A stretch of 64,000 bases of DNA from Eledone cirrhosa (lineage: Eukaryota): the NCBI GenBank assembly GCA_964016885.1, contig OZ024740.1, positions 65,224,001 to 65,288,000 of the forward strand. Reading direction: 5' to 3'. Shown here in pieces: positions 1 through 64,000 of this stretch (positions are counted from its first letter, which is position 1; every line of letters begins with the position of its first letter). A program made the translations under genes and the position numbers. The notes beneath the pieces were generated by a model. It searched no databases. It saw nothing but the letters and a program-made list of their open reading frames with translations, and was not told the origin of the DNA.

Positions 1-77
1 TTGTTTTTTTTAAATTGTTATTATCATGAGTGGTTCCTTAATGTGAGCATTGCGTGGCTTAAGAATGAAATTATTAA

Positions 78-126
78 TAATTGTCTCCACTCCAGGCACA
101 AGGCCAGCAATCACCCAGTGCATTAC
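78..126 (-). mobile_element. 3' fragment of the tRNA-derived SINE
   Basis: Reverse complement reads gtaatgcactgggtgattgctggccttgtgcc..gagacaatt, matching the 3' end of the SINE copies at 28203 and 62107. Confidence 0.7.
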
Positions 127-879
127 AATAATATAATATACATTTTGTTGTAGTTGGCTGTTATTGCTGCTGGCTATGTCGGTGGTGGTGCCGGGGCTTT
201 TTATATTGTTGGTGAGGAAGGGGTGAGCCAGCAGTCCCATAATTGTTGATGTAGACGTTTGTCCGTGGCAAGGTCACCAAGTCAATCTATTTATATCTTT
301 TGCTAGCCTCTCTCTTGTCTAGTGCTACCACCACCTTCCCTTTTCTCTCTCAAGTTAACAGGGGAATAGTGTCAGTAGCATTGAATGAGTGGTGGCGGCG
401 ATGATAGATGTGGTGGGGTGGTGGCAGCGGTGGTGGTGTGGTTACTGATATAGTATCTATGAGTTTGTGTTCGTATGTTTAATATATATTTTCATTATAT
501 TTTGTGTTGACATATTCCCGTAAAATTTGAATTAAACATTTTTTAAAATTTGAGACAATAATAATAGTAATTATTATTATGATGCCGGTGAAGTTGCCGT
601 TATATTTAGTGTGATGGGATTGGTGTGTATCAAGTTTCTGGTGTTGGTGAAATTGAAATTGCCGCTGTTCTATATAGTGTAGACAGAGGGTGTTTTGTTC
701 CATTTATAACCATTTTCTTTTTTTGAATACAAAATATATAATACAAAATTAAATATTTGAGCGATACAACAATATAATATGGATCCGAAACTTTATGGGA
801 CCTCATTCGGTGCCTTTATGCAACATTTGTGCTAAGAATTGTTCTTTCACAATTGATTTAAATATGTTAACAATCAAAA

Positions 880-914
<35 letters not shown>

Positions 915-949
915 GGGTAATTGCTGGCCTTGTGCCTAAAATAGAAACA

Positions 950-952
<3 letters not shown>
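915..952 (+). mobile_element. 3' fragment of the tRNA-derived SINE with (ATT)n tail
   Basis: tgggtaattgctggccttgtgcctaaaatagaaacaatt followed by (ATT)n. Confidence 0.75.
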
Positions 953-997
<45 letters not shown>

Positions 998-1000
998 GTT

Positions 1001-4000
1001 ATTCCTTGAATCTCAGTCATTGATGTTGGTTAACTGGAAAGTCCGTTGGATTGAATATCAAGCCACTACCTGCAGCCTCAGATATTCAGGACGTATCGGA
1101 GGGTTCTTGCTGTTCCAAGCAAGCATGCCTTTTGAAGCGTTCCAAAAACGTGAAGGGGCCGATTTTCTTTAACCATCCCTGGAAACCTTTGGAGATAGTC
1201 CCCAGTGTGCCTATGACAATCGGGATCACTTTGACTTCATGGCAGTTCCAAATCCTTTTCACCTCCCACTTTAGGTCCTGGTATCGGTTAATTTTCTCCC
1301 TCTCCTTCTCTTGCACTCTCGTGTCGAACGGGCAGGCCACATCCACAATCAGGCACGATCTTTTTTCTTTGTTCACAACCACCAGGTCAGGTCTATTGTG
1401 TTCCAGTTTTTGTCCGTCTGTATCCTAAAATCCCACAGCACCTTCACCTGACTGTTCTCCATCACCGCCTCTGGCCTATGCTCATACCATTTCTCAGAAT
1501 GTGGTAGATTGTTTACTTTGCACAGGTGCCAGTGGATCACCCTGCCCATCACATCGTGTCTCCAGCCCTTATAGTGGGTCTGGGCTAGGTGTTTACACTC
1601 GGACACAATGTGAGCCACAGTCTCCTCTCTCTCTCCACAGATCCTGCACAGTGGGCTAGCCTCCTCCTTGTAGATATGGTGCTTCAACCACTTCGTTTTG
1701 AGGGACTGCTCCTGCGCAGCCATTAGCATTCCTTCTGTAGCCTTTTTGAGGTCTCCTCTTCTCAACCAGTTCCATGTCTGTGGATCTCTAAATTCAGTTT
1801 TCTCAAAGAAGGTACTATGAAGGGATTTTCCCTTAAGGCTGCTCTTCCTCCTTGATGTTATTTCCTCCTTGGACATCCCCTGGCCTACTGTCCCCTCCTT
1901 CAGTACAGTTCTGAGCATTGGCTCCTTACTATAGGTCACGTATTTGTATAGGTTGTTTTTCTCCATCTGAACACAGTCCTCTATGCTGATAAGACCTCTT
2001 CCACCCTCAGATCTCCTTAGGTAGAGTCTATCGACATCACTCCTCTTGTGGAACATGTTGTAGATAGTCAATAGCTTCCTAGTCTTCCTATCCATTTCTT
2101 TTTGTTCAGCAACATTCCATCTCAGAATTCCCGCACTGTACCTAATAATAGACACAGCTCGGGAATTTACTGCGCTTATGGCATTTCTGCTGTTCAGATG
2201 TGACTTCAATACGCTCCTTACTCTCCGAATGTATTCAGTTCTTAACAATTCCTTCATTTTTTTGTTCTTTATGCCATCAGCCTCCAGAAAGCCCAAATAC
2301 TTGTATCCTTCCTCAGAGTCAATTTCCTTTATCATCTCACCTGTTGGTATCTGGATCCCGTTACTTCTGCTCAACCTACCCCTCTTCATCACAATGACTC
2401 CACATTTACCAATACCAAACTGCATACATATATCACTGCTGAAAATACGGACAGTGTCAACAAGCACATCCAACTCCTTCTCACTTTTCCCGAAGAGCTT
2501 AAGATCGTCCATGAAGAGGAGGTGATTGATGGCAAGCTCTCCCCTTCCCAACTTGTATCCTGCTCTCACTTTTCGCAGCATAATGGTCAAGGGCATCAGG
2601 GCAAGGACAAACAACAGAGGGGACAGGCTATCTCCCTGGAAGATACCTCTCTTGATCTTCACGCTTCCCAAGGATACTCCAGTTGATGTCAACTCTGTCT
2701 CCCAGGACCCCATACTCCTGCCCAGCAACTGTCTGATGTTATCTGCCACCCTGAAGATCTCCAGGCTTTTGGTGATCCAGGAATGAGGCACCATGTCAAA
2801 TGCCTTTCTGTAGTCTATCCATCCCATGGCAAGATCAGTGTGTCTCCTCCTGCAATTCCCCATTACCATCTTATCAATAAGCAACTGGTCCTTTGTACCA
2901 CGTGACTTCTTTCGGCATCCTTTCTGTTCGTCCGGTAACAAGTTGTTTGTGTGGAGGTGATGGTAGATTTCCTCAGACACAATGCTCGTCAACAGTTTCC
3001 ACATTACGGGCAGACATGTGATAGGTCTATAGTTGGTAACATCATTACCCTTGATTCGGTCTTTCATTATCAGAACTGTGGTACCTTTTGTCAACCACTC
3101 TGGCACCTCACCCGACACCAAGCAGTCATTGAACATGGCCGTCAGCTTCGGGTGGAGGGATGTTAAATGTTTAATCCAATACCCCTGCACACCATCTGGG
3201 CCTGGTGATTTCCAGTTGGTTAGTTTTTTGGCTTGCCCCTTAAGAGTTTCAACTGTGATACTCAAATCAGTCTGTTGTTGTGCCTGCTCATCGATCTCCC
3301 TCTGTACTGTCTCAATCCACCCTGCCTGGGCATTGTGTCTAACATCCTGCTCCCATATTCCTCTCCAGAATGTTTTAGCTTGTTCCGCCCCAGGGATCAA
3401 GTCGTTGCCTCTTTCTTTCCCCTCAAGCTGTCCAAACAGCATCTTCTGGTTGTTGTCGAACATGCGGTTCTGTTTATACTGACTGACTCTGTTCTCGTAT
3501 CGCCTGATTTTGGCACTCTTTGCTACAATGCGTTGCTTCAATTCCTCTATGATAATATTTAGCTTTTTACTCCTAGTTTTGTATTTTATTTCCAGTCTAT
3601 TTTTAGTGCCTATGTTTTTTAGTGTCCCATTCAGTAGTGACTCAAGCTTTCCTATGTCATTTCTCATTTCCCCGATTTGCCCACTCAGTCACTTCTTCCA
3701 CCACGGCTCTGCTCTTTCTTGTCTGTTGTTTCCTCTCGCTTTTATACCAAGTAGTTTCCTCACCGTATTTGCTGTTGCTTTGAGGATATTGTTGCACTGG
3801 TGAAGGCTCCTCGCCTCAAGGTATGGGATGACTTTGTTTACCTTAGCTGTTGTTTCTTTTAACTTTTTCCTGTCTACAAATCTTAGGTTCATAGGTCTCC
3901 CACTATCATTGTTCAATTCATCTACCACTAAATTTAGGATGTCAACCGAATCTTGTCCTAGCCCGTCAGCATTCATCTCCTCAGTGGCCGTATCTCTGTT

Positions 4001-4653
4001 CCAGGTATTATTTATCTCAGTATTCAGATCATTGTCTGCTTCGGGTGGTTCCTCCGTTCTCAGGACCTCCTCACCTTCATTTCCCACCGGCTCGCTTGTC
4101 TGGCATACTACACCCGCCATCTCCAAGCCATTCTCTCTGCTCAGTTCCTCCAGTTCCAGCTCGCTTATCCACCCATTAGTTCTTATTACCCGAGCCTGCC
4201 CGGCCAATTTTTGTTCATCTAATTTAAATAAACCAATCTCGTTCCAGATGTTATGCATCCGTCTCCTGTAGCCCCTCTCCTTGGGGTTACTTTTCAGGTA
4301 GCATTGCATAACAGTTCTATTCAATTCTTTCGTCCAGTTGGTTCTGGCCCCTTTCCTTCTTCTTCTTCCTCCAACATCAGCAGTATTTGGTTGACAGTCA
4401 GGTTCCTGCTGCTGAGCCAGGGGGCACCTGTTGGGTGAGAGTCTGTCACATGACGTTCTAGTCTCCATTTCACCGTTATTCGAACTGTTTATGTTCGATA
4501 TTTAAACACTCTTATCGAGGATTGGCGAATGTATGTTTACATAGCCATCTGTGGATCCGCCATCCCACTTGGCCCTTGTGTGGCATTATCACCACGCTGT
4601 ATACGAACACACATAAACAAACAAACACACGGGCAGAAAGGGCCCCAAAAATG
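1001..4653 (-). mobile_element. Near full-length R4/Dong-clade non-LTR retrotransposon (RT, CCHC zinc knuckle, restriction-like endonuclease) inserted in (TAA)n
   Basis: ORFs 3689..4468, 1373..3667 and 1086..1382 join into one frame. RT motifs KSPGPDG, NYRPITCL, GIFQGDSLSPLLF, HLLFMDDLK; CRICGEREETVAHIVSEC; RHD and PDLVV..IVDVACP..EKINRY (RLE). (TTA)n tracts on both sides (881-1000, 4655-4707). Confidence 0.92.
1086..4468 (-). pseudogene. Single ORF of the R4/Dong element (~1130 aa), with one stop codon and one frameshift
   Basis: In-frame TGA at 3689-3691 (WWKK*LSG, probably from CGA) and a 1-nt loss in the A-run near 1406-1410 (restoring it gives TDKKLEHNRPDLVVV). Confidence 0.88.
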
Positions 4654-4654
4654 A

Positions 4655-4710
<56 letters not shown>

Positions 4711-5099
4711 TCCCACCAGGCGTTACCAGCTGTTTTGAACATTTATACAGGAGCAACTCTGTCTATCCATAGAGTGCTCTTATCTCGAAGAAAGTGGCAA
4801 TTATATCATTTCAAAGCTTTCCAATGTTCCCTTTAATGAGACGGACAGAATAAATGTTGATATCTAACTTGATGTCCCCTCTGCTTTGCGAGCTTAGAGA
4901 CCACGGAAGGTTTTCATGACCACACGGGTGGGTATATGTATTATTAAATGGTAAAATATATACAACAAATGAGTAAGTGAATTGTAGTAGATGGTTTCCA
5001 TTCCAGTCAGACTGCAACTACAAATAAAAAATGTTAGTTTGCTTGTAACAACAGCATATGCAAATTCTCGGATAAATCAACGTACTTTAACTTTGACCT

Positions 5100-6125
5100 T
5101 ATTTCAATGGTACCCTTGAGCTTCATGGAGTCTAGCTAACTCTTTGACGTGAGGCTGAATTTTCCTAAGATGTAGTCAGAGATCTCCACGTGTAATTACA
5201 TTGTAACGGTTGCGAGACTTACTGTGCGGTCTGGAAACAGTATCAAACCTCCTCTCGACTAATTATGAGCTTGGAAAAGGCAGAGCAAATCACTTAGCCT
5301 CTGCATTTAGGTGTGGAAATCGATGCTGAATTTCCTCTTGAATTCCAAAAAGGGATTCACCTATTTTGTCATTTGCTTGATGTTCAATGAATTCTTCCTG
5401 AAATTTAACATCCAAATTGTCGACGTTAGCTATGAAGTGATCTGCTATCCACATTGGGATGTCCATTGGCAAAAGGCTGATAAACCATTCTCCCATGCTG
5501 TCTGTAGCGCACGGAGGTGAGTAGTATAAATTTGGAGTTGGTCATCGCTTACAATGTTTTGAACATTGGCGACACTAGGAAAATTATAGAATTCCCGTCA
5601 ACAAAGATTCCTTTCGATGACATTCAATTTGGCCAGGAATGTTTTCACAGCATTCCTTGCTTTAAGCAAGGTTATCTTCTTCTCCTGCAAAGCCAAAATG
5701 ACGCTATTGTATTTGTTGAAGATGTCGGTGAGGTAGGGGTTTTCTTGTACAGTTCTGTGTTGCATCCTTGCAGAAACTTAATGAAAGAGTCGAAGAGTTC
5801 AAAGAAGTGAGTTAACACTTGCCCTTTGAAAGCCACCTTACTTCAGTATGAAGGAGCAACTTGATGAATTCTTCGTAATTATCTTGACACAGTTGCCGGA
5901 AAATTCGTTCATTAAGGGAATGACGTTTGATAAAATTTATGACATCAATGGCCACCTGCAAGGAGTTGCTCAGCGGCTTGCTGAGTTTCTTTGCAGCCAA
6001 GTGTTGTCGATGAATGACACAATGAAGAGCAAATACAGATAGATTTTCTCTCTTCAGAAGAGTGACGAAACCCTTATGTTGGCCGACCATTGCTCTTGCG
6101 TCATCCGTAGCACATGATACAATGT
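5100..6125 (-). mobile_element. Degenerate hAT (Buster/Charlie, ZBED8/SCAND3-like) transposase, C-terminal part
   Basis: HCVIHRQHLAAK and LLLHTEVRWLSKG in ORF 5812..6090; LPFPSSxLVERG-like motif near 5250-5285; multiple stops. Confidence 0.85.
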
Positions 6126-6398
6126 GTGTTGCCTGTGGTCCTAGATGTATGTATTACCTGATTATGTGTTGTATGTGGTCCTAGATGTTTGTATTACCTG
6201 ATTATGTGTTGTATGTGGTACTAGATGTTTGTATTACCTGATTATGTGTTGTATGTGGTCCTAGATGTTTATATTACCTGCTTGTATGTTGTATGTGGTC
6301 CTAGATGTATGTATTACCTGCCTGTAAGTTGTATGTGGTCCTAGATGTATGTATTAGCTTATTATGTGTTGCATGTAGTCCTAGATGTGTGTACTACC
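6125..6398. repeat. Minisatellite, 40-bp unit, about 7 copies
   Basis: tgtggtcctagatgt(a/t)tgtattacctgattatgtgttgta recurs at 6135, 6175, 6215, 6255, 6295, 6335 and ~6374. Confidence 0.95.
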
Positions 6399-6825
6399 CA
6401 CATCAGTTTTTTTTCTTTTCTTTTTTCATTTATAATATTATTTATACAATAGGGAATAAAATAGATCTACATAGTGTTAACTCGTTACGGTTGAGTCAAT
6501 AATTTCACACATGAAATACATAGTTATCGGTGAAGGAAAGATAAGATTCTAACTGGCTGCACTCAAAGTGTCCTTGACCCAGCTTACTGTGGGTTTTTCC
6601 ATTTTTAGGATCTCGATTTCCGGTTAATGTCTAGACACGCCTGCACACCTGCTCACAACTGCGGTCAGACTATAGTTATGCTGTCTGCATGCTCATTCAA
6701 ATGCATTCACACTGGCTGTCTCAAAGACATACAAATATGGCTTATAAAACTTACCAAAGTAAAGAGCCTTCCAGCCCCCCCCCCCCCCCGACTCCAAACG
6801 CCCCTAACGCGACCTTGCTCCCAAA

Positions 6826-6864
6826 CGCCCCCCGAGGGTGCATATGCCTCCCGTTGAGAACCTT
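6826..6864 (-). mobile_element. Probable hAT/Charlie-type terminal inverted repeat end
   Basis: Minus strand caaaggttctcaacgggaggcatatgcaccctcggggggcg resembles CAGNGGTTCTCAAC hAT termini. The partner TIR was not found. Confidence 0.4.
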
Positions 6865-7931
6865 TGATTTAGAAGATCAACAACACAACATGTTGAACAC
6901 CACGCTTTTTTCGACAATGAAATGGTATGTATACTTAATGACCAATATCTCCTCTTGTTCCCAATAATTTCTCCTTTAACCGAATACAAATGTTCTTCCA
7001 ATACTGTTTGTTCCAATTATTTGAAATAATTAATATTCTTTCTTTTATTCATAAAAATATTTAATATGTCTGTGTGTCTGTGCGTGTGCTTCTGTGAGAT
7101 GATCCTCCGAATAGTTACTACGCCATTATGGAGCAAATTGTATAATTGCACAAGCATGCTCAACACTTTTATTGAAATATATACTGCTACGCAGTTTTAC
7201 AAAAATACATTTGATGCGATGAACTCTAAATACATATGTGTGTGCACGGGTTTGTGTATCTATGTGTCCTTCTGTGTTTGTAGGGCTATGAATATGGAAG
7301 CACGTTTCTGTGAAGATGTTTTTATGCATGCGTATAATAGTGATACATATACAACAGTAAATGTGTTTTAGAATGTTTGTAATCAGCCAAACGCTCAGAA
7401 GAGTATGTACACATACAACTACGTAAAATTTAACATCTGACATGACCGAAACACATTTACGATCTGACGTGTTATTAAAAAAACCCCAAATATTTGTTAA
7501 CTGTGATGTGTGAATACATGATAGGCGTAAATACAAGCAACATTTCAGAAAGTTAGTTAGCTGTCAGAAGAATATCAGAATACTATTTGGATAAAAGAAT
7601 ATCAAGATAAGATATACATTTATATACTTCATTGTGACCTCTTGGCGTGGAGTACTTTACATGTTCAAACATTTTTGGATAAGTAAAAGTAGTCAAGGGA
7701 ATGGAAGCTTGAAACCAAACTAAATATATTGGTAAAGTTTTCTTTACTTTTCTGATAGGTTTCAATTCAATGTAAAATCATTTTAGAACGACAAATATTA
7801 GTGTTATACAAACACAAACACACACATATATACAAATATAGACACACACACATATATATATATACAGATATATACACACGTACACGCATATATATGTACA
7901 TATGTATGTATGCCTGTATATGTATGTACAT

Positions 7932-8628
<697 letters not shown>

Positions 8629-8784
8629 ATACATGTTATACATTAATATATATGATAAACACAAAATGTGTTTGCATTGTAACAGACAAAGTTAGCTATA
8701 AATGAAATAAACTAATTAAAGTGAATACAATTTGTCTGTCTCGATATAAGTCAATAAAGACAAGCTTATATTGGCAAAAGCCGT

Positions 8785-8934
8785 GATTCCTGGATAAATC
8801 TAAATTTCAAAATCCAAACCCGCTCCGTAGACGAATTTGAACTTCGAAACCTAAATATGTTTCGCAACGATGGTACATGAATTGAAAAATAAAAAGTGAA
8901 ATATCCAAATCTTCTGTGCTTATCAACAGGAATC
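8785..8934 (-). ncRNA. Second copy of the oversized hammerhead (ATC cleavage triplet)
   Basis: Reverse complement of 9517-9666 with a few substitutions. Confidence 0.75.
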
Positions 8935-9516
8935 CAGTAAAATTAGTACATTCCACCATCAAACATTTTGCAGGTCTGACTACACGTGTGTGTAGCCAGC
9001 CAAACTAGCCGTCCCGCATTCCCGGTGCTAGAAATAACAGCCGTTTATACGGGATTAAAGATCAGCTCTACAGTTAAGGAGCAATATACTATATTATATT
9101 TTGAGATTAAACTCTCAGTCGTTTACAATTAATCAGCTGCAAGAAAGAGGCATTTCCGAGCAGTATATCGAGACAGACAAATTGTATTCACTTTAATTAG
9201 TTTATTTCATCGATAGCTAACTTTGTCTGTTACAATGCAAACACGTTTTGTGTTTATCATATATATTAATGTATAACATGTATTTAACTGCTCGGAAATG
9301 CCTCTTTCTTGGAGCTGATTAATTGTAAACGACTGAGAGTTTAATCTCAAAATATAATATAGTATATTGCTCCTTAACTGTAGGGCTGATCTTTAATCCC
9401 GTATAAACGGCTGTTATTTCTAGCACCGGGAATGCGGGACGGCTAGTTTGGCTGGCTACACACACGTGTAGTCAGACCTGCAACATTTTTGATGGTGGAA
9501 TGTACTAATTTTACTG

Positions 9517-9666
9517 GATTCCTGTTGATAAGCACAGAAGATTTAGATATTTCACTTTTTATTTTTCAATTCATGTACCATCGCTGCGAAACATATTTAG
9601 GTTTCGAAGTTCAAATTCATCTACGGAGCGGGTTTGGATTTTGAAATTTAGATTTGTCCAGGAATC
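9517..9666 (+). ncRNA. Oversized type I hammerhead ribozyme, U3:A8 core variant
   Basis: GATTCCTG (9517-24) - TTGATAA - GCA..TGC - GAAA (9588-91) - 65-nt stem III rod with cTACGg loop - GTC (9656-58) - CAGGAATC. Confidence 0.8.
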
Positions 9667-9733
9667 ACGGCTTTTGCCAATATAAGCTTGTCTTTATTGA
9701 CTTATATCGAGACAGACAAATTGTATTCACTTT

Positions 9734-12432
9734 GTTTTTTCATATATGAGTGTTTGAATTTCTTTTTAATTAAAAATAGGGGCTCACCAAGGGTTTTTTA
9801 AATATATGTAATTTGATTGGTTATAAATGAAATTACGGCTGTCACGTGAACAAGTAGATTCAATTTCGCGCCCGTATTTGGGAATTTATTTTGTAGCCTT
9901 TTAGAGAATTTTATGACAAACAAAAGATAATGGTCAAGAGAAATGGGATGGGAGATATGTTCTGGTTCAGTGAATATAGCAGGTTGTTTTTTCATATATG
10001 AGTGAAGTTTGGTTGGTTGATGTAGTCACGTGAATAAGTATATCAGCTTTCGCGTAAGTTTGTTTGAATTTCTTTTTACTTTAAAAAAAGTGGCTCACGA
10101 AGGCTTTTTTTAAAATAAATATAATTTGATTGGTTATAAATGAAATTATGACTATCACGTGAACAACTTCATTAAAATTCGCGCCAATATTTGGGAATTT
10201 ATTTTGTAGCCTTTTAGAGGATTTTATGACAAGCAAAAGATAATGGTCAAGAGAAATGGGATGGGAGAATTGTTCTGGTTCAGTGAATATGGTTGGTTCG
10301 CTGGGGTGTCAGAATTCAGATTTTCTATTGAAATAAAGAAAGTAAAGATATTTATGTTTATCTGTGTGCTTGTGTGTGTGTGTGTCTGTGTGTGTGTATA
10401 GGAAGATGATTCTATTAGTAGAAATGGGGGAGGGAGTTGTGTGTGTGTGTGTGTGTATATGGGTGTTATGTGTGTGTGTGTGTGGGAGTATTTTAAGATG
10501 GAGAGAAGATACATATTTTGTGTGTGTATATGTGTGTAGGAAAGTGATTCTATTAGTAGAAATGGGGGAGGAAGTTGTGTGTGTGTGGGGTGTTATGTGT
10601 GTGTATGGGTGTTATGTGCGTGTGGTTGTATGGTTAGTATGTTAAGATGAAGAGAATATATATATTGTGTGTGTGTAGGATAATGATTCCGTTAGTAGGA
10701 ATATTTTTGAATGAGCATATTTTACTTACGTAATCGTATTTGTTCTGTTGTATATATATCTCTCTATATATAAAACGATAGATGTCTGTCTGTGTGTGTG
10801 TATGATCTTTATGCATTTCCACATTTCTCTACCGACTTTGATGAAGTTTTGTCCAATGTGCTTCAAATTTACCAGGGCCGGTCAACACGTTATTAATTTT
10901 GCCAAAACTTTCCTGCTTCTATGAGAAAAAATCGATAAAACTAAATACATGCTGTAACCCTTTCTCTTACACGCTTCATTCCTCTCACTACTACCATCAA
11001 CATATATGAAACTACATACATGATGCAACTGTCTTTAAAAGGTTCATCTTTTCCTCTACTCCACTCTCAATCTCCTCTTCAACTCTCTTTAAAAGGTTCA
11101 TCAATCACTCTACTCTCCCCTCAATCTCCTCTGCAACTCTCTTTAAAATGTTATTGCCTCGGTCTACTACCCTTTACTATTTAGAAAAACCAGAAAACTT
11201 CCTTCGAAGGAATGCGACACAAACTTTGAAACCTAAGCAACAAATCGTCATAACGACATTCATACATCAAATATCAAAATTTGAAAAGCCGATAACACAT
11301 AGTAAATACATACTGCTCTCTCAACGTTACATTTTACATCAAATAACAAATATTCAAAAGCAACAGATGCATTTATAAAACAACAAACGTAACAATAACG
11401 ACGCTTAAGCATTTATTTACATGATTCTCAACAAAGACATTATATTTTATTGTTGTCCTTTTTGTAATTTTCTTTCTTTATTTTTCTCAATATGAGACAA
11501 AAAATTGAGAACATTTTGTTCACGGGATTCTATTCAAAGTCGGGACAATTATTGCTTTTGGTCAGGAGAAGGTCATGAAGCAAAAAAATGTTAAATCAAT
11601 CAACAATAAGGGCAAAAATCGATCACGATCATTCCCCCTCTCTATAATTTAACTGCTTTACTCTCTCTGTCGCTCTTCACTCCCTATATGACAACACTGC
11701 AGAGAGAGAAACAATGTATATGATCAAATGGAGCGTTCCGTATATTCCCCCTCTCTATAATTTAACTGTTTTACACTATCTGTAGCTCTTCACTCACTAT
11801 ATGACAACACATACGGCTTATCTGGGGCACTTTTAATCGGCTTATTGCAAATAACAACCCGCAAAATAACACTTCATATAACAGATTAATTCTATATACA
11901 CATGAATCGGAATGTAAGCCGTGAACTTTTTCCTGGGCAAAGTTATTCGAACAGGCATGACCTCATTGCCAGAGTGTTCAGACTGAAACTAGCTAATCTC
12001 CCATGGCCAACTTTATCTTGCCTGTACCCCTGTTCCCGCGTAGGGAGCTGGAATGGACATTTTGCTTACACTTCTCAAGGGATGACATGCAATATCGTCT
12101 ACAAAGAGGTGCTATAGATGTTGGCGCAGGTGTTGGAGGTGTTGGAGCTATGCCGTCTGGAAAACTGGTACGGTCACCCATAGCGGACAGTTCTGACACC
12201 CAGCGGCATCAGGGCCACCATCTTGCAAATTTGGTTTACAAAATTCGCTATTTGAAGATTATTAACCCATCATTGATTGTCCAAAATGCTAATTGGTTCG
12301 TAACTATTAATAACTGGTTTACCTGCTGTATGCACTTAATTGATAAGCTTATGCGCTTTCAAGCTACGTTTACCTGTATGTAACTTTTCATAGCAAATGA
12401 ACAAACCCGAGCAACGCCGGGCTAAACTGCTA

Positions 12433-12434
<2 letters not shown>
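9734..12434 (+). mobile_element. Non-autonomous Helitron deletion derivative (5' boundary uncertain)
   Basis: Rep remnant ELFPGQSYSNRHDLIARVFRLKL (~11920-11990) abuts PIF1 C-terminal remnants SHGQLYLAC..SRVG..NIVYKEVL*. The 3' hairpin cccgagc-aac-gccggg is followed by CTAG|T at 12430-12434. Internal tandem duplications at 10390-10700, 11025-11150 and 11630-11810. Confidence 0.8.
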
Positions 12435-12483
<49 letters not shown>

Positions 12484-12952
12484 TATATATATATATATAT
12501 ACATACGGAGAAATTGTGGTTTAATATACTGTTATTTGTTGTTATTTGTTTTGCTTCGTGAAATTCTCTCGTTCCCACAATAAAAAAAATTAAAATATGT
12601 AATAGAAAATAAACAGTTCAGAATTTGAATAGATATACATATTCATATCTATACGCAGAAGGGCACAAGTATCTGTAAGTACAAATGCCCATTTATATGT
12701 GAACGTAAACAAAACTGTATCTCATATACAATCAATTAAATCTGTTTCATGTGCGATAGAAACTTATACCCTATTTTTTAACAAATTTACGTATGCGTCC
12801 ACAGAGACATATTGTGTTTTATATACATATCTAAACATTTAAAATGCACATATAGATGTATATATATTCGCACGAATTTGAATATATATAGTTTCAATAG
12901 ATGTACCTACACACACACACAGAGATAAATATATATATATATATATATATAT

Positions 12953-15522
12953 AGTATTTACGTATCGAGAAAGAGAAAAAAAGGGGGGATAGGTGATACA
13001 TATAGTTATTTGCCAAGTAGCGTATGCCAAAGGTGCTCGATACTAGTGCCGGCAGTATTAAATATTCGAAGTGTTAATATTTAGTGGGCTAGAGAGTTAG
13101 CAGAGCGGAAGCACGTGGGAAAGTAAAAAATCGGAGAATAGACCGTTAAAACATGTTTATTTAAAATATCACCTACGTACGTTTCACCCAGTTGGGCTTC
13201 TCAAGGGCATACATAATCACAAGTGTTCCTTATATTGCTCGGAAAGAGTTTTTGGGGTTAGATCCACATCAAGGTACATTGCTCGCAAAAATATCTTGTT
13301 TTGATTTTGCAGCAGGTCAAGGGAGGTAACTCTGGCCGGTGTTAGGGCAGTCTTTCCCGGACAAATTTTTTTTTTTTTTTTTTGCCGCATCCGTTTGTCT
13401 GAGGCTGGGTCTGGTATGCAAGGATTGTTACCTGGGTGTTATTTTGTAGCGCCTGCCCGCCGGGGTGTTAAGACTTGTTGCAGGGAGATCCAGTGTACTA
13501 TTTCACTCTTCATCCTTAACCCATCTGAAGAAGGATATTTTTAAGCGATGTGTACAACTTATCGCTGTTTCAGCTCTGCTGTTGATGAGCTCGTGGGGTG
13601 CAGTTATGATGTGGTAGAGCTCCATGAGGCAAAGATCGCATTTCCTCTTGAAGTTGTACGGTGCAGCCCTGCCGACAATCTCCCAGTGCGTGGAGAAACT
13701 GATGTTTAAGTCCTTTAGTGATGTGATGTAGTCCGCGAGCGAAGTGGAGTGCCTTAGTTTTCTATTTGTGAAAGAGTGGAGATGTGTTCGAACCTAATTT
13801 TGAACGGGCCGGAGGTGGCCCCTATATAATGTTTAACGCTATTGTGGCTAGTAATAGTGCATCTATATATAACCCTATCAGTCAAGCACTATCCTCTAAG
13901 GGGGCAGCGTCCTCTGTCGCGGCAGTTGCAATTTCTGTCGCGGTTCCGTCTATTTCCCACGGTAAGGCTATCATTGTTGCTACCTACGTTGTTACCTACG
14001 CTACCGCAGCTGTCGTTAGCACAATTACGTGGTGCGATTGTTATTCCGCACGTCATGTTCTGCATGTTCCCCAGTCATTTCGCGGTCATTCTGGTTGCGT
14101 CTGCGGATGTCGTTGCCAACACTATTGGATGCTGCCAGGGAGTTGTTAAGGCCGATATAGTTATTGTCAGGTGTAGGTACGTCTGTGTCGAGGTGCTGTG
14201 TCTTGGTGATCTTACTGTGGTTCGTTGTTCCTATGATGTCTGCTAGGTTAGGAGTAGTAGAGAAGGATATTTTTATATTGTTCCTATTAAGAATTTTTCT
14301 ATACCTATGGTTGGGCGGGAAGTTTTTCTCTAAGGCTTCGAAGAACATCCGGGGTATGTTGGAGCCCACACTCCGAGAGTAGGGGGGGGACCATAGGACG
14401 TTACGGTGGCGATTACGTGTCTTTGTACTTTTGCTACGGGTGGTTCCATCTAAGTGACCGCTCTTATGTGTGTTAATGCGCAGTCGCCCGTTCGGTGCCC
14501 CTTTCACTTTATGCTCGGGTGCACTCTTTCTACCTCTTCCATGTTTATGTACACGAAGATGATGGTTGGAAGGCGTTGGTAGTAGGCCGTCGCCTTTGTT
14601 GGTTTTGTAATAGGGGAATAGTTTGAGTAATCTACAGTGTTCACCGTCGCCGGGGACGTCATCTTTGGTGCGGTTATCTATTATATCCGACTTCAACGAG
14701 GTCGCTGCGTGATCGGTTATAGGTATGGCTTACTATAACGTTAGTTTTATGAGCGGTGTGGTTTCTAGAGCTAGCGTTAGGGATGTAGGAAATTCCTCGG
14801 TTAAAGCCGGCGCTTATCAGGACCCTATTATAGTAATCATCCGCTTGGTTGAAGATATCCTCATTGGCGGATAGCCTCGAGATTCTATGTGAGATACTAT
14901 AGACTATGGAGTTGAGAGTCTGCTTAGGGTGGTTGGAGGCATAATCAATATAAGAGAAGCACTCTCCAGGCTTATGGTATGGCTTGTATAAGCCCGTACT
15001 CAACTCCAGAGTCACATCCAGGAAGTTGACAACCCTGTGGTTGAGGTCCATAGTTACGGATAGGCCGTATGACTTAAAGAACCTGTGTATATGTTTGTTA
15101 AGGTTCTCTATCCTACGGGGGCTATGGTTCCTAACGGTAAACAGGGCGTCGTCCCTATATACACCTCCTTGTAGGGCCGGTATTTCTTCCCTAAGCTTAT
15201 GTAGGAGGTATATCCCGACCAGGTCAGTTGCTTGCGCTGAGTCACTGGACCCCATCGTGACATCGAAGTTATCAGGACGGTTGGTTCTGATCCAGTGGGG
15301 GCCTTCGAACTGGATAATGGTTCTACGTTCCGCTAGAATTATATCTATTTCTTTTTTAGTGAGGCTAGTGTTAGATCTAGCTAAGATAAGTGCCTTATTT
15401 AAGAGTATGGGGGAGATAGAGGCGTAGTAGGTATCTATATCAAACTGGGCGAAACGTACGTAGGTGATATTTTAAATAAACATGTTTTAACGGTCTATTC
15501 TCCGATTTTTTACTTTCCCACG
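12953..15522 (-). mobile_element. 5'-truncated Naiad-type Penelope-like retroelement with an inverted terminal piece
   Basis: FDVTMGSSDSAQATDLVG, GGVYRDD, NFLDV, LWSPPYS, CNCR..CPL..C, VIY..HYIG (GIY-YIG). 15443-15522 is the inverted copy of 13114-13193; (TA)n on both sides. Confidence 0.9.
13167..13211 (-). ncRNA. Minimal type I hammerhead (U3:A8) in the PLE 3' region
   Basis: Minus strand: tatgccc TTGAGAA gccc-aact-gggt GAAA cgtacg TA ggtgata, then AATAAA. Palindromic stem III; stem I imperfect. Confidence 0.7.
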
Positions 15523-16131
15523 AATATATATATATATACACACATACATATACACACACATACATACACACACACACATATATATATATACATGAAAGTA
15601 GATCAGTCGCTTACTGAGGAAGGTTCCAATATTCGCATTCCATGCTATAGCAGAGTGTATATATTATGCAAAACCTATATATTTATGTATATATATATTA
15701 TGATCAAAACTTTCGGAAACGAATTAATACAACAAACATATCTGAAGAATTTTCGATTACAGAGTCAGGTTCGATGTATAATAAATCTTGCCTCGAGGTG
15801 ATCGATAGAGAAACATATGTAATATGATATTGCATATGGTACGATGCAACACTGAATCCACATTCTTCCTCATTATAATATATATATATATCCAGGGAGT
15901 GTAACTTGGAGTTACTGTAGATTCATTCATTACCACTGTAAAGGGTCTGACGAGGCGTCCATTGCAGAATCGGGATAGATCAATACAGATCAAACCCAGA
16001 CCTGATCCGTGGTGAACCGCGCATCACCACCAACCAATAAACGTAATGAAGGAGGAACCAATCGTCCTTGTTATTTTATTTAACTATATATATAAATATA
16101 TATACATTCCGATTGTGTTATTATTTCTGTT

Positions 16132-18769
<2,638 letters not shown>

Positions 18770-18774
<5 letters not shown>

Positions 18775-19671
18775 AGTGATGAAACACAGATACCAACACA
18801 TCTGTATATATATTGCAAAAGAAAAATTTAGCCAGATTGAAGTATACTAATTATTATACTACAGTTTGTCCATATCGATTTAAAATAATAAATCAACGGA
18901 GACGAACTGTATTGGCAAAAGGCCGTGACGTTTAGACACATTTAAATTTCAAAATCAAACCTGTTCCGTAGATAAGTTTAGACTTTAAGATCCAAATATG
19001 TTTCGAGTTAAATAAGTGTAGGAATATCATGTCCCGCTCTCCTCAGTAAACATCCAGAGACAAATTGATATGCTTCACTTCTAAATGATTTAAAAGACTG
19101 CGTGACGCACATGGCTTTACAGTATCTAACTAGTCTCATAACCGTACTGCTAGAAATAGCAGTCGTATATATGAGGCGGTTTGCAGCTCAAACTAGGAGC
19201 AGTTAAAATTAATAAGGTAATGAATTCTTTTACAATGGAATCAGCTCGAATGAGGAAAAATATCCCCTGAGCAGTGTATAAATTAATATGTAAGTGATGA
19301 AACACAGATACCAACACATCTGTATATATACTGCAAAAGAAAAATTTAGCCAGATTGAAGTATACTAATTATTATACTACAGTTTGTCCATATCGATTTA
19401 AAATAATAAATCAACGGAGACGAACTGTATTGGCAAAAGGCCGTGATGTTTAGACACATTTAAATTTCAAAATCAAACCTGTGCCGTAGATAAGTGACAA
19501 ACTGTAGTATAATAATTAGTATACTTCAATCTGGATAAATTTTTCTTTTGCAATATATATACAGATGTGTTGGTATCTGTGTTTCATCACTTACATATTA
19601 ATTTATACACTGCTCAGGGGATATTTTTCCTCATTCGAGCTGATTCCATTGTAAAATAATTCATTACCTTA

Positions 19672-19677
<6 letters not shown>
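18770..19677 (-). mobile_element. Retrozyme-like element, locus 2: 518-bp unit x1.4 plus a 182-bp inverted segment
   Basis: atgtaagtgatgaaacacag at 18770 and 19288. 19496-19677 is the reverse complement of ~19208-19388. (TA)n on both sides. Confidence 0.88.
18927..19054 (-). ncRNA. Oversized type I hammerhead ribozyme, canonical core
   Basis: Minus strand: GATGTTTA CTGAGGA GAG..CTC GAAA catatttgga..cTACGg..tttaaatgt GTC TAAACGTC (TAAACATC in the second copy). Confidence 0.85.
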
Positions 19678-19729
<52 letters not shown>

Positions 19730-19734
<5 letters not shown>

Positions 19735-20586
19735 AATAAAGATTCAGCGAGAATCGCATTTCAGCGGGCAGGAAAGGTGAAGCGAAACGCAAACATCAGA
19801 AATGATACTTGCAATGTGCTCAATAGTTAAAAACCAGACATAAACAAATTGTTAAAAGCCATACAAAACTGGAAAGGTGGCCAAGAAGGCATTAACCACC
19901 GAAGCCCAAAACCAAATCAAGCTAAACAGATCAAAACAAAATAAATGATAAAAAATAAATGATAACCAGACATGGACTCCCGGAATTGCTGTTAAAAATC
20001 CGATGTAGAGTTTCTGTGACACCTAAATCAAAATACAGTCTTCTTAAAATTATAAGCTTTGGGTATAACGATCGAACAAGGAATATCACGTTATCAACAG
20101 GTATTTCGCTCTGTACCAAATAAGTGAATGACACGGAGGTAAGTTAAACCACGTGTGGAAATCACAAGGGGAATAACCCCAGATTTTGGCAAAGTAATTC
20201 AGTAGGTGTAAAGCATGCAAAAAATAGCATAAATAGCACAAATCGAATAACTTCTCAACCGAGTGGTTTTAAAATGAACTTATACAATTAACCTGTCAAT
20301 AGAAATTATTAACAAGTTAATTGTAAGACAGGGGAGATTCATACAAATAAAAATTCAGCGAGAATCGCATTTCGGCGGGCAGGAAAAGCGAAGCGAAACG
20401 CAAAAATAAAAATGATACTGGCAAAGTGCTCAATAGTTAAAAACCAGAGCAAAACAATGTGTTAAGAAGCCATACAAAACTGAAAAGGTGGTCGAGAAGG
20501 CATTAACCACCCAAGCCAAAAACCAAATCAAGGTAAACAGGTCAAAACAAAATAAATGATGAAAAATAAATGATAGCCGGACCTGG
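19730..20586. repeat. 611-bp non-coding unit, ~1.4 tandem copies, between TA-rich tracts
   Basis: atacaaataaa(g/a)attcagcgagaatcgc at 19730 and 20341; the copies differ by scattered substitutions. Confidence 0.85.
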
Positions 20587-20753
20587 TTATCATATATATG
20601 TGTATATGTAAATACATTATATTTACATTGAGCTATTTTTTCTTACTGATAATAAGGTAGTAACAAATTACTGACCTTTCATGTTTATAGATGTATATAG
20701 TGTATACATAATATAATAATATTATTATTATATGTATATGTATATATATGATA

Positions 20754-20788
<35 letters not shown>

Positions 20789-22439
20789 GAACCAGTAAGA
20801 CCCCGACGGCTGAGCTCAAGCCGTTTCGAAGGCTAATTCTGGACTAAATGAAAATTTATCCTGGTATTTAAATAGCCGATCTTCTCAAGGGGTAATTCCA
20901 TATATGGTCAAAGTGATTGTCAAAAGTCAGTAGTAATTCTGTGATTGCAAATTAGTAGGGGAGATGGTGGCTAAACCTGCCAGTAGGAGAAAGAGGGGAG
21001 GGGGTGGAGTAGACCCAATTAAGCGTTGGTAGTGCCAGCTAGAGCTGGGCATGAGGTCAAAGAAGATACTGGGGAGGGGGACGGGGGGGAAGTCGGAACG
21101 GTAGGTAGAACAATGAGGGTAAAAATATATATGAAAGAAAAAATACTGAGAGTGAAGAAAAGCGAATAAGTGTAAAGAAAAAAGTAAAGCAAGTTCTACG
21201 ACCTAAGTCTCTAGCTATTGTTAGGCTAGATAAATAAATAAAGAAAGAAATAAAGAAATAACGAAATAAGTAAATGAACTAGGTGGGACGGAATAGGCAA
21301 GGACCCTTTTAAGAGGTATAAGTACGTAAATCATACGGTGACAGGTCAACAAATGGGGCCAAAATACTAAGGAGACTACCACGAAATAAATAATAAAGGT
21401 TTCAATCCCGGGCACAAGGCCAGCAACCACCCAGTGCAGCAAAGTAAACTAGTACGAGATAATAATTATGAGTCCCGAAAAAAATATATACTAATGCTAA
21501 CTCTAAAAGATCTTAAACAAGCTACATGAAAGTTCGTACGAAGTAAAGGTAGAATACGGAAAAATAAATTCAGAATCCCCCCCCCTCCCCCCCAAAAAAA
21601 AGAAAAGCGAAGAAAGAAATACTGAAACGAGAAAATAAGGCATAGTGCCACTAAGAAATATAGAAAGCACGGAAAATAGTGGGAGCGTCGGAAAAAGGGG
21701 GCAAGTATCCGGGGTCTAAACCAACTACTATAAAAAGCGGAGTCCGCCAAATCTATCATAGACTAGGGGAGGGGGTGGGGGTACTAAGGCTACAAGGGGC
21801 CAAAGGGCAGCCTCGAGTGGGCGAGAAAAGACGCCGACAAAGAAGAAGAGCTGGGGTAGAAGGACTAAGGAGGGATGGGGGGAAGGAAATAAAGGAAGCG
21901 ATAAAAGAATAAAAAGAAGATCTTACATCTCCCTTGGCAAGCAGGAGTTACCCATTGCAAAATCGGCAAGTGGGTGTTATAGCCCTAGTCTACCCCCCCC
22001 CCCCCCGGGTCATTATGGGGTTTGAGGGCGCTTGATTGGGTCTACTCCACCCCCTCCCCTCTTTCTCCTACTGGCAGGTTTAGCCACCATCTCCCCTACT
22101 AATTTGCAATCACAGAATTACTACTGACTTTTGACAATCACTTTGAACATATATGGAATTACCCCTTGAGAAGATCGGCTATTTAAATACCAGGATACAT
22201 TTTCATTTAGTCCAGAATTAGCCGTCGAAACGGCATGAGCTCAGCCGTCGGGCTCTTACTGGTTCCTATTACACACTCTACTACCCCAAGTATTGAGTAC
22301 TTTGGTGCGTTATGGTCCACCTGGTTCCTTACCACATTTCCTTCGTTATCTAGCTCCTACTCCCGTAGTAGAGCACTTTCCGACCCTACCACGCCGTATC
22401 CAGACTTTTCCGCTAAGCTCAATTCATTTCACCCGCACC

Positions 22440-24599
22440 ATGCGAAAACACAACATTGACTTCTCTACCAAGAACATCCCAATCCCACCGAAAAAACTTT
22501 ACCTTCGGATGCTCACGCAAAAAATCGATCTATTTGCGAAAATACTTAGATGGAGAACTTTTTTCTATGACAGATATTGCGACAACCAGGACTTCGGCAC
22601 CAAGGAGAGATTCGGATTTATTACCTACAAATCTCCGCCCCGAACCCCTTGCTCTCACCCTTCGAGAATGACCTCTTCCAACTGGTCAAGAACATTAAAT
22701 TTAAACCCAGACACAACCGATTCCTACAAAAACTCCGTAGCAACTTAACAAAGTATGATAACACCAATGACATCATGGTGCATTCGGATAAAACTGGGAA
22801 CCTATACTTTGTCAACCCTGACAGATACCACACACTGATCAGGAGCAGTCTAAACTCCACCTATAAAAAGGCCAACCACTCTTGCATCGAGGACCTAAAT
22901 CGAGATGGACAACAAATTACCTCCAGCCTCGGGGTCGCCGACCGCACGGAACCTCTAGACCCACGGACACCATACTTCACACTGAAGGACCATCAATCCG
23001 ATTTTGACCGTAAACCCTCTATCAGGCTTATTAACCCAACGAAGTCCGACATAGGGAGAATCAGCAAAAAAATCCTAGACCGCGTGATACCAAAAGTCAA
23101 GCAACACGCCCGACTTAGCCTATGGATCAACACCCAGGAAGTAATCTCATGGTTCAGCAATATGGAGGATAAACGAGACACTAAATTCATACAGTTCGAC
23201 ATAGAGAGTTACTATACTTCAATCACCTTACCGCTACTTACTGCCGCCTTGGACTTCGCTGAAACACTTGTGCCCATCACCGACCAGGAAAGAAAAATCA
23301 TCCTCCACGCCAGGAAGACAGTCTTACTCTTTGACAACTCTAAATGGATAAAACGAGCTCCCGACTCACCCTTCGACGTCAGCATGGGCGCCACGGATTC
23401 GGCGGAGGTCACAGATCTTATAGGATTATTCCTAATAGCCAAACTCACCGATATGTTTCCTGCATTCGGTGGTGGATTGTACCGTGATGATGGGCTCCTT
23501 ACCCTTAAAGGGTACAACTCCAGTAGTACAGATCGGGTCCGGAAACAATTAATCAGCTTCTTCCGCGACTGGGGATTTAAAATAACCCTACAAACGTCCG
23601 TGACCCGACTAAACTTCCTGGACGTGACCCTCGACCTCGAAAACGACCTGTGCTACCCATACAGGAAACCTAATGACAACCTGCACTACATCCACCGCCG
23701 ATCAAACCATCCTAGGAACATCACAAACAACCTGGTCAAAAACATCTCCCTCCGCATATCCCGTTTGTCAGCTAATGAGCGGATATTCGATGAACATGCG
23801 CCTTATTACAACCAGGCCCTCAAGCGGAGTGGTTTCCGGGAGGAAATATCCTACTGTCTAGCTCCCATTAGCGGAACCAGCAGGAGACACCGCCGCTCAC
23901 ACAATGTAACATGGTTCAATCCTCCCCACAACGCAGAGGTGACAAATCCCATCGGGAAACTATTCTTTAGGCTCATTGAAAAACACTTCCCACTACAACA
24001 CCGCTACCACAACATAATTAACAAAAATACCATCAAACTCTCTTACAGCACTACACCTAACTTCGAACAAAACATCGTCTCCTCTAACAACAAAAAACTC
24101 AACCCCGATGGCAGAAATAACCTAAATAGCAGTGGAGAACCGACCAGGAGGTGTAACTGTCCGGATAGATCCATTTGCCCACTCAACAATAGATGCAGAG
24201 ACCGTAATGTGATCTACCAGTGCAACGTGAGGACGGATACCTCCAACAAAGCCTATATAGGACTTACCGCATGTGACTTCAAGACCCGGCTATACCAACA
24301 TAGACATACCTTCCGAAACCCGGCCTCGGCGTCACGCCACTACACTTTCGGGCTACATATGGGACCCCAAGGACAACAACATCACCTATGATCTCACTTG
24401 GAGATTACTGTCCAGAGCCAATTCTTACAGGGGAGGACGCCGTCCGTGCAATTTATGCTCGGAGGAAACTTTACAAATGCTGTTTTCGACGGACCAACTC
24501 CTAAACAAGAAAGATGAACTGGTTACTGCATGTAAACATATATTGCGTAGGACTTACCTCGCCCTCAAACCCCATAATGACCCGGGGGGGGGGGGGTAG
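22440..24599 (+). pseudogene. Naiad PLE RT + GIY-YIG polyprotein (~720 aa) with two frameshifts
   Basis: N-terminus FSTKNIPIPPKKLY..LRWRTFF; SDKTGNLY, TLKDH, IRLINPTKSDIG, QFDIESYY, MGATDSAEV, GLYRDD; CNC..CPL..C; VIY..AYIG; CNLC..E; CKH. Frameshifts near 22640 (C-run) and 24330. Confidence 0.92.
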
Positions 24600-25683
24600 A
24601 CTAGGGCTATAACACCCACTTGCCGATTTTGCAATGGGTAACCCCTGCTTGCCAAGGGAGACGTAAGATCTTCTTTTTATTCTTTTATCGCTTCCTTTAT
24701 TTCCTTCCCCCCATCCCTCCTTAGCCCTTCTACCCCAGCTCTTCATCTTTGTGGGCGTCTTTTCTCGCCCACCCGAGCTGCCCTTTGACCCCTTGTAGAC
24801 TTAGTACTCCCACCCGTCCCTGAGTCTATGATAGATTTGGCGGTCTCCGCTTTTTATAGTAGTTGGTTTAGACCCCGGATACTTGCCCCCTTTTTCCGAC
24901 CGCTCCCACTATTTTCCGTGCCTTCTATATTTCTTAGTGGCACTATGCCTTATTTTCTCGTTTCAGTATTTCTTTCTTCGCTTTTCTTTTGGGCGGGGTG
25001 GATTCTGAATTTATTTTTCCGTATTCTACCTTTACTTCGTACGAACTTTCATGTAGCTTGTTTAAGATCTTTTAGAGTTAGCATTAGTATATATTTTTTT
25101 CGGGACTCATAATTATTATCTCGTACTATTTACTTTGCTGCACTGGGTGGTTGCTGGCCTTGTGCCCGGGATAGAAACCTTTATTATTTATTTCGTGGTT
25201 GTCTCCTTAGTATTTTGGCCCCATTTGTTGACCTGTCACCGTATGATTTACGTACTTATACCTCTTAAAAGGGTCCTTGCCTATTCCGTCCCACCTAGTT
25301 CATTTACTTATTTCGTTATTTCTTTATTTCTTTCTTTATTTATTTATCTAGCCTAACAATAGCTAGAGACTTAGGTCGTAGAACTTGCTTTACTTTTTTC
25401 TTTACACTTATTCGCTTTTCTTCACTCTCAGTATTTTTTCTTTCATATATATTTGTACCCCTCATTGTTCTACCTACCGTTCCGACTTCCTCCCCCTCCC
25501 CCTCCCCAGTATCTTCTTTGACCTCATGCCCAGCTGTAGCTGGCACTACCTACGCTTGATTGGGTCTACTCCACCCCTCCCCTCTTTCTCCTACTGGCAG
25601 GTTCAGCCACCATCTCCCCTACTAATTTGCAATCACAGAATTACTACTGACTTTTGACAATCACTTTGACCATATATGGAATT

Positions 25684-25777
25684 ACCCCTTGAGAAGATCG
25701 GCTATTTAAATACCAGGATAAATTTTCATTTAGTCCAGAATTAGCCGTCGAAACGGCTTGAGCTCAGCCGTCGGGGT
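25684..25777 (+). ncRNA. Type I hammerhead ribozyme (U3:A8) with full stem III in the family A pLTR
   Basis: ACCCC TTGAGAA ga(t)cggcta..tagccgtc GAAA cggct-tgagctc-agccg TC GGGGT; predicted cleavage after 25772. Other copies at 22161-22254 (+) and 20800-20893 (-). Confidence 0.88.
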
Positions 25778-25884
25778 CTTACTGGTTCCTATTACCCACT
25801 CTACTACCCCAAGTATTGAGTACTTTGGTGCGTTATGGTCCACCTGGTTCCTTACCACATTTCCTTCGTTATATATATATACAT

Positions 25885-25941
<57 letters not shown>

Positions 25942-27477
25942 TTTAAGCCAGTTACTATAACGGGCCATCCCATGTACCTACGATCATTGGCCCTAAGGAC
26001 CAACTAGTTAAAACTGTGCAGATGAGAATGAACCGGAAACACTAAATTCAAAAAGGAAATACACTACAATAAGGAATGCGTGAAGAGCCCCAAATCAAGG
26101 CAGATAATCTGAATGGTTTGGGGGAGGCAATTTGACTGAATAAGTGAGAACAAACTCTAATGGTGGATATTGAATAAACTCCACAACAATAACAATCGTA
26201 CACAGGCAACACAGGTACTCATTCTCACGTTTCTAAGTACATTTTAAAGAACTGGTCTCCGAATATTGATTTATGTGATTTCCACAAAAGTCATCATTGT
26301 GGCATAATGAATTTTGTAATAATGTAGAATATCTTACACGTGTTTCAATGCATTTCACAAAAGCCTGTGAAATTTACATCATTACATAATCCAATATTTC
26401 GCCCTCCTCGATAGCATTTAATGTATTCAACAGCTGATTGATTGTTTGAATATCACCATGTGTCCCTTGTTTTTATTACCCTATATATATAAATACATAT
26501 ATATGTGTATGTGTGTGTATGTGTATGTAAAATTGTTTAACGGAGACCAAAGGCTCTTAGGGATTTAAAACATATTTTTGCGTTCTAATTTTGTTTCAGT
26601 GTCAGAAGAAGAAAACCATAATTGATAATGTCGATTAATTAATTATTTACAATTATCACATTATGATGAATAATAAAGTTATAAAATCCCTTAGATAGTA
26701 AAACAAAAATAAAATTAAAACGCATAATATATGGGGTAACAGCCTTCACTCGATTTTAAACTGTTCAGACAGTCTAAGGCATAACGAAATTACAATTATA
26801 CATATACGTATTGAAAACCTCTGAATGTACAGCTCAGTTCTCAAAGTTACATCGATATGCATAGTTTTCAGTGTATACATACTTGCAGACATCCATCCAT
26901 ATATATATGTATTCCTGTACACACATACACACAGGCACAGACACTCACACACACACAAACACACATACACTCTCACACACACACACACACTCACACACAG
27001 ACATACATTTATATATATATATGGTTCACGGCTGAGAGTAGAGAGTATTCAATAGAGAATTTGAGATTAAATGTACGTTCAGTTATGGCTAAATAGTAAG
27101 TCGTGTTATACTTCAGATTCGCCTGTTTATCATAGTTCTTGTTTGATGACCCTGTGATAAACTGGCAGAACTCCAGAGTACCAATACACATTTCGCCTTA
27201 AGAAAATGAATATATATATATATGTACATATGTATTTTGTAGCACAATGTATTAAATATATGTGTGTATGTATGCAGCATATACGGAATACGTGTTTAGT
27301 GTGCAAAAACTATGCACTTATGCATATTATATATAAGGGTACGGAAGGTGTATACGCCGTATAGGCATCTGGAGTGTGAAGGCGTATGCATGATGGGAGC
27401 ATTAAACATATGGGTATATGTGATATGGAAGTACACGCAGGTGTTACGTTTTGTGTTTGTATATATATATATATATA

Positions 27478-27585
27478 AAAGTTTGTCCTTCATCAGTGGC
27501 CTTCCAACCGTCGTAGGCATTTCGTCGCTTTAAAGGCGAAATGCCTACGACGGTTGGAAGGCCACTGATGAAGGACAAACCTTTT
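27478..27585. repeat. Near-perfect ~50-bp-arm hairpin next to (TA)n, probably a PLE-tail fold-back
   Basis: gtttgtccttcatcagtggcc..atttcg / cgaaat..ggccactgatgaaggacaaac. Confidence 0.8.
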
Positions 27586-27634
27586 CATATGTAACCCATT
27601 TTCAACGCCGCAGCTCCATTATTATCATATTTAC

Positions 27635-27690
<56 letters not shown>

Positions 27691-27695
<5 letters not shown>

Positions 27696-27890
27696 AAAAA
27701 GTTCAAGACCCCGACGGCAGACCTCAAGCCGTTTCGACGGGTATTTCTGGACATCCAGAAATAGCAGTCAAAACGGCTTGAGCTCTGTCGTCGGGGTCTT
27801 GAACTTATTCCAATTACCCACTCTACTACCCACAGTTTTGAGTACTCTGGTGCGTTATGGTCCATATGGTTCCTTACCACACTTCCTTCG

Positions 27891-27892
<2 letters not shown>
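27691..27892 (+). mobile_element. Solo family A tail with fold-back
   Basis: Diverged match to 25735-25870, with an inverted arm centred on tttctgga-ca-tccagaaa (~27751). Confidence 0.85.
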
Positions 27893-27981
<89 letters not shown>

Positions 27982-27986
<5 letters not shown>

Positions 27987-30985
27987 TAAAATAACAGATT
28001 AAAGTTTAAGCAAAGAATCGATGCTTTCACCCTTAACGGGATCTTCTGAAACTAACAAAGTCAATCTGTAAACGCAGAACTGGATATTTCAAAAACGTTG
28101 CACCCGGAGGAAGACAGGAAGACGATACTTTGGTTCGTGGAAACGTTCGCTGGCAAAGAACGGAAAAAAAAAGAATAATAGGTCATTAATAGGAGCGGTG
28201 AAGGACGGTGGATTGGCAGTATCGGTAGAGGGTCGGACGCCATGCTTTCCAGCATAGTTACGTCCCTTTACGATCTGAGTTCAAATCCCGCCGAGGTTGA
28301 CTTTGCCTTGCATCCTTACGTGGTCGATAAAATAAAGTACCAGTAATGCACTGGGTAATTGCTGGCCTTGTGCCTAAACTAGAAACAATTAATAGGAGCA
28401 GTGAATAACAATTACGCGCAAAGACAGAACCACGTTTATGGTATACAAGAGGTCGTTCACTAATGTTCTCTTAGGTGGTGCATAGAGACGTTCTCTGGCA
28501 ATGAACGAAAAAACGAAGATAATAAGTCATATGTGGAGCGTGGAGAACAATAGCACGCAAAGACAAAACCACGTAAATGGTATAGCAGAAGTCGTAGACT
28601 AAAATTCTAACTAGGAGACCAAATGAATCTCCGCTACAGGGTTAAAAACAAAGTAAATAAATACAATACAGAAGTAATAGAAATAAATAAATACATAGAC
28701 GCAAACAAATACGTACATACACAAGCATACGCAAAACCTTACCATAGGTATACAAAACCACGCACATATAAATATGTGTGTGTGTGTATGCTTGTGTACA
28801 AATAAATAAATAATTATATAAACGTATATAAGTAAATAAGTACGTATATAACAAGCGCACACACATACCTACAAATAAATACACGAATGTTCGGAGACGT
28901 AAGTCAACTAAAACAAGAAGTACACATATACACACACCCACCATACGTACGAACCTGCATACTGACGCAGACGCAAAACTCCCGTATACACATAGCCAAA
29001 CCCTAAATACCATATATATATATAAAAATTATACGCCATAACAATCAAATATACGTACTAGAAGGTATACATAACATCACAAAACATACGGGTAATATAT
29101 ACTTACCTATGCGAATAAGTAAAGGAATAAACAAAACATATACTTAGCTCCCACATCAAGACGTAAAATATCCACGTATAGTTCGTACTATCCGTTAGGG
29201 TATAACGTGGAGCTGTAATACAGGAAAGTTTTGTTCAATTTATGTTTACAAGCCGAAATTGCCTCAGATCTTTTGTTTAAGATGTTGTCTGTGGCGTAGA
29301 GTATGTCCAGGGCCTCAGCGGCGCAGAGGTCACATGGTCTTTTATTTCCGTTATACGATCTAGCCCTAGCTAGGATCTCCCAGTGTAACTTATATTGGGT
29401 GTGGTTGTCTTTTAGACTCCAGATATAAGCTGAAAGTGACGTCATATTCCTTCTTAGAGGGTAACGAAAAGAATGGGTATGCATGTAAAGACGCTGCTTG
29501 AAACTATTGGCGGTTAACCCTATGTAGGCCCTACGGACGTGGGTGTTACAACCTTATATTTGTAGACAATGTTACTAGAGAGGCATTTCCCGGATAGGGG
29601 GCAATCAGCCCGATTCTTAAAATTACAGTTAGTACTAACTACAGGGTTGCACGTGTTCCTACGGCTAGGTAGTTTAGCTAAATTTGAAGCTGTGATATTA
29701 TGTGCAAGGTTAGGAGTCGTAGAGTAAGAATTTTTAATAGTATTTCTATTAAAAATTTTACTATATTTATGTGTACGAGGAAAATGCTTCGTATTAAGGG
29801 AAAGAAAGACCTTAGCTAATGGTGGGGCCACCTCCATATTATATGGTGGGTTAAACCAACAAATGCGACGGGATCTATTTCTTCTAGGTCTATTTTCGTA
29901 CTCTGTATATGCTACCTTATCGACAAATCCACTTCGAGCATTAGCTTCATTGTAATAAGTGGAATGGTCGTTGAAAATGCGTTCGTTGGTGGAAAGACGG
30001 GAAAGCCTCAACGAAACGTTTCTTACCAGGTTCTTGGTTATGCTGGCAGGATGGTTGGAATGCTTACTTATGTAATTAAGCGTATCATTCGTCTTTCTAT
30101 ACGGGTAATACAACCCATTCAATAAATTGAGTGTAACTTCGAGGTAATTAACGACCGAGAGATTGGCCTCAACCTGTATAGAGAGGTTGAAGCCTTTAAA
30201 GAAGGCTGTGAGTTCTTTTCTGAACCTGTCGCAAGCACGAGGTCCGCACTTAGTCATGGTCAAAAGACCATCGTCACGGTAAAAACCACCGCCTGCGTTG
30301 GTGAATTCGTCCTTGATAGAGAAAAGAAGGAAAATGCTAATAAGATCAGTAACGTCCGCAGAGTCACCGGCGCCCATACTCACGTCGAATGGGGTACTAT
30401 TGGATTTTTTAATCCAAATAGAGTCGTCGAAATTAATCACCGACTTTCGGGCATTAAGGATGACATCAACTTCGAAATCCTTAACCGCTGTGAGTGTTTT
30501 AGCGAAATTGATAGCTCTAAGGAGAAGTGGTAAAGTGATGGAGGAGTAGTAATTGTTGATGTCGAATTGGATAAAACGGCAATGTTCCTTGTTACATATG
30601 CCGTTGAACCAATCAATCACCGCGAAAGAATTATTCCACAGTGCAAGAGGGGCCAAAGTTCTAATTTCAGGTATAATTCTATCAAGAATCGTTTTACTAA
30701 GTCTACCTAAATCGGACTTCGTAGGGTTAATAAGCCGAATAGAGGGGTTGTTCGGAAAATTGGATTTGTGATCCTTCAGAGTAAAGTGGGGAGAAATAGG
30801 GTCCAGAGGTTCGGTCCGGTCCAGGATGTTACGATCAGATGTGATTTTAAACCCAGCATCGTTGATTTCATTGATGACGCACCGATTAGTTTTACGGTAA
30901 TCCTTAGTTACAGCATTATGTAGTAGTTGATGGTAAATACTGCGCTCCACTTGATATAGGTTGCCAGTTTTGTCGGAATGGACGT
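27982..30985 (-). mobile_element. 5'-truncated Naiad-type PLE (family B) with a nested SINE
   Basis: ORF 29520..31025 (HSDKTGNLY, TLKDHK, QFDINNYY, MGAGDSA, GFYRDD) and GIY-YIG tail 29188..29484; 3' UTR closely matches 16330-17460. Confidence 0.92.
28203..28387 (+). mobile_element. tRNA-derived SINE (~185 bp) with an 18-bp TSD
   Basis: A box TGGCAGTATCGG, B box GAGTTCAAATCC, central gactttgcctt(g)catccttacg..gtcgataaaataaagtaccag. TSD attaataggagc(g/a)gtgaa at 28185-28202 and 28388-28405. Confidence 0.93.
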
Positions 30986-31689
30986 GCATGCGTGTAGCCA
31001 GCATATGTACGAGACACAAATACACACACTCTCACACACATATATGTAAGTGTACATCCACACGTACATAGACACACACGCACACACTCCCCCCCTTTTC
31101 ATATAAATCGGGAAACTAATAAGTCTTTTATCACAGTTTTTTCGTTTCCTTGAACTATATCTGTTAGACACGCAGTGACTAACTAACAAGAAGAATGTTT
31201 TAAATCTGCGTGTCTGATCTGACTGACATACATGCGTAGCTTGGGAATAAAACAAATCAAGGGGTATCGCTGGCCGTGGTGATCCCCCCCCCCCAAGCAT
31301 ATTTTGTAATGTATCGTCTTATTGGCTAATTTCATCGTCATATTGGCTATTCAACCAACGAGAGTAATTGTTGCTCAAAAGCATCTGCCACTTTGTTTCC
31401 ACGTTTATTTATCGTTTCGCTTTCGAATCTTCCTCCAGTATTTCGTCGTTTATCATCAAAATATTTTTCTCGTTTTGGTAAGTTATATTGTTAATTTATA
31501 TATGATTTTTTAAATTTATATTAACTATTAGAAGTCTGAAAATATTTTTATACATCTTACAATAATATTTATATGATCATTTGTAAAATAACAATTATAT
31601 AATCTAATTACATTACAACGATAATTTAGTATTAATTTATATCATGTTTAACTAGAGTTATTACAAGCGTTTCCTTAAAAACATATTAA

Positions 31690-32134
31690 ACTAGACCTGA
31701 AAAATGTGCAGGCTCAAAAGAGCCACAGAATGTTATAAAAAACCTTCAAACGTGTGGGACTAGAGTTGTTGCTCAAAAATATTGTAATGATTATCTATCG
31801 TACACACTGTGGCACCCTTTTATAAAAAAAGAGACTCATAACGAACTGAAGACGACACGATAATTATTTAAGTGAATTTATAATATATAATTCGGTTTAA
31901 GTGCATTTCGTATTAATCATTACTAAACATCTAATATGAGATATTGAACATTAGCTTAAATAATTATCGTGTCGTCTTGAGTTCGTTATGAGTCTCTTTT
32001 TTATAAAAGGATGCGGCAGAGTGTACGATAGATAATGATTACAATATTTTTGAGGAACAACTCTAGTCCCACACTTTTGAAGGTTTATTATAACATTCTG
32101 TGGCTCTTTTGAACTTGCGCATTTTTCAGGTCTA

Positions 32135-32136
<2 letters not shown>
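31690..32136. mobile_element. Fold-back element with ~182-bp arms and CTAG termini (MITE or inverted Helitron-type ends)
   Basis: 31690-31872 and 31955-32136 are imperfect inverted repeats with an ~82-bp AT-rich spacer. Confidence 0.75.
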
Positions 32137-32207
<71 letters not shown>

Positions 32208-32211
<4 letters not shown>

Positions 32212-33578
32212 GTTTAGTAGTCAGTTACAAATATTAAGCTCTAAGAAAATACTTCTGAGCATTACATTATAATTTAAAAAATAATAAAAAAAAATATATG
32301 ATCAACACTACTGTGTTTTTTTTGCAAAATGACAATCATTTTTTAACCAGATAGAAATACCTTAATTCAAGTACATATAGTCCGTCTGTATCGATCTAGA
32401 GAATATTAAATATTAAATCTATACTTACAGACGTAAAATGGCAACTGCCTGGTGCCTAGACAAGTTTAAATTTCAAAATTCAAACCTTTTCAGCAGATCG
32501 GGCAGAACTTCCAAACGTAAACCTGTTTCACAAGGGATGTTATACTAATGAAATCATTAATTAATTACGGAAAAACTATTTATAAAATAATTATTAGTAA
32601 AGTAATCAATTTTCTGTGATCTTCGGTAGGCACCCAGAAATTAAAATCACTTCTCCTAAGATAATATCTTAAGACTGATCTGTCGCAAGCCTAATACATG
32701 TGCTTTTGCACACGACCTTCTCAGCATTCTGGCTCATATCCATGGCGCTAGAAATAGCAGCCATGAATATGTGATTATGAATTCAGCTCACAGTAGGAGC
32801 AGATTAATTTCAGTTTAGTAGTCAGTTACAAATATTAAGCTCTAAGAAAATACTTCTGAGCATTACATTATAATTTAAAAAATAATTAAAAAAAATATAT
32901 GATCAACACTACTGTGTTTTTTTTGCAAAATGACAATCATTTTTTAGCCAGATAGAAATACCTTAATTCAAGTACATATAGTCCGTCTGTATCGATCTAG
33001 AGAACATTAAATATTAAATCTATACTTACAGACGTAAAATGGCAACTGCCTGGTGCCTAGACAAGTTTAAATTTCAAAATTCAAACCTTTTCAGCAGATC
33101 GGGCGGAACTTCAAAACGTAAACCTGTTTCACAAGGGATGTTATACTAATGAAATAATTAATTAATTACGGAACAACTATTTATAAAATAATTATTAGTA
33201 AAGTAATCAATTTTCTGTGATCTTCGGTAGGCACCCAGAAATTAAAATCACTTCTCCTAAGATAATATCTTAAGACTGATCTGTCGCAAGCCTAATACAT
33301 GTGCTTTTGCACATGACCTTCTCAGCATTCTGGCTCATATCCATGGCGCTAGAAATAGCAGCCGTGAATATGTGATTATGAATTCAGCTCACCGTAGGAG
33401 CAGATTAATTTCAGTTTAGTAGTCAGTTACAAATATTAAGCTCTAAGAAAATACTTCTGAGCATTACATTATAATTTAAAAAATAATAAAAAAAAATATA
33501 TAATCAACACTACTGTGTTTTTTTTGCAAAATGACAATCATTTTTTAGCCAGATAGAAATACCTTAATTCAAGTACAT
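32208..33578 (-). mobile_element. Retrozyme-like element, locus 3: 601-bp unit x2.3
   Basis: ttcagtttagtagtcagttac at 32208, 32809 and 33410; copies nearly identical; shares motifs and helices with loci 1 and 2. Confidence 0.88.
32451..32634 (-). ncRNA. Oversized type I hammerhead, CCGAAGA (U4C) core; second copy at 33052-33235
   Basis: Minus strand: GGTGCCTA CCGAAGA tcacag..cttgt GAAA caggttta..taaactt GTC TAGGCACC. Base of stem II is weak. Confidence 0.7.
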
Positions 33579-34494
33579 CTGTGGGGGGAGGGGGGGGGGG
33601 TCTGCCATGTATATGAAGAAATAGAAGGCATAGATGCAATACAATAAAGAAAAGAGAAAATAAATAGAAAATAAATGAAAAATTAATGAAAAATGAAAAA
33701 AGAAAAATGAAAAAAGAAAAATGATAAAAGAAAAATGAAAAAAGAGAGATGGTGACAGGATGGATGAAGAAACACACACAGATACTTCTAAATGTCAGCA
33801 GCAGCAAGACATATGCTGACCACAACACCAACACCACTACCAAAATAAGGATAGAGATCGGATGTACTTAACAATAGCAAAAACAAACACTACAGGGAGC
33901 CTCACCCCAGAAAGAATTTCTATAGACTTTTGACTGAGGAATGCTCTCAAAACTGACCAATGGGAGGAGTGAACTTACAAATCTTTATAACATTGAGATT
34001 GGGTATAACACACACACATTTTAATTTGATTATTTTATTTTGTTCCTTTACCATCTTATTCCCTCTACCACTTTATCATTTTTTGGAGCTGACTCCAACA
34101 CCAACACCACTACCAACATAAGAGTAGAGGTCAGATGTACTTAACAATAACAAGAACAACCACTACAGATTGCCTCGCCTCAGAAGGAATTTCTATAGAC
34201 TTTTGACTGAGGAATGTTCTCACAACTGATCAATGAGAGGAGAAGATGTCCTTTGACGCTGAAATTCGTTTGTTTAAATTCATATGATTCCAGTTCCTCT
34301 GTGAAATAACAACCCAACCAGGAACTGGGCATATAAGAGTATTGACAAAGTTAAACACCTCAACAACATGTATACTCGTCTCTACCACACTATTTCGGAC
34401 TGCCTGAAGAGGTCACAGTCAAAGATGGCTGTCACCGAAATATATATAGCAGTAATAAACGAAGCAAAATTTTAAACATTTGACTTATTTATTT

Positions 34495-34496
<2 letters not shown>
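33579..34496 (+). mobile_element. Probable PLE 3'-UTR/pLTR fragment ending in HHR, AATAAA and (TA)n
   Basis: Starts with a G-run, has an internal ~270-bp duplication (33823-33970 vs 34096-34241) and a terminal minimal HHR; no coding remnant. Confidence 0.65.
34399..34453 (+). ncRNA. Minimal type I hammerhead ribozyme
   Basis: ACTGC CTGAAGA ggtcacagtc-aaagat-ggctgtcacc GAAA tatata TA GCAGT, immediately followed by AATAAA. Confidence 0.88.
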
Positions 34497-34585
<89 letters not shown>

Positions 34586-36329
34586 CGTGTGTGAGGGAAA
34601 GAATGATTTAGAGTAAATGCACTTTTTTCATCTTTAGATAAATATAAGAACTTGAAACACAGGTATTTCATCAGAATATGGTATGGATTTGTGTGTTAAT
34701 AGTTGCTTTTAACATATGCAATAACGAACATTCGTCCACCCTCCTTACATGCAGTGAATGGTAGTGGTGAATTAACTTGGACATTTGAAGACATTCCAAC
34801 TCTTTTTCAAGACTTAGCATAAACCTTTTTTTATAATATTTTCCCCACGCCACATCATGTTTATGTATTGCTATTATTATCTGTATCAAGACTAGTTTTT
34901 TTAATGGACCAGAGTATGAACGTAGGATGTATTTCACTAACGGCGGAAATGTAAAAAGATAATTTCTCCCACTCTTAGTAACATATACAAAACATTCATC
35001 CTATAATATATATTAGATGTATATATTCTAAATTGATATATCTGGCTAAATATATGTTTAAAACGAAAATCCATTACATTTATAATCTATCATAAATAGA
35101 TATACATATATTCATGAATATAAAAGTGATTATCCATTCAATGTGGCATATTTTATTGGCAATGCTAGTATCATGCATTTGATTTTTGACTGCTTCTTAC
35201 AGTGTATCTTGATATCTTATTCCAACCATGTTACTATTTATTCAAGAAAAACACAGATAGAAAGACGGGTGAAGAATCAACCGCAGTACTTGATAAGTAG
35301 TATATCTATCGCGCACAAAAGGCTGAAATGTATGGTTGACATCGACGGATTTTCAACTATGAGTGTAGAGATTTCGGAACGAATAGCGAAAACTTTGTCT
35401 CCAATATTCTCACTATGTACTGATTCATACTTTAGTTACTCTGAAATGTAGATTTGATGAAATCATATATTCTGGGGAGACTTAAGGGAACTCATATAAC
35501 ATTGAGAGACGATTTTTGAAGAAACGTCAGAAATAATGCTGCTGGCATTATCATGTTTGAGGACATGTCTTTTAATAGCTCTAACGTTTTTTCTGTTCTG
35601 ACATTCATTTCGTTTCAGAGATATATCTACAGACGTGGAATTAACTGAGCAATAAAAAAGAAGGTATACTGTAATACTTGCTTTAAAAGCAGAGCATAGT
35701 GAATTAGAGCAGTCTCGCTTCCCGAAGGTTGCACGGTCATTTGTTTTCAAATTTCGCAAAGCGCTGGAAGCCACTGACTGGGATTCTACAGCTGCAACCA
35801 AACCTAAGACGTGGGCTGAGTGTCCGAATAATATCAAAGCACCGCTGAGAGGCTTTCCCAGAATTCAATTGACCCCATTGTTCAATGTTTAAATGCACAC
35901 CATTGGAGTAATTATGCATGAGGATCTCCAATATATGTCCTATGTGATGCAGAGAGGAAACTTCATGTCTGCAAGAGTAGAGAAAACTGCCTGATTCACA
36001 CAAAATATCTTTTGAACAAGTTGGAATATCAAGAGTCTAAAATGCTTTGCTTTTTCTCTGATAAGAAAATAACTTATACCGAGACCGAACTCTCAATGAA
36101 AGGAATGACAGATGATTATGCAGAGATATCAAAACCTTCCCAATCTTAAGGTACACAAAGATATCTGCAACTGTTATGATTCTGAGAGTAATGAGGATCA
36201 TACATCCTCACGCCATTACTCAAGTGATAAGTGTGAAAAGGATGTTGGAGGGGGACCTAAAGAGCTATTTAGGGAGCGTGGGCAAAAGAAGACCTTACAC
36301 CTATCAACAAGACTGTGCCTTCGCTACCC

Positions 36330-36600
36330 TAGAATGGATGAGTTACGATCCCCAAGATTAAGTCACTCCAAACGTATGGAGGTTTCGCACTTCAGTTCTG
36401 AATCTGTTGGACTATTAGGTATTGGCCTTAGTCAAGAAGGAAGCCAATAAACACACGCATAACATTATAAAACGTCTGATATCCGCCATAACTAGCACGA
36501 TGTCCAAAATAGGTCATCTGATTCGGGTATATCAATGCTTTATTCCTCGTATTGAAGTAGTCATCGAGGCGAACGGCGGATGTTTTAGCAAATGCATCGC
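36330..36600 (+). mobile_element. Degenerate Tc1/mariner-superfamily transposase C-terminus
   Basis: W..SSVLNLLDY (decayed WPxxSPDLNPLDY), then LVKKEANKHTHN..RIEVVIEANGGCF. Confidence 0.7.
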
Positions 36601-38306
36601 GAAGGCTTGCAAAAATCTCTTCTTTCATGACTTATGCGCCTTTTACTAAATTAATACAAATGTTCTCAAACTGCTGAGCAGCATTGCATGTTGGTAGATT
36701 TGTTTTTGTCATTAAAACATTGTCCAACAAATCATGAATAACGGCGCATTGTGTAAGGAATAATACAATGATGGCGTCGGCAGAGAATTGATAATATCTC
36801 AGATTTCAACCCACCGTGAATTAGCATATTTCTTATACTATTTAATGCTGCTCATGAGTTCGTGTATTTAAGAGAATATTTGTTTTACATTTCTGCTCGC
36901 AATAGAAAACCTGCAACATAATTCACATTCATTAAAGAATGAATGTGTATATGATATTATTAGCAAATACATGTGCCAGAAGCCAGAAATTCTCAATCGA
37001 GTATATTCTGCAATCGTATATGTAGTAATAATCTTGTAAAAATACGTTTTAATGGTAAATTATAGGCAACATACATTACGATTGTGGATAATGAAATAAA
37101 CATTATTATTATTTACATGTATAAAATGATCCCTTGTTCTCTATTTCGACAGACTTTTATCGACATTTTACGGTTTTCCATTTGCTTAAATACTACATAC
37201 GGAGACTAGAATATGTTAATGCCTTGCCGATCGGTTTTCAACTAACAGTTAAGCAATCGGAAGTGTGAGAAGTACAACATATGGAGTCGATATAATACAA
37301 AACAGCAAGCATAAAATTAATATATGTTAATACTGAAGCTACGATATCACTGATTAGCTGTATGTAAAGAGAAGAGCTTCGTAACTATGAATTCTTCCTG
37401 CAACGCAATTCAAAGTGGACTGTGCTGAACTATGCGGCATTGACTCTAATACTATCATTTACGGAACAGCCATAATATTAACTGAAAAGTCACAAGTATT
37501 TCCTTCTTAAAATATGAGTCCTTTACATTTCTTTCCACCTTCCTATCTAATTTATCCTTCGTATATATTTCAAAGAAAATGCAGATAATTGAATAACCAG
37601 AGAAGGCGTCATCATTCTTCTCAACCGATATTTGAAATCTGTCTTGATACAATAAAGTAAAGAGTGGCAGAATAGATTTACGTCCTTTCATATTGCTCCT
37701 TACTTCATATATATTCATATGAATGGGACCAATTCAGTTTTTCCACGATTAATAATAACGTAGCTGCAGATAATCAAATAAAATATAAAGCCCTGGTAAA
37801 CATTCTTCAAGATACACATTTATGATTCATCTAATAGAAATGAGAATTTATTTACAATGCGTATTGATCCTATATATTGAAGTGTGGGTTATATATTTTT
37901 TTTTTCGTTTTTTATTCTTCCATCTAGCTTTTCATCTTCATTCCACAATGTATGACTTAGTTGTATGGATTTCTGTGTAATCTGCTTAGTGAGTTCGAAT
38001 GAAAGTGTTTGCATATGAACTTATCTTTTGTTTCAAATAGAAAACTGTTTAAGATGTTATTCATACAAGAACACTAAATCAAGGGAACAGAGGGATGGAC
38101 AGTAAATACCAATTCGTATAATATACACGTATAATAATTGATAGCTACGGTCGAATTACGGTCGAAGTGATTTGTATTGATTCTCTTATCTAGCTGACTC
38201 AGCAGGACCTGGATTGGCTTGCTGGTTAGTTGGTAAACATAGATACATATGTACACACACACCCACGCACGCACGCATGCGCACACACACACACACACAC
38301 ACACAT

Positions 38307-38349
<43 letters not shown>

Positions 38350-39731
38350 CAGAAAGAGAGAGGAAGAGAAAGGAATATGGATATATGTATGTATGTTCAA
38401 ATGTATGTATATTTGTGTAAGTGTATATGTATGTATGCATACATCTATTTGTGTATATGTTTATGTATGTATGCTTGATAGGATCCACAATTAATTATTG
38501 CTTGTCGTTTATCTCTATAATTCACCAGAACATTATATATTTCTAGTGCTAAGTTTAACTGTTCCAATCCTTAAAACCTATAAATAGTTTAGTTCAAAGA
38601 AAGTTGGCATAATATATTGAGTGAAAGCCTCATAACCATGAATTGATCAGTGGATCATGCTGGAAATGTTTCCTTACAGGGCATAGAGAAGGAAACGCAA
38701 TGCTTAAATAAATCCCATGTATTTGATACGAAAGTTTGATGCAGAATATATGCTTTGAGGTAGTAATTCCCTGCACATCTTTGTCATCTACATACCCTTT
38801 TATGCATGCATGGGTATAACGAGTAAGTCGCATGTTGTACTGGCTTCATCTGACGTTAAGAGACTTAATGTACAATCCTGTAAACACGCCGCACCTTCAA
38901 GGATCAAATCCACAAACATAAGATTGTGAGGTCAAACTGCAGTAAGATTTTACAAAATTACACTATGGAGTTTAAGGTGTACTGACAAAGCAACTATACA
39001 CACAATCATTTATAGTATATAGATATATATATATAAATATATGTGTGTATGTTTTACGGTCAATTTCCGTATTTATCTATTATAAATTCGGCGTCTTACG
39101 GGGAGTGGCGAATAGCAAAATTGGTGTAAACACGACTTAAATAAGTCCCATTATTGAGTTTGGTCAGCAGTGTTAATTCTAAGTGATTTAGGCTTTTATT
39201 ATACGATAAGACATTTACAAATATAGTGATAATTACCATTTAACATCCGGCGTATATCTGTACAACATCCGGCGTATATCTGTAGAAAGCTAGATATTCA
39301 GACCCTGTATGATTCAATACACTAGGAAAATAAATATACGTTAATATATGTGAAATCTACAGTACATGCAAACCTTGAAGAAACAGCAGCCAAATCTACC
39401 TCACCACATAGCTATACATGTTCATATTTAAACGTTTTCTATTGATTCTGGTCGATTTTACATTTTCACATAGATAACTTTATACTGGTGATATGTTGTT
39501 AATATATATATTGTTGTTATATATATATATATACAAATGGAAGTACAGCATAATCGAAGGTCTGGTGCAGCTAAGCTAACGATTGAAATCGGGATGTGCA
39601 GGTAAGCAATCAATAAGCTATTTTACCTTAGAGCTATAACATTACGTTTAGACAGCTTTGCAAATTGAAGACAGCGACTGCAGTGATCAAAGGAACGAAA
39701 AAAACTGACTCAGAAAAATATGACATATATA

Positions 39732-40034
39732 TATAAGGACAAAAGATGAAATCGAAAATGCAACTAGAGTCTTTTTAAGAATATTTATTTGGTTCCTTTA
39801 CCGGTTTCGCAGTTCTTATGCTTTTCAAAATTAGAATTGAGATGGACGGTTTGTGGCTTTTCTCACGTAGATGCGAGAAAAGCATAATAACTTTTGAAAA
39901 GTATAAGAAATGCCAAACCGATAAAGGAACCAAATAAATATTCTTAAAAAGACTCCAGTTGCATTTTCGATTTCATCTTTTTTCCTTATACTTTCACTAG
40001 TTTTTTTTTTTAATTTTGGAAAAATAACCTCATC

Positions 40035-40040
<6 letters not shown>
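39732..40040. mobile_element. PLE-tail fold-back (family D) in (TA)n with HHR copies in both arms
   Basis: 39732-39830 and 39891-39989 are inverted. Minus strand 39795-39830 reads TTGAAAA gcat-aagaa-ctgc GAAA ccgg TA aagg. Confidence 0.75.
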
Positions 40041-40083
<43 letters not shown>

Positions 40084-40086
<3 letters not shown>

Positions 40087-43000
40087 AAAGTTCTATTTAA
40101 AATTGTTGGGATACAACAAGTAAATATTTTATAACTGATATAAAGCACTCAAGTTTTGGGAGTGGATATAGGATATTAAATAAATGGAAACTATATTTAT
40201 AAAACCATATTTATTTCATTATACATATTTCAGGGATACCAAATTAAAATATGGTATGCCTTCATCAGACAAAATACAATATATAAACAGTTTTATAAAT
40301 AATTTTGACGTACCCTATTAGATGCGACCATTATTTTTGGAAGCTGTCTGGATAGTGAGATGTTTATAATTATTTTATTAGTTATAGTGTTAAGCACAGT
40401 TAGAAAAAAGACGGAGAGAAAGAAAAAACGGAGAGAGAGAAGGAGAGAGAAAAAGAAGGAGAGAGAGAAAAGGAATTATATGCAGAAAAGAAAGATATAT
40501 ATAAAGAGAGAGGAGGAAATGAAAAAGAAAGAAAAAATAAAGAAATAAGAAAGACAAAAGAAAGCAACAGAGAGATAATAATTCATCATACAGATAGAGA
40601 AACTCAAGAGAGAGGAAGTACTATATAGAGAGAGGAGGATATAGTGACAAATTTACGTCATGTCATATTAAGTTGAATTAACAATTCATATGAAATGAAT
40701 AATAAAAATGTAAATATCAATATTCATGAATGGGACATAGATATATAATATGAGAAAATAACATTGTTCAATAATGACCATATGTTTAGTTTAAAACATT
40801 GAGGTCAATATACCAAAATCTGAGTTAAAACCTTCAAAAAATACCCTATTTATAAAAATACGGATACACATATGTATATATATATATACACGCATATGTA
40901 CGTCCTGAACAAAGAGAAAATTATGTCTCCTCCAGTCAATAATATAGACATACATATGATTTCACTTGATCACTTCTATACATTTTTTGTGTTATAAAAA
41001 TTTCACAGTATATCTCCATAAAAATACGATTAATATTCATGTCCTCATATATATGATTACCGTTCATGTATTTAATATTATGCATATCTGCAACACACAT
41101 CAACATATACACACATCAACATATACACACACAACCATACATACACATCTAATCTAAATGAAAATGTTTCAGATTTGGATAAAATTTTCAAATCTAAAAA
41201 AATCCACCCCCCAACAAACTACTAATGGATTTTGAAAACGATATAATTTCTATCATCCAAGCATCAAATTCAAGAGAAACTTCAAAGGCCAGGACTATTT
41301 AAGATGTATTAAGGATAATATTGAAAGCTTGGACAAAACAGAGAAGATCTTTGTGAAATCGGACAATACTAATAACCTTTATGGAGTACAAAAGGACATG
41401 TATAACGGCCTTATATTGAAAGAACTAAGGAAAAAGTACAAGGTAGCAAGTAAGGACGAACTGGAAAAAATGAATACAGAGGCATCTTGTATAATGCATG
41501 AATTAGACATTGAGAATAAAACACAACCCTTCATGCCTAGGAAACCCAAGATCAATATGAAAGATCACAAAAGAAACTTTGAAAATGATTTGCCAGTCAG
41601 ATTGATTGCACCATCAAAATCTGACCTGGGAAAACTTAGCAAAGACATTCTAGACAGGGTAATACAAAAAATTAAAAACTTAAATAATTTACCTTACTTA
41701 AAGTTATGGAAGGGGACTGGTGAGGTTATTGAGTGGTTTAAAGAAATTAAATATAACTATAATAATAAGTTTATTCAGCTTGATATTGCTAACTACTATT
41801 CATCTATCACTCCTAATCTACTGAATAAGGCACTAAATTACACATTTAAACATACCGACCTAACTAGCAATGAAATGCACATTATATTATCGGCAAGGAA
41901 AACATTGATAGAATTTAATAACCAACTATGGACTAGGGTAGATAGAGATAATAATTTCGACATAACTATGGGATCATCAGACTCAGCTCAGGTAACGGAC
42001 CTTGTGGGCCTATTTATAATTAATTCGCTACATAGAAAAATACCAGGTGTAACCGGAGGATTATATTGTGATGACATGCTTTTACTTATTGAAAATAATA
42101 GCTGTGAACTAAATAGAAAAAGAAAACAAATTATACAATTTTTTAATTACCTTAATCTAAAAATAGAAATAGAGAATAACCATAGAATAGTCAATTTTCT
42201 GGATGTAACACTAAATCTCAACACATGTCTTCACTATCCATTTCACAAACTAAATGAGAACTTGAATTATGTCAATTTTAACTCTAATCACCCCAGATCT
42301 GTTAAAAATACTATAGTGAACTCTGTTCAAGAACGAATTTCAAGAATTTCATCTAATAAAAATATTTTTGATGAAAAAGCGCAGTATTACAATGAAGCGT
42401 TAGCTAGAGAGGGATATAGAGATAAAATTAAATACATCGATAATAATAAGCAAACTAACCAAAATAATAACAATTTTAATTACGGTAACAACTTTAACAA
42501 CTATAATAGAAAACATTACAATAATTCCAAAAGCCGAAAAAGAAATAGAACTAGAAATATATTATGGTTTGCCCCCCCTTTCTCACTAAATATTAAAACC
42601 CATATTGCTAAACTATTTTTTAATGCTCTTGACAAACGCTTCCCTAGAACACATAACTATCACTCAATTTTTAATAGACACACTATAAAATTAACTTACT
42701 CGTCCACCAAAAATTTAGCACAAAATATTAACAGAATTAATAATAGGAATTTAAAACCTAACCAAAATACCAACCATAACCCAAACAATATTCAACTAAA
42801 TAACTGTAACTGTAGAAATAAATCTAACTGTCCGTTAAATAACAACTGCTTAGCTAAAAATGTAGTGTACAATTGTAATGTTAAAACTAATTTAAATTCT
42901 TTCAACTATAGTTGGTTCCACCTCGAGAGAATTTAAACTTCGCTTCAATAATCATAAGAATTCTTTCACAGATCCAAACAAAAAATCCTCAACTTCGCTA

Positions 43001-44765
43001 TCTAGCCTACTCTGGCACCTTAAACGAGATAATGTTAAATATTCGATGATTTGGAATATTGTCTCAAAGGTATTCCTTTTAATTCCTCATCAGAGAGTTG
43101 TGATCTTTGTATAGAAGAAATATTCTTTATATTAAAGTCCAAAAATTCCCTTAATTTAAGGAGCAATTTATTCAGTTGCTGCAGACATAGATTGAACTGA
43201 ACGTTTAAATATAAATATAAATTTAAAATGTAGTATAATTAATTAAGAAATTTAGTTAATATATGAAACCTGACGATAAATCATTAGATTCCTTCACCTT
43301 TTTCTTTGTAAACTTTCTTCCTAAATATAAACAAGGATATAATAAACTACTCTAAAATGTATATGCTCCCAATGTATTAAATAAAATTTACGTAAGATAA
43401 ATTTCTATACTAAATATAAGGGCATCCGTAGAATCACTGGGTCTTCTAAATCTTTTAAATTATTTTTATTTTTATTTTTATTTTTTATTTGTTTTTTACT
43501 CTGATAGCTTCTAATAACTTTCATATGTCTACCCTTGCAATATTTTGTTTGAGATATAGGTAGGATAGATTTCTATAATAAATATATAAAACATATTATT
43601 TTAACTTGAGATACTCTATAGTGTTTTAAAGATATTTAATTCTTTGATATTTCTATATTAATATATTGATATTTGATTATCTCTATACAAAGGCAATGTA
43701 TGTGTATTAACATGCATATAACAGGTTTATAGGGTTTATTTATATGTTCGTATATGTGTCTGTATATATGCATAACAATGCTGGAAAACTCACGCAGATA
43801 TTTATTTATACATATGTATGTGTATGTATGGTTGTGTGTGTATATGTTGATGTGTGTTGCAGATATGCATAATATTAAATACATGAACGGTAATCATATA
43901 TATGAGGACATGAATATTAATCGTATTTTTATGGAGATATACTGTGAAATTTTTATAACACAAGAAATGTATAGAAGTGATCAAATGAAATCATTTGTAT
44001 GTCTATATTATTGACTGGAGTAGACATAATTTTCTCTTTTTTCAGGACGTACATATGCGTGTATATATATATACATATGTGTATCCGTATTTTTATAAAT
44101 AGGGTATTTTTTGAAGGTTTTAGCTCAGATTTTGGTATATTGACCTCAAGGTTTTAAACTAAACATATGGTCATTATTGAACAATGTTATTTTCTCATAT
44201 TATATATCTATGTCCCATTCATGAATATTGATATTTACATTTTTATTATTCATTTCATATGAATTGTTAATCAACTTAATATGACATGACGTAAAGTTGT
44301 CACTATATCATCCTCTCTCTATATAGTACTTCCTCTCTCTTGAGTTTCTCTATCTGTATGATGAATTATTATCTCTCTGTTGCTTTCTTATTTCTTTCTT
44401 TTTTTCTTTCATTTTCATTTCCTCCTATCTATTTATATATATCTTTCTTTTCTGCATACATTCCTTTTCTCTCTCTCCTTATTTTTCTCTCTCCTTCTCT
44501 CTCTCCGTTTTTTCTTTCTCTCCGTCTATTTTCTAACTGTGCTTAACACTATAACTAATAAATTAATTATAAACATCTCACTATCCAGACAGCTTCCAAA
44601 AATAATGGTCGCATCTAATAGGATACGTCAAAATTATTTATAAAACTGTTTATATATTGTATTTTGTCTGATGAAGGCATACCATATTTTAATTTGGTAT
44701 CCCTGAAATATGTATAATGAAATAAATATGGTTTTATAAATATAGTTTCCATTTATTTATTATCG
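40084..44765 (+). mobile_element. 5'-truncated Naiad-type PLE (family C) with a ~1-kb inverted 3'-UTR copy at its 5' end
   Basis: ORF 41329..42936 (VKSDNTNNLY, MKDHK, QLDIANYY, MGSSDSAQVTDLVG, GLYCDD, LWFAPPFS, CNCR..CPL..C) with a frameshifted GIY-YIG to ~43200. 40178-41148 is the reverse complement of ~43814-44760. Confidence 0.92.
44660..44724 (+). ncRNA. Minimal type I hammerhead ribozyme (inverted copy at 40212-40276)
   Basis: tattttgt CTGATGA aggcatacca..tggtatccct GAAA tatgta TA atgaaata. Confidence 0.85.
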
Positions 44766-44796
<31 letters not shown>

Positions 44797-44837
44797 GTTA
44801 TTCCTGGTTGAATCGGAGGTAACCACAGTAAGTAAGA

Positions 44838-45110
44838 TTTCTTTTTACTTGAAAAAAAAGCCTTCGTGAGCCTCCTTTTTTCAAGTAAAAAGAAATTCAA
44901 ACACTCATATATGAAAAAACAACCTGTGACAACCCCCCCTCTCTTATTTGAAGAACTATTGTAACGCGAATTGGCGCGAAATTTATTATAATTATTGACA
45001 AACCAATCAAATTACTTCTCGAAAAACCTGGAATTTCGAGCCACTTTTTCCATATAAAACAAGTAACATTCAGAGACCAACCAGATGTGAGAAAAACCAC
45101 AGACCCTCCA
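44838..45110 (-). repeat. Interspersed repeat related to the duplicated ~300-bp block at 9735-10290
   Basis: Shared ggttgttttttcatatatgagtg, gaatttctttttact and ggctcacgaaggcttttttt motifs; terminal hairpin at 44838-44896. Confidence 0.65.
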
Positions 45111-45120
45111 TCTTAGCTCA

Positions 45121-45158
45121 CCTTTTGAAAAGCAGAAGAACTGCGAAATCGGTAAAGG
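45121..45158 (+). ncRNA. Minimal type I hammerhead (U3:A8) in a family D tail (45121-45295)
   Basis: CCTT TTGAAAA gcag-aagaa-ctgc GAAA tcgg TA AAGG, then AATAAA. A decayed copy lies at 57549-57585. Confidence 0.8.
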
Positions 45159-45306
45159 AACCAAATAAATATATATTTAAAAAAAAAAATAAGACTTCAG
45201 TTGCATTTTCTATTTCATCTCTTTTTCTTTATACTTTCACTGGTGTAGGACACCTCGGTTATTTTTCATTTTGTAAAAAAAACCTCACTTTCTAATATAT
45301 ATATAT

Positions 45307-45468
45307 AAGGAAAGAAGTGTGGTAAGGAACCAGGTGGACTATAACGCACCCGAGTACTCGATACTTTTGGGGTAGTAGAGTGGCTAATAGGAAAAGAGTC
45401 AGGACTCCGACGGCTAGAAATAGCCGTGGAAACGGCTTGACCTCTGCAGTCGGGGTATTGCCTCATTT

Positions 45469-45472
<4 letters not shown>
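45307..45472 (-). mobile_element. Solo family A tail with internal inversion
   Basis: Diverged reverse complement of 25766-25866 that switches orientation at cggcta-gaaa-tagccg (~45418). Confidence 0.8.
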
Positions 45473-45513
<41 letters not shown>

Positions 45514-45722
45514 CGAGGTTAGAAAGCGAAATGAATGGATAAACAAACAAATCGGATGAAAAGAATGTTATCTTTTTTACCTTAATTTATTTATATGTCC
45601 CAATATTTCGATATCAAGATCTCTTTTTCTGAGGAAAATAAAGGGAATAAGTCAATATCCGATGAGGCACGCTAAAATATGCTGCCGGGAGGTTCATATA
45701 TTTGTATATGTATTCATTATTA

Positions 45723-45910
45723 AGCGGTGGATTGGCAGTATCGGTCGAGTGTCGGAGGCCACGCTTTGCAGCAAAGAGTTACGGCCCTTTATTGTCTGAG
45801 TTCAAATCCCCCTGAGGTTAACTTTGCCTTTCATCCTTACGGGGTCGATAAAATAAAGTACCAGTAATACAATGGAATAATTGCCGTCCTTGTGCCAAAA
45901 ATAGAAACAA
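45723..45910 (+). mobile_element. tRNA-derived SINE, diverged copy
   Basis: Same A/B boxes, central domain and tail as the 28203 copy. Confidence 0.88.
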
Positions 45911-46221
45911 GTATTACTAAATCATGAGTTTGTGTTACTCTGGAGTATCACCTGTTTATCACGGGGCAATCAGGCAAGAAGTAAAGTTTTAATAGTAGAC
46001 ACAGTATAAATATAGGAAGATTTGAGCTGGTGGAGGGAGATTTGATTGAGAAGGGCTAATTAAGATAGGATGGACAGGGTGGCGGTGGTGGTGGCGTTGG
46101 GGTATAGGGCTGTGTGACAGAAGGTGATAAAGGGTGGTAGTGGGTAGAGCCATATAATTATTACTGGTCAGTGAGAGGCAGGTGGTGAATGTGGTATACA
46201 TTGAAATACTCGCGCGCACCC

Positions 46222-46282
<61 letters not shown>

Positions 46283-46285
<3 letters not shown>

Positions 46286-46638
46286 TAATCAAAATAATGA
46301 ATAAACAAAGAAACCGTTCCTTATTTTAAAAAAATTCATCGTTTTACGATCGTTTCTAGGCTATATATGTTAGTGTTGGTATGCATATCCTATAGATCTA
46401 TGTAAAATTTTTACAAACTATCAGAAGGAATATACATACCTACACATATATATTTCTGAAGATAGCATATATATGTGTAGGTATGTATATTCCTTCTGAT
46501 AGTTTGTAAACATTTTACATAGATCTATAGGATATGCATACCAATACTAACATATATATCCTAGAAACGATCGTAAAACGATGAATTTTTTAATATAAGG
46601 AACTGTTTCTTTGTTTATTCATTATTTTTATTAATTTA
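46283..46638. mobile_element. PLE-tail fold-back (~170-bp arms) containing a hammerhead with a long stem II
   Basis: Arms 46283-46452 and 46467-46638. Plus strand: ttt CTGAAGA (46456-62) tagcatatatatgt..acatatatatccta GAAA (46564-67) cgatcg TA aaa. Confidence 0.8.
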
Positions 46639-46778
46639 TCTTGACTCTGTTTTCCTGTATTTTTCATCTAAAAATTTTTTTTGAATAAATCCTCTCTTTT
46701 CATGATATTCGGATTACATTGAGTTCTTCATACGCATTGGACACTACTGTACATTTTGGTAGATTTATCTATATTGTT

Positions 46779-48370
46779 ATATTGTTATACTTGGGGAGGG
46801 TCATATTTGTGTAATATTGCCAGAATTAATAACAGAACACACTCACTGTTTGGTTGGTTTTCGCTTCTCGCTTATGTGTCTTTTATATCGGTAATCTAAC
46901 TTACTTGGTCCTCAATGTTGCCATTGACTGACCGACGGTCAAAAATAATACAGATACAATATAGACACAAACACATATATATAGTTTATCATAAATATTT
47001 CGTTGCACATCTGCAACATCGTCAGTGGTGCTATCGTTTCCTCCCTTTGCATTGTATGTGTCCAGCATGTGCGACCCAACAGAAATGGAAAGGCACATCC
47101 AACACTTCATCAACCGCATGCAGTTCTCTAGCTACAACCAAAGAGACAGAGTCAGAGTATACGAAGGAGCCATGGAGAAGTATAAGACCCTCATGGAACT
47201 GGACATGAAAGGAATTTGCCCATTATACAGGAGCAAATCATGGAATAGCTTAGATAGGGCTAGACATAAGATAGGGAAAGCCACCTCATGGTACGACAAC
47301 CAGAGATACCAGAGTGTCATGTTTGTGGACGCTACCCCTGGAGGGAAATTAGCTAACCAGTGTAGAAAGGCCCTGCGAAAGACCCACTTAAAAATTAAGG
47401 TGGTAGAAAAGCCAGGAACCACCATAAAATACCTGATCAGCAAAACCTACCCTTTTAAGAAAACCCACTGTACCAATAGGAAATGTATCATACGTAAGGT
47501 AAAGCCCCGGATAAACTCTAAAACTAGAAACGTAGTCTATAGCATAAGATGTACAGAGGGTACTTGCAGAAACATGACAACAACATACATAGGTGAGACA
47601 GCTCGTAGCATATGTGAAATGATAGACCAACACTGGGGGAACTAAAAGGACGAAAAAACGGGTCAGTATTATACGAACATGCTAGACAACAACATGACGG
47701 TAACATAGACAACATAGAAATTAGAATAATATCTAAACATAGAAATGACCCAGCAGATAGGCAAATCAGAGAGGCCAGTGAAATAGAAATTAGAAGACCA
47801 AGACTAAACAGAAAGAATGAATGGAATAACAACACCCAAACAGACAACACTGACCTAAGAGAAGTATAAATAAGTAAATAAAATAAAATAAATAAATAAA
47901 TAAATAAATACATACATAAACAAGCACAATAACAACAAGCACATAAACACACACTAGTCACCCACCACACATCAAACAAAACACTATACACACACGCAAA
48001 CCCCTGCGCAAAGAAGACAAAATAAAATAAACAAACAATCAAACAAATAAATAAATAAATATATAGACAGACTGAATAAAAATGGCGTAGACATACAATG
48101 CAACAGGAGGAAACGATAGCACCACTGACGATGTTGCAGATGTGCAACGAAAGATTTATGATAAACTATATATATATGTTTGTGTCTATATTGTATCTGT
48201 ATTATTTTTGACCGTCGGTCAGTCAATGGCAACATTGAGGACCGAGTAAGTTAGATTACCGATATAAAAGACACAGAAGAGAGAAGCGAGAACCAACCGA
48301 ACAGTGAGTGTGTTCTGTTATTAATTCTGGCAATATTACACAAATATGACCCTCCCAAGTATAACAATAT
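46779..48370 (+). mobile_element. 5'-truncated Penelope-like element of a non-Naiad clade with inverted pLTR
   Basis: ORF 47025..47645: PLYRSKSW, VMFVDATPGGKL, KVVEKPG, VVYSIRC..YIGETARS (GIY-YIG). 46779-47060 is the reverse complement of ~48090-48370. Decayed HHR at 48121-48162 (CTGACGA t gttgca-gatg-tgcaac GAAA). Confidence 0.88.
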
Positions 48371-48411
48371 TCATTTCGACACACGATTTCATATAAAAAA
48401 CCTCGCAAAAC

Positions 48412-48459
<48 letters not shown>

Positions 48460-48498
48460 GACATATATATATATATATATACATATATAAATATAATG

Positions 48499-48545
<47 letters not shown>

Positions 48546-49725
48546 TATATATACGACGTGGTAAGAATAGAGCAATACATTAATTCAAGAGTTTACTATA
48601 AAATCGATGAGAGATGTATTCGCTCACAGTATTTAGCTATGTATCTACCGTTGTGTCCACCAGGCTAACTTTTAAATGTGATGCTGAATGAAGATGACGC
48701 TTTCGTCTTCAGTAGTGTCTCAACTACGCGCATAGTTATGAGGTTTCACACAGAAGCATTTAAACTCAGGAACGTGTTGTTTGTAATTAGAATGAACAAA
48801 TACAGTAGTGGCCAATATTCATATTATTCATAATGTTTTATTACATAAATGTCAGTCCAATATTGGCTTGACTGTAGGGAGATATTTCAATGAAATTACT
48901 GTCTCACAGAGATTTATAAGATTATAAAACTTGTCTCATAAGTGAAAGAATGGAGAAAGATAAGCGAAGTGGGACGTGTTTACACATAATAATAATGGAT
49001 TAATAGACAATACAAATCATTGATTAGAGCTGTAATATTTGATTTGTCTTTATCTTTATTATCGTCTTTTATTTTATTGCTGAAAGGAATGAGTCGTAAT
49101 TTAGTGAAAGAGAATCTTGACATAAATCGATATATAACAACAAAAGTTGAACTATGCAGGAACATGTTGGCATTTTCCAGGCACCAGCGTAGCAAATCTG
49201 CAATATGAATTGTTCTATACAAGAATTTCAAAAATAGAACAGCATTTGTGTAAACAAAATCTATGTAGACAAACTGTATACGATGAGATAACAATAATCT
49301 TGCGTCGCGCTAAAATGTAAATTCCAGATTTTAATATTAGATTTGTCCTATTGTTGTTGTTGTCATAAATATTACATTTAACGATCCAAAGTATAACCAA
49401 ATTATGAAGAGGTTTATTTGAACAGCAGGTGACTTTGCTTTCAAACACACTGCGAGGAATCGTAGTCAAATGTATTTTTCTTTTGGGTGAAATAGATTAA
49501 GCGTAAAGACATTCTAAACTCGTATGCATGATGGAACTGATAACACAAATAGCCAATCATGTTACATATCAAGTCACGATGAATCAAGCCTAAGAAATAA
49601 ATGCTTTAAGATGTCAAGTAAAGTGAAATACTCGAACACATAGTTGAATAGGCCATTCCGTTGACAGGAATAACGAGTTATTCCTTACATCGTCGAAATT
49701 AATGTTTTGTTACGCCATTGAATAA

Positions 49726-49943
49726 TAGTTTCTTATATAGGCGTAAGGGCAGCGATTTTGGGGGAGGGGAAAGTCGATTAAATCGACCCCAGTTGGGGAC
49801 TGGAAATTTATTTTATCGACCCCGTAAGGATGAAAGCAAAATTAACCTCGGCAGGATTTGATCTCAAATCGTAAAGGGCTGTAACTCTGTGTTGCAAAAC
49901 ATGGCGTCCAAGACTCTACCGATACTGCCAATCCACCGCTCTG
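49726..49943 (-). mobile_element. tRNA-derived SINE, longer variant, with TSD
   Basis: A/B boxes and central domain on the minus strand, plus an extra ggggtcgatttaatcgactttcccctcccc segment. TSD cgccattgaa at 49713 and 49944. Confidence 0.88.
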
Positions 49944-51015
49944 CGCCATTGAACAATGGATATATAAATCACTCGCAACTAATTGTGTGAATAAAAATAT
50001 AGAAGAGTTGAAATACTGTAGTATTACTATTATACTTTGAAACTGCTATTATAATCGCAGGTTTGTAGACAATTTAATAATTTCTTCTAGGTCTTTACGA
50101 TTGAGTGGGCAACGTGATAATACAATTGCCATGAATATGATGATATAGAACATGTAATTTAATCGATATTTAATAACATTATTAAGCTTCATTTGAACAT
50201 AAATATTGTATTGTAAGACAGTCGTAGAATCAGTTGTAATATTGAACACGAGTAAATGACAGGTATTTATTTATCGACCTCGGAAATATAAGTACAGAGT
50301 CGCCAATTTACGATTTTTAAAATATCTTATTTCACCGAACAATTTACATTTCAGCTATCATAATAATGGTGACGTTAAATCAAGATAAACGTTTCATTTA
50401 GACGAAGCTCTTTTGCGATGTTGATGACAACCCCCCCCACTTCAGTAGAATAACAGTTATAGTCCTATATAAAAAAAAAAAATATATATGACCTTTCTCT
50501 ATTGTAAATGTACATCTGTTGGACGTGTATTGCAGAACTTCGAAATACATGCATTAGACATTTTGTTCCATCAAATATATGTGGACATTCACTAGCATCA
50601 AATCTTCCGTTCGTGTTTATAAGCCACAATATAAACATAACCATTGTACTTGATATTCAAATATGCCAGTATCAGAAACGACAAATCACCAGACAGTATA
50701 ATTTCATTAAAATTATTCTGTGTGACTAGTCTCTTTAGAATTAACTCCATTTTCCTATGTAATATATTGGCTCCATGCATATTGATAAACATGCTGGCAT
50801 GTGCGCATCATGAGTTTTATTGCGTATAGGCATGTATCAGAAATAAAGCTCATGGATTTAGACTAGGTTATCAGCATGATTACAGTTGAAAGCGATTTTA
50901 TATTGCTATATTCGCATATAAACTGAACTATTCATTTGTATTGCATTAGTATATTTTCGAGATTCTTATGTACTTTGTCACACACACATACACACATATA
51001 TCTATACATATATAT

Positions 51016-51090
<75 letters not shown>

Positions 51091-51132
51091 GTGTGTGTGT
51101 GTGTGTGTGTGCGTGTGTGTGTGTGCGTGCGT

Positions 51133-51163
<31 letters not shown>

Positions 51164-51175
51164 CGTATGTGTGTA
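51016..51175. repeat. (GT)n/(GC)n compound microsatellite
   Basis: Direct reading. Confidence 0.97.
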
Positions 51176-53689
51176 TATATATATACCTGCTACCACTGAT
51201 TTTATAATGCACATTATCTAGTTAATTCTAATTGCAGGAAATAATTTTTGCACGAACAACATTAATTTGATATAGCTACGTTAAAACATATATATTAATT
51301 ACTAAATATAAATATTAAAACATTTGAATCAATATTTCTTAAATCAATCTAGGAAGATTTAGATTTCTGTGCATAAAGATATATATCTTATTTCTACCGA
51401 CTATAAAATGACTTCGCGATTCTTTCTGCCATTACATGCCATAATAATAATGATTTCAAGCATTAACTCATATAAATATATTTGTGGCAAAGGGATCACC
51501 GCAATTTGCTACCCACAAGAATCATAAAATGGAAAGTCTGCATTAGGAAAAACCGACAGAATAAATTAAGTTTTTTTTTCTCTGCAGCGATCTCCAAACG
51601 TATACATTGGATCTCAGTTACATATTCCAACGTAACAGATATTCCTCGGGTCTTTCAGTCATTACAACAATCAGGAAAATAATTACCTTGTATTAAGTTA
51701 TATGACTCTGTACAGTAGACACATAATGTGATAAAATTCATATCTCATATACTCACTATTCCAATACGTTTTACAACAACCACAATAGATCTGTATCACT
51801 TAGGTCTAAAGCCATTAGACTGACATATATTTCCCAACTCTGAATTTTGTTTAAAACTCCATTAAAGGAAGCTGGACGAAATAAGGAAAAACAACGATAT
51901 GAAAGACAAATACAAAGGAAGATAAGAAAGCATCAACATGTATACTGAAGTAGATTATCAGTCGACAGTATATAGTCTTATATCGAAATACAGTGACACT
52001 TGATTATATATTATGAAGAAATATTAAAACTGAATACATATATATCTAGTAGAATGAAAGTGCAAGAGTTGTTTATAATAAAACTGATGAGGATTAAACT
52101 TGACAGAAAGTAATAACAAATAAATAAATAATAAAAATAAACATCACAATTCCAGCGGTAAATCTCTGGTAATAGAGAGTGTTGATAATGCTAATAATGG
52201 TTATATTAAGAGTAATGAAAATAGTGGTGATTAGACTAATAACTTCTTCATTATACAAGGATGGAATTTGTGTATCTTTTGTTTTTGTTTAACGTTGGCG
52301 TTATTCCCAAAGATAAGCAGTCATGCTTCTGCATATTTCTGTTGATCATGTGGGCTAATTTATTTTGACAACAAAATGTTCCTGTATATATCTATCTGTC
52401 TATGGGGGAATCGAGATGTGTGTGTATGCGAAAAAGAGAGAAAATGAGAAAGTGAGTGCGTATAAGCATGTGTGTGGTATAGAATGGATATCTTATCTTC
52501 TCTGCCTTATTATATTTTTATCATTACGAATGTTTCTCGTGACATTCTTAATTCAATTTTAACAAACATGCTATTTAGATCTTTAGAAGCTAATGTTAAA
52601 TTGTGCAAACCTGGCGACTGTAATTTATTGTGCTACGTTATTGGGTGATTAAATTTCCTTTAAGCTGATATTAAATAGTACGGTACACCGAATTTCCGGC
52701 ACGTTAAATTGCACTTGGCGAATTTGTTTTTCTAAACGATTACATTAGCCCCAACTCTCCTTCGCCATAGTTTAGATCAAATTTGAAGTTGCCATTGCCA
52801 AAGTAATTTGTCCCGAGTGTGTCAGATTAGCATACATATATTATATGTTTTTATCACATAAAAAAAAATATTCTTGCACAGACAACATTAGATTTAATAT
52901 GCCACCAAGGTATGTGATTTAATGTTCTTGGTATTTAGCCAAAGGTCAGGCCTGCGATCAGATCTTTCCACTCATTACCATTTCGTCTTATTTTCAGGCA
53001 GTATACTTAGGGCTATATTGATTAATGTATCCTTCCATTTTTTTTAGGGCGGCGATATTTTTGAGAAATATTACAGAGAAACTTAACAGATCAACGAAGC
53101 GCTGAATGGCTTCTATTTAAATGAAGTTGTGTGACAGTATAGCATTGTATGATAGGCGATGTTTTGCGGTGTTTAGTTAGCTGCATTTCTTCAAGTCCTG
53201 GGAAAAAGTGCTAATACAATATTTTCCTGTTTAATTATTTAAGTTGTGGTCACCCAGTAAAGTATGAACCAAATATAATGTTATGAAACATAATTCTCAG
53301 ATATTTTATGGAGAGAAGATAAAGTCATTATGCAAATCCCAAAACTGAACTTAGTTTTCACCCATTATATCCACAAAAATAGGGTACTTTATTTTGTCGC
53401 TTCCTGGAGGATGAAGGTCAATATTTATGTCCATTGAATATGAAGACAGAATGATGTCTAACTCAATAACTCAAATAGTATTTTCTAGTTTCCACCAATG
53501 GTTTCAAACCTCTGCGTCATAGAGGTTCCGATGGTAAACACAAGGTATCAAATAATCGATTAGATCTACATTAGAATTTAACTGGGACTAATTTTAAGAA
53601 CTTAAGAACCTATATTACACCACGCAATGTCAGCACCGATTAAAATTCAATAAAAAAAATTAGAACCTATATAAATGGATCGTCAATCT

Positions 53690-54515
53690 ACAACTTATGC
53701 ATAGACGAAGGAAGAGGATATAAATATCTTAGAACATTGGACGCAAATGGAATAAAGCATGAAGTATCAGGCAAGCAAAAAGTATTTACGACGATTGAGG
53801 ATAATATTAAAACCAAACCTCAACTGTGGGAATATAATCCCTGCTATAAAGTGCAGTATACATCATTAGATATAGTGCTGGCATCATAGACTGGACAAAA
53901 ACAGAGTTTTAGGCCTTGGATCGCAAAACTACAAAGGTGCTGACGATGTATGGAGCACATCATCCCAAGGGAGAGGTGGACCAATTATATATAAAAGGAA
54001 CAAATGGGGGACAGGTGTCATAGGAATAGAATATTGTGTTAGAATAGAAATGGAAGGGATAGAGCAATATCTACGTGTGCTCAGAGAGATGACACTGGGG
54101 ATAGTAAACAGAGCTATTTTTTTAGGAATTAACACTTGTGGAAAATGTAAATAAAATGTACGAAATGAACATGAAACTGAATATGAGGGCAAGATACTAC
54201 GCGGGCAGTTCAGAAAAGCATCAGATAATCTGAGAGGAATGAGATCGGGAGATAAGCTAAACAAGGGGTATTTTTAAAAGGAAACAGAGAGTAAAATCAT
54301 TGCAGCACAAGATCAGACAATTTGAAACCAACAACATCAGAAAAATAGTGTATGAAGAAGATGTATCTCTTCTGTGTTGAATGTGTTGCAGTGTAGTTGA
54401 AACATTAACACATATTATCTCGCACTGTCAGAAACATGCTCAAAACGTGTATAAGAAGATGAAACATGATAGGGTGACCAAATTAATTCACTGGAAACAG
54501 TGCAAGTAGTAGGGA
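53690..54515 (+). mobile_element. Old, degenerate R4/Dong-type LINE fragment
   Basis: Broken translation GYKYL..DANGIKH, IIRYSAGIIDW, LDRKT, ETESKIIAAQDQ, C.MC...ETLTHIISHC, KHDRV..IHW, collinear with the element at 1001-4653. Confidence 0.8.
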
Positions 54516-54539
54516 ATGTGATCAATGGAGATTCCACTC

Positions 54540-55410
54540 TCAAGGTCTATAGAGGATTAGGGGTAAGCAAGTACAACGACGCACTCTGAGAGGCTCTGAC
54601 CATCGACCAACTTGAAATTACCTGACTTTCCTAAAGGACCTTTGTGCAGGAAACTATGGGTAACCTCCCGAAATCCCACACTTGGCAGTGCTACCGGGAG
54701 GCACGGCCGGTTCGAGATAAACTCTACAGACACAGAAGTGCTGTCAGACGGGCCTGCCCAAGATACGCAAAGAAAAACGGAACATTTCTGAACGTACTCA
54801 TCCAGTGTCCGTGCATTGATGTCTTGTGGAGTTATGTCGAACGGCTGTTGTCGCGTGTACAACGGATACGGCTATCAACGGAGTCCATAGTGAAAATCAT
54901 CCCGTCACCTTCTTTTGGCCGGGAAGGACAGGCGATTTTCCTCTGTCAAGTGGCGGTACAGAAGGACGTTGTATGGTGGACAAGTTTGAAAGTCTCTTTG
55001 GCCAATCCCTCATCGACTTTTTCAAGTTTCATGTGGAAAGGAATGTATCGGTGGAGAGAGAAATGCTGCTCCCCAGATCTTTTTTTAAAAGGTGGATGAT
55101 AGCTACGGGTATGGCCTGTGTGACTGAATGCACTCTGATGCTGCAACTGTCGGCTGGAAAGATGGATGGAGTGAGGGGAACCCTCTTATGGTGCTCTGGG
55201 TTAGGACGGTGGGTTGGGATTTGTGGGCTTCCTAACGTCATCCATGGGTGGCATGCCCTCTATTGGGGAATTCTGTTGTTGATAATTTTTGTTAATTGTT
55301 TTTGTTTATAATTTTTATTGGAATATATGTAAACCCCCACTGTCCCATGTCTTTCTATTGTCTTCTATGTTCGGCCTTTGTGGCCGACAATAAAGAAATT
55401 ATTATTATTA
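54540..55410 (+). mobile_element. L1/Tx1-type LINE 3' end (zf-RVT-like region and 3' UTR)
   Basis: WQCYREARPVRDKL..CPR..FLNVLIQCP..LW..; ends in AATAAA gaa (ATT)n at ~55389-55410. Confidence 0.7.
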
Positions 55411-55974
55411 ATATTATTGTTAATATTATTATTATTATATCATTGACGATTTTCGTTATTTTTAACGACACTGATATTATTTTCTCTTTCGAATTATGAT
55501 TCCCATAGGAAATATTTATATATGAATATATAAAGTTTTATTATTGTTCTTATATTTTTAAAAACAATAATATTTCCTTTTTATCTTAGTTGTTTACTAA
55601 AGGTCGACGCATAAAGAACTTCACAAATTGCCATACTTTATCTTTGCTATGTTTTTATCTAAACATCAGTTTACAATTTATATAGGAGGTTTTTGTAATG
55701 TTTTCCTGATTCCACGGATATATCTTCAATGAATAAGTGTCTACAGCTGCAGTGACTTCGTTTAATATGACAATCAAATGCATGGTAACAGAAACTTGAA
55801 TACATGCGAACAGGCGTCCATATACCACATCAATAAACGAGAGAAAGACAGGCAGACTGAGGGAGAGAAATTGAGTATCGACTTAGGTTGACTACACCGT
55901 TACTGTAGGCTGTTTATAAAATAATCATTGATATACTTTTATTTACGACTTTTAGAGTATTAATTTTAAATGTT

Positions 55975-56790
55975 CTTATATTTGGGGAGGGTGATGTCCT
56001 AAAATTGCCAATAATAATAATAAAACACACGCACAGTTAGGTATGGTTTTCGCTTCAGTTTAGTATACATTTATATTTTTATAAATAATTTAGCAGGCAA
56101 TCAATATTTACCAACCGTTAAGAATACAAATATAAATATAATTTTTCAAAGTTTCTCAAAGTTCTTTCGACAAATATTTTTCTGTGCCATCTGCCGTGAT
56201 TTCCTTCCGTGGTGTTTATATAACGTTTTTTTTATTGTTGTCTCTGTTTGCACATGCGTTTGTGTGTGTGTATTCTTTTTGGTGTGCGCTTGTGTATTCG
56301 TGTCTGAGTCTGCGTGTGCTTAAGTGTTTATATTCTATCTTTGCTCACTAGTGTGTGTTTGTGTGTCGGTATTTTTATTGCATCTGTGTATCTTTATATT
56401 CTGCCTTTCATCATGAGTGTGTGCTTGTGTATGGTTGTTGCTATTCCATTCATGTTTTCTGATCAGCCAAGGTTTGTTTAATTATATTTCTGTAGCCTCC
56501 CTGATTTCTCTAAGTGTCGAGACATTCCTATGTTTAGATTTTATTTTAATTTCTATGTTTATTTTAACATCATGTTTTAGTCTGCCATGTTCATATTTCT
56601 AAATGCATATTTGTCTGAGTTATTTCTACATTTCTATGTTAATCTAGGCTCTTTTAAATGCCTTACTAATATAAGCTGTATTTTCATGTGACTTTTAATC
56701 CTTAGAATATATATTGCCTTACATTTCCATGGAACTCTTTTTATTAGCTCTAAGCAGAATAGATGTTTACTGTCTTCCTTCCGAATCGTC
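55975..56790 (-). mobile_element. Degenerate PLE 3' end related to the 46779-48370 family
   Basis: Minus-strand EIKIKSKHR..REIREA..I..NKP..EWN resembles 47720-47830; terminal ttggggaggg..aattgcca..ggttttcgcttc matches 46791-46867. Confidence 0.65.
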
Positions 56791-56797
56791 TTCTTTA

Positions 56798-57258
56798 TAC
56801 GAGGTGTGTCAGAAACGTTCCGGACTGATGTTACAAAATATTTATTTCAAACCCAAACTTCACACTAAGAGTTTTCTCCTTCAAAGTAATCCCCTGGAGT
56901 ATGTAACTGCAATCTTAGTTCTCTGCCGCGATCAAACCTTTTTCTTCATAATTTTATATACATGTCCTCTGTTTCAGGTCGTCAAGCAATGAGCACAGAG
57001 CAACGATCAAACCTGAAAACTCCGCCAGAAGCACTGGGATTGCTGCAGCAAGTGTATGGCGATAAGACGATGTCACGCTCACGTGTTTTTGAGTGGTGCA
57101 AGAGGTTTAAAGAAGGACGCGAGGACGTGGAAGATGAGCCCAGGAGCGGAAGGCCCTCAACAACCAGGACTGAGGTCAACGTTGAACGCCTCATCAGGCA
57201 AATGGTGCGTAGCGATCGTCGGCTGACTGTTCGACTGATGGCAAATGAGCTGGGTTTC
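56798..57258 (+). mobile_element. mariner transposon 5' portion (TIR and HTH domain)
   Basis: TA|cgaggtgtgtcagaaacgttccggactg TIR; EQRSNLK..VYGDKTMSRSRVFEWCKRFKEGREDVEDEPRSGRP..DRRLTVR. Confidence 0.9.
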
Positions 57259-57645
57259 CGATATCCATCATATAATTGTTTTTCTTTTTTTATATATCAG
57301 CAACAGTATACGTTTATCTTAGAAGAAAAACGGGACACAATCTTGTTTCAATTCTACCAGCCAATCCGGACACCCACGTTATAAAAAATGTACAATGATG
57401 CGAAATAAAGTAGAGGTAAAGTGACAGATAAAGGGATTCTATACGTTCAATTACATCGGCCCCAATATTTCACTGGTATAGTTTTCTTGACCTCCAGATG
57501 TTATTTTTACAAATCATCTTAAACCACAAACTCTCCATCTCAATTCTACTTTTGAAAAGCGTAAGAACTGTGAAACTTGTAAAGGCAAACAAATAAATAT
57601 TCTTAAAAAAAACTCAAGTAACATTTTCGATTTATTTTCCTCATA

Positions 57646-57686
<41 letters not shown>

Positions 57687-60028
57687 TACACACACACACA
57701 TATATATATATAATCTTTCTTTTGTTTTGAATGTTATCTTTCTTTTGTTTATAAGTATTATGATCACCACTATAGAGTTTTTTCATGAATGCTAAGTATG
57801 CAAATATGTGTCTGGTTATAAAATTTACATTGTACGGCGGGAACTGAGGTTATCATTTTTATGCATCGTTTCTGGAATAGGACCTTCATAAGTCTTTACT
57901 TAGTTCACACAAATTGATATTCTAGTAGTAAGGACCTATTACAAGATGTTTGACCTGTCTCTATATCGATTCTTCGACATAATAATCTCATCTGTCTCGA
58001 TCCAATATAATAAACTATAATTTCTGTACAGGCCATATATATGCGGAATTCACTACTTGAATTTTCAGTGTGGTATAATGAAAGGTATACAGCGAATTTA
58101 ATGTCAACATTCTAAAAATTGTATACTTAATATTAAAAGATTCTGCCAGGCTACTATCTGAAACTATTAATACTATCTATAATTATATTTTACTACTAGA
58201 AGATCATCATTTATAATTGATGTTTATGGTGCGTAAGCAGCGTTCTGTACAGATTGAGGAAACCTATGATCAAATACATAGTAATGAATACACTTCCAGC
58301 TCTGAACAGGCGTTGTGCGCGCATGTTGGATAATATTATTCAATATGTCCGTCCTGTTTTAAGTCAGCAAGAGAGGTTTGGCAATGATTTCTAAGATACA
58401 GAATTGCCTCGTTGGGAAATACATTTCCGAGATTTTTAGCTGAATATAGACATTAGAATTCCTTTTACAGAAACTGTCCTGCCTCCGAATAGTTTCAGCA
58501 GAGAAGTCACATTCAAATATAATACCGTTTCCAGAAAATTGTAAACAACGATATACATAATTACGTATCACACATATTAGTTATATAGCGGGATGTAAGG
58601 TATGATTTAATGGGAGAATGATGGGCAATTATTCTAGATTGATTTTGAACTGTAGAATTTGAACGGTGTAAAGAGAATAACGTCATCGAAGAACAAATGT
58701 TTAGTGCCGAGTGGATCAATAAAACATATCAGAGTGAATATGAGTATAGACAGAATCTATCTATTTATCCTAAAATCAATGAATTTTTATCTCTGCAAAC
58801 TACTTCTGCACTGCTGCTATAGTCACTGCTTCCGTCTCTCGAGCTCTCCTCATCTCTCACAATTAAACTCAAATGAAGGTCAATGCACTGGCCTCATCGC
58901 AGCTGTGTTGGACAGAATAGAGAAGGCGTTACCCCGGAGGATGGTGTGGGAGACAAGCTCAAAGAACCATTCCAGCTCACGAGGCTCACACCTGTGTGTA
59001 GCCAAATCCGTACTGGACCCCAAACCTATCAGAGAGTGACCGATATTTGGAGAGTTTACCCTCCTCAATCATATATTTCCCTTTTTTGCATAGATAATAT
59101 TACATGGTGCCATAACGATTGTTAAGTATTTTATATGGACACATATTTTCCTCTTTCTACTCATATATCATTGATCATAAAAACAGCAGTCACATATGAA
59201 AACATTTCGCAATGAAACAGTTTTCATTTGTACATAAGGTTGGATTCTATCTATGAATTAATTAGTTTCCCAGAAACTTAGTATTCATTTAGTTCTGATA
59301 GCTAAAAATACACTTCTCTCGTAGTAATTGATTAAAATATTCTATGTTCTTAGCATGGCCATGCATAATTATTGTAATAAGTATTTTCTTCTGCCAAAAA
59401 TAAAAAAAATAAAAAAGCGTCAAGTTGCTCATACATATTAAATACAGTCGAAGTACTCTCTCACATAGAAAGATATACTGGCACATGAATAGCAAAGATG
59501 AATAATTATCTAGTTGTCTTCTCTGAACAGCTGCTTTCATTCCCAAATTGGTGATTGGGAAAGAGTTTAAAAATAAATGATACATGCTGGAAGCAATCCA
59601 AAGAATTACTTTCTCATTTCCATACAATTATCTACGGTCTGTTCTCTTTTATATTTAACGATGCTTTCCTCTCTTGAATATATTTTATCACATCGAGTGC
59701 CCTTTGTAAGAATTGTGGCGTAGTTAAGCATTTTAGAGGGAATAACGCTACTTATAACTTATTCGTTTTATGAAAATAATTGACGAAAGTCGAATGAAAC
59801 CCCCCCAAAAAACGGTCCAATTTGGAAATATATTTCAGAAAAGTAGGAATATAATACCAGAGAATCCCATTTACCAGGCAATTAAAATAATCTCGCGTTG
59901 ATGAACTGTGTACAGTTATGACATAAAAAACTATATGTCAAATGTGTTTGTTTTGTAGTTAATTTCTGTCTAGTCTTACATCAGCTGCGATTTCTAATTA
60001 AAATCATACACTTTCATATATCTATATC

Positions 60029-60090
<62 letters not shown>

Positions 60091-60093
<3 letters not shown>

Positions 60094-60180
60094 ATAATAA
60101 TAAATTTGAAGACTAAAATCCAAAGAGGGCTCGATAAGGATAAATATATATCAAATATATAAGAACCGTAGAGCAAATAT
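60091..60180 (-). mobile_element. Solo family B terminal tail in (TA)n
   Basis: Nearly identical to 16241-16330. Confidence 0.88.
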
Positions 60181-60186
60181 ATATAA

Positions 60187-60220
<34 letters not shown>

Positions 60221-60390
60221 AGAAAAAGGTATGACCCCGACGGCTATTTCTGGAGTTCAGAAATAGCCGTCGAAACGGCTTGAGCTCTGCCGTCGGGGTC
60301 ATATCGTTTTCTATTACCCCTCTACTACCCTAAGTTTGAGTACTCTGGTGCGTTATGGTCCATCTGGTTCCTTACCACTATTCCTTCGTT
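60221..60390 (+). mobile_element. Solo family A tail with short inversion
   Basis: Matches 25735-25870; left arm gaccccgacggc pairs with gccgtcggggtc. Confidence 0.85.
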
Positions 60391-60797
60391 ATATATATAA
60401 ATATATATATATTCATGCACATATACGGAACGAAACGCCTGTAGAGAAAGGGGTATCCTCGTTTCAACCTTGCGATACATTACTAGCTTGTATGTTACGT
60501 AATGTGGAGTGTAGGTTTCGGATTCCTAGAAACAAGTCGGAGATATTTATAAAATATTTATTGAGCAGGTCCAAGTTTGTCTTTAACCTGTTTATATTTT
60601 AGTTGTTTTAGTGACAACGTGTCTCCGGTCGCAAATTTCACTGTGTCACACCCCTAATATATTGTTATTACTCTGAGCTATAATTTATCAATTTATCTAT
60701 ATAACCTCATTGAGTGATTTGTGCCAGCCCTAGAACATTGATTTCGAAAAATGCTAATCCCAGCTGTAACTTCGACTTTGCTGACTATTATTATTAA

Positions 60798-61436
<639 letters not shown>

Positions 61437-62106
61437 AACAGCGACGTATTACAAAATATGTTGTTGTTCCCATAAAAATACCATGTGATTGCGCTCTGAA
61501 ATATATTTTCGTATCTGAATTTCAGATATTGAAATCAGTTTATTTCGATTTACACAAAATTATGTACGGCTTCACTAGTTGTAAGAACTGCTCCATTTGA
61601 AGTAGCTGGTGAGCTATTTCTATCTATCCTTTGGATATCTTTGCTAGCCATTTGATGTTCAAACACACATGGTATCTCTGACTGGTCTGCTTTACTTCTC
61701 TTCCTGTCTTCAATGCTAGAAATTACTTATTAATAATTTTATCAAAGTATTTATGCATTGATTCGGAAGATATTCTTATCTACATATCAAGACAACAGTA
61801 TATATACATTGGGCTCTGTTGAAATAGATTTGATAATATTTTCCGAATATTTCAAATCAAGAAATGTCTGAGATTTTATGAAACCCATATATTCTAAAAT
61901 TTATATTGAACACTTTAAGCAGATGCTCCCAAGATTTCTTTTTTTAGAACGATTAACTACCACACTTATTCAAAGAAGTATTTTGTGGCAATTTAAAAAC
62001 TAGTTTTGTCTACATATTAATGTTATGCATTTCTAAAATCAGTTGTGAAATATTTGCATGAAGACGAACTATTTAATTCTCTAGATGAGATTATTTAAAT
62101 TCACTT

Positions 62107-62293
62107 AGGGCGGTGGATTGGCAGTATCGGTAGAGGGTCGGACGCCATGCTTTCCAGCATAGTTACGTCCCTTTACGATCTGAGTTCAAATCCCGCCGAG
62201 GTTGACTTTGCCTTTCATCCTTACGGGGTCGATAAAATAAAGTACCAGTAATGCACTGGGTAATTTGCTGGCCTTGTGCCTAAAGTAGAAACA
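62107..62293 (+). mobile_element. tRNA-derived SINE with a perfect 17-bp TSD
   Basis: Near-identical to 28203-28387; TSD attatttaaattcactt at 62090-62106 and 62294-62310. Confidence 0.95.
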
Positions 62294-63254
62294 ATTATTT
62301 AAATTCACTTCCCACATTCAATCATTGGAATTCTCGAGATTAATTTCAATAATTTATGGTGCCAGAAACATTTTGAAATGTCAAATTAATTTACGTGTAT
62401 TACCTAAATGTTGTCGTCTACTAATGGATATATAAATAAATAAGTCGCTGGAAAACATTCAGCTTGAATTTATGAATAAGCAAGAAGAGGTAATTTAATA
62501 TATTTTAAATTTGAATTGTAAATAATAAAATAGGTTTTGTGTCACCGTGTCTATCCCTTCTCAAATAGCAATTATTATAATTGCAATTATTATAATCCGT
62601 ATATTTATCATAACGACCTCGGGTGGATTTCAATGCTCTTCATGGGGTAATGGTATTAAAACCTGCAGTTCTATTTAATGTCTATCCCTATAGATATACG
62701 TAAATAAGCCCGTTATGGCTCCAATCAGCAAATACACTATACCGAACACTATACCGTACTGACGCTCCAAAGTCGGGAAACCAAACGAGGACCACCAATC
62801 GACACCCACACGGCATACGTAACCGCTCTGCAACTGCCACCGAATGGAGAAGACAGACGTTATCAAGGTGCAGCTGTCATATTACGTAGTTTTTATATAA
62901 TAATGCAAAAGCTATTATTATCTACAGCGACTACGGCCCCATTAATAATAGTCCGGGCTCCACACCCTCCCGTCTTAACTCTCAAACCATAAACCTAGAT
63001 GCCGTGATGCCACGCATTGTCAAATCTAGTTCGTACAACACAACATAAACACAGTGATCAAGAAAATACCCAAGTCATTAAACAAATAAACGAAATTAAC
63101 CTAATTTGAAAAACACCAAATACGATATGAGAAGGTGACGGAAGATGTATAGGCCGCTCAGTGACCTTGTTTTAAGAATGTGTCTACCGTTTGTGACTAA
63201 CCCAAAGAAAGGACATAATCAAAGAAAGAAAGAAACAATAAGCACCTCAAAGCC

Positions 63255-63358
63255 CGCGATGTTAACTTCGCCTTTTATCCTTACAGGTCAATAAAATAAA
63301 GCTCCAGTAATGCACTTAGATAATTGCTGCCCATCTGCTAAAGGCAGATACAATTATT
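63255..63358 (+). mobile_element. Degenerate 3' half of the SINE
   Basis: gttaacttcgccttttatccttacaggtcaataaaataaagctccagtaatgcact..acaattatt. Confidence 0.65.
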
Positions 63359-64000
63359 ATTAATATCACTCATGGCATTTCGGTCAAGTATCTGTCAAAT
63401 TAAAAGACGAAGAAATCCCTTTAAAATTTTTGTTACCTCAAACAATACCTAAATTCCTCCAAGTAGGTCAGATCTGTCAAAATACCAGCAGCAGTGTTAT
63501 CATTTTACTTATCACTTTAATATAAATAGGGTAAATTTCTACAACTTCAATGTAAAAATTACAAACTCTTATCTATTTTATAATTACTTCTTCAATGCAA
63601 ATGAGATAAAATAAAATAAAATTAATTTCTTAGCTATACGCCATGCAAATCTAAATTTGAATTAATCCCTAATATTTCTTAGAATCTCCCTCAAATACGC
63701 TAATCTTCTACTACTTGAGTGTAAATAATTTAATTGCATAACCCTACGCCTTTCATTTGCAAACATGAAATGACACCACATTTCCTTAGAATCTCCTTTT
63801 TAGCGGCACATCACCGATGTAAATTCCCCACTAAAAGCTTTTAGAATGGGTGGTATTAGTAAACATATTTGTGTTACAATTGTACAAAGAATAAGACGAG
63901 CAGTGTGTGTTTATACTGGTTTACTTCATAGAAGTAAATACTGAAACGTACATATATTTTACCATTCATAGTGAGGAGGCTGGAGTCTCCTTAGGCTGTT

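Follow-up and report, generated by a model that had tools for sequence, protein, structure and literature searches.

A predicted type I hammerhead ribozyme lies on the plus strand at 9517-9666 of the window, by which we mean the whole 64,000-nt stretch of Eledone cirrhosa DNA analysed here. A descriptor scan resolves it into an 8-bp stem I (9517-9524 with 9659-9666), the core UUGAUAA (9525-9531, a U3-A8 variant), a stem II region (9532-9587), GAAA (9588-9591), stem III (9591-9657) and the GUC cleavage site (9656-9658). Stem III is a long rod with 27 of 28 positions paired, 8 of them as G-U, around an 11-nt apex (9619-9629) that contains cUACGg at 9621-9626. The window holds five full copies of the rod and one partial copy: a forward and an inverted copy at locus 1 (L1f, L1r), one at locus 2 (L2) and two at locus 3 (L3a, L3b), which represent only three independent subfamilies. 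A previous sequence-only reading had listed three loci with 64-65 nt between GAAA and the cleavage site, and we find 65, 64 and 65 nt at 9592-9656, 18937-19000 and 32461-32525. These coordinates were right but came without their strand (plus for the first, minus for the other two), and two full copies on the minus strand (8785-8934 and 33052-33235) and the partial one (about 19445-19495, also minus) had been missed. Counted from A15.1 to U16.1 inclusive, stem III measures 67, 66 and 67 nt at loci 1, 2 and 3.

In register, the three loci form 27, 26 and 24 of 28 rod pairs, with 8, 6 and 6 G-U pairs, and the longest Watson-Crick run is 4-5 bp; the G-U-rich rod of about 28-30 bp that had been described at locus 1 is thus borne out. 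As RNA, the rods fold at -25.6, -20.6 and -21.2 kcal/mol (z = -7.8, -5.5 and -4.1, equalled by 0 of 200 shuffles), whereas the antisense strands give z = +0.6, -0.6 and -0.3 and the DNA is nearly unstructured (just -1.2 to -4.8 kcal/mol). The structure is therefore confined to the ribozyme strand, in agreement with the earlier claim of strand specificity. Neither rod arm has a second pairing partner elsewhere in the unit that beats shuffled arms. By sequence match and predicted fold, the apex of loci 1 and 2 is a UNCG tetraloop closed by C-G, a kind of loop that is extra-stable; at locus 3 the corresponding letters are cUGCUg (c-TGCT-g). The tetraloop had been thought to cap the rod, but in the predicted fold a 1x2 internal loop separates the rod from the 2-bp stem that carries the tetraloop.

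All of this lies within a motif that agrees with the type I hammerhead core (C3-U4-G5-A6-N7-G8-A9 ... G12-A13-A14, with A15.1-U16.1 and an NUH site). Locus 2 has the canonical core CUGAGGA, locus 1 the U3-A8 exchange, which the available text of PMC3088659 and PMC4209133 gives as a known natural covariation, and locus 3 has CCGAAGA, with U4C in both copies, described in the former source as a natural variant of much lower activity in vitro. The cleavage triplet is GUC in four of the five copies; in L1r, G16.2 is changed and the C15.2-G16.2 pair is broken. Altogether three of the five copies carry core or basal-pair defects. In the five-copy alignment, five of the eight core-proximal stem I pairs and two of the three basal stem II pairs are altered on both sides. 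The covariation score of the whole motif is reached by 0 of 500 shuffles, and slid registers fall from 91% to 17-56% paired. The stem II region varies as reported previously (56, 35 and 90 nt at loci 1, 2 and 3), and the alignment has no evident shared loop motif for a loop I-loop II contact. The three basal stem II pairs that had been counted are present at loci 1 and 2, while at locus 3, where stem II is weak, both copies have a U-U followed by two pairs. The constrained active fold lies above the minimum-energy fold by 1.8 (L1f), 3.4 (L2), 6.0 (L1r) and 6.9-8.0 (L3) kcal/mol, and the in silico probability of stem I in the locus 2 circle is 0.05. Rfam models detect no hammerhead family up to E 1 across the window, or up to E 10 on loci 1 and 2, presumably because the long insertions in stems II and III defeat the models. 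The rod thus sits in type I hammerheads with stem I covariation, which we regard as predicted ribozymes.

The hammerheads are carried by non-coding units. At locus 1 the unit spans 9169-9733 (+) as a partial tandem with a period of 539 nt, preceded by an inverted near-monomer at 8643-9163 (-; hammerhead 8785-8934) that ends at a (TA)n-like tract. Within the forward unit, a first GCUC...GAGC hairpin (9289-9317, +) begins 5 nt after the position of the inverted copy's (TA)n junction; it is followed by a second, GCUC...G(A/G)GC hairpin (9368-9388, +) that is common to the three subfamilies, and then by a conserved hairpin (9397-9439, +) with an invariant UAUUUCUAGC apex, in which 3 of 15 predicted pairs show two-sided change. 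The locus 2 unit (18772-19495, -) comprises 1.4 tandem units with a period of 518 nt and a (TA)n end; its hammerhead lies at 18927-19054 and its rod at 18936-19001, and its upstream copy is cut off inside the rod at 19495. Next comes an inverted truncated copy (19496-19680, +), whose (TA)n junction, the second at this locus, falls about 86 nt further on in the unit. At locus 3 (32209-33578, -), 2.3 tandem units with a period of 601 nt and a (TA)n end contain hammerheads at 32451-32634 and 33052-33235, with rods at 32460-32526 and 33061-33127.

The units have a GC content of 0.31-0.35, a longest ATG-initiated open reading frame (ORF) of 36-50 aa and periods of 539, 518 and 601 nt, and the subfamilies are about 60% identical outside the rod (60-62%). 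Their arrangement is one of partial tandems and inverted truncated copies, two complete tandem hammerheads occurring at locus 3 only. The family is dispersed, with three loci in 64 kb, and multi-copy: 306-371 contigs per sequencing run match the locus 1 unit in many variant rows, from which no copy number can be read. All four (TA)n junctions examined fall 5-12 nt before a GCUC...GAGC hairpin, which in unit order precedes the hairpin with the conserved apex, and in the three full 3' ends the junction is 150-250 nt from the cut site. The GCUC...GAGC hairpin is duplicated in subfamilies 1 (9289-9317 and 9368-9388) and 2 (19242-19273 and 19184-19201), and at locus 2 one (TA)n junction precedes each copy. 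These paired junctions recall the double start of reverse transcription from which the 'tail' of Penelope-like elements arises, and the unit anatomy fits the internal initiation of reverse transcription described for a Penelope-like element in the available text of PMC11167929. Since the genomic copies continue past the cut site and cover about 1 to 2.3 units, the template would have been a circle or an uncut multimer. In silico folding of the unit circles gives stable structures (z -3.4 to -5.7; the locus 1 value comes from a 544-nt stretch, and its stem I result is unchanged with 539 nt). The units share no exact match to Pol III box A/B. We also considered a SECIS element, for which no AUGA/GA quartet is seen by eye, and an Sm-site-like AUUUUG in the 3' arm, which is paired and at chance level in AU-rich sequence; both were rejected.

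From these features the carriers are probably retrozyme-like non-autonomous derivatives of Penelope-like elements, with a parent in the Hydra clade. They lack an ORF with reverse transcriptase (RT) and GIY-YIG domains, and such ORFs occur elsewhere in the window. The Hydra parentage is suggested by the (TA)n ends, the layout and the ends of stem III, as no sequence link was found: the units show no similarity to Hydra terminal repeats outside their own family, by blastn in the window or by nhmmer on the window and 92 fetched Hydra-RT loci. Insertion at (TA)n fits the Hydra clade but is not specific, since Naiads target (TA)n too. Neither an ORF-bearing partner element nor a precursor with a single palindrome was found in the window or in the 92 loci.

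Several other elements share the window, among them ORFs with the Hydra-clade motifs RW(K/R), DKT and CxCx5C, as given in the available text of PMC8557442. A near full-length Hydra-type element occupies 22029-25870 (+), with an inverted copy at 20788-22030, terminal repeats flanking an ORF that starts at 22440 and contains a frameshift, and a (TA)n end. Its hammerhead (25684-25777) combines a U3-A8 core with a stem II region of 54 nt; stem III is nearly palindromic (19 nt, self-dimer -30.7 kcal/mol) and longer than in any of the 66 surveyed Hydra loci. Short back-to-back fragments of this family lie at 7988-8177, 27691-27897, 45302-45460 and 60222-60390. Every one breaks off within the hammerhead, at a 7-nt repeat common to the 3' strands of stems II and III, which suggests a hot spot of template switching. 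A second Hydra-type element (40167-44769, ORF 41236-42936) has a canonical core at 44668 (+) with an 8-nt palindromic stem III, an inverted copy at 40268 (-) and a short palindromic relative at 60900-61230. A third lies at 27980-31031 (-), with related copies at 16328-18744; near its 3' end, at about 27995-28055, inspection by eye alone suggests a hammerhead-like fold in which position 4 is altered (CAGAAGA / CAGUAGA) and stem III is 17 nt long. A fourth Hydra-type ORF, frameshifted (14025-15471), lies within 13113-15522 (-), together with an 80-nt inverted terminal piece. Two hammerhead-like motifs (15742-15821 and 34404-34448, both +) with 8-nt palindromic stems III and long stem II regions (61 and 26 nt) sit in short pieces ending at (TA)n. 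A LINE-type reverse transcriptase at 1373-4501 (-; Pfam RVT_1, E 3e-23; interrupted by a stop at about 3689) is unrelated to the rod. At 46283-46636, a near-perfect inverted repeat matches several miRNA models, each time with a score under the gathering threshold, and is most likely a palindromic repeat insertion.

To assess selection on the rod we compared its pairing with a null in which equal numbers of substitutions are placed at random, using our own simple simulations here as for the other nulls. The 24-27 of 28 pairs kept exceed the null mean of 16-22, with P < 0.02 in 11 of 12 settings and 0.08 in one. This result supports a predicted RNA-strand-specific stem III that is kept by selection. 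The two arms are unequally conserved. No other 28-column window of the element is as well conserved as the 3' arm, in which 22-23 of 28 columns are invariant, compared to a median of 9 and to 12 in the 5' arm, and which shows 3-4 differences per subfamily pair against 9-14; under a pairing-only null this asymmetry has P 0-0.14. Two-sided change is also rarer among rod pairs (4/28) than among stem I pairs (5/8; Fisher P 0.013).

Variation among contigs was assessed in three sequencing runs from a single sample, which may be the source of the window itself, with 40 of 41 substitution rows listed and rare variants dropped by the contigs. Six rows on the locus 1 unit are rod substitutions, five of which keep or add a pair. 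As for A-to-I editing as a source of the G-U pairs, four of these six rows, a small number, are A/G, and C/U changes are equally common between subfamilies. The indel rows all fall at 9380-9495 (11 of 11), and no joint appears among the rows listed; because the indel-free stretch spans the whole of 9496-9737, the absence of indels is not specific to the rod. Loose contig ends inside the motif fall in the stem II loop, among the 18 of 110 rows listed. The contig depth steps at the rod apex from about 7-10k to 19-32k, perhaps because copies are truncated within the rod or because the conserved arm also attracts contigs of other subfamilies, two causes that the summed depth does not discriminate.

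The constant length of the rod had been taken as a sign of function, such as a ruler or a tertiary contact. We find that the rest of the unit accumulates 13-14 indel events per subfamily pair, or 1.6-2.2 per 67 columns. For the 67 columns of the rod, about 2.8 events would be expected on the three branches and one event of 1 nt is seen (Poisson P = 0.23). Other inter-anchor distances are about as constant (30-32 nt, and 108-110 nt in two of the three subfamilies). Length constancy is thus weak evidence, not significant with three subfamilies, and the inferred ruler or contact is not supported. A fixed length needs no ruler, since one origin, a 37-nt tandem duplication that sets the length, and pairing explain it.

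This origin emerges from the internal symmetry of the rod. At locus 1, copy 1 of the duplication (9587-9623, +) holds the functional GAAA, the 5' arm and a decayed site AUC, and has lost its self-pairing; copy 2 (9624-9660, +) holds a decayed GAAA, a self-complementary 30-mer (9628-9657) and the functional GUC. Copy 2 (rod positions 38-67) self-pairs at 15 of 15 positions in L1f, at 14 of 15 in L1r, L3a and L3b and at 12 of 14 in L2, with hairpin z = -4.6 (L1f) and -4.4 (L3b) and self-dimers of -17.8 to -25 kcal/mol. Compared to column-shuffled rods, 13 of 13 copy 2 self-pairs have P = 0.0008-0.002. Copy 1 (rod positions 1-30) self-pairs at 8-12 of 15 positions and forms no significant hairpin. 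The best ungapped period is 37 nt in four of the five copies, and L2, which has a 1-nt deletion, gives 36 as its second best.

Any rod in which one arm is a palindrome is necessarily a direct repeat as well, and the independent test is therefore the 11-nt apex. If the copies arose by tandem duplication, the apex should read as the cleavage triplet followed by two bases of stem I, one of stem II and GAAAC. In fixed register, L2 matches at 9 of 11 positions (P 1e-4) and L1f and L1r at 7 of 11 (P 0.005 and 0.007), while the match at locus 3 is weak (5 of 11, P 0.15) and improves with a 1-nt shift. On this comparison, cUACGg is best read as the seam of the duplication with A13 changed to G. The tetraloop is missing in one of three subfamilies and coincides with this putative seam. 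The difference in self-pairing between copy 2 and copy 1 exceeds a rod-only null (P = 0.001-0.054 over 18 settings). Loss in copy 1 contributes no less to this difference than retention in copy 2 does, and retention alone is not clearly beyond the null (P 0.01-0.47). With a perfect duplicate, transcription of copy 1 would at once yield a hairpin of -7.1 kcal/mol; the hairpin that copy 1 actually offers has -3.6 kcal/mol at locus 2 and 0 to -2.4 kcal/mol at the other two loci. Furthermore, the rod ends of locus 3, ACAGG...CTTGT, equal the two halves of a 10-nt stem III in eight fetched Hydra loci. We conclude with high confidence from these alignments that the rod arose as a 37-nt tandem duplication of a stem III palindrome. 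Searches of an open-access library turned up no natural stem III that is described as having formed in this way, although the supplements of retrozyme papers could hold some.

Based on this origin, we propose that the duplicated palindrome is an intramolecular frozen dimer, which closes the ribozyme within one unit; we hold this with moderate confidence. The ancestor would have been a type I hammerhead whose palindromic stem III had lengthened to about 30 nt. A tandem duplication of 37 nt would then have copied the last stem II base, GAAA, the palindrome, the cleavage base and two stem I bases. With the copies head to tail, copy 1 can pair with copy 2, because each copy is self-complementary, to give a long helix III inside one RNA, so that the helix normally built between two neighbouring palindromic hammerheads would now form within one molecule. 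The rod alone joins the first GAAA, on the stem II side, to the second GUC, on the stem I side, and any cleavage would hence depend on it. The inner GUC and GAAA would have decayed into the apex, giving cUACGg in two subfamilies, and the first-transcribed copy would have lost its own hairpin, otherwise a competitor. Joining GAAA and GUC through copy 1-copy 2 pairing would thus explain the selection on pairing, the loss of the first hairpin and the decay of the inner core. A single unit could then close the catalytic junction, and tandem transcripts could be cut to monomers and circularised, the circles being copied by the reverse transcriptase of a partner element. We place less confidence in cleavage of the monomer by the predicted ribozyme than in the duplication origin. 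Monomer folding also fails to explain why the duplicate was retained, since a single 30-nt palindrome already gives a hairpin of 13-15 bp (-7.1 kcal/mol); protein binding or a switch may account for this retention and for the conservation of copy 2. Such a switch, in which an intramolecular rod alternates with a copy 2 that is self-paired, dimerised (-25 kcal/mol) or protein-bound and so gates cleavage of the circle, seems rather unlikely to us. If it were true, a natural hammerhead would have internalised its dimer partner by tandem duplication and would still use the former dimer surface for control, providing a direct handle on why animal retrozyme circles escape re-cutting.

The conserved 3' arm is also what a protein docking site or ruler would show, with the partner reverse transcriptase or a host dsRNA-binding protein reading that arm and perhaps blocking the ribozyme in the circle. 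In its favour are the conservation of the 3' arm and the scarcity of two-sided change described above, and, according to the available text of PMC7229834, hammerheads of animal circles need a block other than self-pairing. The asymmetry of the arms is, however, also explicable by fast loss of self-pairing in copy 1, and a ruler is at odds with the non-significant length constancy. Moreover, the four (TA)n junctions lie just before a GCUC hairpin, 150-250 nt from the cut site in the three full 3' ends, suggesting that the hairpin and not the rod is the start signal of the reverse transcriptase, and neither the Hydra elements of the window nor the 92 Hydra-RT loci carry a rod. We therefore consider docking unlikely as the primary explanation; it is compatible with the duplication origin, and the case for possible protein binding would rest on the sequence conservation of the 3' arm and not on length.

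The same arm could be a small RNA, in a pre-miRNA-like or siRNA precursor freed at its 3' base by the ribozyme. An imperfect hairpin of about 65 nt with one conserved and one divergent arm does resemble miRNA precursors. Nevertheless, no Rfam miRNA family comes near threshold (best E 3.4 and 9.3), Watson-Crick runs reach only 4-5 bp, and a cut made by established hammerhead chemistry would produce a cyclic phosphate on a 1-nt overhang while the 5' side stays uncut; since the palindromic arm and the seam already explain the anatomy, we regard a small RNA as highly improbable. Hardly better placed is a neutral relic of slippage or fold-back in dead or dying repeats. The tandem and inverted rearrangements found everywhere in these elements and the defects in three of the five copies are what such a relic would leave, but it is disfavoured by the pairs kept at about 60% identity, by the rod substitutions that mostly keep or add a pair and by the covariation of stems I and II. 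The duplicated palindrome, closing one ribozyme within one unit, is the reading that we carry into the comparison with known systems.

For this comparison, the 92 Hydra-RT loci consist of 77 from the best 80 of 573 metagenome stretches and 15 from genome bins, many of them near-duplicates. A hammerhead was detected in 66, the best match always with a stem III of 6-10 nt, so that stem III in the rod units is, as stated earlier, far longer than in Penelope-like hammerheads. A scan allowing stem III up to 160 nt, which recovers four of the five window copies, yielded 34 candidates that are weak and for the most part branched; on inspection by eye we attribute them to chance. A covariance model of the rod scored highly only on its five training copies in the window and gave one chance match (E 0.61) in the 92 loci. 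A degenerate exact pattern of the 3' arm had no match in metagenome contigs, 0 of 267 candidates in viral contigs were Hydra-RT relatives, and three 12-nt family motifs had 0 matches in the available part of the supplement of Craig 2021, where FASTA line breaks can hide matches. The Hydra-type RT loci from genome bins (L078-L092), many with hammerheads, sit in 15 contigs of bacterial bins, which are most likely animal host DNA.

The rod units resemble Hydra-clade hammerheads, as far as the available text and File S2 of Craig et al. 2021 (PMC8557442) describe them, in (TA)n insertion, in tandem and inverted truncated copies, in the stem III ends ACA...UGU and in the U-U at the base of stem II, seen here at locus 3; Hydra-type ORFs also occupy the same window. 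They differ in lacking an ORF and any terminal-repeat similarity, and in the length of stem III: in the part of File S2 available, every Hydra hammerhead has a minimal stem III of at most 10 nt, and the one long loop III (31 nt) belongs to a non-canonical algal Chlamys row. With metazoan non-LTR retrozymes (available text of PMC7229834 and bioRxiv 10.64898/2026.07.22.740005) they share non-coding tandem units with one type I hammerhead each, a low GC content (here 31-35%), stable in silico circles and copies that run through the cut site. The unit size is 518-601 nt here compared to 150-450 (PMC7229834) and 51-972 (bioRxiv 10.64898/2026.07.22.740005) in retrozymes. Their stem III is described as 1-2 bp with a small palindromic loop, against 66-67 nt here, and our stem II region is, unlike theirs, long and AU-rich; the circles here are in silico only.

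Helix III built from two palindromic copies is likewise a property of dimeric hammerheads (newt satellite 2, ASBVd and minimal Penelope-like motifs; PMC4209133, PMC6155905), and action as dimers through a palindromic stem III is established in the available text of PMC6765202 and PMC6155905. There, two whole ribozymes share the helix, whereas here stem III alone is doubled around one core, one stem I and one stem II. The large-helix III type I hammerheads of fungal and protist Penelope-like elements, phages, mammals and chrysoviruses (available text of PMC4209133 and PMC13725137) have in common with the rod units a long stable helix III, an apparently weak or unrecognisable stem I-II contact and predicted monomer activity; our case differs as an animal non-autonomous repeat with about 28 bp formed by a tandem palindrome. 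Cleavage as a monomer is described for at least one large-helix III motif of the fungal Penelope-like elements, and a dimer-mimicking helix III engineered into a single motif led to cleavage (available text of Cervera and de la Pena 2014, PMC4209133), while one of nine predicted dimers of frog retrozymes cleaved in vitro (available text of bioRxiv 10.64898/2026.07.22.740005).

Animal Penelope-type hammerheads are thought to be dimeric through a tiny palindromic stem III, and this dimer dependence is the usual explanation for uncut circles. Shorter palindromes of 8 and 19 nt occur in the same window. Stem III-capped descriptor searches and Rfam miss the present motif, and similar motifs may thus be under-counted. 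What is new is the architecture; the ribozyme and the kind of element that carries it are both known, and no new ribozyme class is involved. The family appears to record a one-step route out of dimer dependence, in which the palindrome was duplicated and the dimer helix became intramolecular, and would be the natural counterpart of the dimer-mimic engineered by Cervera and de la Pena in 2014.

Follow-up and report, generated by a model that had tools for sequence, protein, structure and literature searches.

A retrozyme-like array joined head to head to a Penelope-like tail between (TA)n tracts, and the possible mobilisation of retrozymes by Penelope-like elements

The window, i.e. the whole 64-kb stretch of Eledone cirrhosa DNA analysed here, is AT-rich and crowded with (TA)n tracts and retroelements. 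At 32208-34497 lies a composite insertion, which consists of three parts and not of two, as the initial annotation had described it. These parts are a retrozyme-like array on the minus strand (32208-33578), whose 3′ end faces left into a (TA)n tract (32136-32208, the inferred target), an inverted piece of the right-hand family (33579-33743, minus strand), and a sense arm on the plus strand (33744-34497), a multi-copy non-coding tail of the Penelope-like element (PLE) type that ends at a second (TA)n tract (34498-34574). Both flanking tracts, the 2.3 minus-strand units and the abrupt joint without microsatellite at 33578/33579 were found as first annotated. The annotated plus-strand segment does contain its minimal hammerhead with AATAAA (34399-34459), but it is not one piece, as 33579-33743 is inverted. 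A palindrome (31683-32144, 85%) with CTAG ends adjoins the left (TA)n tract; its own left end has no (TA)n, and the window holds no further copy of it.

The array comprises 601 + 601 + 169 nt, with 10 differences in 601 positions between units 1 and 2. It has a GC content of 32%, no ORF of 150 aa and no tblastn match below E 0.16 with 120 PLE-type proteins; no tRNA was found in the 64-kb window. Its minus orientation is backed by an extended type-I hammerhead on that strand, at 32451-32634 in unit 1 (core CCGAAGA, i.e. U4C, at 32626; GAAA at 32529) and at 33052-33235 in unit 2 (core at 33227). In unit 1, helix I has 8 bp, helix II is weak and closed by U-U (U10.1-U11.1), and helix III, of 9 bp or more, lies in a hairpin of about 70 nt, with a predicted GUC cleavage after 32459. 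The motif was found by a long-stem search, while a short-stem hammerhead descriptor returned nothing in the array. For the whole window, Rfam returned 53 matches at E ≤ 1, all of them below gathering score and none a ribozyme; run on 32200-34500, it gave one weak miRNA match and no ribozyme in either half. The architecture was matched by 1 of 500 dinucleotide shuffles, on either strand, at thresholds chosen after the motif was seen. The circular fold reaches z = -3.9 for the minus strand and -2.0 for the plus strand (40 shuffles).

The hammerhead covaries between copies. In an alignment of 4 rows from 3 subfamilies, which is a small set with the structure drawn on one of its rows, pairing holds in 80 of 84 cells and both sides have changed in 10 of 21 pairs; none of 500 shuffles reached this level and slid controls gave 0-2 pairs. 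All 32 cells of helix I are paired across the three subfamilies, with 5 of its 8 pairs changed on both sides. The C3-G8 pair of the array covaries to U3-A8 in a relative described below (R1), and both contigs of sequencing run X1 that cover the core also have U3-A8 (UUGAAAA); one contig of organism B has CUGAAGA. In run X8, U4 is restored in 9 of 37 reads and each of two paired changes is present in 7 of 37. Since both the stem pairs and the C3-G8 pair covary across copies, the motif is, judging from these alignments, under selection in the family. An array unit without a ribozyme, or one of plus sense, was rejected given the minus-strand hammerhead and its covariation. The ribozyme of the array copy itself may be weak, given U4C, the U-U base of helix II and the fold energy: its hammerhead-conform fold is predicted 8-9 kcal/mol above the minimum, vs. 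3-5 for the relatives. U4C, U-U and U3-A8 are described as natural hammerhead variants (PMC3088659), the U4C and helix II U-U variants having reduced activity (PMC3088659, PMC7229834).

The animal non-LTR retrozymes described in PMC7229834 are, like the array, tandem low-GC non-coding units with one type-I hammerhead each, and the active axolotl HHR_Amex2 has the same U-U mismatch at the base of helix II. The array shares with them tandem dispersed units, a type-I hammerhead per unit and a non-coding, low-GC sequence. It differs from them in lacking a canonical catalytic core and a short helix III (1-2 bp in animal retrozymes vs. a long hairpin in the window family), and in unit size (601, 539 and 518 nt in the window family vs. 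150-450 bp). In addition, the cores of the window family vary (CUGAGGA, UUGAUAA, UUGAAAA, CCGAAGA), unlike those of the animal retrozymes in that source. The consensus lengths of 51-972 bp given in a 2026 preprint (10.64898/2026.07.22.740005) include the window unit. The family is multi-copy in runs X1 and X8, and a pattern scan for its motif gave 0 matches in viral and metagenome contigs. Its long-stem hammerhead and covariation support the retrozyme identity proposed by the initial annotation, in the sense of a retrozyme-like family whose RNA would cleave itself and circularise.

The right half has no ORF in its 918 nt and no match to the 120 PLE-type proteins. Near its end lies a minimal type-I hammerhead (34399-34459 with the AATAAA, plus strand), with stem I at 34399-34403/34449-34453, core CTGAAGA at 34404, a long helix II, a palindromic helix III and a predicted cleavage after 34448; 3 of 200 shuffles matched this fold. 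AATAAA, at 34454, stands 5 nt after the hammerhead, and (TA)n begins 49 nt after the predicted cleavage site. These last 49 nt end with TTATTTATT; the window PLE at 41236-44770 has a parallel short end at 54 nt. The small palindromic helix III, G10.1-C11.1 and the position near the end are PLE features (PMC4209133). The palindromic helix III is not exclusive to PLEs, as amphibian retrozymes also carry such helices (PMC7229834), and helix II begins directly after A9, in which the hammerhead departs from the PLE pattern.

Further features of the right half come from its copies. It is 5′ truncated and multi-copy, with inverted head-to-head copies that show in run X8 as joints between opposite strands (34280/34288 and 34282/34420). 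Its depth climbs toward the 3′ end in X1 and X8; in X1, the summed word depth is 5,000-48,000 in most bins of 33743-34252 and about 1,000,000 at 34406-34456. This rise may come partly from other families sharing the hammerhead, and about 1,900 X8 reads depart from the hammerhead at 34394-34399 into unlike flanks. Most X8 reads on a 75-nt module (34394-34471) exit at 34394-34399 or at 34471-34472 into unlike flanks; this module would correspond either to very many hammerhead-only insertions or to a module common to many families. At 34471 end 1107 of 1423 X8 molecules, with unlike flanks, while the locus copy ends at 34497 and the comparison stopped at 34496. The sense arm also contains an AC-rich internal duplication of 155 nt (33815-33969/34088-34242, 87%). 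From 33965, 284 X8 reads run into different sequence; the 155-nt block, as far as these reads indicate, is therefore common to another family or subfamily.

The search for an autonomous element matching 33579-34496 found none among the window PLEs, the 120 PLE-type proteins or the metagenome contigs scanned by pattern, where the right-half hammerhead gave 0 matches. Comparison of 33744-34496 with the 3′ regions of five window PLEs was unconvincing (2 to 96 of 100 shuffles scored as high). Three further targets came from a small repeat of the window (near 39.7 and 45.1 kb): two gave a 34-nt AT-rich match (0/100 shuffles), the third none (85/100 shuffles as high). The parent ORF could lie further upstream, since three PLEs of the window have 1.2-1.6 kb of non-coding 3′ sequence. 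The PLE-like tail of the initial annotation thus stands on its hammerhead, its multiple and inverted copies and its end layout, but without an ORF or an autonomous parent found; the right half is PLE-like and would belong to an autonomous PLE.

At the junction, the trinucleotide CAT (33576-33578) is common to the array and to the reverse complement of the sequence of the right family. CAT occurs at 10 of the 601 unit positions, and 1 of these 10 sites has ATA next; the third base of the junction CAT comes from the array and not from (TA)n. The array breaks within an ATATA run, and alternating-AT runs of at least 5 cover only 11 of 601 unit positions, in two runs. The shared CAT supports a microhomology-guided junction. 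On the other side, 33579-33743 is found in other copies directly upstream of 33744 and in sense. Opposite-strand joints from 33586-33595 to 33744-33766 were found in 4 contigs of run X1 and 12 reads of run X8 (15 of 17 joints being listed), and 33579-33743 is therefore the flipped upstream neighbour of 33744; about 7 nt at its outer end overlap with the start of the sense arm. An in-place DNA inversion of this piece would leave the 7-nt overlap unexplained and was discarded. The reads of four of the ten sequencing runs listed, including X1 and X8, were compared with 32978-34496 only, the flanks and outer ends lying outside this range. Organisms B, C and D showed small shares, and B and C gave 14 and 12 records. 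Among the records listed in these runs, which were filtered with repeats skipped, none bridges 33578/33579; 4 contigs of X1 continue normally into the array unit at this position.

We then considered the other elements of the window. Three PLE-type ORFs were checked (22571-24391, 29520-31031 and 41236-42936): two have DKT and the third DNT, two have CxCX5C, and the first has a C-terminal VIY/YIG. Pfam returned no family for them, and among the 120 homologues listed, 118 are unnamed and two have uninformative labels. DKT, the CxCX5C linker and (TA)n targeting are marks of the Hydra clade (Craig et al. 2021, PMC8557442), and the window PLEs are probably of this type, judging from their motifs and (TA)n targets. 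In two PLE ends, 25685-25790 (plus strand) and 13130-13230 (minus strand), the type-I hammerhead has a U3-A8 core, TTGAGAA. With its long helices II and III and GUC site, the hammerhead at 25685-25790 is nearer to the retrozyme ribozyme than that of the right half, and the PLE ending there is a candidate helper of the retrozyme family. The PLE with ORF 29520-31031 has a hammerhead-like end at 27983-28075 (minus strand); a second copy of it lies at 16240-16420 (minus strand), and both have the core CAGAAGA (U4A). The window also contains a PLE-like remnant with a C-terminal YIG (46995-48410, plus strand; inverted arm 46779-47059 vs. 48091-48370), which none of the 120 homologues of the Hydra-type ORF matched, and a non-LTR retrotransposon (1373-4501, minus strand) whose RT frame spans 771 aa (Pfam RVT_1, E 3e-23; zf-RVT weak) and is preceded by a frame of 270 aa.

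Of the 30 stretches that lie between (TA)n tracts, 6 proved self-inverted at both ends in a strict test. Among 11 two-armed insertions picked by hand, 10 have arms of one family that match end to end, with a tail on one side only. The tails measure 80, 86, 80, 80, 82 and 87 nt in six Hydra-type insertions and 82 nt in R2; the remaining insertions have tails of 60, 112 (on a 35-nt match) and 159 nt, and one has no match. Two outward 3′ ends in (TA)n are therefore the norm for single events, and two-primer cDNA insertion from each (TA)n end is the usual mode in the window. The composite has the same geometry, both of its 3′ ends facing outward into (TA)n, as initially annotated. Hydra-clade PLEs are described with the same (TA)n targeting, inverted 5′-truncated arm, tail at one end and hammerhead near the end (PMC8557442). 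The tails reported there are shorter (30-40 bp vs. 80-87 nt here) and the inverted arm repeats the element's own sequence, two-family arms being undescribed in the parts of that source consulted. Tiny two-armed insertions (7987-8177, 27478-27643, 27694-27891, 60222-60400 and 60901-61343) are formed almost entirely by a PLE 3′ end or its hammerhead, in head-to-head orientation and with (TA)n tracts on either side.

Two relatives of the array, sharing 64-86% identity with it in local matches, are inserted in a similar way. R2 (18772-19676; 518-nt unit) has a canonical CTGAGGA hammerhead at 19046 on the minus strand, a canonical core being also present in one organism B contig, and consists of 1.4 minus-strand units and an inverted arm of its own sequence, with (TA)n on both sides and a one-sided tail of 82 nt. 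R1 (8629-9733; 539-nt unit; core TTGATAA, i.e. U3-A8) is a head-to-head self-inverted insertion with (TA)n on the left only. Among the four 3′ ends of the family that are joined to (TA)n, two lie 5 and 16 nt before one TGCTC motif and two lie 6 and 7 nt before the next; a fifth end, in R1, lies elsewhere, outside (TA)n. The 3′ end of the array maps to the distal, tail-bearing end site, 7 nt before the conserved TGCTC. Compared with the PLE 3′ regions of the window, the array unit gave no clear sequence match.

Poseidon, a PLE of Anolis belonging to another clade, was studied in vitro with only its own RNA as template (Frangieh et al. 2024, PMC11167929). Two internal start sites give its tail, its targets are AT-rich, and the purified protein, a predicted dimer, nicks and extends both strands; insertion does not need hammerhead cleavage. 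The two TGCTC-linked end sites of the retrozyme family match this two-start-site origin of PLE tails and are among the best support here for mobilisation of the family by PLE-type machinery. Such mobilisation is also likely because of the inverted insertions R1 and R2, the latter with (TA)n on both sides and a tail within the Hydra-type range of 80-87 nt. From these footprints, we consider mobilisation by PLE-type machinery highly probable, though from a single complete tail measurement, that of R2. This part of the initial annotation is better supported by the two relatives than by the junction itself, which had been put forward as direct genomic evidence. This wording is too strong: the junction is suggestive and not decisive, because its geometry, which resembles twin priming, is also explained by an earlier array or by a deletion, and no parent element was found.

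The initial annotation had read the composite as one integration event that used two RNAs. Compatible ages and the microhomology agree with this, but the claim is not established, as the geometry also fits two-step origins. A single insertion using two RNAs and a template jump is nevertheless our best reading, held tentatively. A Penelope-like, probably Hydra-clade, RT/GIY-YIG complex would nick both strands of (TA)n and prime cDNA from each end. The bottom-strand primer would copy the PLE-like RNA from its 3′ start to 33744, stopping beside a C run, while the top-strand primer would copy 2.3 units of a circular or multimeric retrozyme RNA, beginning at the distal start site. The top-strand cDNA would then jump via CAT to the PLE-like RNA, at the point where its uncopied part begins, and 165 nt more would be copied there; the two cDNAs would be joined head to head. 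Template jumping by retroelement RTs occurs. Kojima 2010 (PMC2912911) mentions template-switch retrocopies and ascribes retrocopies of ncRNAs to template switching.

Several observations bear on this single insertion. The inverted piece begins where the sense arm ends, with about 7 nt of overlap, which is a point in its favour. The array end is the long one of its family and the end of the right half (49 nt) resembles a short one, so that the locus would fit the long-plus-short arrangement of single insertions; if 34471 is the short end of the right family, both arms are long and the rule of the one-sided tail is broken. Near-fixed divergence is 9/863 nt (1.04%) in the right half vs. 10/1202 copy-bases (0.83%) in the array (P = 0.65), so that the two halves are compatible with the same age; with all 23 listed differences counted, the right half reaches 2.67% and appears older (P = 0.002). 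These age and end tests cover the 40 rows listed of 239, from reduced-representation reads of another sample. Against a single event, there is one case only, and it requires that a foreign RNA was used and that the template was changed by a jump, both of them rare steps; events with two RNAs must be uncommon, as the 10 matched insertions all pair arms of one family. The missing autonomous parent or ORF, the absence of a listed bridging record and the possibly weak ribozyme also count against it. Moreover, the break of the array in an ATATA run favours a TA-directed nick in existing DNA.

Such a nick is the basis of a second explanation, in which the array was there first and a PLE-like element was later inserted by twin priming, with nicks in the right (TA)n and in, or at the edge of, the array at CAT|ATA. 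The array-side end would anneal internally to the same RNA, and the rest of the array would have been deleted, or the array would have joined (TA)n at this point. The inverted piece abutting the start of the sense arm reproduces the twin-priming geometry of L1 (Kojima 2010, PMC2912911), where an inverted 5′ piece is primed internally and joints show microhomology; L1 differs in its enzyme family, its poly(A) priming and its target-site duplications, no such duplication being readable inside (TA)n here. The CAT microhomology would be expected in this case as well, and the break in one of the two alternating-AT runs agrees with the preference of the PLE endonuclease for AT-rich DNA (PMC11167929). 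However, this sequence of events works only if part of the target was deleted or if the nick fell at the first TA step, and the 10 insertions with matched arms share their 3′ ends, without an internal abutting start. In addition, a 5′ arm end at TATAT is also found in the ordinary insertion R1, and AT runs at joints are therefore not special. We regard an earlier array as somewhat unlikely.

It is also conceivable, and in our view hardly less likely than an earlier array, that two ordinary two-armed insertions lay side by side in one (TA)n tract and that a later deletion, sealed at CAT, fused them. This deletion would have begun within the array, ended where stem and loop of the right inverted repeat meet, and removed the inner arms and spacer. 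Inner arms would be expected, as both other insertions of the array family are two-armed and the right family makes head-to-head joints in X8; moreover, insertions crowd the (TA)n tracts of the window, the 7-nt overlap resembles the remnant of a lost arm, and the right half may be older when all differences in the 40 of 239 rows are counted (P = 0.002). Long inverted repeats break at their base. Nevertheless, the end of the deletion has to lie no more than about 7 nt from the arm boundary, several of the window's long inverted structures have stayed intact, and the ages of the two halves are alike on near-fixed differences (P = 0.65). An earlier array and a fusion by deletion both fit nearly as well as the single event, and the ranking of the readings reflects our judgement and was not computed. 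Finally, an assembly error between two high-copy repeat families beside a G run, to which the absence of bridging records among those listed in four runs could point, is very improbable, as the homology is of 3 nt only, the joint lies precisely at the point where sequence of the right family itself meets the sense arm, which a false overlap would not produce, and the lack of such records proves nothing given that records were filtered and repeats skipped.

PLEs had already been proposed as the likely mobiliser of retrozymes (Cervera & de la Peña 2020, PMC7229834), and the inverted arms and one-sided tails of PLEs were known. Li, Clavereau & Pollet 2026 (10.64898/2026.07.22.740005) describe animal retrozymes as non-autonomous PLE derivatives, from co-occurrence and pLTR homology in Xenopus, whereas the evidence here is insertion geometry; the words "junction" and "template" are absent from the text of this preprint. 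The window family has inverted arms, while the word "inverted" is absent from the main text of PMC7229834. In the literature searched on retrozymes and PLEs, with supplements and most subscription papers outside the search, no retrozyme-PLE chimera or matching of tails was found. The three-part anatomy with its inverted 33579-33743 and the match in footprint and tail length to local PLEs are contributed by the present analysis.

The enzyme that copies animal retrozyme RNAs into genomes is an open question, for which PLEs have been put forward on the grounds of shared ribozymes, co-occurrence and pLTR homology. The window adds a footprint argument: insertion into (TA)n, arms that both face outward, a pair of conserved 3′ start sites and a tail of 82 nt vs. 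80-87 nt in the local PLEs. As this footprint names a candidate helper clade and start sites, the question becomes testable with purified protein. Going further, a PLE complex might hold two unrelated hammerhead RNAs, prime one on each (TA)n strand and jump between them. At this locus, a Hydra-type PLE would have copied circular retrozyme RNA in trans, and the larger family (518-601 nt) with its long-armed hammerhead would mimic the helper's start sites 80-87 nt apart. This fuller scenario is slightly more doubtful than the single insertion as such. If it is true, the locus would be a frozen record of the process and would reveal a route by which PLEs shuffle non-coding RNAs. If the chimera is indeed the product of one event, the arms of a PLE insertion can derive from two RNAs, which bears on the tandem and inverted structures of PLEs.
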